Positions 1-64,000 of a DNA stretch of 64,000 bases are shown here, in pieces (position 1 is the first letter of the stretch; the number at the start of each line of letters is the position of its first letter). The DNA comes from Ancylonema sp. (Eukaryota), in contig JBFLGF010000124.1 of assembly GCA_050230475.1 (NCBI GenBank), positions 1 to 64,000 on the forward strand. The letters are read 5' to 3'. Below the pieces are notes generated by a model that saw only the letters and a list, made by a program, of their open reading frames with translations, was not told where the DNA came from and searched no databases. Both the position numbers and the translations under genes were made by a program.

Positions 1-894
1 ACAGTGTCGTTCGTTACGGCAGCGGGGAAGATGTCAACGGGCCAACGTATGACAAGGGCGAAGCTGAGCTTCACACTGGCTGCTAGAATACGATATGAAA
101 CCACGTATGATGAAGTGGCATTTGTGGTGGACACTGAGTGTTATGATGTGCTATTGGGGATGGAGGTGATGGGTCCTATTGGAGGGGTGTATGACCCATG
201 GTAGAGGTGTTCACTTGGAGGGTGGACTACCAGCGATCAGCAATTGAAGGGGGGGGCAAGATCAAAGGGGTTCAGCCTGCTGAGGGAAGACAAAGGGAGG
301 AGGAGTACAAGGCCGTGCGCGCAACAGTGCCTATGTAGGCAATGGCGTTGGGGAGGATGCACAGGGAGTAGACAGGAGGGGTGCCGATGCAATCTGATCT
401 CTACACCTCGGATGCTTAGGAAGGGGAGTTTGAAGATGCAGATAGTGAGACATCGTATGAGTGGGAGGAGGTAGAGGAGGGAGATATGGGGGGGGGCGAG
501 AGTGAGAGGGTGGTGGAATTGGAGTGGGAAGGGGGTGCAAAATTTGACACTGCTCACTCTGCTGGAGCAGCTCGAGGAGCAGGCGACCCGGGGGTGGGAT
601 GTGGATGGGGAGATAGTTCGAGGGGTGGCACTCGATGAGGCCAACCTCTTGCTGGAGGAGGAGATGGGTGGGAAAAGTCCGAGGTTGGCTGAGGAGGGGT
701 ATGGGGGGGGTAATGGGGAAGCCCAGGAGAAATTCCAAGGCATGGCGGTAACATAACTGAGAGATAGCCCAAGGGAGGGGGGGCCAACCGCCCAACCGCG
801 CCTGGGGGGGGGGCAACCGCGGCTGGAGCGCCAACCGCAACACATGCTGGGATTGGGGATGGTGGGGGATATTCAAGACTGGGGAAGGCACGTG
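1..894 (+). mobile_element. Ty3/gypsy element fragment: C-terminal half of a retropepsin-like protease plus linker (5' part of the DNMT-bearing element)
   Basis: ORF 4..204 has FVTAAG...YDVLLGMEVMGPIGGVYDPW, which aligns with the protease at ~16.2-16.4 kb (FDILLGNDFWGPIRRYSDPW). Strongly G-rich sense strand continues into 1591-2760. Confidence 0.7.
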
Positions 895-1590
895 TGTAAC
901 GGATGGAGTGTTTACCCTAGCGGTTGCGGTAATTAATTAGGCGTCCGCCGATAAGAGTATTATCCGCTAGGCATTAATTACCTTTCCGCACTCGGTATAA
1001 CGGAGACTCGCTTATACCGAGGGCAGGCTTCGGGCGGTATCTCATGTATTGAATATGCCGCGCTAGTTCTGTGCGGGCTGTATTATTTAATACTATTAAA
1101 TATGAACGAAACGGCATGTTGGTCTGGGCGGCCTGGCACGGGGGCACCGTGCCGGCCAAAACTCTGTGATTGGCCCGGCCATGCCTAACGCGTGGGTTGC
1201 GCAGCGTGTCCGCGGGGACAACATATTCGCACCCATGGCTCTCCGGACAGCTGTTCGGTAGTAGGGCGTATACCCTAGCCATTAGTGACAGGGCGTGCAC
1301 CCTGATTGGCAATAAGGATATTCTTTATCCTATGTGGTAAGATCAGGTTTACTACTTGCACCACTAAACGTGCACGAGGACATTCCACGTCCTCGCAGGC
1401 AGATATTGGTAATGCCAGTGGCCTGTACACCCCCGGGTAGCTGAGGTTATGTTCAACATTCTGTGTTGAACATGCAGCTCAGTTTCAGGATCATGAGTTG
1501 ATCGCTGATTTCGGGTTCACTACCCGTCTACCTATTATTCACGCTTCCACTACGATAGATAACGGGCTGGGGAAGTTCCCAACCCTTACA
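895..1590. mobile_element. Solo LTR (~696 bp) inserted into the DNMT-bearing element
   Basis: Begins TGTAAC (895) and ends CCCTTACA (1590), giving TG...CA with TGTAA/TTACA inverted ends. Flanks ACGTG (890-894) and GCGTG (1591-1595) are a 5-bp TSD with one transition. Removal restores the reading QDWGRHV-SVVRRDP. Confidence 0.85.
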
Positions 1591-2760
1591 GCGTGAGTGT
1601 AGTGAGACGTGACCCCAAGGTGATAGTTGGGGGAGTGGTTGTGAAGAGCGCACATCAAAGTCAGCCCCAACCGCGGTTGGGGGAGCTGACTGGTGAGCCC
1701 AGTGAGGCCGATATGCGGGTGATAGTAGTGCAGCAAGCGGATGCGACAAGGCGAGCGGATGCTGCGTTGAGACTGTTAAAGGCGCGGGAGAGGATGCTGG
1801 GGAAGGCCAAGAAAGAGAGGTCCTGGAAATGGGAGGGGGCACCACAGAGGGGTGCAAACCCAATCAGCACCAAGGTGGTGAGTCTGAGGGAGGAAACAAC
1901 AGAGGAGGGAGGCCACATAGTGGAGCTGTTTAGTGGCATAGGATTGGGAGCCACGAGGGCAGCTTTGGCGGCGGATTTGAGACTGCGGCTGGTTTCGTGC
2001 GCCGAGAGAGACCCCATTTCCAACCGGATCAACGAGGGGGTGATCGAGAAGTTGATCCGGGAGTACCCGGGGGAGATCAATAGGAGAGCATTCATTGGCT
2101 GGGAGAAGCGGTTGCCAGAGGATGTGGGGCTGATCGGCGAGATGGCGCTGGTGAATCTGATTGCTCAGAACGGGGAGGTTGACATAGTGGGGGCTAGCTA
2201 GGAGTGCCAGAGCATCAGCCGGGGGGGCAGGGAGGAGGGGTACGCAGACAGACGGTTTTATTACTTCTACGACTTGGTGCGCATCCTCGCGTGGCTGCAG
2301 CACAATCAGGAGTGATCGCCAAGTTACTTCTTGAAGAACACCTACCCCGGGGAGTTGGCAAGGATGCCTGAATCAGTTAGAAGACTGCACGCTTGATAGA
2401 GTCCTTTATCGGGTTGGGGGTGGTGCTGGACGCGGGGGGGTTGGAGGCAGCCAACCACAGGCTACGCTACTTTTGGACGAACGCCATGGACCGGGACGAG
2501 CTGCAAGAGGCAATTCCACAAAATTTGCAGCCGAGTCCACCACCGAGAGAGATTCTGAGGGAGTATCGCATTCCGAAGGCACTTGCCTTCACAGAATTCC
2601 CACTCAGGTTGTGAGGAACGTCCGGGGAGGGGAGAGAATCCTGATGCCGACAATCGTCAGATTTCAGGGGAGCTATGCTTTCAGAACCGAGGAGGATGGC
2701 AGCCGAGGGGAGGGGCAGGTGTACAACACCAACACCCACAAGTGGGAAGAGCCAGATGTG
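1591..2760 (+). pseudogene. Retrotransposon-encoded C5 cytosine DNA methyltransferase domain (decayed)
   Basis: Motif I ELFSGIG (~1923-1943). Motif IV DIVGAS[W>stop]ECQSIS (~2181-2219). Motif VI YFL[K for E]NT (~2325-2342). Motif VIII NHRLRYFWTN (~2453-2482). Ends at WEEPDV, just before motif IX. Several in-frame stops. Confidence 0.85.
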
Positions 2761-2772
2761 GGTCATCACACT

Positions 2773-3105
2773 TCATTTGTCTTTGTCGGGCCGAATACCA
2801 TCGGGACCGACTTCATGCCCTAAATAGATAAGCTTCTCTTGCATGAAGGTACATTTCTTTTTCTTGGCATATAACTTATACTTGCGCAGGACCGACAAAG
2901 CGTGTCGAACATGCTCAATATGTTCTTCTTCCGCCTTGGAAAAGATAAGTATATCATACTTATACCAGATATACCAAAACGAACCGATCATCGGTCGGAA
3001 GATGTCGTTCATAGTTGCTTGAAAGGTAGCCGGGACATTCGTCATTCCGAAAGACAAGACCTTAAACTCATAGTGACCCATCGGCGTGCAAAACGCGGTC
3101 TGCAA
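2773..3105 (-). mobile_element. Ty3/gypsy reverse transcriptase fragment
   Basis: TAFCTPMGHYEFKVLSFGMTNVPATFQ...DILIFSK...EEHIEHV...KCTF...YLGH. Confidence 0.9.
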
Positions 3106-3198
3106 TGGAAGTAGGGAGGTCGGAAGTGGGTGCACACACTTCTCGGGCCTTACCCATCCCGGTTGTTGCTTTTGGGTCAAGTTTGACTCTGGTGGCGA

Positions 3199-3392
3199 TG
3201 ACGTGCTGTTTAGAGTCGGCCGCTCGGAATGATATTCTTCGTACTTTGACTTCTTGTTCCCGTATGTTTCTCATAATGATGACTGTGGTAATGCTCGTGG
3301 TTGAGTAATGATGATGTTGACTAAGTTGGTATCGATGTCGTTCGAAGGTGATCGAAGGTTCTCAGGTGGAGTTGGTGGTCTAGCTGCACTCA
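3199..3392 (-). repeat. Short LTR (~194 bp), family A, downstream copy
   Basis: Near-identical direct repeat of 4555-4748. On the minus strand it reads TGAGTGCAGC...CCGACTCTAAACAGCACGTCA (TG...CA). Confidence 0.75.
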
Positions 3393-4552
3393 CTAAGTAG
3401 AATCGCAGAATGAGTCTCTGCTGAGATATCAATATTATATATATCACACGTTTCAGCGGTCTAGTGAAATTCACTACTTAACGCCGAGGGCGAGCTAACA
3501 TATGGTCTATAGTACAAAAGTATGTGAAAATACTATAAAGCAAACAATATATTCTGGAGCACACTATCGAGGTTAGCACCTGTAAGAGTTACTTTCGGTG
3601 CGAAAGCAAAGTATCGACGGCGCGTCGATAAAAGATGGTGGCTCAGAAAAAGCGTCAGCAGACAGGTGTTTACAACAAATGCTAGCTCGGAGCGAGCGAC
3701 AGCAAACACACACACACACATACAAATGAAAGTGCCGGTTCGGAGCGAACGCAGGCAAATCGACAGATATAAAAAACAAATACACACGCTTGCTTGCTCA
3801 GAGAGAGCGTCAGCGAATCGATGTAAGAAATTACAATCGATTAACAAGCTGGCTCAGAAAGAGCGTCAGCAACCGATTCAAATGAATCATATAAAAAGAC
3901 ACACACACACAGATTGCAAAGAATGATTTGCAATCTTACCGGCTGGCTGACGGATGTCAGGCTGAGTCGGAAGACGAGCACGTTGCGAATCGCGTAAACG
4001 AAGGAATGCAATATTCAGAGAATTGCGAAGGATTCAGATAACAGAGACGATTGTTGAAGGGATTTCTTAACAGCGCAATCTGACAGCGGAAGCTGGCAAA
4101 TCTGGAAGTACAAAAAAAAAAAATCACAAAAGTTGTTGCGCGGTGCTAACTGGCATAGTTAACTAGAGTTAGTCTATCGAAGATCACGACAGGCTGGCTT
4201 CTAGAAACATTACAATTCATCTCGGCGCTCCGATGAAAGCGGCGCGAAATAATACTCTAAATCTACGGCTGGATTTATTCGCCGGGATTATCGACAAGTC
4301 GAAAGTGACTTGTAATTTTAACAAAATCGACACGCAGCTATTTATTGAAGAGTGCTGGATTCTAAAGTTCGGAAAATACGCCACGCGTTATTTTCAAGTC
4401 GTACGAATTTCGTACTTCACTATTTTTCTAGCAAAGTACTGATTATAGAAAATCGTTATATCGAATACTCTTGTTATAGCATAGTATTAATCTAAAGAGG
4501 TTTCTGATCAATCTAGAGGAGTTTCGCCTTAGCGATCTCTAGCGTCATGACA
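3393..4552 (-). mobile_element. Family A long non-coding leader (putative 5' UTR)
   Basis: Homologous to 12488-13635 (+). Shared blocks include TGTCATGACGCTAGAGATCG, AAATAACGCGTGGCGTATTTT, CCAGCCGTAGA, AGCTTCCGCTGTCAGATTGCG and CTCGCCCTCGGCGT. Confidence 0.75.
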
Positions 4553-4554
4553 GT

Positions 4555-4748
4555 TGACGTGCTGTTTGGAGTCGGCCGCCCGGAATGATATTCTTCGTAC
4601 GTTGACTTCTTGTTCCCGTATGTTTCTCGGAATGATGATTGTGGTAATGCTCGTGGTTGAGTAATGATGATGTTGACTGAGTTGGTATCGATGTCGTTCG
4701 AAGGTGATCGAAGGTTCTCAGGTGGAGTTGGTGGTCTGGCTGCTCTCA
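4555..4748 (-). repeat. Short LTR (~194 bp), family A, preceded by a polypurine tract
   Basis: Minus strand reads GGGGTGGGGAG (PPT, 4759-4749), then TGAGAGCAGCC...CCGACTCCAAACAGCACGTCA. Confidence 0.75.
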
Positions 4749-4791
4749 CTCCCCACCCCGAGCTGTGGAACGCTTGTGAAGGAGCTGGGAA

Positions 4792-5442
4792 CTAGCAGCA
4801 GACGAGGTTGTGTAAGAACATGACAAAAGTGTGCCGTGGTTGAGTGTCAGAAATGGAAGGTAAAGGTAAGCCAGAATCACCAGTAGACGGTAATTGTGTG
4901 CTTAATAAAGCAAACAATGCATCAGGGTCAGGTGCCGATCCCTGTGCATGTGTAGGAATGGTAGAATCATCCAAATAAGTAAAAATGGAATGGTCATAAT
5001 CCGGGGAAGATGGTACTTCTAGTAAGTCTGGTAGACTATCGGGTGTACTGAGAGAATCCGAGAGTGTGGATTGCGAGGTAGAGTATGGTGATAAGGAAAA
5101 ATGTAGTTGTATAGGTGGTACTGCGGATGGTTCCGATGGTTTGTGGTTGAGGAAATAGAAATCTTCATGCTGTTTGTGATGGTGTTTCCTCGTTTGGTAA
5201 GAGGCAGCATGGGATGTAGGTTGAGATTGTCGTCTTGGGTTATTGGATATCCAAGTGATGTTTGGTCGTTCGGGGATGGTTGAGGACTGATTCTGAGTGT
5301 TACGTTGTTGGCTAGGTAAGGACCGGAGACCAGAATTTCGTGGACCAGAAGGATCAAGTTTGACCAGTGTGTTTTTAGGCCTTAGTTTGCTTTGTTTGGT
5401 TGAATTTAAGGACCGTGGTCGTGGACCGGGGTTCGATACCAT
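4792..5442 (-). other. Low-complexity S/P/Q-rich ORF between the pseudo-DNMT and the PPT/LTR
   Basis: 216-aa ORF with no recognisable domain; no RT or integrase motifs in 5640-4749. Confidence 0.35.
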
Positions 5443-5646
5443 GTTAGGTCCTAAATTGGTGGTTTGACTTTTGGCTCTATTGGTTTTGCCAGTAGTTTGA
5501 TCGTGAATCTTGACTTTAGATTTGGATTTGGTCCGTCCATGTGATGTAAGAGGATTGGTTGAAATTGGTTGACCAGAGGATCTAGTGTCCCTCCCCCCCA
5601 GAGTCGAGGTTGGTAAATATCTTTGTTCCGAGGTGAGGGGTGATCC

Positions 5647-6324
5647 CTATGGTTTGGTGCCTTGCACGATTTCCGCCAGGAACATGATGGCGAGGAACAT
5701 GATGAGTCGTCCGTCCATCATGTGGCCCAGGTGAAAGGCGCGCATGGCGTCGGTGATTCGACCATGAGCTGTGTATCCCACCGGTCGTCCCAGGGCTTGC
5801 TCGATCTCGAATGGCGAAGGAGATGGTGCATCAAACATCATCCCGATGCCGGGTCGTCCATCCGATCGCAGTGTATAGTCACTTGTCCAGAGGTAAGGAC
5901 TCAAGGTGGGGAACACAACTTGGCGGTTGCGCATGCGGTTGAGTTTGTGATTCACCAGGTCGGGAAGAGTCAAGATTTGTGCCATGTGCCCTGGTTGCAG
6001 AATGTTTTGCTGCGGCTCCCGAGTCTGTCACGTAGGTTGCGCCAATTCCACCTCGCGTGGTGTGATGAAATTGGTCCACACCTGGGTTGGGCGATGTACA
6101 TGGCCTGCGAACTAAAGCGGTTGAAGCTCGGCAGCGTTGCCCAGGAATGCACGAGCCACGTTATACACGTCGTCCACCCAAGGAGGGTACTCGGGTGTGC
6201 CAATGTGGGTGTAGAAAATGTGCAGAGGGTCGAATTTTGCGAGCTGGGCGCTGTAATGTATCCACTTGATGACAGCGAGGAGTGGAGCGAGGCGATGGTC
6301 TTGGCTACCGCGCAGAGGGATGTA
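5647..6324 (-). pseudogene. DNMT-fold pseudo-methyltransferase, C-terminal half (copy 1)
   Basis: LRGSQDHRLAPLLAVIKWIH...HIFYTHIGTPEYPPW...ARAFLG...AGHVHRPTQVWTNFITPRE...VFPTLSPYL...PSPFEIEQALGRPVGYT...FHLGHMMD (motif IX/X-like). Collinear with the 23301-24816 protein. Confidence 0.7.
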
Positions 6325-6780
6325 TGTTACGACCTTCACCGGTGTGTACTTTCAACGACTTCACAACCGGGCCATAAAAGGCACAATGTCCAAGATGGGA
6401 CTTCGACAGGACAGATACAATATATACTAAGATCCCTGACAATATCCCACCCGCAGGGGGTTCGCGTCCCGAGAACCCCCAGCACCCCCAGAATGACCGG
6501 AGCTAATGTTCCGCGCCACGGGCACCCTCTTCCCGAGGGTGCACCCCGTATGTGAACGCGGGCCGGTCAATATATAATTTTTTAACCCCCACGGAAAATC
6601 CGTGTGAGCGAGAAAGTGGAGGAGACGGGATTCGAACCACCGCCCACCAATAATCTTGGACATTCTGTTACGACCGTCGCCGGTCTCTACTTTCAACGAC
6701 TTCACAACCGGGCCATAAAAGGCACAATCTCCAAGATGGGATTGGGACAGCACAGATACAATATATACCGAGTTCCACAC
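6325..6780 (-). mobile_element. TRIM-like mini element with ~115-bp terminal direct repeats
   Basis: Direct repeats 6325-6441 and 6666-~6780 (TGTTACGACC...CAGATACAATATATAC). Minus-strand PPT-like GGGTGGGATAT precedes 6441. Internal hairpins and a tRNA 3'-end-like segment at 6617-6638. No TSD found. Confidence 0.6.
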
Positions 6781-6781
6781 T

Positions 6782-8928
6782 GATACTATCGACTTCCTAG
6801 GCTACCGGGTATCCCTAGCCGGCGTGGGTATGGACCCCGAGAAGGTGGCATCTCTCCTTGACTGGCCAATACCCAAGTCAGTCAAGGAGGTCCAGTCCTT
6901 TCTCGGCTTCGCTAACTTCTACAAACGCTTCATCGATGGTTACTCTACGGTGGCGTGCCCCCTTACCTCCCTGACCCGAAAGGGGGCAAAGTTCGGCGTT
7001 CGGCTGGACGCCTGAGGCGGAGGCGGCTTTCCAATCCCTCAAGCTGGCCCAGCCCGAGTCCTGCAACACTTCCAACCCCTGCAACCACTTACCATCGAAG
7101 CAGACGCCTCAGACTTCGGCCTCGGCTGCGTCTTGTCGCAGCCAAACCCAGGTGGCGAGCTCCACCCCATCGCGTATTACTCGAGGAAGTTCAACCCGGC
7201 CGAACTGAACTACCTCATCTACGATAAGGAGCTGCTAGCCATCGTGGTTGCCTTCCGCCAGTGGCGAGTCTACCTGGAGGGCGCGGCCCACCCTATCGTC
7301 GTCTACACCGACCATAAAAACCTGGAATACTTCCAAGCCGCTCGAACTACCTCTCGCCGACACGCTCGGTGGGCCGAGACGCTGGCAGCCTACGACTTCA
7401 CTATAGTCTACAGAAAAGGGTCCAGCAATGGCAAGCCGGATGCCCTTTCCCGCAGATCTGACTACTTGCTGCCAGCCACATCCCCCCACCCAGTCCTACC
7501 CCCCCCCGCTCTCCTCCTAGTTCCCCCCGTGCGAGGTGCGGCTATCCTTCTGGCACCTAACGACCCCATCCTCCCAGACATTCGAGCTGCCCAGCTAGCC
7601 GACCCAACCCTACACGCTATCGCTACTTCCCCACAACCCGGACCCGCTCGGGAAATCCAACCCGAGTCGCACTGCAGGCGAGTCCCAATTTCTCTACATC
7701 CTCCGAGACGGCCCCCAATTCCCCTACACCCTCCGAGACGGCCTTCTCTACCATGGCAGCCGCCTCGGAATTCCCCCTACCGCTGCAGACCTTATCCTAT
7801 CTATCCTAACCGAGTACCACGACGCACCTATGGCAGGCCACTTCGGCACTGCCCGCACGCACGCGCTGGTGGCGCAGTACTAGGAGTACGTTCGCACGTG
7901 CGACGTCTGCGCCCGGAACAAGCTGGTGCGCCATGCGCCTTACGGACGGCGGTCCCCCTTACCTATCCCTACCCAACCTTGGTCTTGTGTCTCCCTAGAG
8001 TGGATCACTGACCTTCCCCCTAGCGACTACCACGATGCAATTCTGGTGGTCGTCGACCGGCTGACGAAGCAAGCCTACTTCCTCCCTACCACCAAGGCTA
8101 TGGTGGCTCCTCAGGTCGCAGCGACTTTCGTGCAGCAGGTGGTGCGCTTGCATGGGTTGCCCAGCAGCCTCATGAGCGAGCGTGACCCCATCTTCATCAG
8201 CCACTTTTGGCGCCGGCTATTAAAGCTGCTAGGCATCCGGGCCAACCGCTCCACTGCTTTTCACCCGCAAACGGACGGGTAGACGGAGCGCCTGACTTCG
8301 GTCCTGGAGCAATACCTCCGCATCTACACCGATTACCAACAATCCGATTGGTCCAAAATTTTGCCGCTGGCGGAGTTCGCTTATAACAACTCGAAGCACT
8401 CCGCCACCTCTCCCCGTTTTTTGCCAACTACGGCTTCCACCCGCAGATGTCGGTGCTCCCACCCTCCCCCAATTCCCCCAACCCCGCAGCCGACGATTAC
8501 GTCAAAACGATCCACGACACCAAAGATTTCCTCCGGTCAGCGCTTCGAAAATCCTAGCGGGCGATAGAAACTTCGGCCAATCGGAAGCGCAAATCGGCTT
8601 CGATATTTGTCCCTGGTCAAAAAAGTATGGTTGTCCCGTCACCACGTCGGATCCACTCGTCTTTCCTCGAAACTCGATGTCCGTCGCCTGGGTCCATTCT
8701 TTGTGATTGGCCAGATCGGAACCTCGTCTTATCGCTTGGAGTTGCCGTCCTCCCTGAAAATCCACCCCGTCTTCCACGTCAGCCTCCTGGAGCCGCACAA
8801 TCCCAACACGTTCCCAGGTCGTGTCGTGGCGCCCCCTCCTCCGGTCGTTGTGGACGGCGCGCCACAACATGAGGTGGCCACAATTCTGGATTCCAAGATC
8901 GTGCGGGGCCAGCTCTTTTACCTCGTCG
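6782..8928 (+). mobile_element. Chromovirus (Ty3/gypsy) pol fragment: RT end, RNase H, integrase, start of chromodomain
   Basis: [95 protein letters not shown]...LFYLV. Frameshifted. Closely related to the element at 17601-23269. Confidence 0.93.
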
Positions 8929-11900
8929 TTGGGAAGAAGCAAACGTCTAGGAACGGGAACGACTCATGGGATTGACAACGGCGATACATGTGCTCCACGA
9001 ATCACGGAAGACCAACATAAAGTTATGTTGGGCAGAACTATGGATCGCAACATGGCCAAATGGCTAGGAGGCATGATTATGGCTACTCATGCAATACCAT
9101 CATACAACCTACCATAGGAATCGAACCCCAATCTTTTCAACCAATGATAGGGGGGGGGGCAACTACCAAATACCAGAGGCATATCATACACTTCACTATG
9201 ATAACCAAACATCAGAATTTTACCCCAACCATGACTATGCACACATTGTACCAGACAATGAACCACAACTTCGGAACCAGGCTATCTCCATGTTAGGCAC
9301 TAGTATTTGAAACTGATTATCAATATACCACGGTTACAGATGATAATGTCATCTCTCAACCTCATGACATCAATCCTACCACAGAGATTGAACTAATTAC
9401 ATGGAAGATAGGCAATAACTTGATAGAGGATCAAAAACTTCAAGTTATTGAACCACTCGAGGAAAATAGAAATGTATTCGCATTCTCTTTAGAAGAACTA
9501 CTACTTTCTAGCAATACACTTATGGAAATACCACTCCAAACTACACATCCAATTTTCCAAAACTCACACCGCCTGTTTGAAACAGAATGGGGATTTATGC
9601 GCGGCAACTGTCAAAAACTTCTGGAACTTGGTATGATCCGGAAGAGCGATAGCAACCATTACGCTTCCGCCACAGTCGTTGTTCGCAAAAAGGATGAAGA
9701 AGGCAACTACAGAGACTATCGTCAATGTGGAGATTACCGCCCTATCAACAACCAAACACAACAGGACAGATATCAATTACCACGCATTGAGGACATTTTT
9801 ATTGATATGAAGGATGCTCAGATCTTTTACAAATTGGACTTACGGCAAGGGTACCACCAAATACCAATCGCTGATGAAGACAAATGTAAAACTGCATTTT
9901 GGGGAGTAGACCCTCAACTATATGAATGGAATGTTGTACCATATGGATTGAAAGCCGCACCTCCTTTCTTCCAACGCATTATGGATCGCATCTTAGCTGG
10001 TCTTCGCAACTCCCGGTGCTAAATTGATGACATTAGCAACTGGAGCAGCACTTTCGACGACCACATTCAACATTTGCGTTAGGTGTTTCACCGCCTGCGA
10101 CAATTCAAACTCAAATGTCATCCAGGCAAATATTCATTCTTTGCAGATGAGATTGACTTCTTGGGACATAAGATCTCAGGTAAAGGTACTGCACCACAAG
10201 ATGAGAAAATCAGAGCAATCCAGGATATGCCTGCACCCAAGGATATTCATCAACTACGAGCAGCCTTGGGACTATTTTCTTACTACCGAAAATTTGTACC
10301 ACACTTTTCCAGTATTGCTTCACCACTCAATGGACTTCTCAAAGGTGATGTCAAATGGCACTGGGATGACCCTCAAGATACTGCATTCAAATAACTAAAA
10401 AACAAGCTTTGCTCTGAACCTGTCCTTATACGACCTGATAATAACTTACCATACATTCTGGCTACCGATTGGAGTGCTCATGGATTAGGTGCGGTACTCG
10501 GTCAGGTTGATAACGAAGGACAAGACTATGCAGTCGCATTTTCAAGCCGCAGTTGCAACAACGCAGAGAAAAACTACATTAGCTTCCATGGAGAGTGTCT
10601 TGCAGTCATTTGGGCAGCACAACACTTCAGACAATTCTTGTTTGGCAAACCATTTACCTTGATCACTGACCATGCTCCACTCAAATGGATTATGACTACT
10701 ACAAAACTTACGGGCGAATTGGCACGCTGGGCACTCCTACTCCAAGAATACGAATTCCAAGTTATTCACCGCCCCGACATTGCAAACTGTAACGCGGATA
10801 GATGCAGCCGATGTCCACTACCTGAAACCACCACAGACAACCATGAGAATGAGACACTGGGAGAGAAAACACCATGTTATTACTTCCAGACATCCCCAAC
10901 TCTTCAAGTATCACCATCATACTACCTCAGTTACCACCAGGATACACCACAACCTGAAGACCTCAAAGTTGACATTTGGGATGATAATGCTACCATGACA
11001 TTACTCAAAACCCACCAATACATACCAACTCTGAACCAACAACAAAAGAATCGGGCATACCGCAGAGCACTCAAATACCGCTGGATGGGGAAATATGTAT
11101 ACAAAATTCCCCACACTGGACATTTGAAAATTGTACCTCCACCACCAGAAAGATTACCATTGATCAAATACCATGCACACTCGTTATGGTCATTTTGGTG
11201 TCAAACGAGTACTTCATGCACATCAACAAGACTATTGGTGGCACGGACTGGGTGACCAAGTCATTCAGTGTATCAAAGACTGTGTCAACTATTCTCGCTC
11301 GAAAGGGACATTTGCAGAAGGAAGAACACAACTACAACCTCTGCCTATACGTGGACTATTTTACCGCTGGGGAGTCGACTTCGCAGGACCACTACCCACA
11401 TCCACAAATGGCAATATCTATGTCATGATCTGTGTTTAACACTTCACTAAATGGGTGGAACTCATTCCACTCAAGGATAAATGTGCCAAATCTGCAGCCA
11501 ACGCACTATTATACAATGTTCTTTCCAGATTTGGTGCACCAGTAGAAATCCTCACCGATCAAGGAGCAGAATTTGAAGGTTCCTTCACCAGTTTACTAGC
11601 TAGACACAACATCACACACCGCAGTGCAGCCAGAGAACATCCACAAACAGATGGATTAGCTAAACGCATGGTACAAACCATGAAACTTTCTCTACGCAAA
11701 ATACTACTCAAAGAACACCGCACAGACTGGGATCTGTATCTACCATACGTAGCCATGGGTTACCGCATGACCAAACAAGCCTCTACCGGCTACTCACCAT
11801 GCTATTTACTATATGGACGACACCCCATCTTTCAAGCTCAAATCCAACAAGCTGAGAATGACCCTTCACCCGACGCACTACGTGACTTACCACAATTCAT

Positions 11901-12370
11901 TCACGAACGCAGTAAACTATTTGAGGAAGTCATGCCTCTCGCCATGCGCAACCTCGCCATAGCACAACAGAGATCGACATCAATACTTCCGAGTTCATAG
12001 TGGCAACTGGGCCAAAGCAAAACCACGCTTTCACCGCAGACAGTTTGTTTATGTCAAACGCCAGACCAAAGGGACTCTCGATGTAAAGACTCACCCACAA
12101 ATACTCAGGGTCACTCAAATCCGTCCCTCCGGATACATTCAACTTCAAGGCAAAGATGGACGAAGAATATGGGAGCAAATGGCCAACATATCACCATGTA
12201 GCCTCAGCATTCAGGATGATGAAATTGACGTGAGCTGCTTCAACAGCGCAGACCCTACATTATGTCGTCAATGCGGATCCCGCAAAGATGAACGCAACAT
12301 CATTCTCTGTGATAACTGCAACGACGGCTATCACATCTTCTACTGCCTTCGTCCTCCATTAACAGAAGTC
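8929..12370 (+). mobile_element. Ty3/gypsy pol with DNMT C-terminus, RT, RNase H, integrase and a truncated PHD finger
   Basis: WEEANV*ERERLMG...VMLGRTMD (DNMT motifs IX/X, ~8930-9070). RT: CGDYRPIN, LDLRQGYHQI, PYGLKAAP, [Y>stop]IDD. RNase H: TDWS, LITDHAPL. Integrase: HFG..C, WGVDFAGP, LTDQGAEF, HPQTDG. PHD: CRQC...LCDNCNDGYHIFYCLRPPLTEV (12263-12370). Confidence 0.92.
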
Positions 12371-12485
12371 CGAACCTACAACACTTCATCTATCCAATAC
12401 TCTTCTACAACGATCAACTACACCGATGACACCTTTGAGTTCTACAGAAACCCATCATGAGCAACCGACTCCAAACCGCACGTCA
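12371..12485 (+). repeat. Partial family-A-type LTR (3' part)
   Basis: Ends GCAACCGACTCCAAACCGCACGTCA, the terminus also seen at 3199, 4555 and 24980; followed by the family leader starting TGTCATGACG. Confidence 0.6.
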
Positions 12486-12487
12486 GC

Positions 12488-13747
12488 TGTCATGACGCTA
12501 GAGATCGTTAAGGGTTAAAACGCCTTTGTAACAATATCCAGACCTCTCTAGTAAGCATACTTTGTTAGAAGCAATCAGATTCGATATAAAGATTTCATGA
12601 TTTTGTGTGAAGTTAGAATCAGTACTCCGCAATCCAACAACTTTTTGTAAACTCGAAAATAACGCGTGGCGTATTTTTCCGAGTGTAATATCCAGCAGTC
12701 GTACAATTTAGATTGCGTGTCGATTTTTCAGCGCTTCGCGCAACTTTGTTATCGACGATGATATTTCCGACTTGTCGATATTATCCCGGCGATAAAATCC
12801 AGCCGTAGAATACTTGACGTCTGAATTTGTATAGCGCCAAGATTAAATAGTACTTTCTAGAGTACAGCCTCGATTAACCATGTCGTCTAGTTAGTTTTTA
12901 CGATTAGACAGACGATCGTAGCATAAAGACATTTTCATAGTACAGATCTGTCAGCTTCCGCTGTCAGATTGCGTCGTCAAGAAACTTTCAAAATATCTTA
13001 TCTCAATATCCTGTCAATTGTATTCTCTGACTTTTGCAACTCCTGGCCGACGCCACTTCTTGCCATCATATGCGTGTCTTGTCTACAATTATTGTTGCGA
13101 CTACTGTCGACGAATTTTGTAAGTTGACCGAAGTGACCTTCGCAACTTCCTGTCATTACTTGTGTAGTCCGTTGACGCTCTTACTGAGCCAGCTTGTAAG
13201 CTTGATTGTTTACCATCACATCTTAGTACTGACGCTTTTAGTGAGCCATTCCCAACCGTCTACCACGTTGCTGACGCTCTTATTAAGCCAGAACTACTTT
13301 GTCGATTTACACCAATCTGTTACCGCTCGTACCGAGCCAATACGATAACGACGCGCAACTACTTGTTGACAAACCACATCCATCAATCAACATCTGTCAA
13401 CGCTCCGTTTGACATCCGAACTTTCTACTCGAAAGTTTACCTTTCGGCCGTCGACCTTAATATTATGCACCAGAGTCAGAGTATTCTGTTTACTATCAAT
13501 AATCCTTTTCCAGACTTTCTATTGTTGATATTAATTGTCGACTCGCCCTCGGCGTCAAGTAGTGTTCCACACATTCAAAAGTGTGATAGAAGTAGCGTAA
13601 CACCTGTTCTCCTCAGGACTCAATCTGCAACCCAACTTCAATCACACCAGCGAAAGACTTTTTCACTACAGAAAGTTAGTACCCAAGTTTTCAAAAAAAA
13701 AAAAAAAAAACTACTTACTTCGATGTTCTAGAACACTTGACTAGTAT
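12488..13747 (+). mobile_element. Family A long 5' leader
   Basis: Homologous to 4552->3393 (-); leads into the ATG at 13748. Confidence 0.7.
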
Positions 13748-15360
13748 ATGTGGACAAGGAACAGTAGTGGAAGATTGTCCAAACTGGAAATACCATTAGG
13801 AGAAACGGGTGAAACAGCAACTGCACCAGCTGCTGACACCAATAACCCTAATACATATCAGTTTGACACATCACTATCAGAATTCGAAGATTTCGAGAAA
13901 TTACCACCTCACTTGTTCAGTGAACCATCGGAATCTTCATCAGACTCTGAACAAGGGGTACAACAATTTCCACCAAACCATATCGAACGACATAATTCGG
14001 TACCTACCAATTCTTCATAAAAATTATTTGCAGACCTTTTTCTGACTCGATCGGTTCTGCCGATTGACCCACAAACTGACCAGATTGTCGATATTTCGAT
14101 ACCGGGTGCACCAGCCACATCGGAGACCACACCGGAACCATCGATACCTCTACCAGTACCGGGACCAGTCGCAGCACCACCACCAGTCTTACCAGTCTAT
14201 CGAGCACGGATTAAAGGTGGGACAGACCACACTATGGTTAACCCAACGCCACTACCAACATACTACGGTGACACAGGAGTGAAACAAGATGAGTTTATTG
14301 ATAGTCTACGACAGTACCATCGAACCCAACAGCGTGCACAACGCATGGGACATGTTGACTGGGATACTGTTTATTTGTGACCACAGAGGCCTACCTATCA
14401 TAGAAACCAACAGGGATTTATGGCGAGAATACTTTGCTAATGTGGCTTACTACAACATTCAAGGACGCATGGATGGACAACCAAGACCATTGAAACCAAC
14501 AGAAGTGGAACAACTCATCACAATTCTGAAAACACGATTCCGCACCTCTGCAGCTGAATATGTCTTACAAATTGAAAATTTCACTACACGCATGGGGCAA
14601 GTACATACGCCAGATTCAACGAGCCAGCAACCATTGTTCAAGATGCAGGTGCCATGACAGAAGAACAATTGGCCAGACGTTATCAAGGGCACATTCCATT
14701 GTCTTTGCAACCTTACATTGACGATTGGCACTTCTCTGAATCTAAGCATCGATACTATGCTACACCACAACTACCACCTATAACTAGGAAAGAGATCATG
14801 GAGAAAGCAACCAAGGCTGAACTTCTCAAAATGAAACAAGACGTAGATAATCGAGCTGCAGAAATTACTAAGTCTTACACTCGACCACAAACAACTTCTT
14901 CTCCTTCCACACAACAACGACAAAACAATGGATTTCCACCACGCTCGGGCATTCCATTGACATGTTCTTCTTGTGGAGGACCTCATCTGGCTCGTGATTG
15001 TCTTGGCAACAAGAAACCAAACAACTATCAGCCTACAACTCACAACCAGACAGGAAGCTCCAAAATCAACCCTTCACATAACACACAGTTCAAGGGAGGA
15101 AACTATGGAGGCAACCAAGAGCATAGACAACAAAACAAACCACCATTCAAACCTCGGGAACGACAATATGACGCAAAATAATATACTTTTGATGCACAAT
15201 GTGAATACTGCAAGGGTCGACAGCACACAAAGGACCAATGCAGGACATTCAAAGCACACAAATTACTCACCTTGGCAACTACACCTGCTGCATAACAACC
15301 AAAGTTACTGGAATGGTCCAAACCTGACCAACAACCAAGTTACATTGTCATGCAGTTAGA
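13748..15360 (+). pseudogene. gag-like ORF with two zinc knuckles (decayed)
   Basis: CSSCGGPHLARDC (~14963-15001) and CEYCKGRQHTKDQC (~15200-15241); broken by stops and frameshifts. Confidence 0.75.
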
Positions 15361-16019
15361 TCTGGAACGTCAACGGGACTTGGAGGCTATGTCCTATCAC
15401 AACCAAGGGACAGAGCAGGTAATCGACCATACGATACCATGTCAATATCTCATGACTACCAGGAAGTCTACCAGACTATCTGCCAAGAAGAAAAAGCCAG
15501 TTGTGAAGAACCAAAAAACACAATTTCATGACCCACTTGTTCAGCCTGATACACCACCAAGCTCAAGATCGAACACATAATTCCACACACCACCACCTTC
15601 AAGAGAGGATACATGGACACCCATTCCACCTCTACCAAATCCACTACCAATGCATTATCTACCAGACCATGAACCATCTACGTCTACCACACCTTACCTA
15701 GAACCACATCCAGAAATATTGTTGAATATGCAGAATAGGGATGGTGAAGATTATGGCAGGCGACAAGGGTCTTCTACCAAAATGCCAGATTCATTTACAT
15801 GAAGATTTCCTATCCGACTTGAGGCAGGGACAACAAACATGAACCAATTTCATGATACAGAGGCACCACCTCCTCTACCACTACCTCAAGCACAAACACT
15901 TCATGACACTTTGCATGCACATGTACTTGCGTTACGTACCCAATTGCAGGTGGCGGAAAAGGCCGAACAGCAGGTCAAGGAACTACTTGCCCACACCACC
16001 ACAACAGTACACCGCAGTA

Positions 16020-16500
16020 TCAGACCCACCAAAAACCAAGAACCGCAGCCGACAAGACACCAACTTCGGTATTGCACTTCTCAAAAACAACAAAGGAGTC
16101 TTGGCCATTCATGACCATATACCAACTAACTGTGTAGTTGACAGTGGGGCCATTAAAACCATGATTGGCAGACCTATGGCTAATCGCATGGGCATCACTG
16201 CAAATATGCTCAAACCTGGAACACCTTACATTACTGCATCACAAGAAATGAGCTTGGGATCTACGAAAGAGAAATTTCCCATCCACATTGACAGAGGAAC
16301 TCCCAATCCCACACCTATCTACTTGGAATTGCATATGTCACCATCACGAGAATTTGACATACTACTGGGTAACGATTTTTGGGGACCAATAAGAAGATAC
16401 TCAGATCCATGGCAACATCTGTTCTTCTATAGAGCAGATTGGAAAAAAGGGGGGACTATGTTTAGCCTCTCTACCACTCACAGTCAGACAAACTTCTCAC
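16020..16500 (+). mobile_element. Retropepsin-type aspartic protease domain
   Basis: CVVDSGA (catalytic DSG) and FDILLGNDFW within ORF 15852..16709. Confidence 0.85.
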
Positions 16501-17600
16501 AAACTGAAGTTTATATGGCAGATGCTGCAACTCCTACACTCTTCCTTACCCCAGAGGATAGGGCTGCAGCAACCAAACTCAAGGAAGCACACCGCAAGGC
16601 CGCTACAGATGCTGCAACAACCTCCGCAGCAATAGCAGTCAACCGCAGCATTCAATTTGGCACCCAACCAGTCACCATCACGGAACCAGCAGACTTAGAG
16701 GTCACTTAAACTCAACTGCAAATCACCAAGGAAATTGACTGGGTCAATGACTTTCCCAGTACACCACCCGAAAAAATTGCTCGACGCAGACCTGCACGTG
16801 AATTCCGCAAAGGAGTGGATGAGAAACCACCACCAGATGACGAGTACTAGGCAGACGTCCGCGACACCATGACAGAATACATCAAAAAATTTGTATGGCG
16901 GACCCATGTGGCAACAACACTCTCACGCATACCTCAACTGGATATTGCAAACAAAAATATTGCGCGCAGTAGTCACTTCCAAAAATTCTTTGAGACAAAA
17001 GGTAAAAGGTTTCTATGAGGAATTCGCCGAATCCTCACCACGGGTCTTACCTCAACAACCATCGGGAAGCATGGAAATTGCAGACAGTGAAGCCACTAGA
17101 GACTCTACACAGGAGGAGTCCGCAGAGAAGGCAGAGGATCCACCAAGCGAATCCAACACTCGTGCACCCGACCAAGCTGTGGCAATGGACCAGGATGATC
17201 AACTATCACACCAACCAAATCCACCAGTACAACAGTCCCTAGATCCCACAACAGCTGAACTACAAGCTACCATCACTTCCCTTTAGAAATACAAGGAAGA
17301 ATCAGATCAAGCATACGCAAACCTTTTCAAACAACACCACCAACTACGTGACAACATGATCAAACAACATGCGATCGAAGTAGCGGAAATTCGACAATCC
17401 ATCAACCACGAGGTGGAGCTACGTATCGCACCTCAAATTTTGCAACAAAAGGCAACTCATGAAAAACACATTGCAGACACCATTCAGCAACGGGAACAAG
17501 CATCAAGAGAGGTCAGCAGATTGAAATGCAGATTGGAGAAAACAGTTGGTCAATTGACACTACTTCAACAAGACATGAAGGCATTGCGCAAAGGGAAAGA
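16500..17600 (+). pseudogene. Coiled-coil-rich linker ORF of the family A element, interrupted by the chromovirus
   Basis: Heptad-like Q/E/K/L-rich text. After removing 17601-23269 and one TSD copy, the frame reads ...ALRKGKEVSGSSDSND to a stop at ~23464. Confidence 0.6.
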
Positions 17601-18015
17601 TGTTAGACCCGGGAGGGAAAAGGATCTAGTTCGATGAACACTCACAAAAAGGGAAATGACACGATGGGAAAAGTGTAATAAAGTATGTTAGTACATGAGA
17701 TGTTAGGAGTGAGGAATCCTCAATCCTAACACGAACTATATAGTGAAATCTCGGCTAGCGACTTCACTACAAATGTGGGACAATGAGTATCGCTCTAAAC
17801 GAACAACTGATGTCGCATACAAGAACTAGTCGCTATAAACGAACACTCGATATAACAATGCGAAACTCTACAAGGGAAGGGCTCTAGCTCTCCCTAGAGC
17901 GACCCAAGTCGCGGTACAAGAAAACACACTCGCTACTAGCTAGCACACTAGGCTAGTAGCGCTAGGTTAGGGAACTCGCTAAGGAGCCCTAGGGACTATA
18001 GCGAGGGTCCTAAGA
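17601..18015 (-). repeat. 3' LTR of the chromovirus
   Basis: Repeat of 22861-23256; preceded on the minus strand by PPT GAGGGGGGGGTAC (18028-18016). Confidence 0.92.
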
Positions 18016-21000
18016 GTACCCCCCCCTCTAGGCGCGGAATACAGGGCGCGGGTAGCAGGACGGGCTCGGAAGCGGCGACGGAAATCCGCGATGACCGCGG
18101 TGGCATGTGTGAGATTCTGAGCCGGCTCCCAGGAGCGCTCTGATTCGTCGAAACCCTCCCAGTCCACGAGATAGTACAACTTGCCACGCAAGAATTTGGA
18201 ATCCAGCACTTCCCACTGGGGTTCGCCGTCCACGATGACTGGTGGAGGTTGCGGCACGTCACGGCCAGGAAAAGGATTTTTCACATATGGCTCCAGAAGC
18301 GCTACGTGGAAAACGGGATGGATGCGGATGGACGGCGGGAGCTCCAAGCGAAAGCAGAGGAGCCAACTGGACCAATGACAGGAAAAGGCCGGAGGCGACG
18401 GACGTCCAATTCGCAGAAGGTCGTGTGGATGCGACGTGGCGCCGGAGGAGCCATACTTTATCGCCAGGCTGGAGGGATGGGGCAGCCCGACGCTGCGATT
18501 GGCCGATCGCTCCATAGCGATTTGGGATTTTTTCAGCGACGTTCGAGTAGAATCTGTGCGTCGTGAATCCACCTTGACGTATGCATCTGCCGACGGGGTT
18601 GGGGAGTCCGGGGAGGGAGGGAGGAGGGAGAGTTGGGGATGGAAACCGTGGTTGGCGAAGAACGGGGTCAGGGATGTGGCAGAATGTAGGGAATTGTTGT
18701 AGGAAAATTCTGCCATGGGCAGCAGACTGGACCAATCCGACTGCTGGTAATCGGTGTAGATGCGTAAATACTGCTCGAGAACAGAATTGAGGCGCTCCGT
18801 CTGGCCATCCGTCTGAGGGTGAAACGCAGTCGAGCGGTTGGCGTGGATACCGCACAGCTGCAGCAGCCGTCTCCAAAAACGGCTGGTAAAGACTGGATCG
18901 CGGTCGGAAAATGAATGGTGGAGGGCATGCCATGGAGCCGCACCACCTCCCGCAAGAAAAATGGCAGCGACCGTCACGAGCTGGTATTGCCTTCGTCGTA
19001 GGAATGAAGTGAGCAGCCTTAGTCAGACGGTCGACCACTACGAGAATCGCATCGTGGTAGTTAGATGGCGGGAGGTTCTGTGATCCAAGCCATGGATATC
19101 CAGCTCCATGGCCTGTCCGGACTAGGATTTGGGGATAGCAGGCCGGAGGGTGCATGGGCGGACGGGCTTATTCCGCGCACATGTGTCACAGCTGCGGACG
19201 TAGGGCCTCCACTGCTGTAGAAATTCCCGGCCAGTAGAAGTACACTGCGCCACGAGCGCATGCGTGCGAGCAACGCCGTAACCTGCGAGGGGCGCGTCGT
19301 GGAATTGCTTTAGGATTTGGAGTATCAGGGACGTAACAGTAGGTGGGATGACCAAGCGATGATGTCGGTACAGCAAATCATTGCGTAGACAATAGGAAGA
19401 TGACCTGCCTGAGGGTTCGAGGGGGTTTGATTCCTCCTCAGGTCTTATAGCCAGCTGTTCGCGGATGGCGAGAGTGTCAGGGTCGAGTAGCTGCGCCTCA
19501 CGGATAACAGGTAATATGGGGTCCGTGGGGGAGATGAAAAGCGCAGCAGCTCGGAGGGGGGGGGGGAACAGGATAGGGAAATCGTCCGGGGGGGAAATTG
19601 GGGAAAGGGAATCGGGTAGGATTGGGGAGTTCGGGGATTGGGTCTGGCTGGTAGTCGGGACGGCGGGATAGGGAGCATCAGGCTTTCCGTTAGTCTCGCC
19701 TTTTCGGACGTCGGTAGACGATAGTGAAATCGTAGGCAGCTAGGGTCTCTGCCCAGCGAGCGTGGCGGCGAGAGGTAGTGCGGGCGCCATGGAAGTATTC
19801 CAGGTTTTTATGGTCTGTACAGACCACAATAGGATGAGCCGCGCCCTCCAAATAGACGCGCCATTGGCGAAACCCGCTGACGATAGCCAGCATGTCATAG
19901 ATGGGGTAGTTTAGCTCGGCCTCCGAGAACTTTCGGGAGTAGAAGGCGATGGGGTGTAGCTCGCCGGCAGCGGACGTCTGGCTGAGGACGCAGCCAAGGC
20001 CGAAGTCGGAGGCGTCGGCTTCGAGGGTTATAGGGAGGGTGGGTTGGACGTGTTTGAGGATGAGTGCAGATGTGAAGGCCTGCTTGAGGGAGTCAAAAGC
20101 GACCTGGGCCTCTGGTGTCCAGCAGAACTTCACGACTTTTCGGGTGGGCGTAGTCAGGGGGCAGGCCACTGTAGAGTAGTAGTTTATGAACTTGCGGTAG
20201 AAGTTTGCGAACCCCAAAAAGACTGCACCTCCTTTACAGACATTAGGGGTAGGCCAGTCGAGCACAGACGTCACCTTGCCGGGTCCATCTCCACCCCAGC
20301 TGGGGAGACTTGGTAGCCGAGGAAGGTAATGGTGTCCTGGTGGAACGCACATTTCTCAATCTTTGCGTCGTAGAGCTTGTTATGTCGTAGGATAAGGACC
20401 TGGCGGACTTGGGGAACGTGCTCTTCCTGGTCTGCCGAGTAGATCACCATGTCGTCAAGCATACCCGCTAGGAAGACGTCTAGGTGCTCGCGGAAGATGT
20501 CATTGATGAAGTGTTGGAAACAGCCTGGGGCGTTGCAGGGCCCGAACAGACAGACACGGAACTCAAAGTGGCCGTAGCGGGTTCGGAACGCAGTCTTCCA
20601 CTCGTCCCCCTCTTTCACCCGCACCTGGTGGTAAGCGTTTCGCAAGTCGATCTTTGTAAAGATTTTCGCCCGGTGCAAGCGATCCAGCATCTCAGGTATG
20701 AGGGGTAGGGGGTAGCGGTTCTTTACTGTAGCCATTCAAATGTAGTCCACACAGAGTCTGAGCTTGCCATCGGGTTTCTTAATGAACATGACAGGGGCCC
20801 CCGCAGGGCTGGTAGATGGTCTGATGAATCCGTTTGCCAGGTTGTCAGAGATGTATTGTTTCAGAGTAGCCAGCTCCGCTCCGGTTCTGACATGGGGCAG
20901 ATGGGTCCCCAAGGTGGTTCTTTTCCTGTCAAGAGGGGTATCGCCAGATCATAGGGGCGGTGAGGGGGAAGGGTGTTTGCCGCAGATTCCGAGAACACGT

Positions 21001-22860
21001 CCGCGTAGTCGTGGTACTCGGGGGGAAGTTTAGACAGCAGTTCAGGGTCGGGGGGCGGGGATGGGTAGGGAACTGGCAACAATGAGCGCAGGGGGGGGAA
21101 GTATTGTGACAGGGGTGGGGGGGGGGTTTGTGAGAAGTGGGTGGGGTAAACTGAGCGCGGCTAGCAGGCATGCACTCTGGCAGTGGGGGGACGTGAACCG
21201 CAAACCGCCTGCCTGCCAATCGATGGACGGGTTGTGGCGCTGGAGCCAAGGGTAGCCTAGCACCATGGGAAAGTGGGCTAGGCGGGTTACGTCAAACCGG
21301 AGTGTTTCGGTATGGGAGCCCAGACAGCGCAACAGGCCTTTGTAGAAATGCGTAATAGGGCCTGCGGACGGAGCGCTGCCATCAATCAGCTCCACTTGAT
21401 GGGTGTGGGGTGGGGGGTGGTTGTCAGGTGGTGCTGAGCGAGCAGCGTGGGGTCTACGAAGTTTCCACGCGCCGCAATCGATGAGGGCGTTGACAGAAAT
21501 GGGGGGAAGAGGGTACTGGAGTAGCTAGACTGACAGATACAGGTGGCGGGGCTGGGGGGCTGGGTTGGGGATGGGGTGGGAGGGTGTGAAGGCCCTGCAG
21601 ACAGACCCCTCCTAGGACTGTCCGGGGGCATCGTTTTTTGGCTGGTCAGGAGAAGTGTCCAAAAAGCGGACCTAGCTGGCCTGGTTGGCCGGCTTCGCCG
21701 GGCAGGAGTCGCGGTTATGGCCCGCGCCTCCACAGTACATGCAGAGGTTTCCCTTCTTGCGCCTATCATATTCTATGGATTCCAGCTGGAGCCGTTTGCG
21801 CCGGGTGCCATCGAGTTCCATGGGGGTGACTTCTTGGAGGTAAGAGGGGGTGGGGCGAGAGGCTTGAGATGGGGAAGTGTAGGGTGGTTTGCGGATTGCA
21901 GCGTCAATGCGACGGCTGTTGGCGAGGTTGGTTTCGACCAGGCCAGCAGCCTTCACAAAGGAGAAGGTGGGGGGTTGTGTAGAACGCGCCAGCTCGCTCT
22001 GAATCGCATGTTTCAGTTTGGCTTTGAAGTTGAAAATCAGGGAGTGGTCCGTCCAGCGCGGCTGGAAGGTGTTGGTGATGACCCTGAACCGAACAGAAAG
22101 CTCAGCCACTGATCCCGTGTGTTGCAACTCGTGCAGGCGGCGTTCGAGGGCTGCCTGGTCCTCTCCCCCCCCGAACGAACGAATGTGTGTGTCGTTCGAG
22201 TTCCTGGAAGAAGTCTGCCAGGGTCCAGTTTGTGGGGGGCTCTGCGGTGACTGGATCGCAGACGGAGCGGAACCAGCTCTTGGCCATGCCGCAGCAGATT
22301 GCCCGCCAGAATCAGTTTAGATCTGGTAGTGTGATAGCGTAGGGGGCTGCTGTGTTGGGTAACCCCAAAACGGAAGTTTTGCAGATCTGCTGACTTGCCC
22401 GAGAACATAGGAGACAGGGGTAGGTTAAGGTCAGGGGCTGGGGTAGGGGCTGGTGGGTGAGGAAAACATGGGGGGGGGGGGCGGGCTGGGTATAGGACTG
22501 CTGAGGGGAAGGCTGAGTGTAGGGAGACTCATCAGCTAGAGGTATTTGTGAACTCAGAAAATGTGGGCCGAGTAGAGCCGGCCTCCTCATAGATGCTAGT
22601 TTTGTAACGGAGTTCCTCATTTTCACGTGTGAGACGATCATTATTGGAATATCCGAAACGTTGCCTTCATTCATTTCCTGCATTTTTCGAATTAAGTTCA
22701 TAACGCGAATCTGAATCCATGAGAAATGGGAAGAAAAAATGACAGAAATGAAGAAGGAAAATCTGAAAGATGGGGAGGAGAGGGGTGGGAAACCCTAAAG
22801 AATAAGCTCACTGGTGGAAAAACCGAAAAAGAACCTCACAAATTTTTTCTCCTAACATAG

Positions 22861-23256
22861 TGTTAGACCCGGGAGGGAAAAGGATCTAGTTCGATGAATA
22901 CTCACAAAAGGGAAATGACACGATGGGAAAATAATGTATGTGAGTACATGAGATGTTAGGAGTGAGAAATCCTCAATCCTAACTCGAACTATATAGTGAA
23001 ATCTCGGCTAGCGACTTACTACAAAAGTGGGACAATGAGTATCGCTCTAAACGAACAACTGAAGTCGCATACAAGAAACTAGTCGCTTAAACAACCGATC
23101 AACACTCGATATAACAATCATTAGCGAAACTCTACAAGGAGGGCTCTAGCTCTCCCTAGAGCGACCCAAGTCGACAAGAACACACACTCGCTACTAGCAC
23201 ACTAGGCTAGTAGCGCTAGGTTAGGGAACTCGCTAACTATAGCGAGGGTCCTAACA
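22861..23256 (-). repeat. 5' LTR of the chromovirus
   Basis: TG...CA ends; TATATA at ~22990-22995; followed on the minus strand by a non-tRNA PBS at 22858-22849. Confidence 0.92.
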
Positions 23257-23300
23257 GTACCCCCCCCTCAAAGAGGTATCGGGATCTTCGGACTCTAACG

Positions 23301-24872
23301 ATGATGCGCATATGGGAGATCCCGATGACATCACCACTTTTGCAGGAGTACGAACCACACAAGATCACCAACGGGTACCAATATCTCCCAGTGATGCACG
23401 ACCTCTCAACCGCAGAAAAATCCACCCAACAAATCCTCCACTACCTACCAAACCCAAGGTATAAGCATACTTGGTCATGCATCCAACGACGAGTAGTGGA
23501 CCCAGCGCAACACCCTCACCAACATCTACACCCCAACCTGTCAGGTCGCCACCACTCCACTCGATACAACCATCAGTACAACATATCGCACTTGGAGGAA
23601 ACACAAGCTTGGGACAACTCTTCATCACCAATATGGAAGAATCTCGCCTACCTGCGCCACGCGAGGTCACTGCATAATACCCTCAAGATGATAGGGATCT
23701 TACTACTGTGGAAATATCCAGATCTATTCCCCAACCAAATCCAAATCACCTCAGCATTCAGAGTACCCAGTCTTCAAACTATGATCGATCGGAAAATCAT
23801 CCCTGCAACTCTTCAAAAAATCCAACAAGAAGAAATTCAAAGACAGATTTACAAACCAACCCAACCAGACATCATCAACCATTTGGTGCATGAACATGCA
23901 CGACAAGGTAAGAAACTACTAGCCAATGGGAGAGCCAGAGCCCAAACCACCACTCAACCATTTCCTATTCCACTCAACTGGAAGGGCCGCCAACTCGATG
24001 GCACGAAACCCCTTCCTTCTACTATCAGCTACATTCGTAAAGAGCGTTCCACCCAAGGAGTGCACATTTGGATCCCCTGGGCAAATGCAGACCTGGCTCC
24101 ACTCGTGTACAGCCTCAAACAAGGGAAACTCATCAAAGGCGTCACTATCGCCACACCAGACCTACACCGCAAAAATATCGTGCGTCAGAACCTGCGCAAA
24201 CTTCAACTCCATTACCCACATCTGTTACCAGACTTTGCCATCAATTTGTGTGACAACATTTTACCACCCCGCGCTGAGGACATCACCTTGGCTCAGATGA
24301 GAGAGTTGGTCGCAAAACATGGACCGATCGACATTGTGGGGGGGAACTGGCACACGGAAACACGCCGATCATTCAGTGGACTGCAAGGGGCCAATGACTA
24401 CCGCATACTACCCTTCTTCTCAGTCCTATCATGGCTGCATTGGCAGAATGAGATCTATGGCTTCTATCCCGTCACCCTATTCTTCACACATGTGGACTAC
24501 CCGGAATGCCCACTCTGGGCCATCGAACATGGTTACTTGGCTGAAGCTTTCCTCGGACCATCAATCACTATTGGCGCAGCCACCTTGGCTGGAAATATCA
24601 TTCGACCTACCCGCATCTGGACCAACATTCTCACACCACGAGAACTTCACTACTGCATACCCGAATATAGATTTGCACACGCTCTGGACAAACAAGTGCT
24701 GGAACCAACCCATACTGCAGTACCTGTCTCTAAGGAGGAAGCTACACCACACACCCCGAACATATATGAGCAACCACGCTGCGTTTTTCCACAACTTCCA
24801 CCATACCTGGACTCAGTGAGAGCAGCAGAGCCATACTACGTCTATTATCGACATCGACACCAAGACCACTAA
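23301..24872 (+). CDS. Open 523-aa ORF containing a DNMT-fold pseudo-methyltransferase (copy 2); C-terminus cut by an LTR at 24817
   Basis: LRKLQLHYPHLL...LPPRAEDITLAQMRELVAKHGPIDIVGGNW aligns with IEKLIREYPGEI...LPEDVGLIGEMALVNLIAQNGEVDIVGASW of the 1591-2760 DNMT. Motifs I, IV and VI are replaced by IWIPWAN, WHTE and FFTH. Confidence 0.75.
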   Translation: MMRIWEIPMTSPLLQEYEPHKITNGYQYLPVMHDLSTAEKSTQQILHYLPNPRYKHTWSCIQRRVVDPAQHPHQHLHPNLSGRHHSTRYNHQYNISHLEETQAWDNSSSPIWKNLAYLRHARSLHNTLKMIGILLLWKYPDLFPNQIQITSAFRVPSLQTMIDRKIIPATLQKIQQEEIQRQIYKPTQPDIINHLVHEHARQGKKLLANGRARAQTTTQPFPIPLNWKGRQLDGTKPLPSTISYIRKERSTQGVHIWIPWANADLAPLVYSLKQGKLIKGVTIATPDLHRKNIVRQNLRKLQLHYPHLLPDFAINLCDNILPPRAEDITLAQMRELVAKHGPIDIVGGNWHTETRRSFSGLQGANDYRILPFFSVLSWLHWQNEIYGFYPVTLFFTHVDYPECPLWAIEHGYLAEAFLGPSITIGAATLAGNIIRPTRIWTNILTPRELHYCIPEYRFAHALDKQVLEPTHTAVPVSKEEATPHTPNIYEQPRCVFPQLPPYLDSVRAAEPYYVYYRHRHQDH

Positions 24873-24980
24873 AGAGATACATCAACAAAGCAGACCACCA
24901 AGACCACACCTTGATAACCATGTAACTCAGATATACCCCCACAACCTCATTATAAGCAACCGACTCCAAACCGCACATCA
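24817..24980 (+). repeat. Short family-A-type LTR (~164 bp)
   Basis: Starts TGAGAGCAGC (as at 4748) and ends CCGACTCCAAACCGCACATCA; no TSD and no PPT. Confidence 0.7.
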
Positions 24981-25137
24981 CGGCTAGCTACCCTTAACCC
25001 ACCAATATCTTGGAGGAGTAGGTGTTCTAACCATTGTGAAAACCTTGTTTTGCAATGATGGGAAGTGCAAATCAAGCATTCTCGGTGATTTGCCGAGCCG
25101 GGGTCGCGGGAGCTTTTCCCCGTCTTGGGGGGGGGAG

Positions 25138-26716
25138 TAAGCATTAATTTGAAGCGCGTTGTGATCGCGCGAGTTGCAGCACCGCATGCCGTCTAGACGC
25201 GGTGATGGGGAGCGGTGCTCGGTAATTGCATGCCGTCTAGGCGCGGTTATGCGAGTATGGAGTGTGCCTAGGGAGATGGCCTTGCTATGTGATAGCTTGT
25301 AGTCGAGTGGACCTTGTTATAGTCACGATGTGTACGGTGTGCCTATACGGTGTAGTGCTTGCACGTGTAGCCGTTTGACTTTTGGTTGGAGTTCCGTATA
25401 GCGGCCGTCAGGCCACGAGACGTCCCAAAGAAACGTGGTCGTGCACGACTCCCGGGTTGAGGGGTTATGTAGTGACACGCTCACACTTATGTGATTGGCC
25501 GATTGTGATCGTCTTCGATTGCGGCTTTGGGTAGAATATGTTCGGACTAGATGAGTTTGATTGGACGCGTGCGTACGATGTAGATTACATCATAGCGTAC
25601 GGAAAGTACAAGTAAGTCTAAAGTGCCTTGTTGGACTTTCGGACTACGTATTTTGTGAAGTAAATTAGTGCTTTAATCAAGGGAAATGCCGAGTTGTGGC
25701 GATAGTAATAATTGTAGAATTAGCGTGGACCGGAGATGTGCCTATAATGTGCATGTGTGTCTATGTTGTGAGTCAATACAATATGCATGTGGATGTGAAT
25801 CGGCAATTATGTAGGTTGCGCTTAGGCGCAATGGGCGCGGAAGCGAGTACTATGAGTTTGTACCGGTTTACTTTAGTACCGGACTAAGTTGCACTAGATT
25901 TGCGTAGTTGAGTGTGCACCAATGGGGTGAATATGAATAGTCGCATTATTGTGTTCATGGGAAATGACGTTAGCGAGTAGACTTTAGTCAACCTACGCAC
26001 CGGTTGGTTAAACCGATTTGTCCTCGGCTTGTGAGGCAAATTCAATATATACTCTACGGAGTTTTCATGACAAATAATTCATACCATCATCGCTTTTGTT
26101 TCCAGTGGGATTCTAGTCTATTAGTGTCTTGCCATTTGTCACGGACAGTTTGGATTTGTATGTAATTCACGAGAAGTCGGAGAGCCGGCGAATTTAAGAC
26201 CTGTACGGCAGGCAAGGGATTGGCCCACTATGGCTGATCCTTCATTTTGATGCATGAGCACTGTGGCTGCATTACGCCACAGTGCATACCGATGAAGCTT
26301 TGGCAAGAGCGGTGACGTGGCACTTTGTGATTGCGTTGATAATTGGCCATGGCTATTTCAAAGGCTGATATCTCTGAGCGAATGCTATGTATCGTAGCGG
26401 TGATCATTTGCTGCATGCGATAGTGTGTTCGACGCGTCTAGAGACAGAGCTCGATATCTTGCCCAATACTTTAGTGAGCATTAATTTGAAGTGCGGTGTG
26501 ATCACGCAAGTTGCGGCACCGCATGCCGTCTAGGCGCGGTGATGGGTAGCGGTGCTCGGCAATTGCATGCCGTCTAGGCGCGGTTATGCGAGTACGGGGT
26601 GTACCTAGGGAGATGGCCTAGCTATGTGATAGCTTGTACGGTCGAGTGGACCTTATTATAGTCGCGATGTGTACGGTATGCCTATAAGGTCTAGTGCTCG
26701 CACGTGTAGCCGTACA
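25138..26716 (+). mobile_element. Non-coding LTR-element remnant with ~237-bp direct repeats
   Basis: Repeats at 25138-25374 and 26475-26713; the first is preceded by PPT GGGGGGGGGAG (25127-25137); no coding capacity between them. Confidence 0.65.
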
Positions 26717-27413
26717 CGATCGATATAGGTACGACATGGTCCCTACTAGTCATCCTTTATCTTAAATTGGACACCCTCCCCTTGTTAATATATCTAATTT
26801 ATGACTATACTTTTATGCTTGCCCAATGTCGTGAATCTCGAGGACTCATATTTGTCGATACCTAACAATTGTTCCCCCCCGTTATGAACCCCAAATGACC
26901 AATATGACCCTCGATACAATCATCCCCTAATCATCGATTCTTAAAGCAATTCTAGATGCATGTACAATTATTATCAACACCTTTTACATACTCTCACTCC
27001 ATGTGTAGTTCATTGTCAATCGACCATTTATGTGTAGTGTGATGAGATCGATTTTCTTTTTCTTGACGCCGTTTAATTGTCGACTAAGCAGTACTTTTCC
27101 GTCAACTTCTTCATGGAACGGGAATATCTTTTACAAGAAGAATTTTTGCAATAATATTAAATTTACTATGAGTCCTCGCACGTCAAGTACATCATGAAAT
27201 TGCATGAAATCCTTTCTCCTTTCTTCATCTACTTCCAGAAATAATCTCTTGATAACATTATCCGTGATGTAGTCACAAGTTGTAAACCTCCAACTGTCCG
27301 CACCACGAATTTTTATTCTCGTGTTTATAGCTTGCTGATTGAGTTAAGGTCACTACATAAGTGATGAGATGCCCGAGAACTTGCAAGCCAATCTTGTATG
27401 TTGTCCTTGTTAC

Positions 27414-27670
27414 TAGGGTTGTCAAAGTTACCATGACGGTTACGTATGACGGTAAATTACGCGTCCATTTGATGCGTCATTACACGGGCCCCCTCGGTAA
27501 GTTTACGAATTACCGCAATTCACTACTTTTGGTTATGACGGACCCGGAATTTCCATTACGCCGTGCAAAAAAGTAATGTAATTGTTATCGTACACATACC
27601 GTACATAACCTTACACATTATAACATACCAATTTTCGTTTATCGAGCGTAGAGGGTAACAATATGTTACC
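27414..27670. mobile_element. Degenerate MITE related to 48357-48690
   Basis: Both start TAGGGTTGT.AAA.TTACCAT; ~27590-27650 is the reverse complement of ~48578-48637. Confidence 0.5.
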
Positions 27671-28223
27671 CTTTTCCAGCATCTCAAGTTATGGTCTTAC
27701 GTCTAACGGCATGCACTCGAATACGGCATACGCTCTCTCTTTCGAGGACCCCATGACTCTCATACCATGTTCGACTTGTACTTCAAACTTGGAAATATCG
27801 AAGTTCATTATGGTTGTCGCTCTCAAACACGCTCTTTGACTACGTAAGCAATGTAAGTAACTTCAAATCAACTTTGAAGTACCAACGACACACACCATAA
27901 CCAAAGCAACGAGATGATGAGCAACGAGTGATAGCAAAAGATGTGTTGATACATTTGAATTGCCAATGTTATGAGACTAACCTATATTGATCTTGGACCA
28001 TATTTTGCATCATAGCTTCCCAATATTATCCACAATAATGCGGCGCCGCTATCTACTATTATCAAGTGGTCCCGCCTAGTCATCGACATCTTATATATAG
28101 TTGAAATGATGACCGTACATACACCGTATAAAAACTCCAAAAAAATTTCGTATTTCAATAGATCCTAGGAACTCCTTATACGTGGATGGTCCCAACGGAA
28201 GGGAAACACTTGTTAAAAATTAA

Positions 28224-28256
<33 letters not shown>

Positions 28257-28655
28257 CCCCCCACGCTTGTAAGTTGATCAGTTGGTATGGGAGGCTTGTG
28301 GAGCTCCCATAAGAAGCATACATGTACTTGGACCATTTAGAGTGCACTGTAAGACAAGTTCTCAAGATTTCTGATTAGAAATTGGGTTGTATGCGACAAA
28401 GCGTAGTCTACAGACACATGAATATAGTTTTGGGGTATTTGGAACCTCTTTTTACATTTTGTTAACCAACAAAATGTCCGAAATTTATCAATATTCCGGT
28501 CCCGGAAATACATACATTTATTGGACACGTTTTAGTGTCGACGCCATCCCTCGTGCAGCTGGCGTTCGTGAGGCGGCCATCCGCCCACCGGCCGCCTGTC
28601 TACTCGCCTGCAAACCTGAAGGTGCGGGAGACCCTTCTGAGTCAAGGATTTCATG

Positions 28656-29052
28656 CAGTGTGCGGGGAGCCCAACGAAACCCTTTGGGCTCCGGGATCCA
28701 CCCGAGCCGAGCCCAAGATCGCGGCTCCGAGCTCATTTCGGAGCCCGGATCCAAAGATCCGGGCTCGGAGCCCAAAATTCACACAAAAAAAATATAAAAT
28801 ATAAAAACATAATTTATCTCCTGACGATCTGGCCGTACGATCCGTTTGCTTTCCCGTTTTTTTCATGAATTTATGAATCATGGGCTCCGATCCCGAATCT
28901 GAGCCCGGATCCGAGCTCGGATCTTACGCTCCGACGTGGGCTCCGACGTTTAGCTCGGAGCCGGAGGAAGAACACCCTTTTGGGTTCCGGGATCAATGAG
29001 CCCGGATCTTGAGTTCATTAGAATCATTGGGCTCCGGGCTCCCCGCACACTA
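28656..29052. mobile_element. hAT-type MITE
   Basis: TIRs CAGTGTGCGGGGAGCC / GGCTCCCCGCACACTA; 8-bp TSD ATTTCATG / TTTTCATG; subterminal GGCTCCG/CGGAGCC repeats. Confidence 0.88.
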
Positions 29053-29525
29053 TTTTCATGACTGGTACGTCACGTGTGAAAGTGTAATGATTGCAAGCTG
29101 TTGACAGTAATTAACTTTCGACGCGAATTTCGGGTCGCCTGTACGGATTGCCGGCGGGACATCATCGAAGAAGGTGGCCTAGTGGGGGAGGGGTGATTAA
29201 TGGCGCACTGCTTCCTTCTGACGACTTCATGCGTTCGTCAGGTGCACTCGATCGGAAGGAGAAGACCGTCACGCCCCAACCTGTGCCTTGACGCCTTGCC
29301 CAGTGCCTTTCCCATTGAATGTATTAAGCATGACCGTGACCGCGCTTCTGATTTAGATGGGTAGCTTGGAACCAGATTTGTGTGCCGCAGCTTGAACCGT
29401 CTGCTGCTGGGCTTGAGAGGGGATAATTTTGATGTTGAGCCGGATTTATTAGTCCTCGCAGAGAGAAGTAGATCAGAAACAGGGCAAATGACTGGGACAT
29501 CACTGGCGCTGGCAGCGCATACTCG

Positions 29526-32345
29526 ATGATCGATGCGCACACGACAATGGAGATAGACAACAGGCTCGAAGAAAGGCATTCTCGTGGAGAAATATTTTTC
29601 TCGGGAGATAGTGTAAGCAGCTTGGAAGACGCTGGTGCTTGTGGGGAAGATGGCGACAAATCTAGTGGCGAGGCAAGCGAGCCAGAATTCCGAGTCCACT
29701 CTTGTTCCAGTACCTCGGCTCCGAGTCAAGGGCCGGGTTCAGGGCCTGAAGTCGCTGGTGGATCTGACAAGTCTAAGGGTGGTCTGAAGGTCGTAAATGG
29801 TCTACTACACCGGCCCCTCAGGCCCCTAACGGTCGGGTCACGGCGAGGGGGGGACGTGAGCCCCCTTGACACGCCCACCCCGGCAGAGGGAGGGGACAGT
29901 GGTAAGGGGGGGGCTATGTGGCATCGGCGGGATGGTCTAGGATCTGGAGGGCGCGGCAGGATTGGCTTGCCGGAAATCCGCCTCGATCTCGGGGTTGTCC
30001 AGCGTGGCAGAGACATGTCAGAACCGACAGAGCTCCAGCGGCGTCGCGACAAGTTCAGTTACTTCGAGAAGCATTGCTCCAAAGTGCTCGACCACGTGTA
30101 CGTGGGGAGTGACGTGGTCGCCAAGAATCTGGACACGCTTCGGAACGCAGGCATCACGCACGTGCTGAACTGCGTCGGATTCGTCTGCCCGGAGTACTTC
30201 CCGGACGAGCTGACGTACACAACCTTGTGGCTCCAGGTGGGTCCCACACATCCAACCGCTTGCAGGGAGGGGTAGTCACGTGCAGTTGGTAGGGCATGGG
30301 TGGCCTGCGGCACTGTGGTTGGCCCAACTCCCCGCTGTGGCTGGGAGTTGGCGGGGCCTCACACATAGTTGAGGAAGCTTGTTGTACCACACAAGCCTCT
30401 GGCAGAATTATCCCCCCCTGTGCATCCCCTCTCGGATTCAACCACAGAACGGATGGAGAGTCGAGAGATACCCACCCGTGACGTCAGAAAGGAAAAGTCT
30501 AGGTCAAAGTCAAAGTTGAAGTCAAAGTCAAAGTCGGGTCGCTCCCTCTGGCAGTGCACAGGAGTTTGACAGCAGTGGGGGGCAGGTCTGACTTTCAGGT
30601 GAATTTCTGTTGTTCTGTTCTGTTGTCGGCAGGATACCCCAGGAGAAGACATCACTTCCGTTCTCTACGATGTGTTTGATTACATTGAAGAAGTAAGGAG
30701 GAGCTCTGGTCGGGTCTTCGTCCATTGCTGTCAGGGCGTATCGCGATCCACGTCACTCGTCATCGCTTACCTCATGTGGCTCCAGGTCAGACTTCTTTTC
30801 TGCCAATTCTGGCGCCAAAGCCGGCAGAAGCGCCCGAAGTCGCCAAATTGGTAAAATTATAAGGCAGAACTGAAATGGCTCCCAATTTTTGTGGGCAGAA
30901 GAACCTGACAGCGGATTTCCGACTGACTTCTTTACGGTTGTGTGTGTCCGGGCAGGCCAAAAGTTTCGAGGAAGCGTTCCGGTTCGTGAAATCTGCCCGA
31001 GGCGTGACCAACCCCAACATGGGGTTTGCCTGCCAGCTCCTCCACTGGCAGAAAAGGATTCTGGGCGCATCTAGTCCCCCCGCCCGCCTGTACCGAATTG
31101 CGCCCCACAGCATCCACTACGACCCTATGCACCTCGTTCCCAAGGCCCTCCCCCACCCCTCCAGCGAGGGGTTGGACCCCAGGGGCGCCTTTTTGCTGCA
31201 GGTGGGCCCCACAGTCCTCCTGTGGCGGGGGCATGCCAGCAGTGACGCTCTGGTGCTCGCCGGCCAGCTGGCAGCGGGTCAGATTGTGCGATACGAGAAA
31301 TTGGGGGGGGGGATTGTGGCTCTGGAGGAGGGGAGGGAGGGGCCGCAGTTCTGGGAGGCTCTGACGCAGCCGCCGGGGGGGGGGGAGGGGGAGGGGGAGG
31401 GGGAGGGGGAGCAAGGGGGGGAGGCCCTGTTTTCGACAGGGGGGTTGGGGGGGTTGGGGGGGGAGGGGGAGGAAGGGACCGGGAGTGGGAGTCAGGTGAG
31501 CTACTTTGGGGAGTTGGGGGGGGGGGGGGGGAGGAAAGTGGGACCCACTTCTGAACCCCAGGGTTTAAAACAAGGGAGTAGTGATCGACCGCCGACTGGG
31601 AAAGGGAGGGGGGGGGGGAGGCAGGTAGAGGATAAGTCAGAGATTTTGGAGTCAAATGTGGAGCGGGGGGGGGTTGGGGGGGGGGGAGGGGGAGGCAAGC
31701 ATAGAAGTGCCATGTAGAAGTGAGGGGGGGGAGGCTGGGGATTCGAGTCTTACGGAACGGAACTCGGAATCGATACTCATCGCCAAATTCAGGGACGCGT
31801 GGACGTCGGATTCGGATTCGTGGGGGGGGCAGAAGTTGCGCAACAGGAGTCAGAGTTGTGACTTGAGTCGGCATTTGAGTCTGGACCGGGGCGGGATCAT
31901 GTCGGGAGGCCTGAGCCCGCTCCGGAACTCGCCGAAGAGCCCCCGGGTAGCCATTTTCGGGATGTCGAAAACTGGCAGGGGGGGGGCGGGGGGGCAGGAG
32001 GATAGAGAGCGGGGGGGGGGGTGGAATCTGAAGGAGGGTATCCTCTCCCCCCGGCGAAGTATGAGCGTGGATCTGTTTGACGTCACCCCAAAGAAGAGGG
32101 AACGGTCGGAGAGTCCGAGGAAATGGAGGGAGAAGGGGGGGAGGGGGGGGGGGCTGTTTCTGCTGCCTGAAGTTAACGCATACGACGAGGACTTCGAGGC
32201 CATTGAGGGGGCGCTCTCTGGAAGGTCGCCGAAACTGCTTCCGGAATTGACGAGCCCGCGGAAATTGCTGCCTGCCAGGGCGAGTGGGTGGGCTGGGGTT
32301 GGGGGGAAGAGAGCGGCGGTGGGGGTGGGGGGGGGGGTCATGTAG
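29526..32345 (+). CDS. MKP1: Plant MAP kinase phosphatase 1-like dual-specificity phosphatase; exons ~29526-30236, 30633-30785, 30956-~32345
   Basis: RRDKFSYFEKHCSKVLDHVYVG, THVLNCVGFVCPEYF, LQDTPGEDI, catalytic VHCCQGVSRS, VTNPNMGFACQL, gelsolin-like LDPRGAF. GT-AG introns join in frame. Apparent frameshift in a G-run near 31690; 3' end uncertain. Confidence 0.9.
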
Positions 32346-33137
32346 GGAGGGGGAGGGGCAAGAGGAAGAGACACAAGGTATGGTTTTGGGATATGCGTAC
32401 ATGACATTGCATAGAGTATGTGTGTTTGCGTTGTGTTCCGTGCTATGTGACCGATGCTATGTAGAGTTTCAGATCGTCTTTGATTCATGACGGTTGGAGA
32501 GGGGGGCTAGTAGTGGAATAGGTGCATGAGTGTGCGTCCGACAATGCATGATCTGGTTGAGGTCTGCTCTGGTCTGGAAGATCGGAGGGGACTGCAATGA
32601 TGCACTTCCAGCTCTGGAAATTGTGCATTCTTTTCTATTCTGTCGTCATGGTGTTGTTTATGGGGTGACATAACTCATCGTCTGATCCCCACCCCCATTT
32701 TCGCATGGCAGGTGGAGAAGGGAAGAGAGAGGCAACCACTATTTCGCCGGTCAGGCCTCTTTGATCTTGATATCTTGATTCTGTCTCAAAGTCATAAAGT
32801 AATAGTTGTAGCAACATTCCACAGTCCATCCGTGTAGGAGGTGTACTATCAGCCCGTGTGGTACTAGGCATTGGGTTCACCGATCCCCGGATTTTCGTCT
32901 GTTTATCTTCATCTTAATTTCGGCTCCCACTATCGCTGCCTTCGTTGAGTGGTATCAGCTTATGTGTTACTTACCGATTACTCAACACAATGTATATGGA
33001 AACAACATCCTCATTTTATTTTTGCGTTGTCATGTTATAAAAACCTTCGGCTGTTGCATTGCTCAGAAGACGGGGTTCTTTATCTAGCAAAGGTCGGCAA
33101 CATTATCAATGAGTAGCCCTTAGTTCAAGTTTAGATA

Positions 33138-33176
33138 AGAGAGAGAGATAGAGAGAGGGAGAGGGAGACAGAGAGA
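33138..33176. repeat. GA-rich microsatellite
   Basis: Imperfect (GA)n run. Confidence 0.7.
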
Positions 33177-35804
33177 AATTTGTCCACTTAGGATTCTTGA
33201 AGTAGTCTTTGGTCAAGATTATCAACATCATGGAACTTTGTAAGCTTATCCACATAATTAGTATCGGTCACATCTCGGTTTATGTTTCGGCTTCTCGCCC
33301 ATGAATTTATATGTATTGGCATTTGGACGATTCGTAAGTTTATCGACCTATCTATGGAACTAGAAATGACTCGATCTTGCGTGGGGGTATCATCAATTGT
33401 TTTGGAAGTTGGTACATATATAGTGGTGTCTGTAAGAACCAACAAAACGCATGATTAAGGTAACATGCGATTGTCGAAGTACACGCACTTGCTACTTTTT
33501 AAAGAATCTCCACCTTTGTAAGTCTAGTGACACATACTTAATCGAGTGAGGAGAGGAAAAGAGAACGTGTGTGAAATGGATTGTGTTGTGTGATGTTTGT
33601 TGATCTTATAATGTGCAACACGGAACTGTAATTGGTTGTGTACCCGCCGCGTTTCTTTCCCTTTTTTGCCGTTATGTTTTGCAACACCCGTCGCGTTGAT
33701 GCATTTGGTGGGGACTCAAAGCGCTTGCTAGCGCTTGAACTCGTGCTGCGTGTTGACAAAGTAAGTCGAAGTAGGTGGTCGAGATGTGTCATCCTTCCAA
33801 TTTGAAATTTATAAACTTTTTGAGGTGTCAACAACCATTTGGAAGCCCGGAAAAGTTACATGAAGGTATTCACCAACATTTGAAGTTCTCGTTTATATAG
33901 CGATCAGCCAAGCATAAGCATAAATAACGTCTCGTTCATTTCATGAAGGTCGGTAGGGTGGAGTCATGATAGAATACACCACAGTTGTGCTCATTCCCTT
34001 CTCATTCGCGAATAGATAACAAGGGCACGAGCAAGCCGGGGAAGTGCAATCATTGTCGTGCGAGTCCAAGGTTGGGGCGACATAATGGCACAGATGACAA
34101 GCAAGTATATGTTGAAAGCTGACGTTTAGGTGGTCCTCGTGTTTCCCGACATACTAAAGAAAGTTAAATTGTTCGAGTGAGTACAAGCATGTACAAAACA
34201 ACGCTCATAGCCATAATGAAAGAGCGACGTAAGGCATGGCCGATAAATAAGGAAACGCATTGACGCGTGAACCTTTTTTAATGAACGTAACGTAGGAACT
34301 AGCCACAAAGTTGCTAAAGCGATCCGCATCTCATTGATCCCTTATTATTTATTTGCTCGATTATTTATTAGAAGAACGTATCGAATTTTCTTAGAATTAG
34401 CTCCTTTGTTGTGTGTCCTTCTTATATGCATAATTCGATGACGATCGATGACGAGATTGTATATCTCATGTATGTATTACGTTATATGTCATTTCTATGT
34501 CTATTTTGAATATTATTTAAGTATGACATTAACAAACAAATGAGAAGACAAAAAACGAAAACAAAAAATGGTGTATCTTGTCTTGGCATGTCTTTTCTTC
34601 ATGCCGTTGCATCGATCGATGAATCTTGTGTCGTCATCAACAAGATTACCAGATTCCTAACTATTTATACTTTCAAATGCATGATTCTATGCCGCCGTAG
34701 TTTTGGCCTGTCTGGCCGCGATTTTTAGTGTGTTTTGGAATTTTAAAAAAATATAGAAAAGTTGTACAGAGACATCTTCGCAATTACTCATTGCCCTTGA
34801 CTTGCCGTTTTGCATTCGTAAATTTCTAATCGGGAAAATCGCCATTTGACTGTCGACATCGATCTTCATGTTACTCCTCCAAAGTTACCAGGAGCAGATA
34901 CGGTCAACGAATCAGAACATCTGATCAGGCACCAGGATTCTCAATAAGCAGGCCAGTTCCTATTGGTTCCCGGGCATGGATCAAAATCGATTTGCTTCAT
35001 GAGAAATATCGAATAAAATCGCGAACCGCAACGATCGAGAAGCTCCCATTGGCCAGTTGAAACAACGTCGGACTTCTATGCGCATGTGGCGGACACACGT
35101 ATGAAACAAAAGTTGACGCCACACGTTTGGTTGGTCGCAGACGTTTCTCGTCCTCCATTGATGGACGAATCTTGAGAAAAAACGTGACCGTCCACGTGAA
35201 CGTCCTCAATTCTGGAAAAAATCAGATCATCTCAAGAAACCATGATCGTAAGATTGATACGATAATGGGAACATCACCGCACCAAACATTTTCTACACCG
35301 TCCCTTTACTCTTTCAACACCAGGTGCGATGCTCTTCACGTGCAGGCTTTGAGCGCATCAGTAAAATCACACGGCGGCACGAGGAGGATTCTGTCGCTTG
35401 CACGAAAGTCACATATCGCTCGTGCCGCATGCCACGTGTACAAAGTGCACCACTTACCGGTGACTGGGATTTCGCGAGGGGCTGGCGGACTGCAATATTA
35501 TCGAAAATCATTGTCGTCAAGCGGAGAAGGGATGATACCTACTGTCATACACGAGGCTCGTGGTGGGTCTGCAGTAAATATCTCTGATGTACTTAAAGAA
35601 GGCTCAGCACAAAATGTTCCCAGTACCGAATCAAAAATAATAGTCTGCCTCTCCGTTGTCCATAAACATTTGTTCATAAATAAACGTCTGCCTCTCATAT
35701 TGTCCAGGAAAATAAGTAAGTGACACCTCCAATTCAGGCAGCAAAGTTCACGGCTTCCAATATATTTCCCTATAATTGACTTATCGCCGCTAATACACTT
35801 TCGA

Positions 35805-37149
35805 ATGGATACGTCGTCAGCCTTCTTCACTACGGAGCGTAATCCAGACACCTGCACTGAAGCTCTTGACAAAACAATACGGGTGTATCGGCTACCAGAA
35901 CGCAGGCTTTACATTTCAGATGGCTCCACTAGTCGATATTTTCGGTCATGGCTGCTCTTGGCATCGAGTGCTCTGATGGTCACTCAAGTCGCAGGAGCAC
36001 GGGGATTGGACGAAGTGTTTGTGATAAGGCTGTACGGCACCAATGAAATTGGACATCCGGGTGACCCGGATGGAAGAGGCGACGCGCGTTTGAATTTTGA
36101 TGCCAGCAGTGACACGTGCTTCTTCGAAATCAGGTGATACTTCTGTGTTCAGGGAAATGAAAGCAGCGACGGTTTAGGTCCTGGTACGTCAGAGTCACTA
36201 CTTTTTTGTATGTCGCCGGTATAGTTGTATGTCACGATGTACCTACGGGATTTTGCCTCCAATATATTTGTTTATTATGCTGAGAACCTCCTGTGAAAAC
36301 ATTATCGATATGTTGTCGTATGCTCCAGCAACGAGATGAGCTTCACAAAGGACCCCTTTTTCTGATAACTCGTTCTTTGTTATTCCGCAGTCTTTCTGGT
36401 ATAACCGAGCCAACTCATATCGGCATCCTGAACGGCGGCCCCCTCGATACTTCTGGCTCTGGTATCTATGCTGAAAGCGGCACAATGGTTACGCTGATGT
36501 CAGCAGCCCCAAGGGTTGATAGCTCCGGGTACGGAAGATATCACATCACCGGATCCTCCGCCATCCCCGACTACATCATCGCGGACGTCACTAGCAAGCC
36601 AGGGGAGTACTACATGCAAGTGTGGACTTCAGAATATGAATACGGTGAGGGATACCCTCCATTGTGGGGTCCAGATTCAGGGCAGCCGACATGCATGTCA
36701 TCGCATCGACGCACACTTACATTCATGAGAGGATACGAGCTATAATTTCTCTGTCGTTCCACTTTTTAAACAACCCGAGTTTTTCCGTGTGTCCAGGGGC
36801 GGTACGGGCCCAGCTCCAAGATGAGACCAGCGGAGTGGCGGTGACGTACAGCGACAGTTCCCTCGACAACTGGTCGGGAACCGCATCCAACGCCGCAAAG
36901 GCCTCCGTCATATCCGCGGCCAAAGATCCGACTTGGGAGGCATCCATTGTCGGTTCTCAATCCAGAGACCCGACCGCAGCTTCTCAGATCCAAAATCCAG
37001 CATCAAGTTCAGATGGATCGCTGGCTGGCCGAGCTCAAACCCTTCAACGGAATCCGGACGGAGTGTATTTTCTACCCGCTCACAACTCCGTACGTGCTAT
37101 CTTACCGGACCGCTCTCAACGGAAGGGGCTCGCAAGATACCTACCGTGA
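35805..37149 (+). CDS. Secreted CHRD-domain-like protein, paralogue 1; exons 35805-36133, 36391-36644, 36797-37149
   Basis: Hydrophobic leader, then LYGTNE..PGDPDGRGDA, GITEP, KPGEYYMQVWT..Y.YGAVRAQL (CHRD pattern); canonical in-frame splice sites. Confidence 0.75.
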
Positions 37150-38007
37150 CTCTACGACGCATTACGTGAGTTTAGTGTAAACACGTAGGCTTTATTCATT
37201 TAGATGTATGGTTTATTGTCGGTTACCTTATTACTTTAGGAATCGTTGGACTTAGTAACCTAGGATTGACAAGAATATAGTGGACGTCGAATTTTATATT
37301 GCACTTACCTCCAATTTTTATTATTGTCAACATATCAAAAGTATTGGACGCGATTCCGTTTGTCGCATTTTCCAAAAAATGTAAAAATGTCAATAAAACA
37401 TGTGCGCAATTTGTTGCTGCGCCGCGTTTTTCAAGTATAACAAATGCGAGCGTCCTTATGTAAATGATCGAGTATGTGAAGTTCGCCGTTTGTTTCTGGG
37501 AAGGACCCCACCTCTGAAATAGCACATATCAAAAAACAAATAGGGAATTTAGACGACGATGCTAAGATAAATCACCCCCATCCAACATGTACTAAGCACC
37601 ATTGGGCACAATTGGGTGTGCAATGTGCCTTATTTGCCAATATTTTTTATATGGTGCCACTCATTTCAAATTCCGTTAGTAAAATCCGTTACACATTATA
37701 TAACGAAATTTTCCCGCATTCAATTTTATCATAACGAGGGCTTACTTTATTTATTATTTCCATTGAAGTCGAAAAACAAATACTGCGCAAGTCATGACCC
37801 CTAATACAAAATGTTGCCGCGATACACCGACTCGATACACCTAGATTCCAGTGTAGACGTTATCGACATCAGGAGAGAAAATCCGATGATATAGACATGA
37901 CATGAAAAAATTGCGCATCAAAATAGAGCTCGACTTTAGCACCGTTGATTTTGTTGCATCGTATGCGGAACGAAACGGCTCAATTTTGTCGTTTGCGCAT
38001 CGGATTA

Positions 38008-38668
38008 CCCGTACTGGGCACCCTAAATGATTTCTGTTTTTCAAAAATTAATTATTTTCGTAAATGTTTTTTCAAAATGATCCAGGGATTCCGTTAGGTA
38101 TTATCGATGATTTCTGGTAATGATTCCATGAATCCTTTAGTTATTATCATTGATTTTTGGGGATGATTCCGGATTGTAGGAATAAAAAGCGTAATAGATT
38201 TCCTTGTTTAGGAATTTAAAATCAAACGATTTGTCCTTATCTGGGTCATTCTTACATATTTACTGTACATTTTGACGTCACAAGTGCACGTTGCAAGCAC
38301 TCGTTCTAGTCGCGATATCTCGACCGGTCACAATTTTGTCGTTATGGATGGTCTTAATTTGTCGTGTAGCGCGTCTAGTCGGCATTATTTCCCATATTGT
38401 GGGACTTCAGTGCCCGGCACGTAATTTCTGACGTCGTAAATATCACTCGTCCAAAACTGTCCTTTTGCACGTGCCTACTTTGTCGTATACCCAGTTTCAT
38501 CACATCAAGAGTCACATCCAGGTGACCTTAAATTTCCCGTAAATGATTATTAAAACGGGATTTATTGATGATTTTGAGTATCCTTTTTTAACCATTTAGT
38601 AATTAATTTAAATGATTACTTTCGGGTTTCAATAATTAATTAAAAACCATTTACGGTGCCCTATACGG
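38008..38668. mobile_element. Tc1/mariner-like MITE
   Basis: Imperfect TIRs CCGTACTGGGCACCCTAAATG / CATTTACGGTGCCCTATACGG; TA on both flanks. Confidence 0.6.
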
Positions 38669-39021
38669 TACATCCGATCGCACCAATGGGCAGGTTTCAC
38701 CTAAATTGACAGCTGTTAATTGGCAGGCGCTTTCAAGCGGTCAGCTCGGTTTTATCGTCGCGTGCCAAACATGGGAAGCACCGTACAGAGTCCCTTGAGA
38801 GCTGGTCTGCTCGCCCCATGCATCGGAAAATACACCGCGGTCTCACGTCAACTGAGACGATCATCTGACAGAAGTATCATATGCAAAGGTAAAAGAAAAC
38901 GTCCAAAATTTCATTGATCAAAATTTTATTCACCACGGATTCTCCTCCCCGCACGCGAGTAAGGTTTATCGGTCAGGACCTGCGTGTTGATAGACGCACT
39001 CGAGAAACCAGAAATTACACG

Positions 39022-40189
39022 ATGGCATCAAAAAAATGTGTTTCTTCTCGTTCTTACTTCTATGTCGCTTTCATCATTGCTTTTGCGGCCTGTCAGATGA
39101 GCTTCTGTCCAGCATTCGTAAAATCCCAGTCTTCCGAGAATGCCATTCAGACAATTTATTTGGTTAAACTATGGGGCGCAAATGAGGTCCGGGCACCTGG
39201 AGACCCTGTGGCATCTGGGGATGCAAAATTGAGCTTCGACCCTACACGCTCAGCGGTATCTTTCGACATTCAGTAAGGGCACTATGCCTCTCTGAACATT
39301 CGTAATCAGTATGTCGACATGCTATATTCATCTTTGACCGGAAACCGGTATCATCCTCGAGCCTGATTTTATATTTCAAGCCATTTAATAAATATCGAAA
39401 AACAGGATACCCATGATTCTGAATGCTGTCGTTTTTATAGCTTCTGTTGATGTGGTATACAATGAAGGACACAAGTGAACATCGCCAATGCAGTTCTTGC
39501 GTCAGATTCGATTTACTTTCTCTGATGGGTCTGTCTCACGCCTCCATAGGCGGGCATTCTTCGCCATAAAATATAACAATGTCTCAAAATGCGCGTGTAT
39601 AAACCAGTGACAAGTGTTCCCCATTTTTTTCGGCAGTTTGAAAAGGATACGAGAGGTCCTCAACGTAACCCTTCAATACGGCACCGCCACCGACAACTAC
39701 GGGACAGGTGATACAACAAACTTCATCGACCGGGGCTCATCGACGATGGTGTCATTTATGACGGGAGCTACTCGTATCATCACCCTAAGTCCTGGAGAAT
39801 ACAGAATTTATGGCACCAGGGGAATGAAAGAGGAGCTTCTCGGCCAGATCACGACATTTCCAAACCTCTATTATCTTCAGATATCAACAATCAATTATCC
39901 TTTGGGTGAGTCACTCTACTATACTGATCGGGCATTTCAGGCATTGTTGTATGACAATTATGTATATAAAAAAAAGTGGAAATTCATGCTCAATAAACGA
40001 TATTGACTTCCGAACGCAGGTGCCGTTCGAGGAAGTCTGAGCTATCCCGACTCATCGTATGGCGCAACAATCAGCGATTCAAACTACAACAACTGGAATG
40101 GTGTTAGTTTGAGCCAAGGAAAGGGGGATGCTGCAGTTAATGGAATAAAAAGCACCGTTGTGATTGGGAAAAATGTTAAACTTCCTTAA
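39022..40189 (+). CDS. Secreted CHRD-domain-like protein, paralogue 2; exons 39022-39272, 39637-39905, 40020-40189
   Basis: Signal-like FYVAFIIAFAAC; LWGANEVRAPGDPVASGDA; FPNLYYLQISTINYPLGAVRGSL; intron positions and phases match paralogue 1. Confidence 0.75.
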
Positions 40190-40728
40190 GCCCACCAAAG
40201 CACTTTAGATAAAACCATTGAAGATTTGGTGAAAATTAGCATGGTTTGTTGCCTTTAGGCATGAAATCTTTATTTTTTTTATTACGATTAGGGAGGTGAC
40301 GAGTATTTACATGTTATGATTTCTTTTTTTTCCATGTTATGGTCACATTTCGGGAGCTCAATATATTTCGGTTTCACGTCACCTAGTGTATTGTATCTCG
40401 CATATCCGCCTCGATAAAGTGGCGTGTCTCGCTTCAACAAGAACCGATTTTGTTGTATAAAAAAATATGCGCATAAGGAAGACATAAACATCACGTCGAG
40501 CGAGTATATTTTGAGAACGAGTAGATGTCATTTTCCTTCCTGCAATTGCACGAATTTTGAATACTTGAATTCATCATTCTTTTCATCAAGACGTCATACA
40601 TCTATGTCGTCGGTGTTATTTCCGGTACCTAAGACATTCGGCCGAGTTTTTCGATTACCAAACGTGGTATAAAAAAACAACAAAAATGCATATGAAATTC
40701 CGTGATTTTTTTTTATAATTTATTTTTT

Positions 40729-40729
<1 letters not shown>

Positions 40730-40768
<39 letters not shown>
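40730..40768. repeat. (GT)n microsatellite
   Basis: About 19 GT units. Confidence 0.9.
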
Positions 40769-40771
<3 letters not shown>

Positions 40772-42132
40772 TGTAGCACTTTGTAAAGCTTATGCTGTTT
40801 TGTACAATCATATCGATCACATCGATGTCAGATAGCGCGAACTTATCGCATTTGACTTACATAAAATATGGAAGTCGCGTTGTTGATATCGCATTAAGTT
40901 ATTTCTAGAATGTGCCAGACCATTTGAGTGTTGAATGTACTCAGATTCAAAAACACAAGAGAGCTAGGAAACATATTTACCGCAACTACGGAAATTATAC
41001 ATATTTATATTTAACCTTTATTGATCGGCAAATATTGTCCCTTTATCAAAGGATTACGCACTTGAAACAACAATGAGTTAATTTTATCAATATTGCACCA
41101 ACTTTCGTAACATGGCTATTTCGATACATCCATACAACACCAACACATGTCCCTTCATATAGAGGTAGGTCAATCAAAGAATAAGCGGACCTATTTGCGT
41201 TGACGAAACGTATATAACGCATAACTTTCTACACAATGATGGACCACATCTAGTCTTTGCCCGTACGATACACTGAAGGAGAGGAGGTCTAACGAAACTC
41301 ACGGGTCAAAACTCGATAAACACAACAATCAGTGTGATTGTTGGCAAAGCTTTTTAGCATGTCCTTACAGCAGTGGTATAATATGCTTATATTATAATAC
41401 ATTTGTCATCGTGAGAAAACACTAACGTGGCCGGGTGATTTAGAGGTGAGCTACTGTAAAGTACGGCTTTGGTGGTGAGCGCGTGTAGCTTTTGTTGAGC
41501 GTGCTTTATTTGGTGTGGCCTTCTGCAACGACATATGTGTGAGAAAACATTATAAATACGCTACAATGATAACCAAACGGATCATATGAAGTATGTGATG
41601 TCTACGGGGTGAACAGTAGTAACAAGTTAAACTTGTATTATTACTCACCTTGGCTATCCAAATGACAATAAATCAGCTACAAGAGTTGATGCATTGATGA
41701 TAAGTACAAAATGTTACTAGTGGTCGTACATTCATTAAAAAAATGTTTCTGGTCATTACGGGACAAGACGTGGCCTCTAGGCTATACAGATTATTGTCAA
41801 AGGGGACTACCTTTTGCATCAAACATCTTACCCTTGTATAATTGACTATTAATAACCCAAGGTATGAAGATGAGTAACACAACAAAAAATTTCGAGCCAG
41901 TATTAAGCTTCCGCCCCGCTGCCGAACCCCGTTTCGAGCGGGCTTGCTCCGCTTTTTCCACAGGGCATCAATGATCCCGAACGGCCCGTTTGGAACGGGG
42001 CAAGGCCAACTACGATGCGGTCTCGAGGTAATTCTGAGCGCAGATGTAGCTTAGCGATCGTAATGAGCGCATAATTCCGCGTACGAATGAAGCTCCACTC
42101 AAGACAATCTGCGCTCTCATAATCGCCTAATT

Positions 42133-43633
42133 TAGTGTGCGGGGAGCCTAAAGGGGTCTATGCGCTCCGGGTCCGAGCCTAAATGTCGAATCCATGAAGA
42201 AAGCGGGAAGTAAACGGATATTACGGCCAGATGTAACTACGAACAAAGATAATCTTAAAATCAAGCTGCCCTCGATTCTCATCCGCAAACATTTGTGCTT
42301 GAATCCTGTTTCGAGAAAGTTCTTCACCAATCTCAGTTTCGAACTATCGCCTCCATATACGAGAGGTTAGTGAGGACAGACTTGTGTAGAAACCCTAATA
42401 TATCCACAGTGGGAAGAACATCCAATTGTGGGAGACCTCGGACACCCTAATATATTTGATCCGGAGCTTGTAGATGATTTACTGACAATGCAAGAGTAGG
42501 CGCAAAATGAAAGTGCACGTGAAAGCATCTTACAACAGGCGTCGGAAAAGTAAATGTGGGACAATCATTTTAATAAACGACCAAAACTCGATGGGTCAGG
42601 TTACGAAATAAAATAAATTAAAGGTCTTATCAGGCAGTTTGTAGTTTGTGATTACTGCGCTCCAAAGTCTGCATAGGCTGATTGCAAATAAGGCTAGGAT
42701 TACTTAGGTGTTTATTGCGCGCAGTATCTAAGGACTCCTTAGGGCCGATGGATATTTGTGATGCATTTTTGGTTTAGGGGGTCGCATTCCCGATTTGATG
42801 GAAATAAAATTTGGATCAAAATTGTGGGGTTTTGTTTTTTATTTTTACGTGGCTTCAAAAAGTATATAAATCTCATTCTACTCTTTTGTTTTTTTCGTAG
42901 AATGTTTGCGACGTGAGCCATTATAAGGGTAGTGATGTGGGTATGGAAATGTAGAGAAATGCCCTTAAAAACTAATCGCTATATAAGAAATGCTCGTGGC
43001 CTATATCGCATGATGTGATATCTCCCGAAGGACATGGCGGTGATATTGATGATGAATACATGGGTGAATTATGCACACGACAGCAATTCCGTTATGTTCA
43101 ACATTTATAATGGTAGTGTGCGTCATGTCAACAATGAGAGTATAGTGGATCCAATTGTAAACAAGCGCGAAGTTATGGAAGAAAGGTGGCCTCATACAAA
43201 CATCATATTTTTATAAATTTAGTGGAAATATTATTTAACCACCGAACATAAATAATTGCATAAATAATTACTTTATTAACGATCTTTACATCAAGCGATC
43301 GCATCTCACTAATAACTAAGATTATAATAAAATTATATAATTTATACGACAACAATCATTAACTAACAATCAACAAATACACATAACACTCTCATAATTG
43401 TACATAGATGATGTGTCTCAGCTGTAAACTTTATGTCCTCGAATAAAGGTTGATTATATCCATGTTATTTTATTTTCTCATTTTTTTCGTTTTCTTTTTT
43501 AAAATTTGGGCTCCGAGCCGGGCTCCGGGCTCCGGGTCGGCTCCGAGCCGGGCTCCGGGCTCCGGGTCAGCTCCGAGCTCTCGGCTCGATTTCTCGGCTC
43601 CGAAATGGGTTCCGCTGGGCTCCCCGCACACTA
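42133..43633. mobile_element. Non-autonomous hAT element (~1.5 kb), same family as 28656-29052
   Basis: TIRs TAGTGTGCGGGGAGCC / GGCTCCCCGCACACTA; 8-bp TSD GCCTAATT / GCCTCATT; GGCTCCG arrays at ~43509-43620. Confidence 0.88.
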
Positions 43634-43645
43634 GCCTCATTATTA

Positions 43646-44235
43646 GAGCATCAACTATGGTCGGACTACTCGGGCCGGACTACTATTTGCGCCACGAACC
43701 GGGTCGAATCTGGTCGAATTTCCCGTACTATGGTCCGGACTAGACAACTTTCGAGGACTACGAGTTGTCCTTTTTAAAGCGCCATGACAACTTCTAGGCG
43801 ATGTTGTCCGCAAGGACTACTGAGTAGTCCTTCAAACTAACGAATCAGAGGCGCTGCGATGACGCGGCCCAGATCTTGTCGAAAAAAATAAACGACCGCG
43901 ATGAACATCCTGGTGACGATTCGAAAAAGTAAAACATTGACGGACGGATGTTGACGAATTCTGAGCGACAAAACCCGTCGTACGTTGCGATCTAATTTTA
44001 CGACCTCAAACGAGCCACATCTACATTTTCCTAAGCGGATCTAAGGATTGACGGCCACGATGCTCCGCCTGACGCAAAATTGCTGAGGTGGCAGTAGTCC
44101 GCGATCTAGTCCCTGACCATAGTGCGGCGACAAAAATTGGCGAGCCAATGCCCCGATGACAGCTAGTCTGCGAGGACAACTCGGGCGGTTAACCTGGACT
44201 ACTCGTCGAGTTGTCCGACCATAGTTGATTAGCCT
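43646..44235. mobile_element. MITE, possibly PIF/Harbinger-like
   Basis: Inverted termini ATCAACTATGGTCGGAC / GTCCGACCATAGTTGAT; internal GGACTAC repeats; TTA on the left flank. Confidence 0.65.
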
Positions 44236-44517
44236 CATTGACGTTCTTGGATAAAGCCTACGCTCATGACTCATGTGGGGACTCATGAGTCATGAGCGCA
44301 TGATCCTGCAGTCCTGCGCTCCCTGATCTCCAGCATGCGCAAGTGAGATGGCACCATGAGGACAACATTCCTGACAGAACTATTCGTAAGAGTGTAATGA
44401 AGACCGCTGTTACGTCAGAGGTGCAAGTACGTTAGCGCAGCATGCTTGCAACAGCATGCTGCGCTGCGCTGTTGTCGGTGAATATTGATTTTGTCGAGGG
44501 GAGGGGGAAGCTGCACG

Positions 44518-44895
44518 ATGGTGTCGGCTGCAAAGGTCGCTTTAGGGTGTGCGAGTTTCTTAGTTTTTATTGCGATAGCAGTTTTCCCTTCCGTGCCGTT
44601 CCTTCCTGTCGGACGAACAACCGGGACTCTCTTAAGCGCATCACTGATGGTTATCTTGAGGGTCTTGACTCCAGACGAAGCTTTTGCGGCAATAGACCTT
44701 TCAGGTGATCATGCCTGCTGGTCAGAATCAGGCTTTGAGGCTTTCCACGGTGCTTTTGCTTCGAGCGGAGCTCTGTTACGCCAAGTTGAAGTTTCTAGAT
44801 CAATTCAACTGCGTTCATACTATGCGATCACATTTTCGATCTTATGCTTTTATGATTTTTTGATTCTCCATGATTTTTTACTTTTATGGTGTTTC

Positions 44896-44932
<37 letters not shown>

Positions 44933-47900
44933 TGCTGTGTTTCCTTTTGTAGTTTCACTTGCGTTGGTTCTTTTCACCTAGTTTTGTTGATTTGATTTTG
45001 TCAACAATCGCATATCCGACTCTTCCATATGATGGTCATCTCTGGGGCACTCGGTACTGCATTTACTGCATTTATGTACTGCATGTACTGCACTCGGTAC
45101 TCGGTACTGTTTATTTTGTGCTGTAGTAAAAATAACTTTGTTTGAAGGTGGAGATGGCGCGAACGCTTTTCATGCTTTCGATTCATAATATTAAGAAACC
45201 TTTTTATGTAACTGCCAACCAGTTCTGGTCTCGGAGGGGGTGGTAAACAAAAACTACTTCCTTACATTTTCTCATCTTCTTCCTGTCATGGCCCTTCTTT
45301 TGGGCAGGATGGTGGTGTGTGCTTTCTTGGAGAGAGCTGATTTTTTCAAGGTGAGTTCCTTTCACCTCGTATAAAAGGACGTCCTCATCAGTGACCATTT
45401 TTGTAGGTTTGGAAGCCTATTTATAGTCTGAAATAAAAAGGGGAAGAGAAAACGAGATCAGTAAATATTCCATTCAGCTTCAACACCCAAACGAACAGAC
45501 TGTACATACAGTCTGTTCAGTCTGAAGATTTGCGCTTGTTTGGCACCTCCAGCACCCGGAAAACCAGCTCAGAACCAACAGAGACAGTTCTGGAAATATT
45601 ATGAATCTCTTCAACCGATTCGTACTGAGACATCATGATGGTGGGGATGTCTGTTGAACAGACGGTCATGGTCATGGCTTGAAAGAAATAAATATCACAC
45701 CTGGCTGTGGTGCTTTCAGTATGTGGAGTATCTCCTATCCTGGCGCTGCCAAGGAGGATGCGACCTTCTCTGCCGACTCTGCTTCATGGCTGGTGTCCTT
45801 AGTGCGCTTCTCACAAACAACGGAACCTGTGTTCTGCTGACTTCTTTCGTTCTCGATCTCTGCAAGCGTCAGAACCTTGCCCCTCAGCCTTTCTTGATGG
45901 CACTCGCAACGAGTTCGAATATAGGATCCGCTGCGACACCCATCGGCAACCCTCAAAACGTGATCATCGCACTGCAGGGCAACGTCTCGTTTGGGAAGTT
46001 TTTGGGCGGAATGATAGCGCCTGTCACTGTTGGTCTCGCTGCAAACACAACGCTTCTGTTACTCCTGTACTGGCGCAAATTGAGACGGTCGGATATTCAA
46101 GAAATTCACCCGACTCACGCCAGGAATGAATCCAACCCAAAAGAAGGACCAAACAGGGCGGTCACCCTGCCACTCTCGTCTCCTAATGAACCTCCTGCAA
46201 CAACCTCAGTGGCTTGTCAAGTGCACAGCCCTGCAGCTGTTGCAGCTGCAAGACTAGAAGAAGGGGTAGGCAACGAGATATCTCGGCATGAGAGTCTTCT
46301 GGCTGCATTGAACAGTCTCACTCATTCAGGAACATGTAAGACAGACGTGAACGAAGATTTCTAGGTTGCTGCTATGCCGTCTGGGAGACGCACAGCAGGT
46401 CGTCTCTCCGAAGGGTCCGGACAGTTGGGGGGCGAGCAGGGGAGGAATGGTGGCGACCTTCTTGATGAAAGAAGTCGCTCCAGTCGTTGTGATTCGCATA
46501 CAAGTGGGAGGGAAGGCAGTTCTACACGAGAGCAGTCGTTTTGCAGGAATGTGAATGATCTTGGGACAGGGAGAGGGAGTAGTAGAAGAAGGTCGTTGCA
46601 GGAGGGGGCAGCTGGACAATCTTTTGCACCTGGGACATGCCCCTGCCACGTGGCTCCCCATTGCGACGTCGCGAGGGAGGAATTTGATGAGCCTCTGGTT
46701 GGTAGTAGCAGGAGGGTGTTCGGAGTGAGGAGGAAGACTTTTTCTTCTATCTGTGTCTATGTCGTCACACTCAGCATGCTAGTCTGTCTCCTCCTGGGAC
46801 TCAACTTGCCTTGGGTAGCTGTTTCTGCTGCGGTTCTCATGCTGTGCCTGGACTTCAGGGACGGCCAAGATATGCTGGATAAGGTGAGGCACAGCACATG
46901 GGGGTCGTTAAATCGTACGTAGGCAAGGTTGTGTGGTGCTTTGTGCTGGCATGATGCATCAAACGTTCTTGCTGGGAGGGCGACATCACTAGGATTCAGA
47001 TCAGAAGCTAAGACTAGAGTTGATGACTTGATGAGTAGAGTTGTTAATGCTCGTAGGCCTTTTTTAAGTGCATTACGTTCTCCTGCTGGTCGACCTGCAG
47101 TCACATAAGTTTGCTTGCTGCTCATCAAGACAGCTGTTGTCTGGCCAAGCATCAGCCTCTGTCTCACCCCTTGACCAAGGTTGACCACCTGATGAGGCAC
47201 AGTAAATGAACAGGAGGATGGAGATTCCCCCCCCCTGCTGCTGTGTGCTGGGTGCTGTGTGCAGGTATCCTACTCTTTGCTTCTCTTCTTTGTGGGCATG
47301 TTCATCTCTGTGCAAGGATTCAACGCCACAGAGTTGCCACGTCAGCTTTGGGATGCAGTGAGTGCACACGCCATGCTGTCCAGCGTGGCGGGAACTGCTG
47401 TGCTGTCAGCCATCATTCTGGTGCTCTCAAACGTGGCCTCCAACGTGCCCACAGGTATGTAGTTTTTTTTTTTTTTTTTTTTGGGTGTTGTTGTTTGTGT
47501 TGTTGTTGTCCCCCTTTCTGCCTGACAGAGATTCCCATCTGGGCGCATAACTGCCCTCTGGTCATGCCATGCCAAAACACAAACAAACTTCTCGTCAGAC
47601 TTCTGGCTGTCTCGTCTTCAATTCATGTAATACCATTGAGGGTGCCAGCGTCGACATGTTTTCTGATGATGGTAGAAAGGCTTACAGTGTTGGAATGTCA
47701 ATGAGAATACTGACCGATTGACCTCCCCTGCCCCCCCGGTGTGTACATCAGTGCTGCTGCTTGGGCCCCTCCTGGCTGCTTCTGCAGCCGCCACACCAGG
47801 TGTCAGCGTGACACGGGCCTGGCTTGTCCTTTCCTGGGTCAGCACAGTCGCCGGTAACTTTATGATGTTGGGGTCTGCGGCCAACCTGATCGTCAGCGAA

Positions 47901-48074
47901 CAAGCAAGTCGAGCTGCCAATAACAGCTACCGCCTCTCCTTCTGGAACCATTTGAGGTTTGGTATACCACCAGCATCGAGTGCAACCACGTTTAATTTGA
48001 CCTTGATGGTTTATATTGCGTGTCTTTTTTTCGAGAACCGTGTGATATTACGCGGTTCATCAAGGAAAAATTAA
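44518..48074 (+). CDS. LSI2: Lsi2-like silicon efflux transporter (ArsB/CitMHS family); exons ~44518-44704, 45223-45350, 45720-46883 (internal TAG or extra intron), 47265-47454, 47752-48074
   Basis: [93 protein letters not shown]. Confidence 0.9.
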
Positions 48075-48356
48075 GAATTCTTCCGGAGTATGTGAAAATG
48101 GACATCGATGGCCCCGAATCGACCATACTACGAGGTATATATTTTTTAGGTTTTGTTTCTGTGTTCTCGCTGGGAAGGATGGTGCAAACTCAATGAACTA
48201 TATAACCGAATCTAAAATACCAATACAATGCAAGTAAATGACAACGACATAGCAAACATAGGTCATTAAAAAAAAAAACATCTCCCATGATTCATCCTAT
48301 CGAAAGATGGAATCTACACTCCACACTCTATCATACAACCAATAAGAGGGTGTATT

Positions 48357-48690
48357 TAGGGTTGTGAAATTACCATAATTACCGTAAATGGGATTTTCAC
48401 CACGTAATTACCGACCACACATTACGTGATTATGCGTAAACCGCGTGACTCGTAATTTGGGAAGCGTCACTTTACCCTCGGCTAATTTAACCACGAAATT
48501 TGGGCGAAATGTCGATATCAAGCCGGGATTTTCAATTTCACATGTATGGAAACCAATATACGTATGTTTATATTACATACGCTCGATTTACGAAAATTTT
48601 ATGTTACGATGTGTACGGTTATGTACGGTATGTGTACAATTACACTTACATTACGATTTTGCCCCAGGTAACGGCAATTCTGAATCCTTC
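48357..48690. mobile_element. Degenerate MITE related to 27414-27670
   Basis: Shares the terminus TAGGGTTGT and an internal block with the 27.4-kb copy. Confidence 0.5.
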
Positions 48691-50853
48691 ATGACCAGTA
48701 GTAGTGCATCGCGGTTATGGGTAAGCTTACTGAGTTCGGAGCTGAACCGGGAGGCGATAGTTGCGTTCGTGCATAAGGACTTCATGTCTTATCCATAGTT
48801 TATAATTTTGGGGACATGGGTGACTCATTGAAGCTTGGCACTTTTCGAAAAGTGTCCCCAAGCTTCCATGAGTCATCGGATTGTGACCCTGTCGCTCGAA
48901 TCACGAGTGTTGACGTCGTAGAAATTGTGTAGGGGGGCCGCAAGAAATTGTGTGGGCTAGCAAGTCAGGTACAACAAAAGGTTTGTTGCTACGTGTGTGC
49001 TGCATTCGTTTTTGTGCTCAAAACAGAACTTTGTCAAAACGAAAACTTTGCAAAACGAAAACGAAAACGTTGCTTGCGAACATCTTGTTTGTTGGTTGCA
49101 CATTGCCATTACACATTTAGTGTATCAATTGTGTCATCATGTTGACAATTAATGGTATTACTATTTGGAACTCAGGAGTTACAAGGATGACACCTTAGCG
49201 AATTGAACATGAGCATGAGCATTAAATGGCGTTTCCAATCATTGTCACAATCAACACCCATAATACATGTAGAGATTTCCAATTCGGTGTAGTTGGCAGT
49301 CATGCGGTATAGATGGACCATAGGAAACTCTTTGTTTTTGTTTGAAATCACCTTTTAGCGCAATTTGCGTCAAAACGTGCGCATGTTTCTGTTATGGCGA
49401 TATTAACCAAGATAAGGAGTTGATGTGTTGTTTCAATTGGTATTGCGCTAGCGCCTACGAATGAGTGTGTGTGGGCGAATTTGTTACAATGCGTATTTGT
49501 CAATGTGAAGAGTCGAGAAGCCGGTCACTGTTAAAAAACGCATGGGCTAGAAAGATGTCACCATTATAAAACTCTAGGAAAGAAATGTCACATGGTGTAT
49601 GGTTTGGAAGTAAAAGCCGACTTCAAGCAACCGCTTTGCACTTTATAGCTCGTCTCTCCACAAGCCACTACTTTCGTCATCGACACATCAACACCGTACT
49701 GACGACACGTGATGCAATCTGTCATCGATTTGCCTATCAAGTATCGCCACGTGCTTTTGTGGAGAATACCTCGCAACTTATTGTGGCACATGTTCATGTT
49801 GTATAGTTATTGAAATTCTTCGTGGGTCTATCTTGTTTCATGCTTATGACCGAGTACAACCCTCACATTTGTATTCCCTTCACTTCATTCACTACAGAAC
49901 AACATTTCGGTTTGCAAAACCTCTAGCTTGTCTCAAGAAAAAGCCGAGTCTTGGCTAACGCCTCGGTTTTTCTTACTAAAATTTACATGTTGACATGCTC
50001 ACATGTTAGCGACGGCTTCTTATTTTTTGACATGCTGATAAAATATGTCATCGATATGACATTCTGAATTCATGATTTTTAGAAATCGTTCGACGAATGT
50101 GGGTAAATTCAAGATTTGGCGATCAAATACATTTTGATGTATTTGATCGGAATGTTGAGACTTTTGATATTCTTTATTAAGGTTCCATTGTTGAGATTTT
50201 ACACACAATGTTTGGAAGAAATGCGAGAAGAAAAATGCTATCAGTCCTTCGGCTTTGTCAACAGCGCCCAGAATGTTTGCTCATGATAGAATATTGGTGT
50301 AATTCAAAGTTTTGTGAAATATTAATAATTGGTCTCTCGATAGGCCATCCTGCCTTGGATTACCACGACGCAATTCATAGATGTGACCGTCAGATTATAA
50401 CAAACTTTAACGTGACTCGTCGTCGTCTTGCCAACTTAGTTGAATGAAGGTAATACGCAGAGTAATACGCATAGCAAAGAACTGACTGCGGAAGTGACCG
50501 ACCTCTCACTAAGATGTAACTTCTGAAATCGTAGTTGGGCGCGCACAACCAAAATCGCGCACACTCATACACATCATAACACCACACAAGAATCTCTCAA
50601 ACACTACGAATCATACTACGGGCAATACACATGTTAACACGTTCAATTTGTCGATCTATTCACGATTGTAACTTATATAACCATCAAAAGAAAAACAATA
50701 GGATACACATCACTCGCCACGTTCGCTTCATTTAACACCAATTAGCTCTATGACATTTCAGATTTATCCGAAGTGAGGGTATGCATTCGGAAAATTATTA
50801 AACACGGTTTTTAATTTCCATATATGAAATCAACGGGTATCTCACACCGGGCT

Positions 50854-51794
50854 CTATCCTCCAATATTAATGCTTGCCGTTCCACGAGTCGACGACAACT
50901 GTCCCCTACACGCTCCCTTGGGATGATTCGTGGTGGAAATTTGAATGTAGTAGTTTTGAGGCTGTTGAGTCAAGTACTCGGCGAACTTCAAGTCCAGTCT
51001 CTGTGTTCCAAAGAATGAGTACCCCGCCTCTCCGAAGGTACCGTTTCTGATCGTGGTCCCCTTGTCGAGCAGACGGATCAAAGGCGGTCCAAACTGCCGC
51101 AGGAAACAACACGTTGAACCATAATTATCGACGGAAACGGAAACAGAATCTGGGTTTCAATTGTTGTCGTGCAAACGAGTCATCCGCGTTTATTGTCTCC
51201 CATCAGGAGTTATTTTAAGTTATGTTAGGTTATCAAAATGTTGGCAGCAAGCGTTACCTCGGTGGCGCTTCCAGCGTACAGGAAAGCTGAGATTGGCTCC
51301 GTCGTATTTATGCCATGAATCCAGTAGGCCAGATTTCCGAGTCGTCCGCTGACCATTATAAGTGCTGAACAATAAAGATTCATCGGTCTGAGTGGCAGCC
51401 CACAATATTATACGAAGGCGAAGAATGAAACAGCTGATAATATATTCAGCCACTTGCACTGACAAATCCAAGCCTCATTTCGAGAAAATGGCATTCATCA
51501 GGAATGCAAATTCTCTAGCAGCCAAGGACTCTTTCAGAGTATGTAGCTGCAGTGAATGGGAGGAAGAAGCCGCAAGTACTGACCTTTTGCTTCCCCGCCG
51601 GGGTATCCAGGACCAGGGACTACGAATGATCCAAAGAGGTTGACGGTGTAAATAGAGTCTTCAGCTTGCGCATCTGCCGATCCAACGTAGAACGTCTGGC
51701 ACAATAAGAAGACTGCGACAGCTGATGAACTAATAGCGGTGTTACTTACGATTTGAGATCCTCCGCGCTGGGAACTTCTACTACCTATGGCCAT
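50854..51794 (-). CDS. Secreted CHRD-domain-like protein, paralogue 3; exons 51794-51584, 51364-51258, 51093-50854
   Basis: Leader AVAVFLLCQ..ADAQ; VNLFGSFVVPGPGYPGGEAKA; TEPISAFLYAGSATEFGPP; QPQNYYIQISTTNHPKGACRGQL; spliced frame is intact. Confidence 0.72.
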
Positions 51795-52230
51795 GGTCCA
51801 CCGGTGTATTACCGTTTGTAAGCTTAGGAAATCAGCAGACAAGTGATGAGGCAAGCCCTGCAGACGACGCAGAAAGTATATGTTACGCACAGAACCGAGT
51901 GTCAAGTTCTGATGCTCGACAATTTTGGAAAAGCTTGCTAGTGGCGTCGCTCGCTCCCAGGACCACTAACTCCTCACCATACGGAAGCGTATGGATAATT
52001 GAATGAAACATTTATTGACGAGCTTAGAGAAGGAGATCCTGTTACGACATGTTTTCGTGTATCGTTGACAGTGCGGTGAGCAATTTCCATGTCGTTATGC
52101 CACCCAGATATCGAATCACATTCTTCACTTATCGGTAGAAAATACCGAGCACGTTGGTGAACGTTCGGCTGCAATCTCCCTGAATAGTAGGAAATTACGT
52201 CGATGGTTAACGGAGATAGATTTTGAACAT

Positions 52231-52465
52231 AGTTGGGCGTGCACGTGTGCGCGGGTTTGGCGCACATGTTCGAAACATGTGCGCATCGCGCACATGTCCG
52301 AACATGGGCGCCTCGCGCACCTCCTGGCAGAATTTAAATTTGAAATTTTGACTGGGTTAAAAGCTGCCGCTCGTAATGAGGATTTTAAGTATTTTTTTAT
52401 TAAGTATCATTTCCTAGTTGGGCACGCACATGTGCGCGGGGGTGAGCAAACATGTTCCAAATGGA
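52231..52465. repeat. Short degenerate palindromic/MITE-like repeat
   Basis: AGTTGGGC..GCAC.TGTGCGCGGG occurs twice, with CACATGT palindromes. Confidence 0.4.
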
Positions 52466-54495
52466 TTAGTTTTTGTCAATGAATCGGTCCGCTAGACAAC
52501 GACTACAGTCCTTGCACTCAACTTCACTCAATTTTGTTCTTTACAGATATTCCATGTTTTTCTCTACCCTTTTGTTGATCATTGCGATTCAATATTATGG
52601 TTGCATTGTGATTTTGTGTGATATTTTTTGCATGCAACTTATGCCCTCTCTATATGGTCGTATTGGAACAACATAATCGGGGATGTGTTCAAAAAACTAT
52701 GCTAACATGGATGTACTTGAAAATAGCAAAGCTTGTGGTGAGTAGATAATTTGTTAGTGTCACTTGTGTTTTGTGTTTTGTCTTGTAGTAAGGGATTTAT
52801 TACTAGTACAACATCTCAAGCGTTATCTTATATTGTAGCCCCCCTTGTAAATAAAAAAGCCTTTTATCAGAGTCCTTGTTTTTGCACTCACTGATTGAAT
52901 AAATTTCAAGAAATGTAAAAAATATCAAACACCTAAAGTGCCTTTTGCGCATCATGCACACTAAATGATAGTGTTCCAAATGTGGAGAATATGATAATCT
53001 CAGCTTAAACATGATAGTAAAATCTAGGCACATAACAACGATGGCGGCGTTCCTACCAATTCTATTTTTTCTCGAACACTACTACAGTCCCACCAAAATA
53101 TACGCATATATTATTGCGACGATGATAAATTTTGGCAATTTCCCGGACTAAAGGTCCAAAAATATGGTGTAGAAAAGATGGTGAATGTTGATGTAGAGGA
53201 ACTCATGCTAACTCGTATATGCCAATGCGTTAAGGGAGATTTTATTGCGTAAATAATTCCCTACATCATTCGATAAATGTGGAAATTATGGACCATTTGT
53301 TGCACACAATTGCACGAAAAAAAATAGCGATACTATGACTTGTTCTTGTTTTTAGCATCACTCAATTTTTAGCGTAGTACTTTTTTCGATGGTAACAAAT
53401 CACATGTGTGATCGTATTGAAATCATTCAATAACCTTCGTATTCTTATCATTAACATGCCGAAAATGTCGTTGGGGTAATGTCCAAATGTGGAGTTTTCG
53501 ACCTTAACTGTACTTACAATGATTTACAACGACAATTCCAATTATTTACTTCCAATTTACGATGGGTTGATGTCTCACCGACAAATTTTCCTGAACAAAA
53601 ATTATTATACTAAACTTTGATGATACCAAAGTCATTAACTTGTCTTCGCATGTACTCCGTAGTTGATGTCGCGATTTTTTTTACCTACGTAGTCGAGTGA
53701 AAACGCCTCACCTTGCTCGGTCTTTTTATAGGTTGTACGTGTTAATATAGTTCATGTGTCGAATTTATCCAACTCTGTAGGAATTGAAAACGACTAGGTA
53801 CACACATTAGTCGATCAGCTTCCAATGACTCCAAGTCTCGAAAATTTAACACATTTCTACCAATACTTATGATGATGCAAACATAAATTAGAATTACATC
53901 TAGTGAATCAAGCATGAAATGGCACTCGGACGTAGCGGACAAGGAAATTAAGTGGAATAAAATATTGGAAAGTAATCTTTACAATCGAATTGGATATCCT
54001 GACAAAAAATAGAATGTCATGATTTGAGGAGACGGGAAGTTTCTCGTCGCCGACTTACACTATAGAGCCGATTATATATTTAAGATTGTGAAAATTGATC
54101 ATCGTATGCTACATGCCATATTCTCTGACTCGGGTTTCCTTTTCCAAAATTATAAATTCGTACAGGTTGTTGGTATGGTGGGTGATGCGATTTCAATCAA
54201 CTTCTTTCTGGCTCCAATCGCCATTACATCGTCCCATCCACTGTATAGAGGCGATATATTACTAACGGCAACCATCGATTTGATACTTTATCGAGAATTT
54301 GTTACTGATATTTTTGGATTGCTTACTCCCGTTGCAGAAAGTATACACGTCGCTCTTTTTTCCCCCTACATATATCGACGACAGGATCCCGATAACGGCA
54401 TCTTCGTTTGCAAAAGTCGCCAGGCGAAAGTAGTGCACGAAACTGTTTTTTCGGTGTAACGAACGGGTTTGCCGGAAGAGGCTCTGATTACGTCT

Positions 54496-55507
54496 TCAAG
54501 GGAGAGACCCTCCCACCCAAGCCCCGGTATCGCTGTTGGACACAGTCACAGATATACTAGAGTCGGAGGTCAATAAATTTCCCCTGCATGCCCCTGCAGA
54601 AAGAGGGTAAAAACAGAAGAGGGGTATTAAGTCACAGCGATGCGCGAAATTCATCAACAGATAATCATAATGATGCTTCAGCATGTGAAAACAACAAGCA
54701 TCGAAAGTCATTTGACTGGATAAGATATCAATCTAACATCATGTACTTCTCGAATGTAATCCATAAAACCACATACCGCGGGGATACTCGCGGGTGTAGA
54801 CTTGAATGTAGTACTTTGACGGTCTCGCCAAAATTTCCGAACTGAGCTCTGGAAAAACGCTGACTGCTCCAAGAACGGTGTACTTTCCCGGCCTAGGATT
54901 CTGAACAATGGTTATTCTTCGGAGGAATTCGATGAGCATGGCTGACGAATCGTACGTTCCTCCGCCACTGAACTCGTCGGAGCTGCCGCACTGCAGCTGA
55001 ATCGCGACCGGCTCGGATATGCCGACGAGGCTGAAAGGAGGAAATAGGTGAGGTCAGTCACAATTCAAATCTTGAGGTTTCAATGGGCGGGAAATAAAAT
55101 TATAATTTTGAGGACAACTTAGCAAAGAAGCAAAGCAAGATTTCATAGGCAGCATGAATTTTCGATGGCACCGTGGGGAGATGCAAATTTAGCCCGTGTG
55201 CAGCAGGTTTTAAAAACCAGCAAGCGTTTTGAGTGAGCACTACGAACTCAAACCTGAATTTGTAGTAGACGACATCAGCACCGAGGTCAAAGTCCATTTC
55301 TGCACTTCCTGACGCAGTGGGAGCGCCAGGATATCCAACCTCGCTGGCTCCGTAGAGTGCCACTTTGAAGAGATTTTGCAAAGCCTGAGCCTCAACTTGT
55401 CTCAGCAAGAGGAGAAAAAATACGAGGGCACAGATTCGAAGCGCGTGAAAATCTGCGATAACATTCTGTTGCCGAAGACATTTACCATTTTTTGGGGCAA
55501 TATTCAT
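54496..55507 (-). CDS. Secreted CHRD-domain-like protein, paralogue 4; exons 55507-55254, 55030-54777, 54593-54496
   Basis: Leader ICALVFFLLLL..VEAQ; LYGASEVGYPGAPTASGSA; GISEPVAIQLQCG; RPSKYYIQVYTREYPRGACRGNL; introns match paralogues 1 and 2. Confidence 0.75.
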
Positions 55508-58097
55508 TTACGACAACTGATTTTCTCCAGGGACAGTTGGTGCTGGAAGCGCGTAATTTATATGTGCAAGGGGCGCTTCTACGGCTATGTGAAAATTACA
55601 ATTATATGGGTGTATCTGCCGAGCAATGAGAAGCGCTCCCATAATTTCGAGCTTGAAACAAGAGGGTATGGTGAATCTTGGTCGCGTCCTCTGGTCGAAA
55701 TCGTAAAGGGCACTGAATCCCACAACGCCGTTCCTGAAACGCCTGGACACTCTTCCACGTGACACCTGACGAGTAGGGCATCTGACCTTGGAAACTGCAC
55801 ACGACGTGCACGTCAGCATGTCCTCGGGTGTGTCAAATTCGAACGACCCGGAGGGATTTTGACGCTATTTTAGATCCTGCAAAGATTCGTTTCTTGCGCA
55901 CCAATTAAGATTCCTCTAATATCGACTGGATCGACTGGAGGTAAACAGCGCCTGATTGGTTGTCAGGTACTTGTCATCACAAGTCGTCTTAAAACGACAG
56001 GACTTTGAGGACCACGCATGACCATTCACACGCTTCAAGCAGGTCCAGCACAAGACGACGAATATACGCCACTAGCGGTACCGACGTTTTCCCAGTCTCT
56101 ATAACCGGTAGTTCTTGAATCTATACGTGTAGGTACGACTCAAACCCCGGTATAAGAAAATTCGTTGTAAGAAAATTAACGCTAAAAGAAAATTTAATAT
56201 CGACATTATTATTCCTCGCAGAAAATTCGATATAAGAAACAAATAACACACGGACTTTACTATCACGGGTTGCTCTTACGGAGTAAAACCCCTCCAACTT
56301 ATTATTCCCTCAATAAGAAATGTTTATCAACTAATACTTAGTCTAATAAGTTCCTCACATAATTTACCGCGACCGCTTCTAAGAAACGATTCACGCGTAG
56401 AACGTGAGTACGAATATTTTCACAAAGCCATGTATTCAAACCTGGTAGAAACATCTTTGTGAGATATTATAAAGTATAAAGTTCCTCATACATATTATAA
56501 TAAATATTCGTCATAAGAAACCTTTTCCCCAACACTTTTAGATGTATTGTATCGGGATATCGGGGTACATTGTGAACTCTGAATTCTGGGATAATTTAAA
56601 AGTTCAAAGTATATAAATTTGTTCATGTTGGAAAGATTTCCATTGCGAAGTCCCACGAAACTTTGTGCACGGTTACATAGAGAAGATCCTATGAATTTTT
56701 ACAGTCGATATATCGTTTTGAGTACGTGTATATCTTCTTATTCGCATATCGAAGAATCCGTCGATATCGCGTTTCGAGCCGACAACTTGTCTTTACTTGT
56801 AAGCATAGCTCGCTCTTCATGAGAATATACTTCCGGTTTGAGGCGGCTTTAGTGTATGCTTTGTGTGTGGCCACCCTTGTCTCGCAAAGTGTCTATTGAT
56901 AATCTTGGCGTGATATATAAAAGTCTCTAGTCTTCACTCTTCAGTCTTCAGTCTTTAAAAGTCTTATTCGAGGCTAAAGTTGGCATGACCCCGTGGCGTA
57001 GCCTTGGGGTCTTGATTGATATCTCCGGGTTGAAGGATGGACGGGGACGGAGATTAGTCGGAAATTAATGTACATTTGTCCGAACTTATGACATTGCCCA
57101 CACGTTTGCGCCCGTGCGTGTGCTTATAATTGTGCAATAAGTACATTCCACTTGCAAACCCCTCGTTTATGCGCATATTGACACGTTCGTGGGGTTTCGA
57201 TTTTTCGCAATCTACCGTCCCACTTTTTACTCCCTTTTTTAAATAAGGATATAAAATGTGACTCCACATTGCGGTTTCCCAATGTTTTCCTTATTCTCCT
57301 GATCGCGTTGAATCCCTAAATGGTGTCTGGGTGAATAATTTCAAATTGGTGTAGCTGTATCTTTCCAAGGTGAACCAATATAGAATACATTCGTCGGTCT
57401 TCGCATTCCTCGTGATCATGTGTTTTGGCGTTTGTTCACACGTAGCAGACCCTTGCCTATCGAATATTTTCGCTAGGGGTTTTGTGAATTTCGTGATTTT
57501 CGTATTTTAGGGAAAACAACGAACTGAAATACTTAAGTATCGATTTTCATGTGCTAAAGATTTGTCAACAGAGACTTATTAATATCTCAATGCAATAAAA
57601 GATTATGATACGTGGTGAGGTACCGATAAGTATTTTCTTGCATGTTAACAAGAAAAAGTATTTACGACTTGTATCGCTAGGATTTGCGAATCGTAAAAAA
57701 ATGATTTTGTAGAACTTTGCAATTGAAAGATAGTGGTGCAATTTCAAAGTACTGTTCCATGCCTACGTTGATTTTACGATTGTTTGTTTTGAGTTATGAG
57801 TATGGATACAATAAATTGCAGCATCTATCTATATCAATTTGATAAGTCCGAAAATAGCTACTCGCTTAAAAAGACGTTAGAGTGCACACTTGGCATGATC
57901 TTGTTTTTTTCACCCTCTCCACACAACGATACATCGTCATGGTTAACCGAACCGTCATTTGCGGTTCCGCCAGCCCCGACCTCGGACGGGATGTGTATTT
58001 GAAGGCCTAAAATTTTGGACTCTCAAATTTGGATACTTGCGATTTTCTTGAGCATGTAAGTAGAAACCCCACATAACATATATAAAGAATGTGAGAG

Positions 58098-58937
58098 CAG
58101 GGATGGCAAGCCTAAAAACCCGCTTCGTAATTAGGGATATTTACGCCCCAACTACAAAAACATAAGAAGGGTACGAAGAGGAATCACTTCTAAAAATCCG
58201 TATACATATAATTCAGTTTAGGGGCATTTCCCGAACCCCCTTGGCAATTTAGGGGAAAAATTGCTTTGCCGGGTTTACTATTATAAGCAAAAGAAGTAAA
58301 AAAGAGAAATGGCGGACCAAAACGTACAAAGAAGTGAGCTGCATTGCGGATAGGTGAATAAGACATTGAGTTTGTAGGGAAATGTTGACGTATCGAAATA
58401 AATATGGTTTGAATATAATTATAAATGCCATCAGTTTCCTTGCACTTGTGATGACAAAAAAACTGTACTTATCATTTTTCGCGTTCGGGGTTGTACATGA
58501 GATAACAAGTGTCAAAGTGTGGATAAATATGGGAATGGATTCTTTATTGAGTGAATACAATTTCCGATGCCATCAATCGTTCTCGTTTAGATTTTCACTT
58601 CTATGCTCGAGTATTTTTCTATATTTCAGACACCACGCGCGGAATTTACTTTCCAAGTTTTCCAAATGTATAATACGCGCAAAGAGATGTTGGTTAATTA
58701 TAACGTTATTTTGTGATCAAAATGATGTAGTAGATCATACACGAATGATGTAGTGAATGTGGCTGTTCAAAGGCTCCTTAAAAGGTGGTGAGTCCCGCTA
58801 CGTCTAACCGTAACGGAAATGTGCTTGAAACACACGACTCCATGGGAATGGCGAGTTTTTAGGGGCACCATTGTGGCAAAGCTACCTACGGGTGCAGAAA
58901 ACAAAACAGAAATTCAGGGCCTAATTTGCCATCCCTG
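58098..58937. mobile_element. Non-autonomous hAT element
   Basis: TIRs CAGGGATGGCAA / TTGCCATCCCTG; 8-bp TSD TGTGAGAG / CGCGAGAG (two CpG>TpG changes). Confidence 0.85.
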
Positions 58938-59188
58938 CGCGAGAGAAACTTAAGGAGCCGTCATCTCGAAGGTCGTTATTTCGAGGAAAGACTCTACTCG
59001 GATGTAGAGCTTTCCGCGGCGGTAACAACGGCCAGTGGTAATCTCCTGGAAAGAAAGGGCGGACGGCATGCCGGCCCGACGAAACCATGACGAATCTGTG
59101 CAGAAATTTCCGTGCTTCCTGCAGTCCACGTCATCACATTGCGCCTGCCGGCTCCCTGGTTCTTGGCGCGATGATGGATATGGTTGAC

Positions 59189-59697
59189 CTCATACTTGGC
59201 CCCGCCCCGAAAATCCCGCCCCGATTTTCGCCCCGGGCGGCGCCCTGAGCGGGAAATTTCCCGCCCGGGGCGGGGCCATAGAGCTTTTTCAGGTTTTTGG
59301 TAAAAGGACCCCAAGACCACGTAAATTATGTTCATATTTATAAATGTTAAATCCAACAAGTATTCAAGATTTTATAACACTAAGTACGCCTGCCATCTTT
59401 ACCCGTGTAGTATTCTTTTTTATATCTCAAGTTTTTTTTATTTTTATTTTTATTTTTAACGCATTATACCACACCACGCCACGGAGTCGGACTCATGAGT
59501 GACATTAGATGATGTCGGAATTGTGGCGTATGGTGCACATTGTGCAAGAAGTCAATTTTTGACAAAACCAACCATATCTCCGCATTGCGGCATTTTTTTA
59601 TTTTTGGTATTTTGGCCTGTGGCCCCGCCCCGAAAATCTCGCCCTGTTGTTTTCGCCCCGAGCGAGAAATTCCCCGCTCGGGGCGGGGCCAACTATG
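59189..59697. mobile_element. MITE with GC-rich internally palindromic arms
   Basis: Inverted ends CATA.TTGGCCCCGCCCCG / CGGGGCGGGGCCAACTATG; each arm is itself GGCCCCGCCCCG...CGGGGCGGGGCC. Confidence 0.65.
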
Positions 59698-60391
59698 GTT
59701 GACCTGTATGTAGCATAGGAGGCAAGATAGTTCTCTACTTCGTGAAAGTTAGGAACCGGTTGATGCTTCTGAATGATGTTCAAAAGCCGGGATCTGTAAA
59801 AGCTAGCAAGTTACGGTTGCCCGACACCGTTTCATTTTGACGTTTCTTATTACAGAATAGTATTAAATGTTATCTAGATGGCGACGACGTCACCGGTGAT
59901 GTCTGCTCTATAGATAAGAGTTTGGAGTCCTATCGGGCATGGAGCGCAGCCGTGCTCCACTCGATCTTCTATTTCGGAGATACAATCGAGAAGCTCGCCA
60001 GAAATTGCTTCCAGAGCCACTATTTATTTTCTACGCCAAGGGCTTCCAAGTCTACACGCGGTTATTCGGTACGAATTACAGGTAACGCCTTCCGCGCGCT
60101 TCGAGAATCTTCGCAAGGGTTAGTACGAGAACGGGTAGTAGCTCTTAATACAGACGGGATGTGCAGTCGGAATCGCCATACGACTCTGCTGTCTCATGGT
60201 GGTCGCGTGATAGCCGGGTCACAACTGGGAACGACTGCACGAGATTTGCATGTAACAGATTGACTGAAATCTGTGACCTCGAGTAACCGCATCAAGGTCA
60301 TGGGCACTCACACACTACTGCCATTGTCCGACAAGATGTATAAAGATGTCATGAAGCAGACTACCTAGTTTTAGTTCCAGTTGCCAGCTGG

Positions 60392-63219
60392 ATGCCAGCT
60401 GGATCGTACCAAGCATTCGAAAGGGCAGTCTCTGAAACAAACCTTGGCCGGAACCTTCCAGGAAGATCGCCACCGCCACCTTCCTCCTCCTCCTGGTCAA
60501 TGTCCTTTCTATCCTCCTCCAATCCGAGGTCGTTCCGCTCGTTCCGCTCGACTTCACCTCCCGCCTTCCAACCACCCCCTCCGCCCCCCGAGGGTTGGGG
60601 CATCCAGGCCCAGAGTGGGAGGAGGAGTCTGTGGGCCTGCCACCTGTCAAACAGAGAAGGTGGGCACCAGAACCTTGAAACCGGATTCTGAAAAGCCTTT
60701 TTTTTTTTAATATATATTTTATTTATAATGCTCGCTCTAGCCCCCCAGAAACTGGTCACGGATTCCAGTTCCCAATTCCTAGACTCGTTCCCTCCCCATT
60801 AGAAGGGTTGTCATCCCTCTGTTTTTTTCCCCTGGCTTTGGGTCGCCCAGTTTCAAGAACGGATACTCCTCCACCAGCCCCGTCCATTTCAGCTCCTACC
60901 GCGTGGGACCCACGCTCTTCACATCACTGGCGTTGACCCCCCGGGCCAATCAGAAGACGCAAAGACTCGACTCCTGCCGGTACGCCCCAAAACTTGACCC
61001 CATCCCCCCACCATCCCCGCCCCCCTGGATGCGTCCACGTGGCTCAGCACCCTGCCCTCCATCGGTGTCCAGGTGGCAGCTCGGGAATGGTTCCGAGATT
61101 GTGGGGCATTTGAGTGCCACGTACCCGGGAGAGAGTCACGGGAAGCAATACGAGGTGGCGCTTTTCAACTGTTCCCTGCCGCACCCCCCCCCCCTCGCTG
61201 CCCTAGGGCGGGGGGGGGCGCTTTTCGTGACGGTTGGGGGGGAGGAGGTGGCGGTGATGAGAGACAAAGATGGGTCCTCGGATTGGATTCCGCACCCCTC
61301 CCCCTTCCCCACCACTCTCACCCTGTGCTCCGCCCCCATGTATGGGGAACTAGACGGGGGGAGGGTGGGGGAGTGGGTGGATTTCCATAGGAGCGTGCAT
61401 GGAGTGGAGGTGGGATAAGAGTTGGCTTGTGGATAACAACATGTCTCCATTCACACATTTTAACTTTCAGTATTGTGACACCTCAACATTTCGACTCTGT
61501 TGCATTTACCATTTCTACGTGTAGGCCTATCAACGTGACAAACAACTCGGGACTTCGAAAGTTCAGAGTCGTCAGAATTTCGGGGTTTCAACATTTCATA
61601 TTTTCGGCATTGCTTGTGGGGAAGCGCCACCCCGCCACTGATTGTTGCTGCCAGGCTAACAAGGGGGTGGATGGGGAGCGACTGTACGCTTTCAGCTTTC
61701 AGTTTCCAGTTGTGAATCTCGAGCTTGGGGGGTTGAAGATTGACTCTGCTGATTGCTCTGATGTGTGTGCTATTGTTGCAGCATTTCCACTTCTACGACG
61801 CAGGGGGTCTGGATGAGGAAGTGATGCAAGGCTTGATGCCTCTCATGGTGCGACGCCAGCTGGACGTGGCGGATATCCGAGACACTGTAAAATATGACAC
61901 GTGGCTGTACACACAGGTACAAAAACATAATTTTTTCATCTCCTTTCTTTTTCTTGCGGAAGTTTTCTGACTTTGTCTATCCCAAAGTGCATCCAATCCC
62001 AAAGTTCCCAATATGATTGCCCATTTTGATACCCTTTTTTTTTTTATCCTTTTGTCGACCTCCTTTACAGGTGCTTGTGGTTAACGACTGCGCGCTGCGG
62101 ACGCGGGCCACGAGCAAATGGACGGTCATGATTGACGTGGACGAATACATCAACGTGGCGTCCCCCCCCCATCACCTCCTCCCATTTTTGGAGAGCCCTT
62201 TGGTTAAGGGCCGTCCGTGGGTGACCATGGGCAGCATGACGTACAAGACCGATGCCTGCGCGGTCAGGAATGGGGAATGGGGAATGGGGGATGCATGCTA
62301 TAGGAAAGGGAGGAGAGGCAGAAGGGGAACACCGTTTGGTGGAATGGATAGTGAGCATAAGAGTCCAGTTTTTTTTTTTTTTTTTTAATGGTAGTATCTG
62401 TGTTCATTTTTATGGTTTGAGAGCTGAGGGGAGGTTTGAGTGATGATGTTGAGTTCATTTTTGGTTTGGTTTTGCAGGGATCATCGCCCAACCAGTGGCC
62501 CATTGAGCGGATGGTATTTCAGGACCCAAAAATATATTGCAAGCATGCAGAAAAATATGTCAGGTTGGGAACCACCCCTCATTATTTTATTTTTATTTTT
62601 TGTTTTCTCCCCCCTCCCCCTGTTGGATGTATGTGTGCCTTTGTGGAGAATCATGAGCTCGCATATGTTGATTTGCATTTGTTCATTTCTGCATTCATTC
62701 GAGTACGTTCGGTTTGTGGTCGGTGTTGCAAGTTCGAGTGAGATAGGTGTTGGAGTTGTTGGATGGTGAATGGTGAATGTGAACATGTCATGCGTGTTTG
62801 AGTTCGGTTATGCACAGAATATGAAACCATATGATTACAAAAAGAGTTTCAATTCGACTGCTAAGGGGGCCAAGATTGATGTTCCAATGGACTCAAAGTT
62901 TTTTTTTTTTTTTTTTTCTGGGTTGTATTTACATTGCAGTACGGAGCTTTGCCTGAAATGGGACGGCCATAGGAAGTACGTCATTGACCCTCGCAAAGTG
63001 AATCTTTTGCAAATTCATCAAGTGATGGAGTCGAACGAGTTGGGATTGAATGCATTGAGTACAAGCATTCATGTGAACCATTATCGAGGGCTCGGGATCC
63101 GGAACCATGAGTTATGCAAGGATGAAAAGGCGACACCTTACGACCACGTAAGGAAAGGTCTTGTGCGAGATTCGAGCGTGGCAAGAATGGCCTTGTTGGC
63201 TCGACGAAAAGCATCATGA
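60392..63219 (+). CDS. GALS: GT92 glycosyltransferase (beta-1,4-galactan synthase GALS-like); coding exons ~60851-61409, 61782-61916, 62071-62262, 62478-62563, 62940-63219; 5' end uncertain
   Basis: FSSYRVG, YEVALFNC, LCSAPMYG..EWVDFH, HFHFYDAGG, QVLVVNDC, DVDEYI (DxD motif), IERMVF, GHRKYVIDPR, HYRG; TM-like stretch at ~60695-60745. Confidence 0.82.
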
Positions 63220-63951
63220 TTTATTTGTCCTTGCTCTGGGATATTTAAGTTATTATTGTGTTCGTACTATAATAGTTTACCTTGCCCTCCCCTCGGAACT
63301 CCAAGGTTTTTGCACCATATAGACGTAGTCATTGTTTATTGTTCGAATCCAATCAGGGTTTTCTCAACCCGCTTCCGATCAGGATTGGATCCTACCCGGA
63401 TCGAAATGTGATCAAAGAGATTGTGGGCAGTGTAGGAAGATTAGGGCACTAATCTTCTATATTCTATTTCTTCGAAACTACCGAAGTGTACATTTGTCAA
63501 GTGTGCATCATGTTGGTAGTCGTGATAATGTTATTACCACGCTTTATTACCCAAGGCAACCACCTTTTTCCCTAGATTTTTTCAAATATGTCAAATGGAT
63601 GACTATCTTTTGTTACATGTGTCATGTTTTTGGAATGTGAACTTCATTCGAATAATTGTCGTATGTGTATATGTTAAAGAAACAACTTTAGTACTGGCCA
63701 CACATAAAGACCCGGGTTCTTAAAACTGCATTATTTTTAGTTCATGAACCACCAATTGAACCATCCATCCACGTAATATAAGAGTTCCCATACTCTTGAC
63801 TTGTCTATGTTGTCAAGCGATCCACATTACAAAATGACCCACTTTTTTCCAACAAACAAAATATTTAATATGATCCGACCCACCCTTTTATTATAATTAT
63901 TATTTTTGGAGGGTTATAATGTATGGCAAGTACGGTATGTTGCTGCTCGTG

Positions 63952-64000
63952 CCAAAACAACCAAAACTACCAAAACTACCAAAACAACCAAAACAACCAA
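63952..64000. repeat. 9-bp tandem repeat CCAAAAC(A/T)A
   Basis: About five units running off the window end. Confidence 0.7.

Follow-up and report, generated by a model that had tools for sequence, protein, structure and literature searches.

A catalytically dead DNMT3-type domain in an Ancylonema retrotransposon belongs to a very probably selected pseudo-enzyme clade

The window analysed here, a stretch of 64,000 nucleotides of an Ancylonema sp. contig, contains a frame without stops (23,220-24,872; 550 aa from stop to stop) in which an initial annotation recognised a retroelement-encoded DNA methyltransferase (DNMT) with replaced catalytic motifs. The locus raises the question of whether a DNMT domain can lose its catalytic residues and still be kept by selection within a retrotransposon, or whether the frame is a decaying remnant that happens to be open. 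The host element of the domain, designated copy 1, and the related sequences in the window comprise the following features.

12,488-13,641, plus strand: A repeat, the 5' terminal repeat of the host unit (747 of 1,058 aligned bases shared with its counterpart in the second copy; score 747, with shuffled sequences reaching at most 425)
14,000-15,500, plus strand: broken gag-like region with CCHC knuckle-like motifs in six-frame translation, assigned from position and motif
15,843-17,600, plus strand: aspartyl protease and coiled linker of the host element (PF13650/PF13975; 24% match to the protease of the relative P0037; codon phase)
17,601-23,269, minus strand: nested chromodomain-bearing Gypsy element that splits the polyprotein (LTRs 17,601-18,028 and 22,861-23,269; 5-bp target duplication)
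23,301-23,729, plus strand: 5' part of the annotated ORF, linker DNA read out of frame (variant classes, stops and a sibling length difference)
23,730-24,815, plus strand: catalytically dead DNMT3-type domain in its true reading frame, ending after the target-recognition region (tblastn to the window DNMT from residue 144, phmmer relatives, hhalign and fold search)
24,817-24,980, plus strand: B repeat, brought next to the domain by a deletion whose breakpoint shows short microhomology with the A-repeat end (loose ends at 24,811-24,815 and 24,980)
5,647-6,327, minus strand: second dead DNMT copy (copy 2), of another sublineage, covering motifs V-X, with two in-frame stops and its 5' part replaced by another element
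3,199-4,775, minus strand: 3' end of the second copy by repeat comparison, with a purine tract, B1 (4,752-4,555), A2 (4,552-3,395) and B2 (3,394-3,199)
1,563-2,760, plus strand: broken member of the catalytic-type retro-DNMT3 sister family, preceded by a protease remnant at 4-200

Within the window, residues 144-455 of the annotated ORF match the DNMT-like copy at 1,578-2,521 with 20% and 33% identity (tblastn, E 3e-12), and comparison with this DNMT finds no similarity in residues 1-143. The alignment reported earlier along the whole ORF thus holds from residue 144 onwards and fails before it. A Pfam search of the ORF returns no family at E up to 1, and the score for PF00145 is not reached. 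The same blind spot is seen among the relatives: a phmmer search with the ORF gives 34 matches, 15 of which carry PF00145, including none of the 11 of dead type. The phmmer match P0031 was dropped because it covers only the out-of-frame, low-complexity start of the ORF. Alignments of dead and catalytic-type sequences match each other in hhalign with a probability of 99.78 over 234 columns, and a mixed profile of both types finds DNMT3B and DNMT3A as its best PDB matches (E 5.5e-12).

An AlphaFold2 model built from the mixed alignment has a pLDDT of 74. Foldseek places DNMT3A first (E 2e-5), and the model superposes on DNMT3A with a Z-score of 12.6 (rmsd 4.3, 197 aligned residues), against about 9 for unrelated Rossmann folds. 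The top fold matches are DNMT3A and DNMT3B, with 11-14% identity to these cellular DNMT3 structures. Restricting the input to dead sequences gives a poor model (pLDDT 47, confident at residues 60-120 only); the good model therefore leans on the catalytic relatives in its alignment, and the fold claim rests on sequence homology together with the mixed model. In this way the DNMT fold that the initial annotation had proposed to look for by HMM and structure is recovered in the absence of a direct Pfam match. By descent, 23,730-24,815 belongs to the DNMT3 family, with motifs I-VIII in unpermuted order and a predicted DNMT3-like fold. A DRM-type permutation is ruled out by the motif order I to X. 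An Atlas hit (0.87) to a cluster in which 13% of members carry PF00145 serves as a lead only.

The residues that define a cytosine methyltransferase are replaced at four positions of the domain.

24,066-24,086, plus strand: motif I position, where IWIPWAN replaces FxGxG (ELFSGIG in the reference) and SAM binding is lost
24,345-24,359, plus strand: motif IV position, N-W-H-T-E, with WECQ changed to WHTE and Thr at the catalytic Cys position (codon at 24,354)
24,480-24,491, plus strand: motif VI position, FFTH, with Glu lost and Asn changed to His
24,603-24,611, plus strand: motif VIII, R-P-T, where the first Arg stays and the second is changed to Thr (HRLRYFWTN to IRPTRIWTN)

These exchanges, first noticed by eye, stand in register in the alignment, and the second copy on the minus strand (6,327-5,890; 33% identity over 147 aa, E 1e-23, within the window) carries the same substitute motifs over the part it covers. 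At motif II, TIATPD lies in register with TYVDxD of the catalytic type and lacks the acidic residue; this residue and motif I are absent from all four dead rows that cover motif I. Among alignment rows covering motif IV, the Cys is present in none of eight dead rows and in 18 of 20 catalytic-type rows. The old Cys position is occupied by Thr (five rows), Gln (two) or Arg (one), and the residue before it varies too. The motif VI Glu is likewise found in 0/8 dead and 12/14 catalytic-type rows. The second Arg of motif VIII is Thr in all six dead rows and Arg in 10 of 11 catalytic-type rows, while five of the six dead rows retain the first Arg. Sisters that keep the Cys or the motif VI Glu, which the initial annotation would have counted against itself, are not seen among these dead rows. 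The alignment contains no conserved Cys elsewhere in the dead sequences, which rules out a migrated nucleophile as in RNA m5C/m5U enzymes. Established C5-methyltransferase chemistry, as set out in the sections of PMC2965745 used here, needs the catalytic motifs; because their residues are replaced, the dead domain should be unable to methylate cytosine in the usual way.

The old active site carries its own set of fixed residues. Asn and Glu flanking motif IV are fixed in all eight dead sequences. A Ser/Thr-Pro in the loop, the His at motif VI and the Thr at motif VIII are also fixed in the dead clade and rare in the catalytic type, as is a Pro..Pro.Trp segment after motif VI. The clade-specific residues cluster at the old active site. 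Common to dead and catalytic sequences are the D-x-R of motif V, FLG and, in motif VIII, the first Arg together with WTN. The sibling P0004 and the second dead copy extend through motifs IX and X, and in these two sequences, the only dead ones covering motif X, a motif X residue has become His.

In a tree with the catalytic retro-DNMTs, a comparison suggested in the initial annotation, the ten dead sequences form one clade (support 99.9/100) with five deep sublineages (30 rows, 119 columns; 9 of 39 rows left out as short). Support remains at 99.8/100 when the columns of motifs IV and VI are removed. Six dead representatives share a mean identity of 35% with each other, compared with 39% among catalytic-type rows and 23% between the groups. 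The five sublineages have diverged by 0.6-1.0 substitutions per site and retain the whole domain. The two dead copies in the window are identical at 48/60/33% of codon positions 1/2/3 (146 codons). Most relatives of the dead domain are short fragments. A search with a profile of the dead clade recovers eight proteins, three of them new; neither the ORF nor the catalytic-type fragment drew a match in word-index protein searches, and scans of viral and metagenome contigs gave no relatives. A single prokaryote match proved to be a chance match of 24 residues, in what we take to be an alpha/beta hydrolase. Contigs matching 23,275-25,130 number 2,399, 856, 178 and 16 in four public runs and span a range of identities. 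The dead family is thus multi-copy and found in two studies, and the top-matching run may be the window's own source. None of the runs listed for the locus is an RNA run, which bears neither way on expression. A domesticated host gene is ruled out by the many copies and by the position of the domain within gag/protease and terminal repeats.

Sibling variants separate the history of the family from that of the window copy. Among the 40 of 370 variants that are listed, all unphased, 29 lie in the ORF and 21 in the domain. We classed a variant as private when 95% or more of the depth differs from the window, an arbitrary cut-off. Among the listed domain variants, those segregating among siblings comprise eight synonymous and one replacement change, those private to the window copy or its branch two synonymous and ten replacement changes. 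The two classes differ (Fisher p 0.0019), and the segregating class departs from a neutral synonymous share of 0.29 (p 3.4e-4). The private class is mixed, since some of its changes, those in the linker, prove synonymous when read in the upstream frame. The variant classes therefore indicate, within a small unphased sample, that the dead family is under purifying selection, whereas the window copy drifts neutrally. Monophyly, shared derived residues at about 35% identity and the synonymous excess among siblings bear out the initial proposal of a distinct, selected pseudo-enzyme lineage as opposed to decay, and we regard a selected pseudo-enzyme clade as highly probable.

The open frame itself contributes little to this conclusion. 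The window copy is frameshifted, split by the nested Gypsy element and truncated. The first ~142 codons of the annotated ORF are out of frame, the first 17 of them falling in an LTR of the nested element, and codon 54 of that frame is a stop in nearly all sibling contigs. The coding frame of the linker is the one that runs in from upstream, which has stops at 23,462 and 23,675 in the window copy. Five of the eight listed variants at 23,301-23,725 are synonymous in the upstream frame, compared with one of eight in the annotated frame. Near 23,725 the siblings show an 11-nt length difference, seen in both contigs of one run and as loose ends in the remaining three runs; a shift of this size brings the upstream frame into phase with the domain. 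In codon phase, the upstream frame continues the protease-linker ORF to the left of the nested element. At 2-3% random divergence the chance that so long a frame stays free of stops is 0.26-0.13, so openness alone says little. At its 3' end the window copy is cut off at 24,815, and in siblings, judging from loose ends and from P0002 and P0004, motifs IX-X follow over about 80 further residues. Of the more than 500 open codons first reported, the stop-free frame is real, but its length is partly an accident of the out-of-frame start. The notion that this copy has been kept as an open ORF does not survive, given its frameshift, its truncation and its excess of private replacements.

These observations place the domain in a larger protein. 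The protease at 15,843-16,709 is contiguous with the domain across the nested insertion with its target duplication, and the LTRs of the inserted element differ at 11 of 397 aligned bases. Because the frame is continuous across the nested element, linker variants are synonymous in the upstream frame and the 11-nt sibling difference restores phase, the domain likely forms the C-terminus of a Gag-protease polyprotein rather than a free-standing ORF. The join from gag to domain is drawn from the target duplication and codon phase, and intact siblings presumably have a single frame. A Pfam search of the gag-like region (14,579-15,178) gave no match. In the catalytic relatives P0037 and P0018, a knuckle, a protease and a DNMT follow in that order without a reverse transcriptase (RT), and the protease remnant upstream of the catalytic-type copy in the window suggests the same arrangement. 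That copy had been taken as an active reference with an intact FLEN; it is in fact broken: it reads FLKN, with Lys for the motif VI Glu, a stop stands in place of the Trp preceding ECQ, and it carries two frameshifts and additional stops.

Copy 1 runs in the order A repeat, gag-like region, protease, linker, domain, deletion and B repeat, and the deletion covers the counterpart of the post-domain region of copy 2. The B repeats of the two copies match weakly (106 against a shuffle maximum of 89). In copy 2, about 890 nt between the domain and the 3' repeats contain no RT, RNase H or integrase. With B1-A2-B2 behind the domain in copy 2, and A ahead of it and B behind it in copy 1, the dead-DNMT element has a split arrangement, A-coding-B-A-B, like that of KnitGypsy-Dnmt3. 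A pol region at 9,297-12,370 encodes RT, RNase H, integrase and a PHD domain, has no DNMT insert and is associated with related repeats; it is a plausible helper for the dead-DNMT elements. The window also contains intron-containing plant-like genes, which together with the element type point to a probable streptophyte host.

What could selection preserve in a DNMT3 domain that does not methylate? The initial annotation had put forward an anti-silencing decoy, a dominant negative of host DNMTs or a DNMT3L-like partner. The reading we favour, though its chances fall just short of even, is that the dead domain binds DNA without catalysis, its target being the reverse-transcribed copy of the element itself; once a selected pseudo-enzyme clade is granted, we judge it about equally likely to be right or wrong. 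Intact siblings would encode gag, protease, linker and domain in one frame, as in P0037 and P0018, so that the domain would be produced about as abundantly as Gag, enter the particle and be cut free by the protease. At least the sublineage of the second copy, in which no pol precedes the 3' repeats, would depend for RT and integrase on relatives that carry pol and the same A/B repeats; for the sublineage of copy 1, the absence of RT is presumed. The protein would grip cytosine-containing DNA without methylating it and cover or read sites on the cDNA or the new insertion, and host de novo methylation might thereby be delayed, or integration steered.

DNA binding is favoured on two grounds: the two-domain fold persists in full, and the pocket has been rebuilt, not eroded. 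Retained are the fold, the length of the motif IV loop, the target-recognition region, motifs IX-X and two arginines, whose DNA-facing roles we assume from DNMT3A and M.HhaI. The retained target-recognition region and motifs IX-X, together with the new pocket residues, appear to fit nucleic-acid binding better than a bare DNMT3L-type scaffold. A methyl-CpG reader captured by a retrotransposon, as described in PMC6673714, offers a precedent. A bolder version, which we consider tentative and on balance doubtful, is that a captured DNMT3 became a base-flipping reader or shield, or a SAM-independent base-modifying enzyme, its pocket rebuilt with invariant Asn, Glu, His and Thr, and that it is shipped at Gag level in RT-less, helper-dependent elements, where it would control the methylation fate of new copies. 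CpG observed/expected ratios do not differ between the dead copy (0.62) and the catalytic-type copy (0.64), and this equal depletion gives no sign that the dead copy is protected from methylation.

The foremost alternative, which we still consider unlikely, is a partner role like that of DNMT3L or DRM3, in which the dead domain would pair with a co-packaged catalytic retro-DNMT3 and stimulate or aim methylation of their shared cDNA. Catalytic-type sisters exist both in the window (1,563-2,757) and among the phmmer matches. Dead paralogues work in this way in mammals and flowering plants, according to the account in PMC2965745. The dead sequences also retain aromatics (PFF, AFLG) aligned to the two phenylalanines of DNMT3B that we take to be interface residues, but the catalytic sisters keep the same aromatics, which may therefore be structural. 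A scaffold, moreover, leaves unexplained the new invariant pocket residues and the kept target-recognition region and motifs IX-X.

Ranked below it, and decidedly unlikely, is dominant-negative action in trans, by which the domain would join host DNMT3/DRM oligomers or take their sites and so reduce silencing. Such elements are methylated in streptophyte hosts, whose genomes encode DNMT3, DRM and CMT, as described in the parts of PMC5890265, PMC6453930 and PMC12344493 considered here; the DNMT3 fold and a likely interface are retained, and the family is highly multi-copy, with 2,399 contigs in one run. However, identity to cellular DNMT3 structures is only 11-14%, and rapid change would be expected of a surface that antagonises the host, whereas the variants here point to purifying selection. 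As a Gag fusion, the product would in addition be bound to the particle, and competing elements would share the benefit.

Next in order, and again quite improbable, the fold might be kept merely as a stable C-terminal module for Gag-protease processing or particle assembly. An in-frame fusion imposes purifying selection on folding alone, and many of the kept residues are core hydrophobics and glycines. Yet an early stop after the protease would be a cheap way of removing the domain, and five sublineages separated by 0.6-1.0 substitutions per site keep it; nor does folding need invariant polar pocket residues. Less probable again is that the pocket was rebuilt as another active site (Asn, Glu, His, Thr and the motif X His) acting on a DNA or RNA base without SAM. 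The clade-invariant residues are indeed polar and sit at old catalytic positions, and the motif X residue has become His in the two sequences that extend to it, but a conserved Cys is found nowhere else, the old Cys position varies between Thr, Gln and Arg, and the cofactor motif is absent. Neutral decay of a once-active retro-DNMT3, with which the broken, drifting window copy and single Cys losses in the catalytic-type rows P0013 and P0014 would agree, is very improbable, since the same substitutes recur at about 35% identity with saturated third positions and both monophyly and the synonymous excess among siblings contradict it.

Retrotransposon DNMT3s are themselves known. The closest system is KnitGypsy-Dnmt3 of Klebsormidium nitens (de Mendoza et al. 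2018, PMC5890265), described there as an unpermuted, intronless DNMT3-type domain under purifying selection in a Gypsy-type element whose Gypsy domains are combined with DIRS-like split repeats (A-coding-B-A-B). In the portions of that paper drawn on here, its key residues are conserved and the domain lies in the Pol ORF (PMC5890265). By comparison with this description, the catalytic and SAM residues of the window family are all replaced by clade-specific ones, its domain likely ends a Gag-protease frame, and in copy 2 the stretch from the domain to the 3' repeats lacks RT, RNase H and integrase. The 34 phmmer matches include no named K. nitens sequence.

DNMT3L has lost the target-recognition region and motifs IX-X, whereas the window family retains both. 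Like DNMT3L of mammals and DRM3 of flowering plants, it is a dead DNMT3-family paralogue without the motif IV Cys, selected beside catalytic relatives (PMC2965745, as far as its account extends). DNMT3L and DRM3 are described as host genes with N-terminal chromatin-reading domains, PHD/ADD or UBA, that promote silencing (PMC2965745). The window domain, in contrast, is encoded by an element, with a protease and linker upstream, and Pfam finds no ADD/PHD or UBA.

Captured methylation-related domains are also described in the LTR retrotransposons CopiaMBD (PMC6673714) and EpiLTR/DAM-LTR (bioRxiv 10.64898/2026.05.21.726589). The MBD of CopiaMBD is a fold specialised for reading, non-catalytic and, in the text consulted, suggested to guide integration (PMC6673714), whereas the window domain is an enzyme fold turned non-catalytic. 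In EpiLTR/DAM the catalytic pocket is described as kept (bioRxiv 10.64898/2026.05.21.726589), and the descriptions of known retrotransposon DNMT3s considered here report conserved catalytic residues (PMC5890265; bioRxiv 10.64898/2026.05.21.726589; PMC12344493). Our search of the openly available literature found no report of a catalytically dead retrotransposon DNMT; Supplementary Fig. 13 of PMC5890265, an alignment of K. nitens sequences, could show degenerate copies. The dead clade described here is real and, as far as this search reaches, previously undescribed.

Retrotransposons carry DNA methyltransferases for reasons that have yet to be settled. In the sections considered, the 2018 paper proposed self-methylation of cDNA but reported no activity of the Klebsormidium Gypsy enzyme in yeast (PMC5890265). 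Because the domain escapes Pfam, surveys based on PF00145 would have missed the dead clade. With dead and catalytic sister domains available from one genome, the two can be compared in a direct paired test. A selected, catalysis-free clade that is nearly as diverse as the catalytic ones shows that in some such elements selection preserves something other than methyl transfer, and points to binding as a core function.

Directly 5' of the Gag-protease element that hosts the first copy of the catalytically dead DNMT3-type domain (the gag unit) lies a pol remnant:

9,297-12,485, + strand: broken pol with RT, RNase H, integrase and a truncated PHD

This pol matches the related protein P0033 at 38-43% and lacks the DNMT insert that P0033 carries. 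It is followed on its 3' side by a B-like remnant and then by the A repeat at the head of the gag unit, A and B being the split terminal repeats of KnitGypsy-Dnmt3-like elements. Pol and gag unit together represent either a recombinant between a helper and a dependent element or else one element of two units.

The catalytic DNMT3 domain of P0033 is flanked by RNase H and integrase, whereas in P0018 and P0037 it lies 3' of the protease, in frames without RT. The domain therefore has a mobile position within these elements. Motif I reads WEPL, WEPF or YEPF among the relatives P0011, P0026, P0021 and P0033, variants that look like intermediates from ELFxG to the WIPW of the first dead copy. P0033 was long enough for the tree; P0011, P0026 and P0021 were too short and were left out.

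The second dead copy is followed, directly past its stop and in the same frame, by a further open frame, which ends just short of the purine tract and for which Pfam gave no match:

4,792-5,646, - strand: low-complexity open frame of 284 codons

The window also contains other repeats and two host genes, both in exons:

6,772-8,926, + strand, and 2,760-3,270, - strand: more pieces, ~70% identical, from the chromodomain Gypsy family whose nested member occupies 17,601-23,269
25,136-26,713: element between 240-nt direct repeats that are 91% identical
27,493-27,650: another dispersed repeat, with a match at 48,578-48,734
28,657-28,988: imperfect palindromic repeat, MITE-like, parts of which recur around 42,150-42,230 and 43,470-43,630
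29,472-32,345, + strand: host gene with weak DSPc and gelsolin matches, presumably MAP kinase phosphatase 1-like
44,482-47,704, + strand: CitMHS/ArsB-family transporter gene, which we take to be Lsi2-like

The direct-repeat element, which contains no long ORF, is possibly a small non-autonomous LTR element.

Two B-A junctions share one pattern:

12,485-12,488, + strand: CA, two bases, TG
4,555-4,552, - strand: CA, two bases, TG

This arrangement resembles integrase attachment ends joined together, and may bear on the replication mode of split-repeat Gypsy elements.
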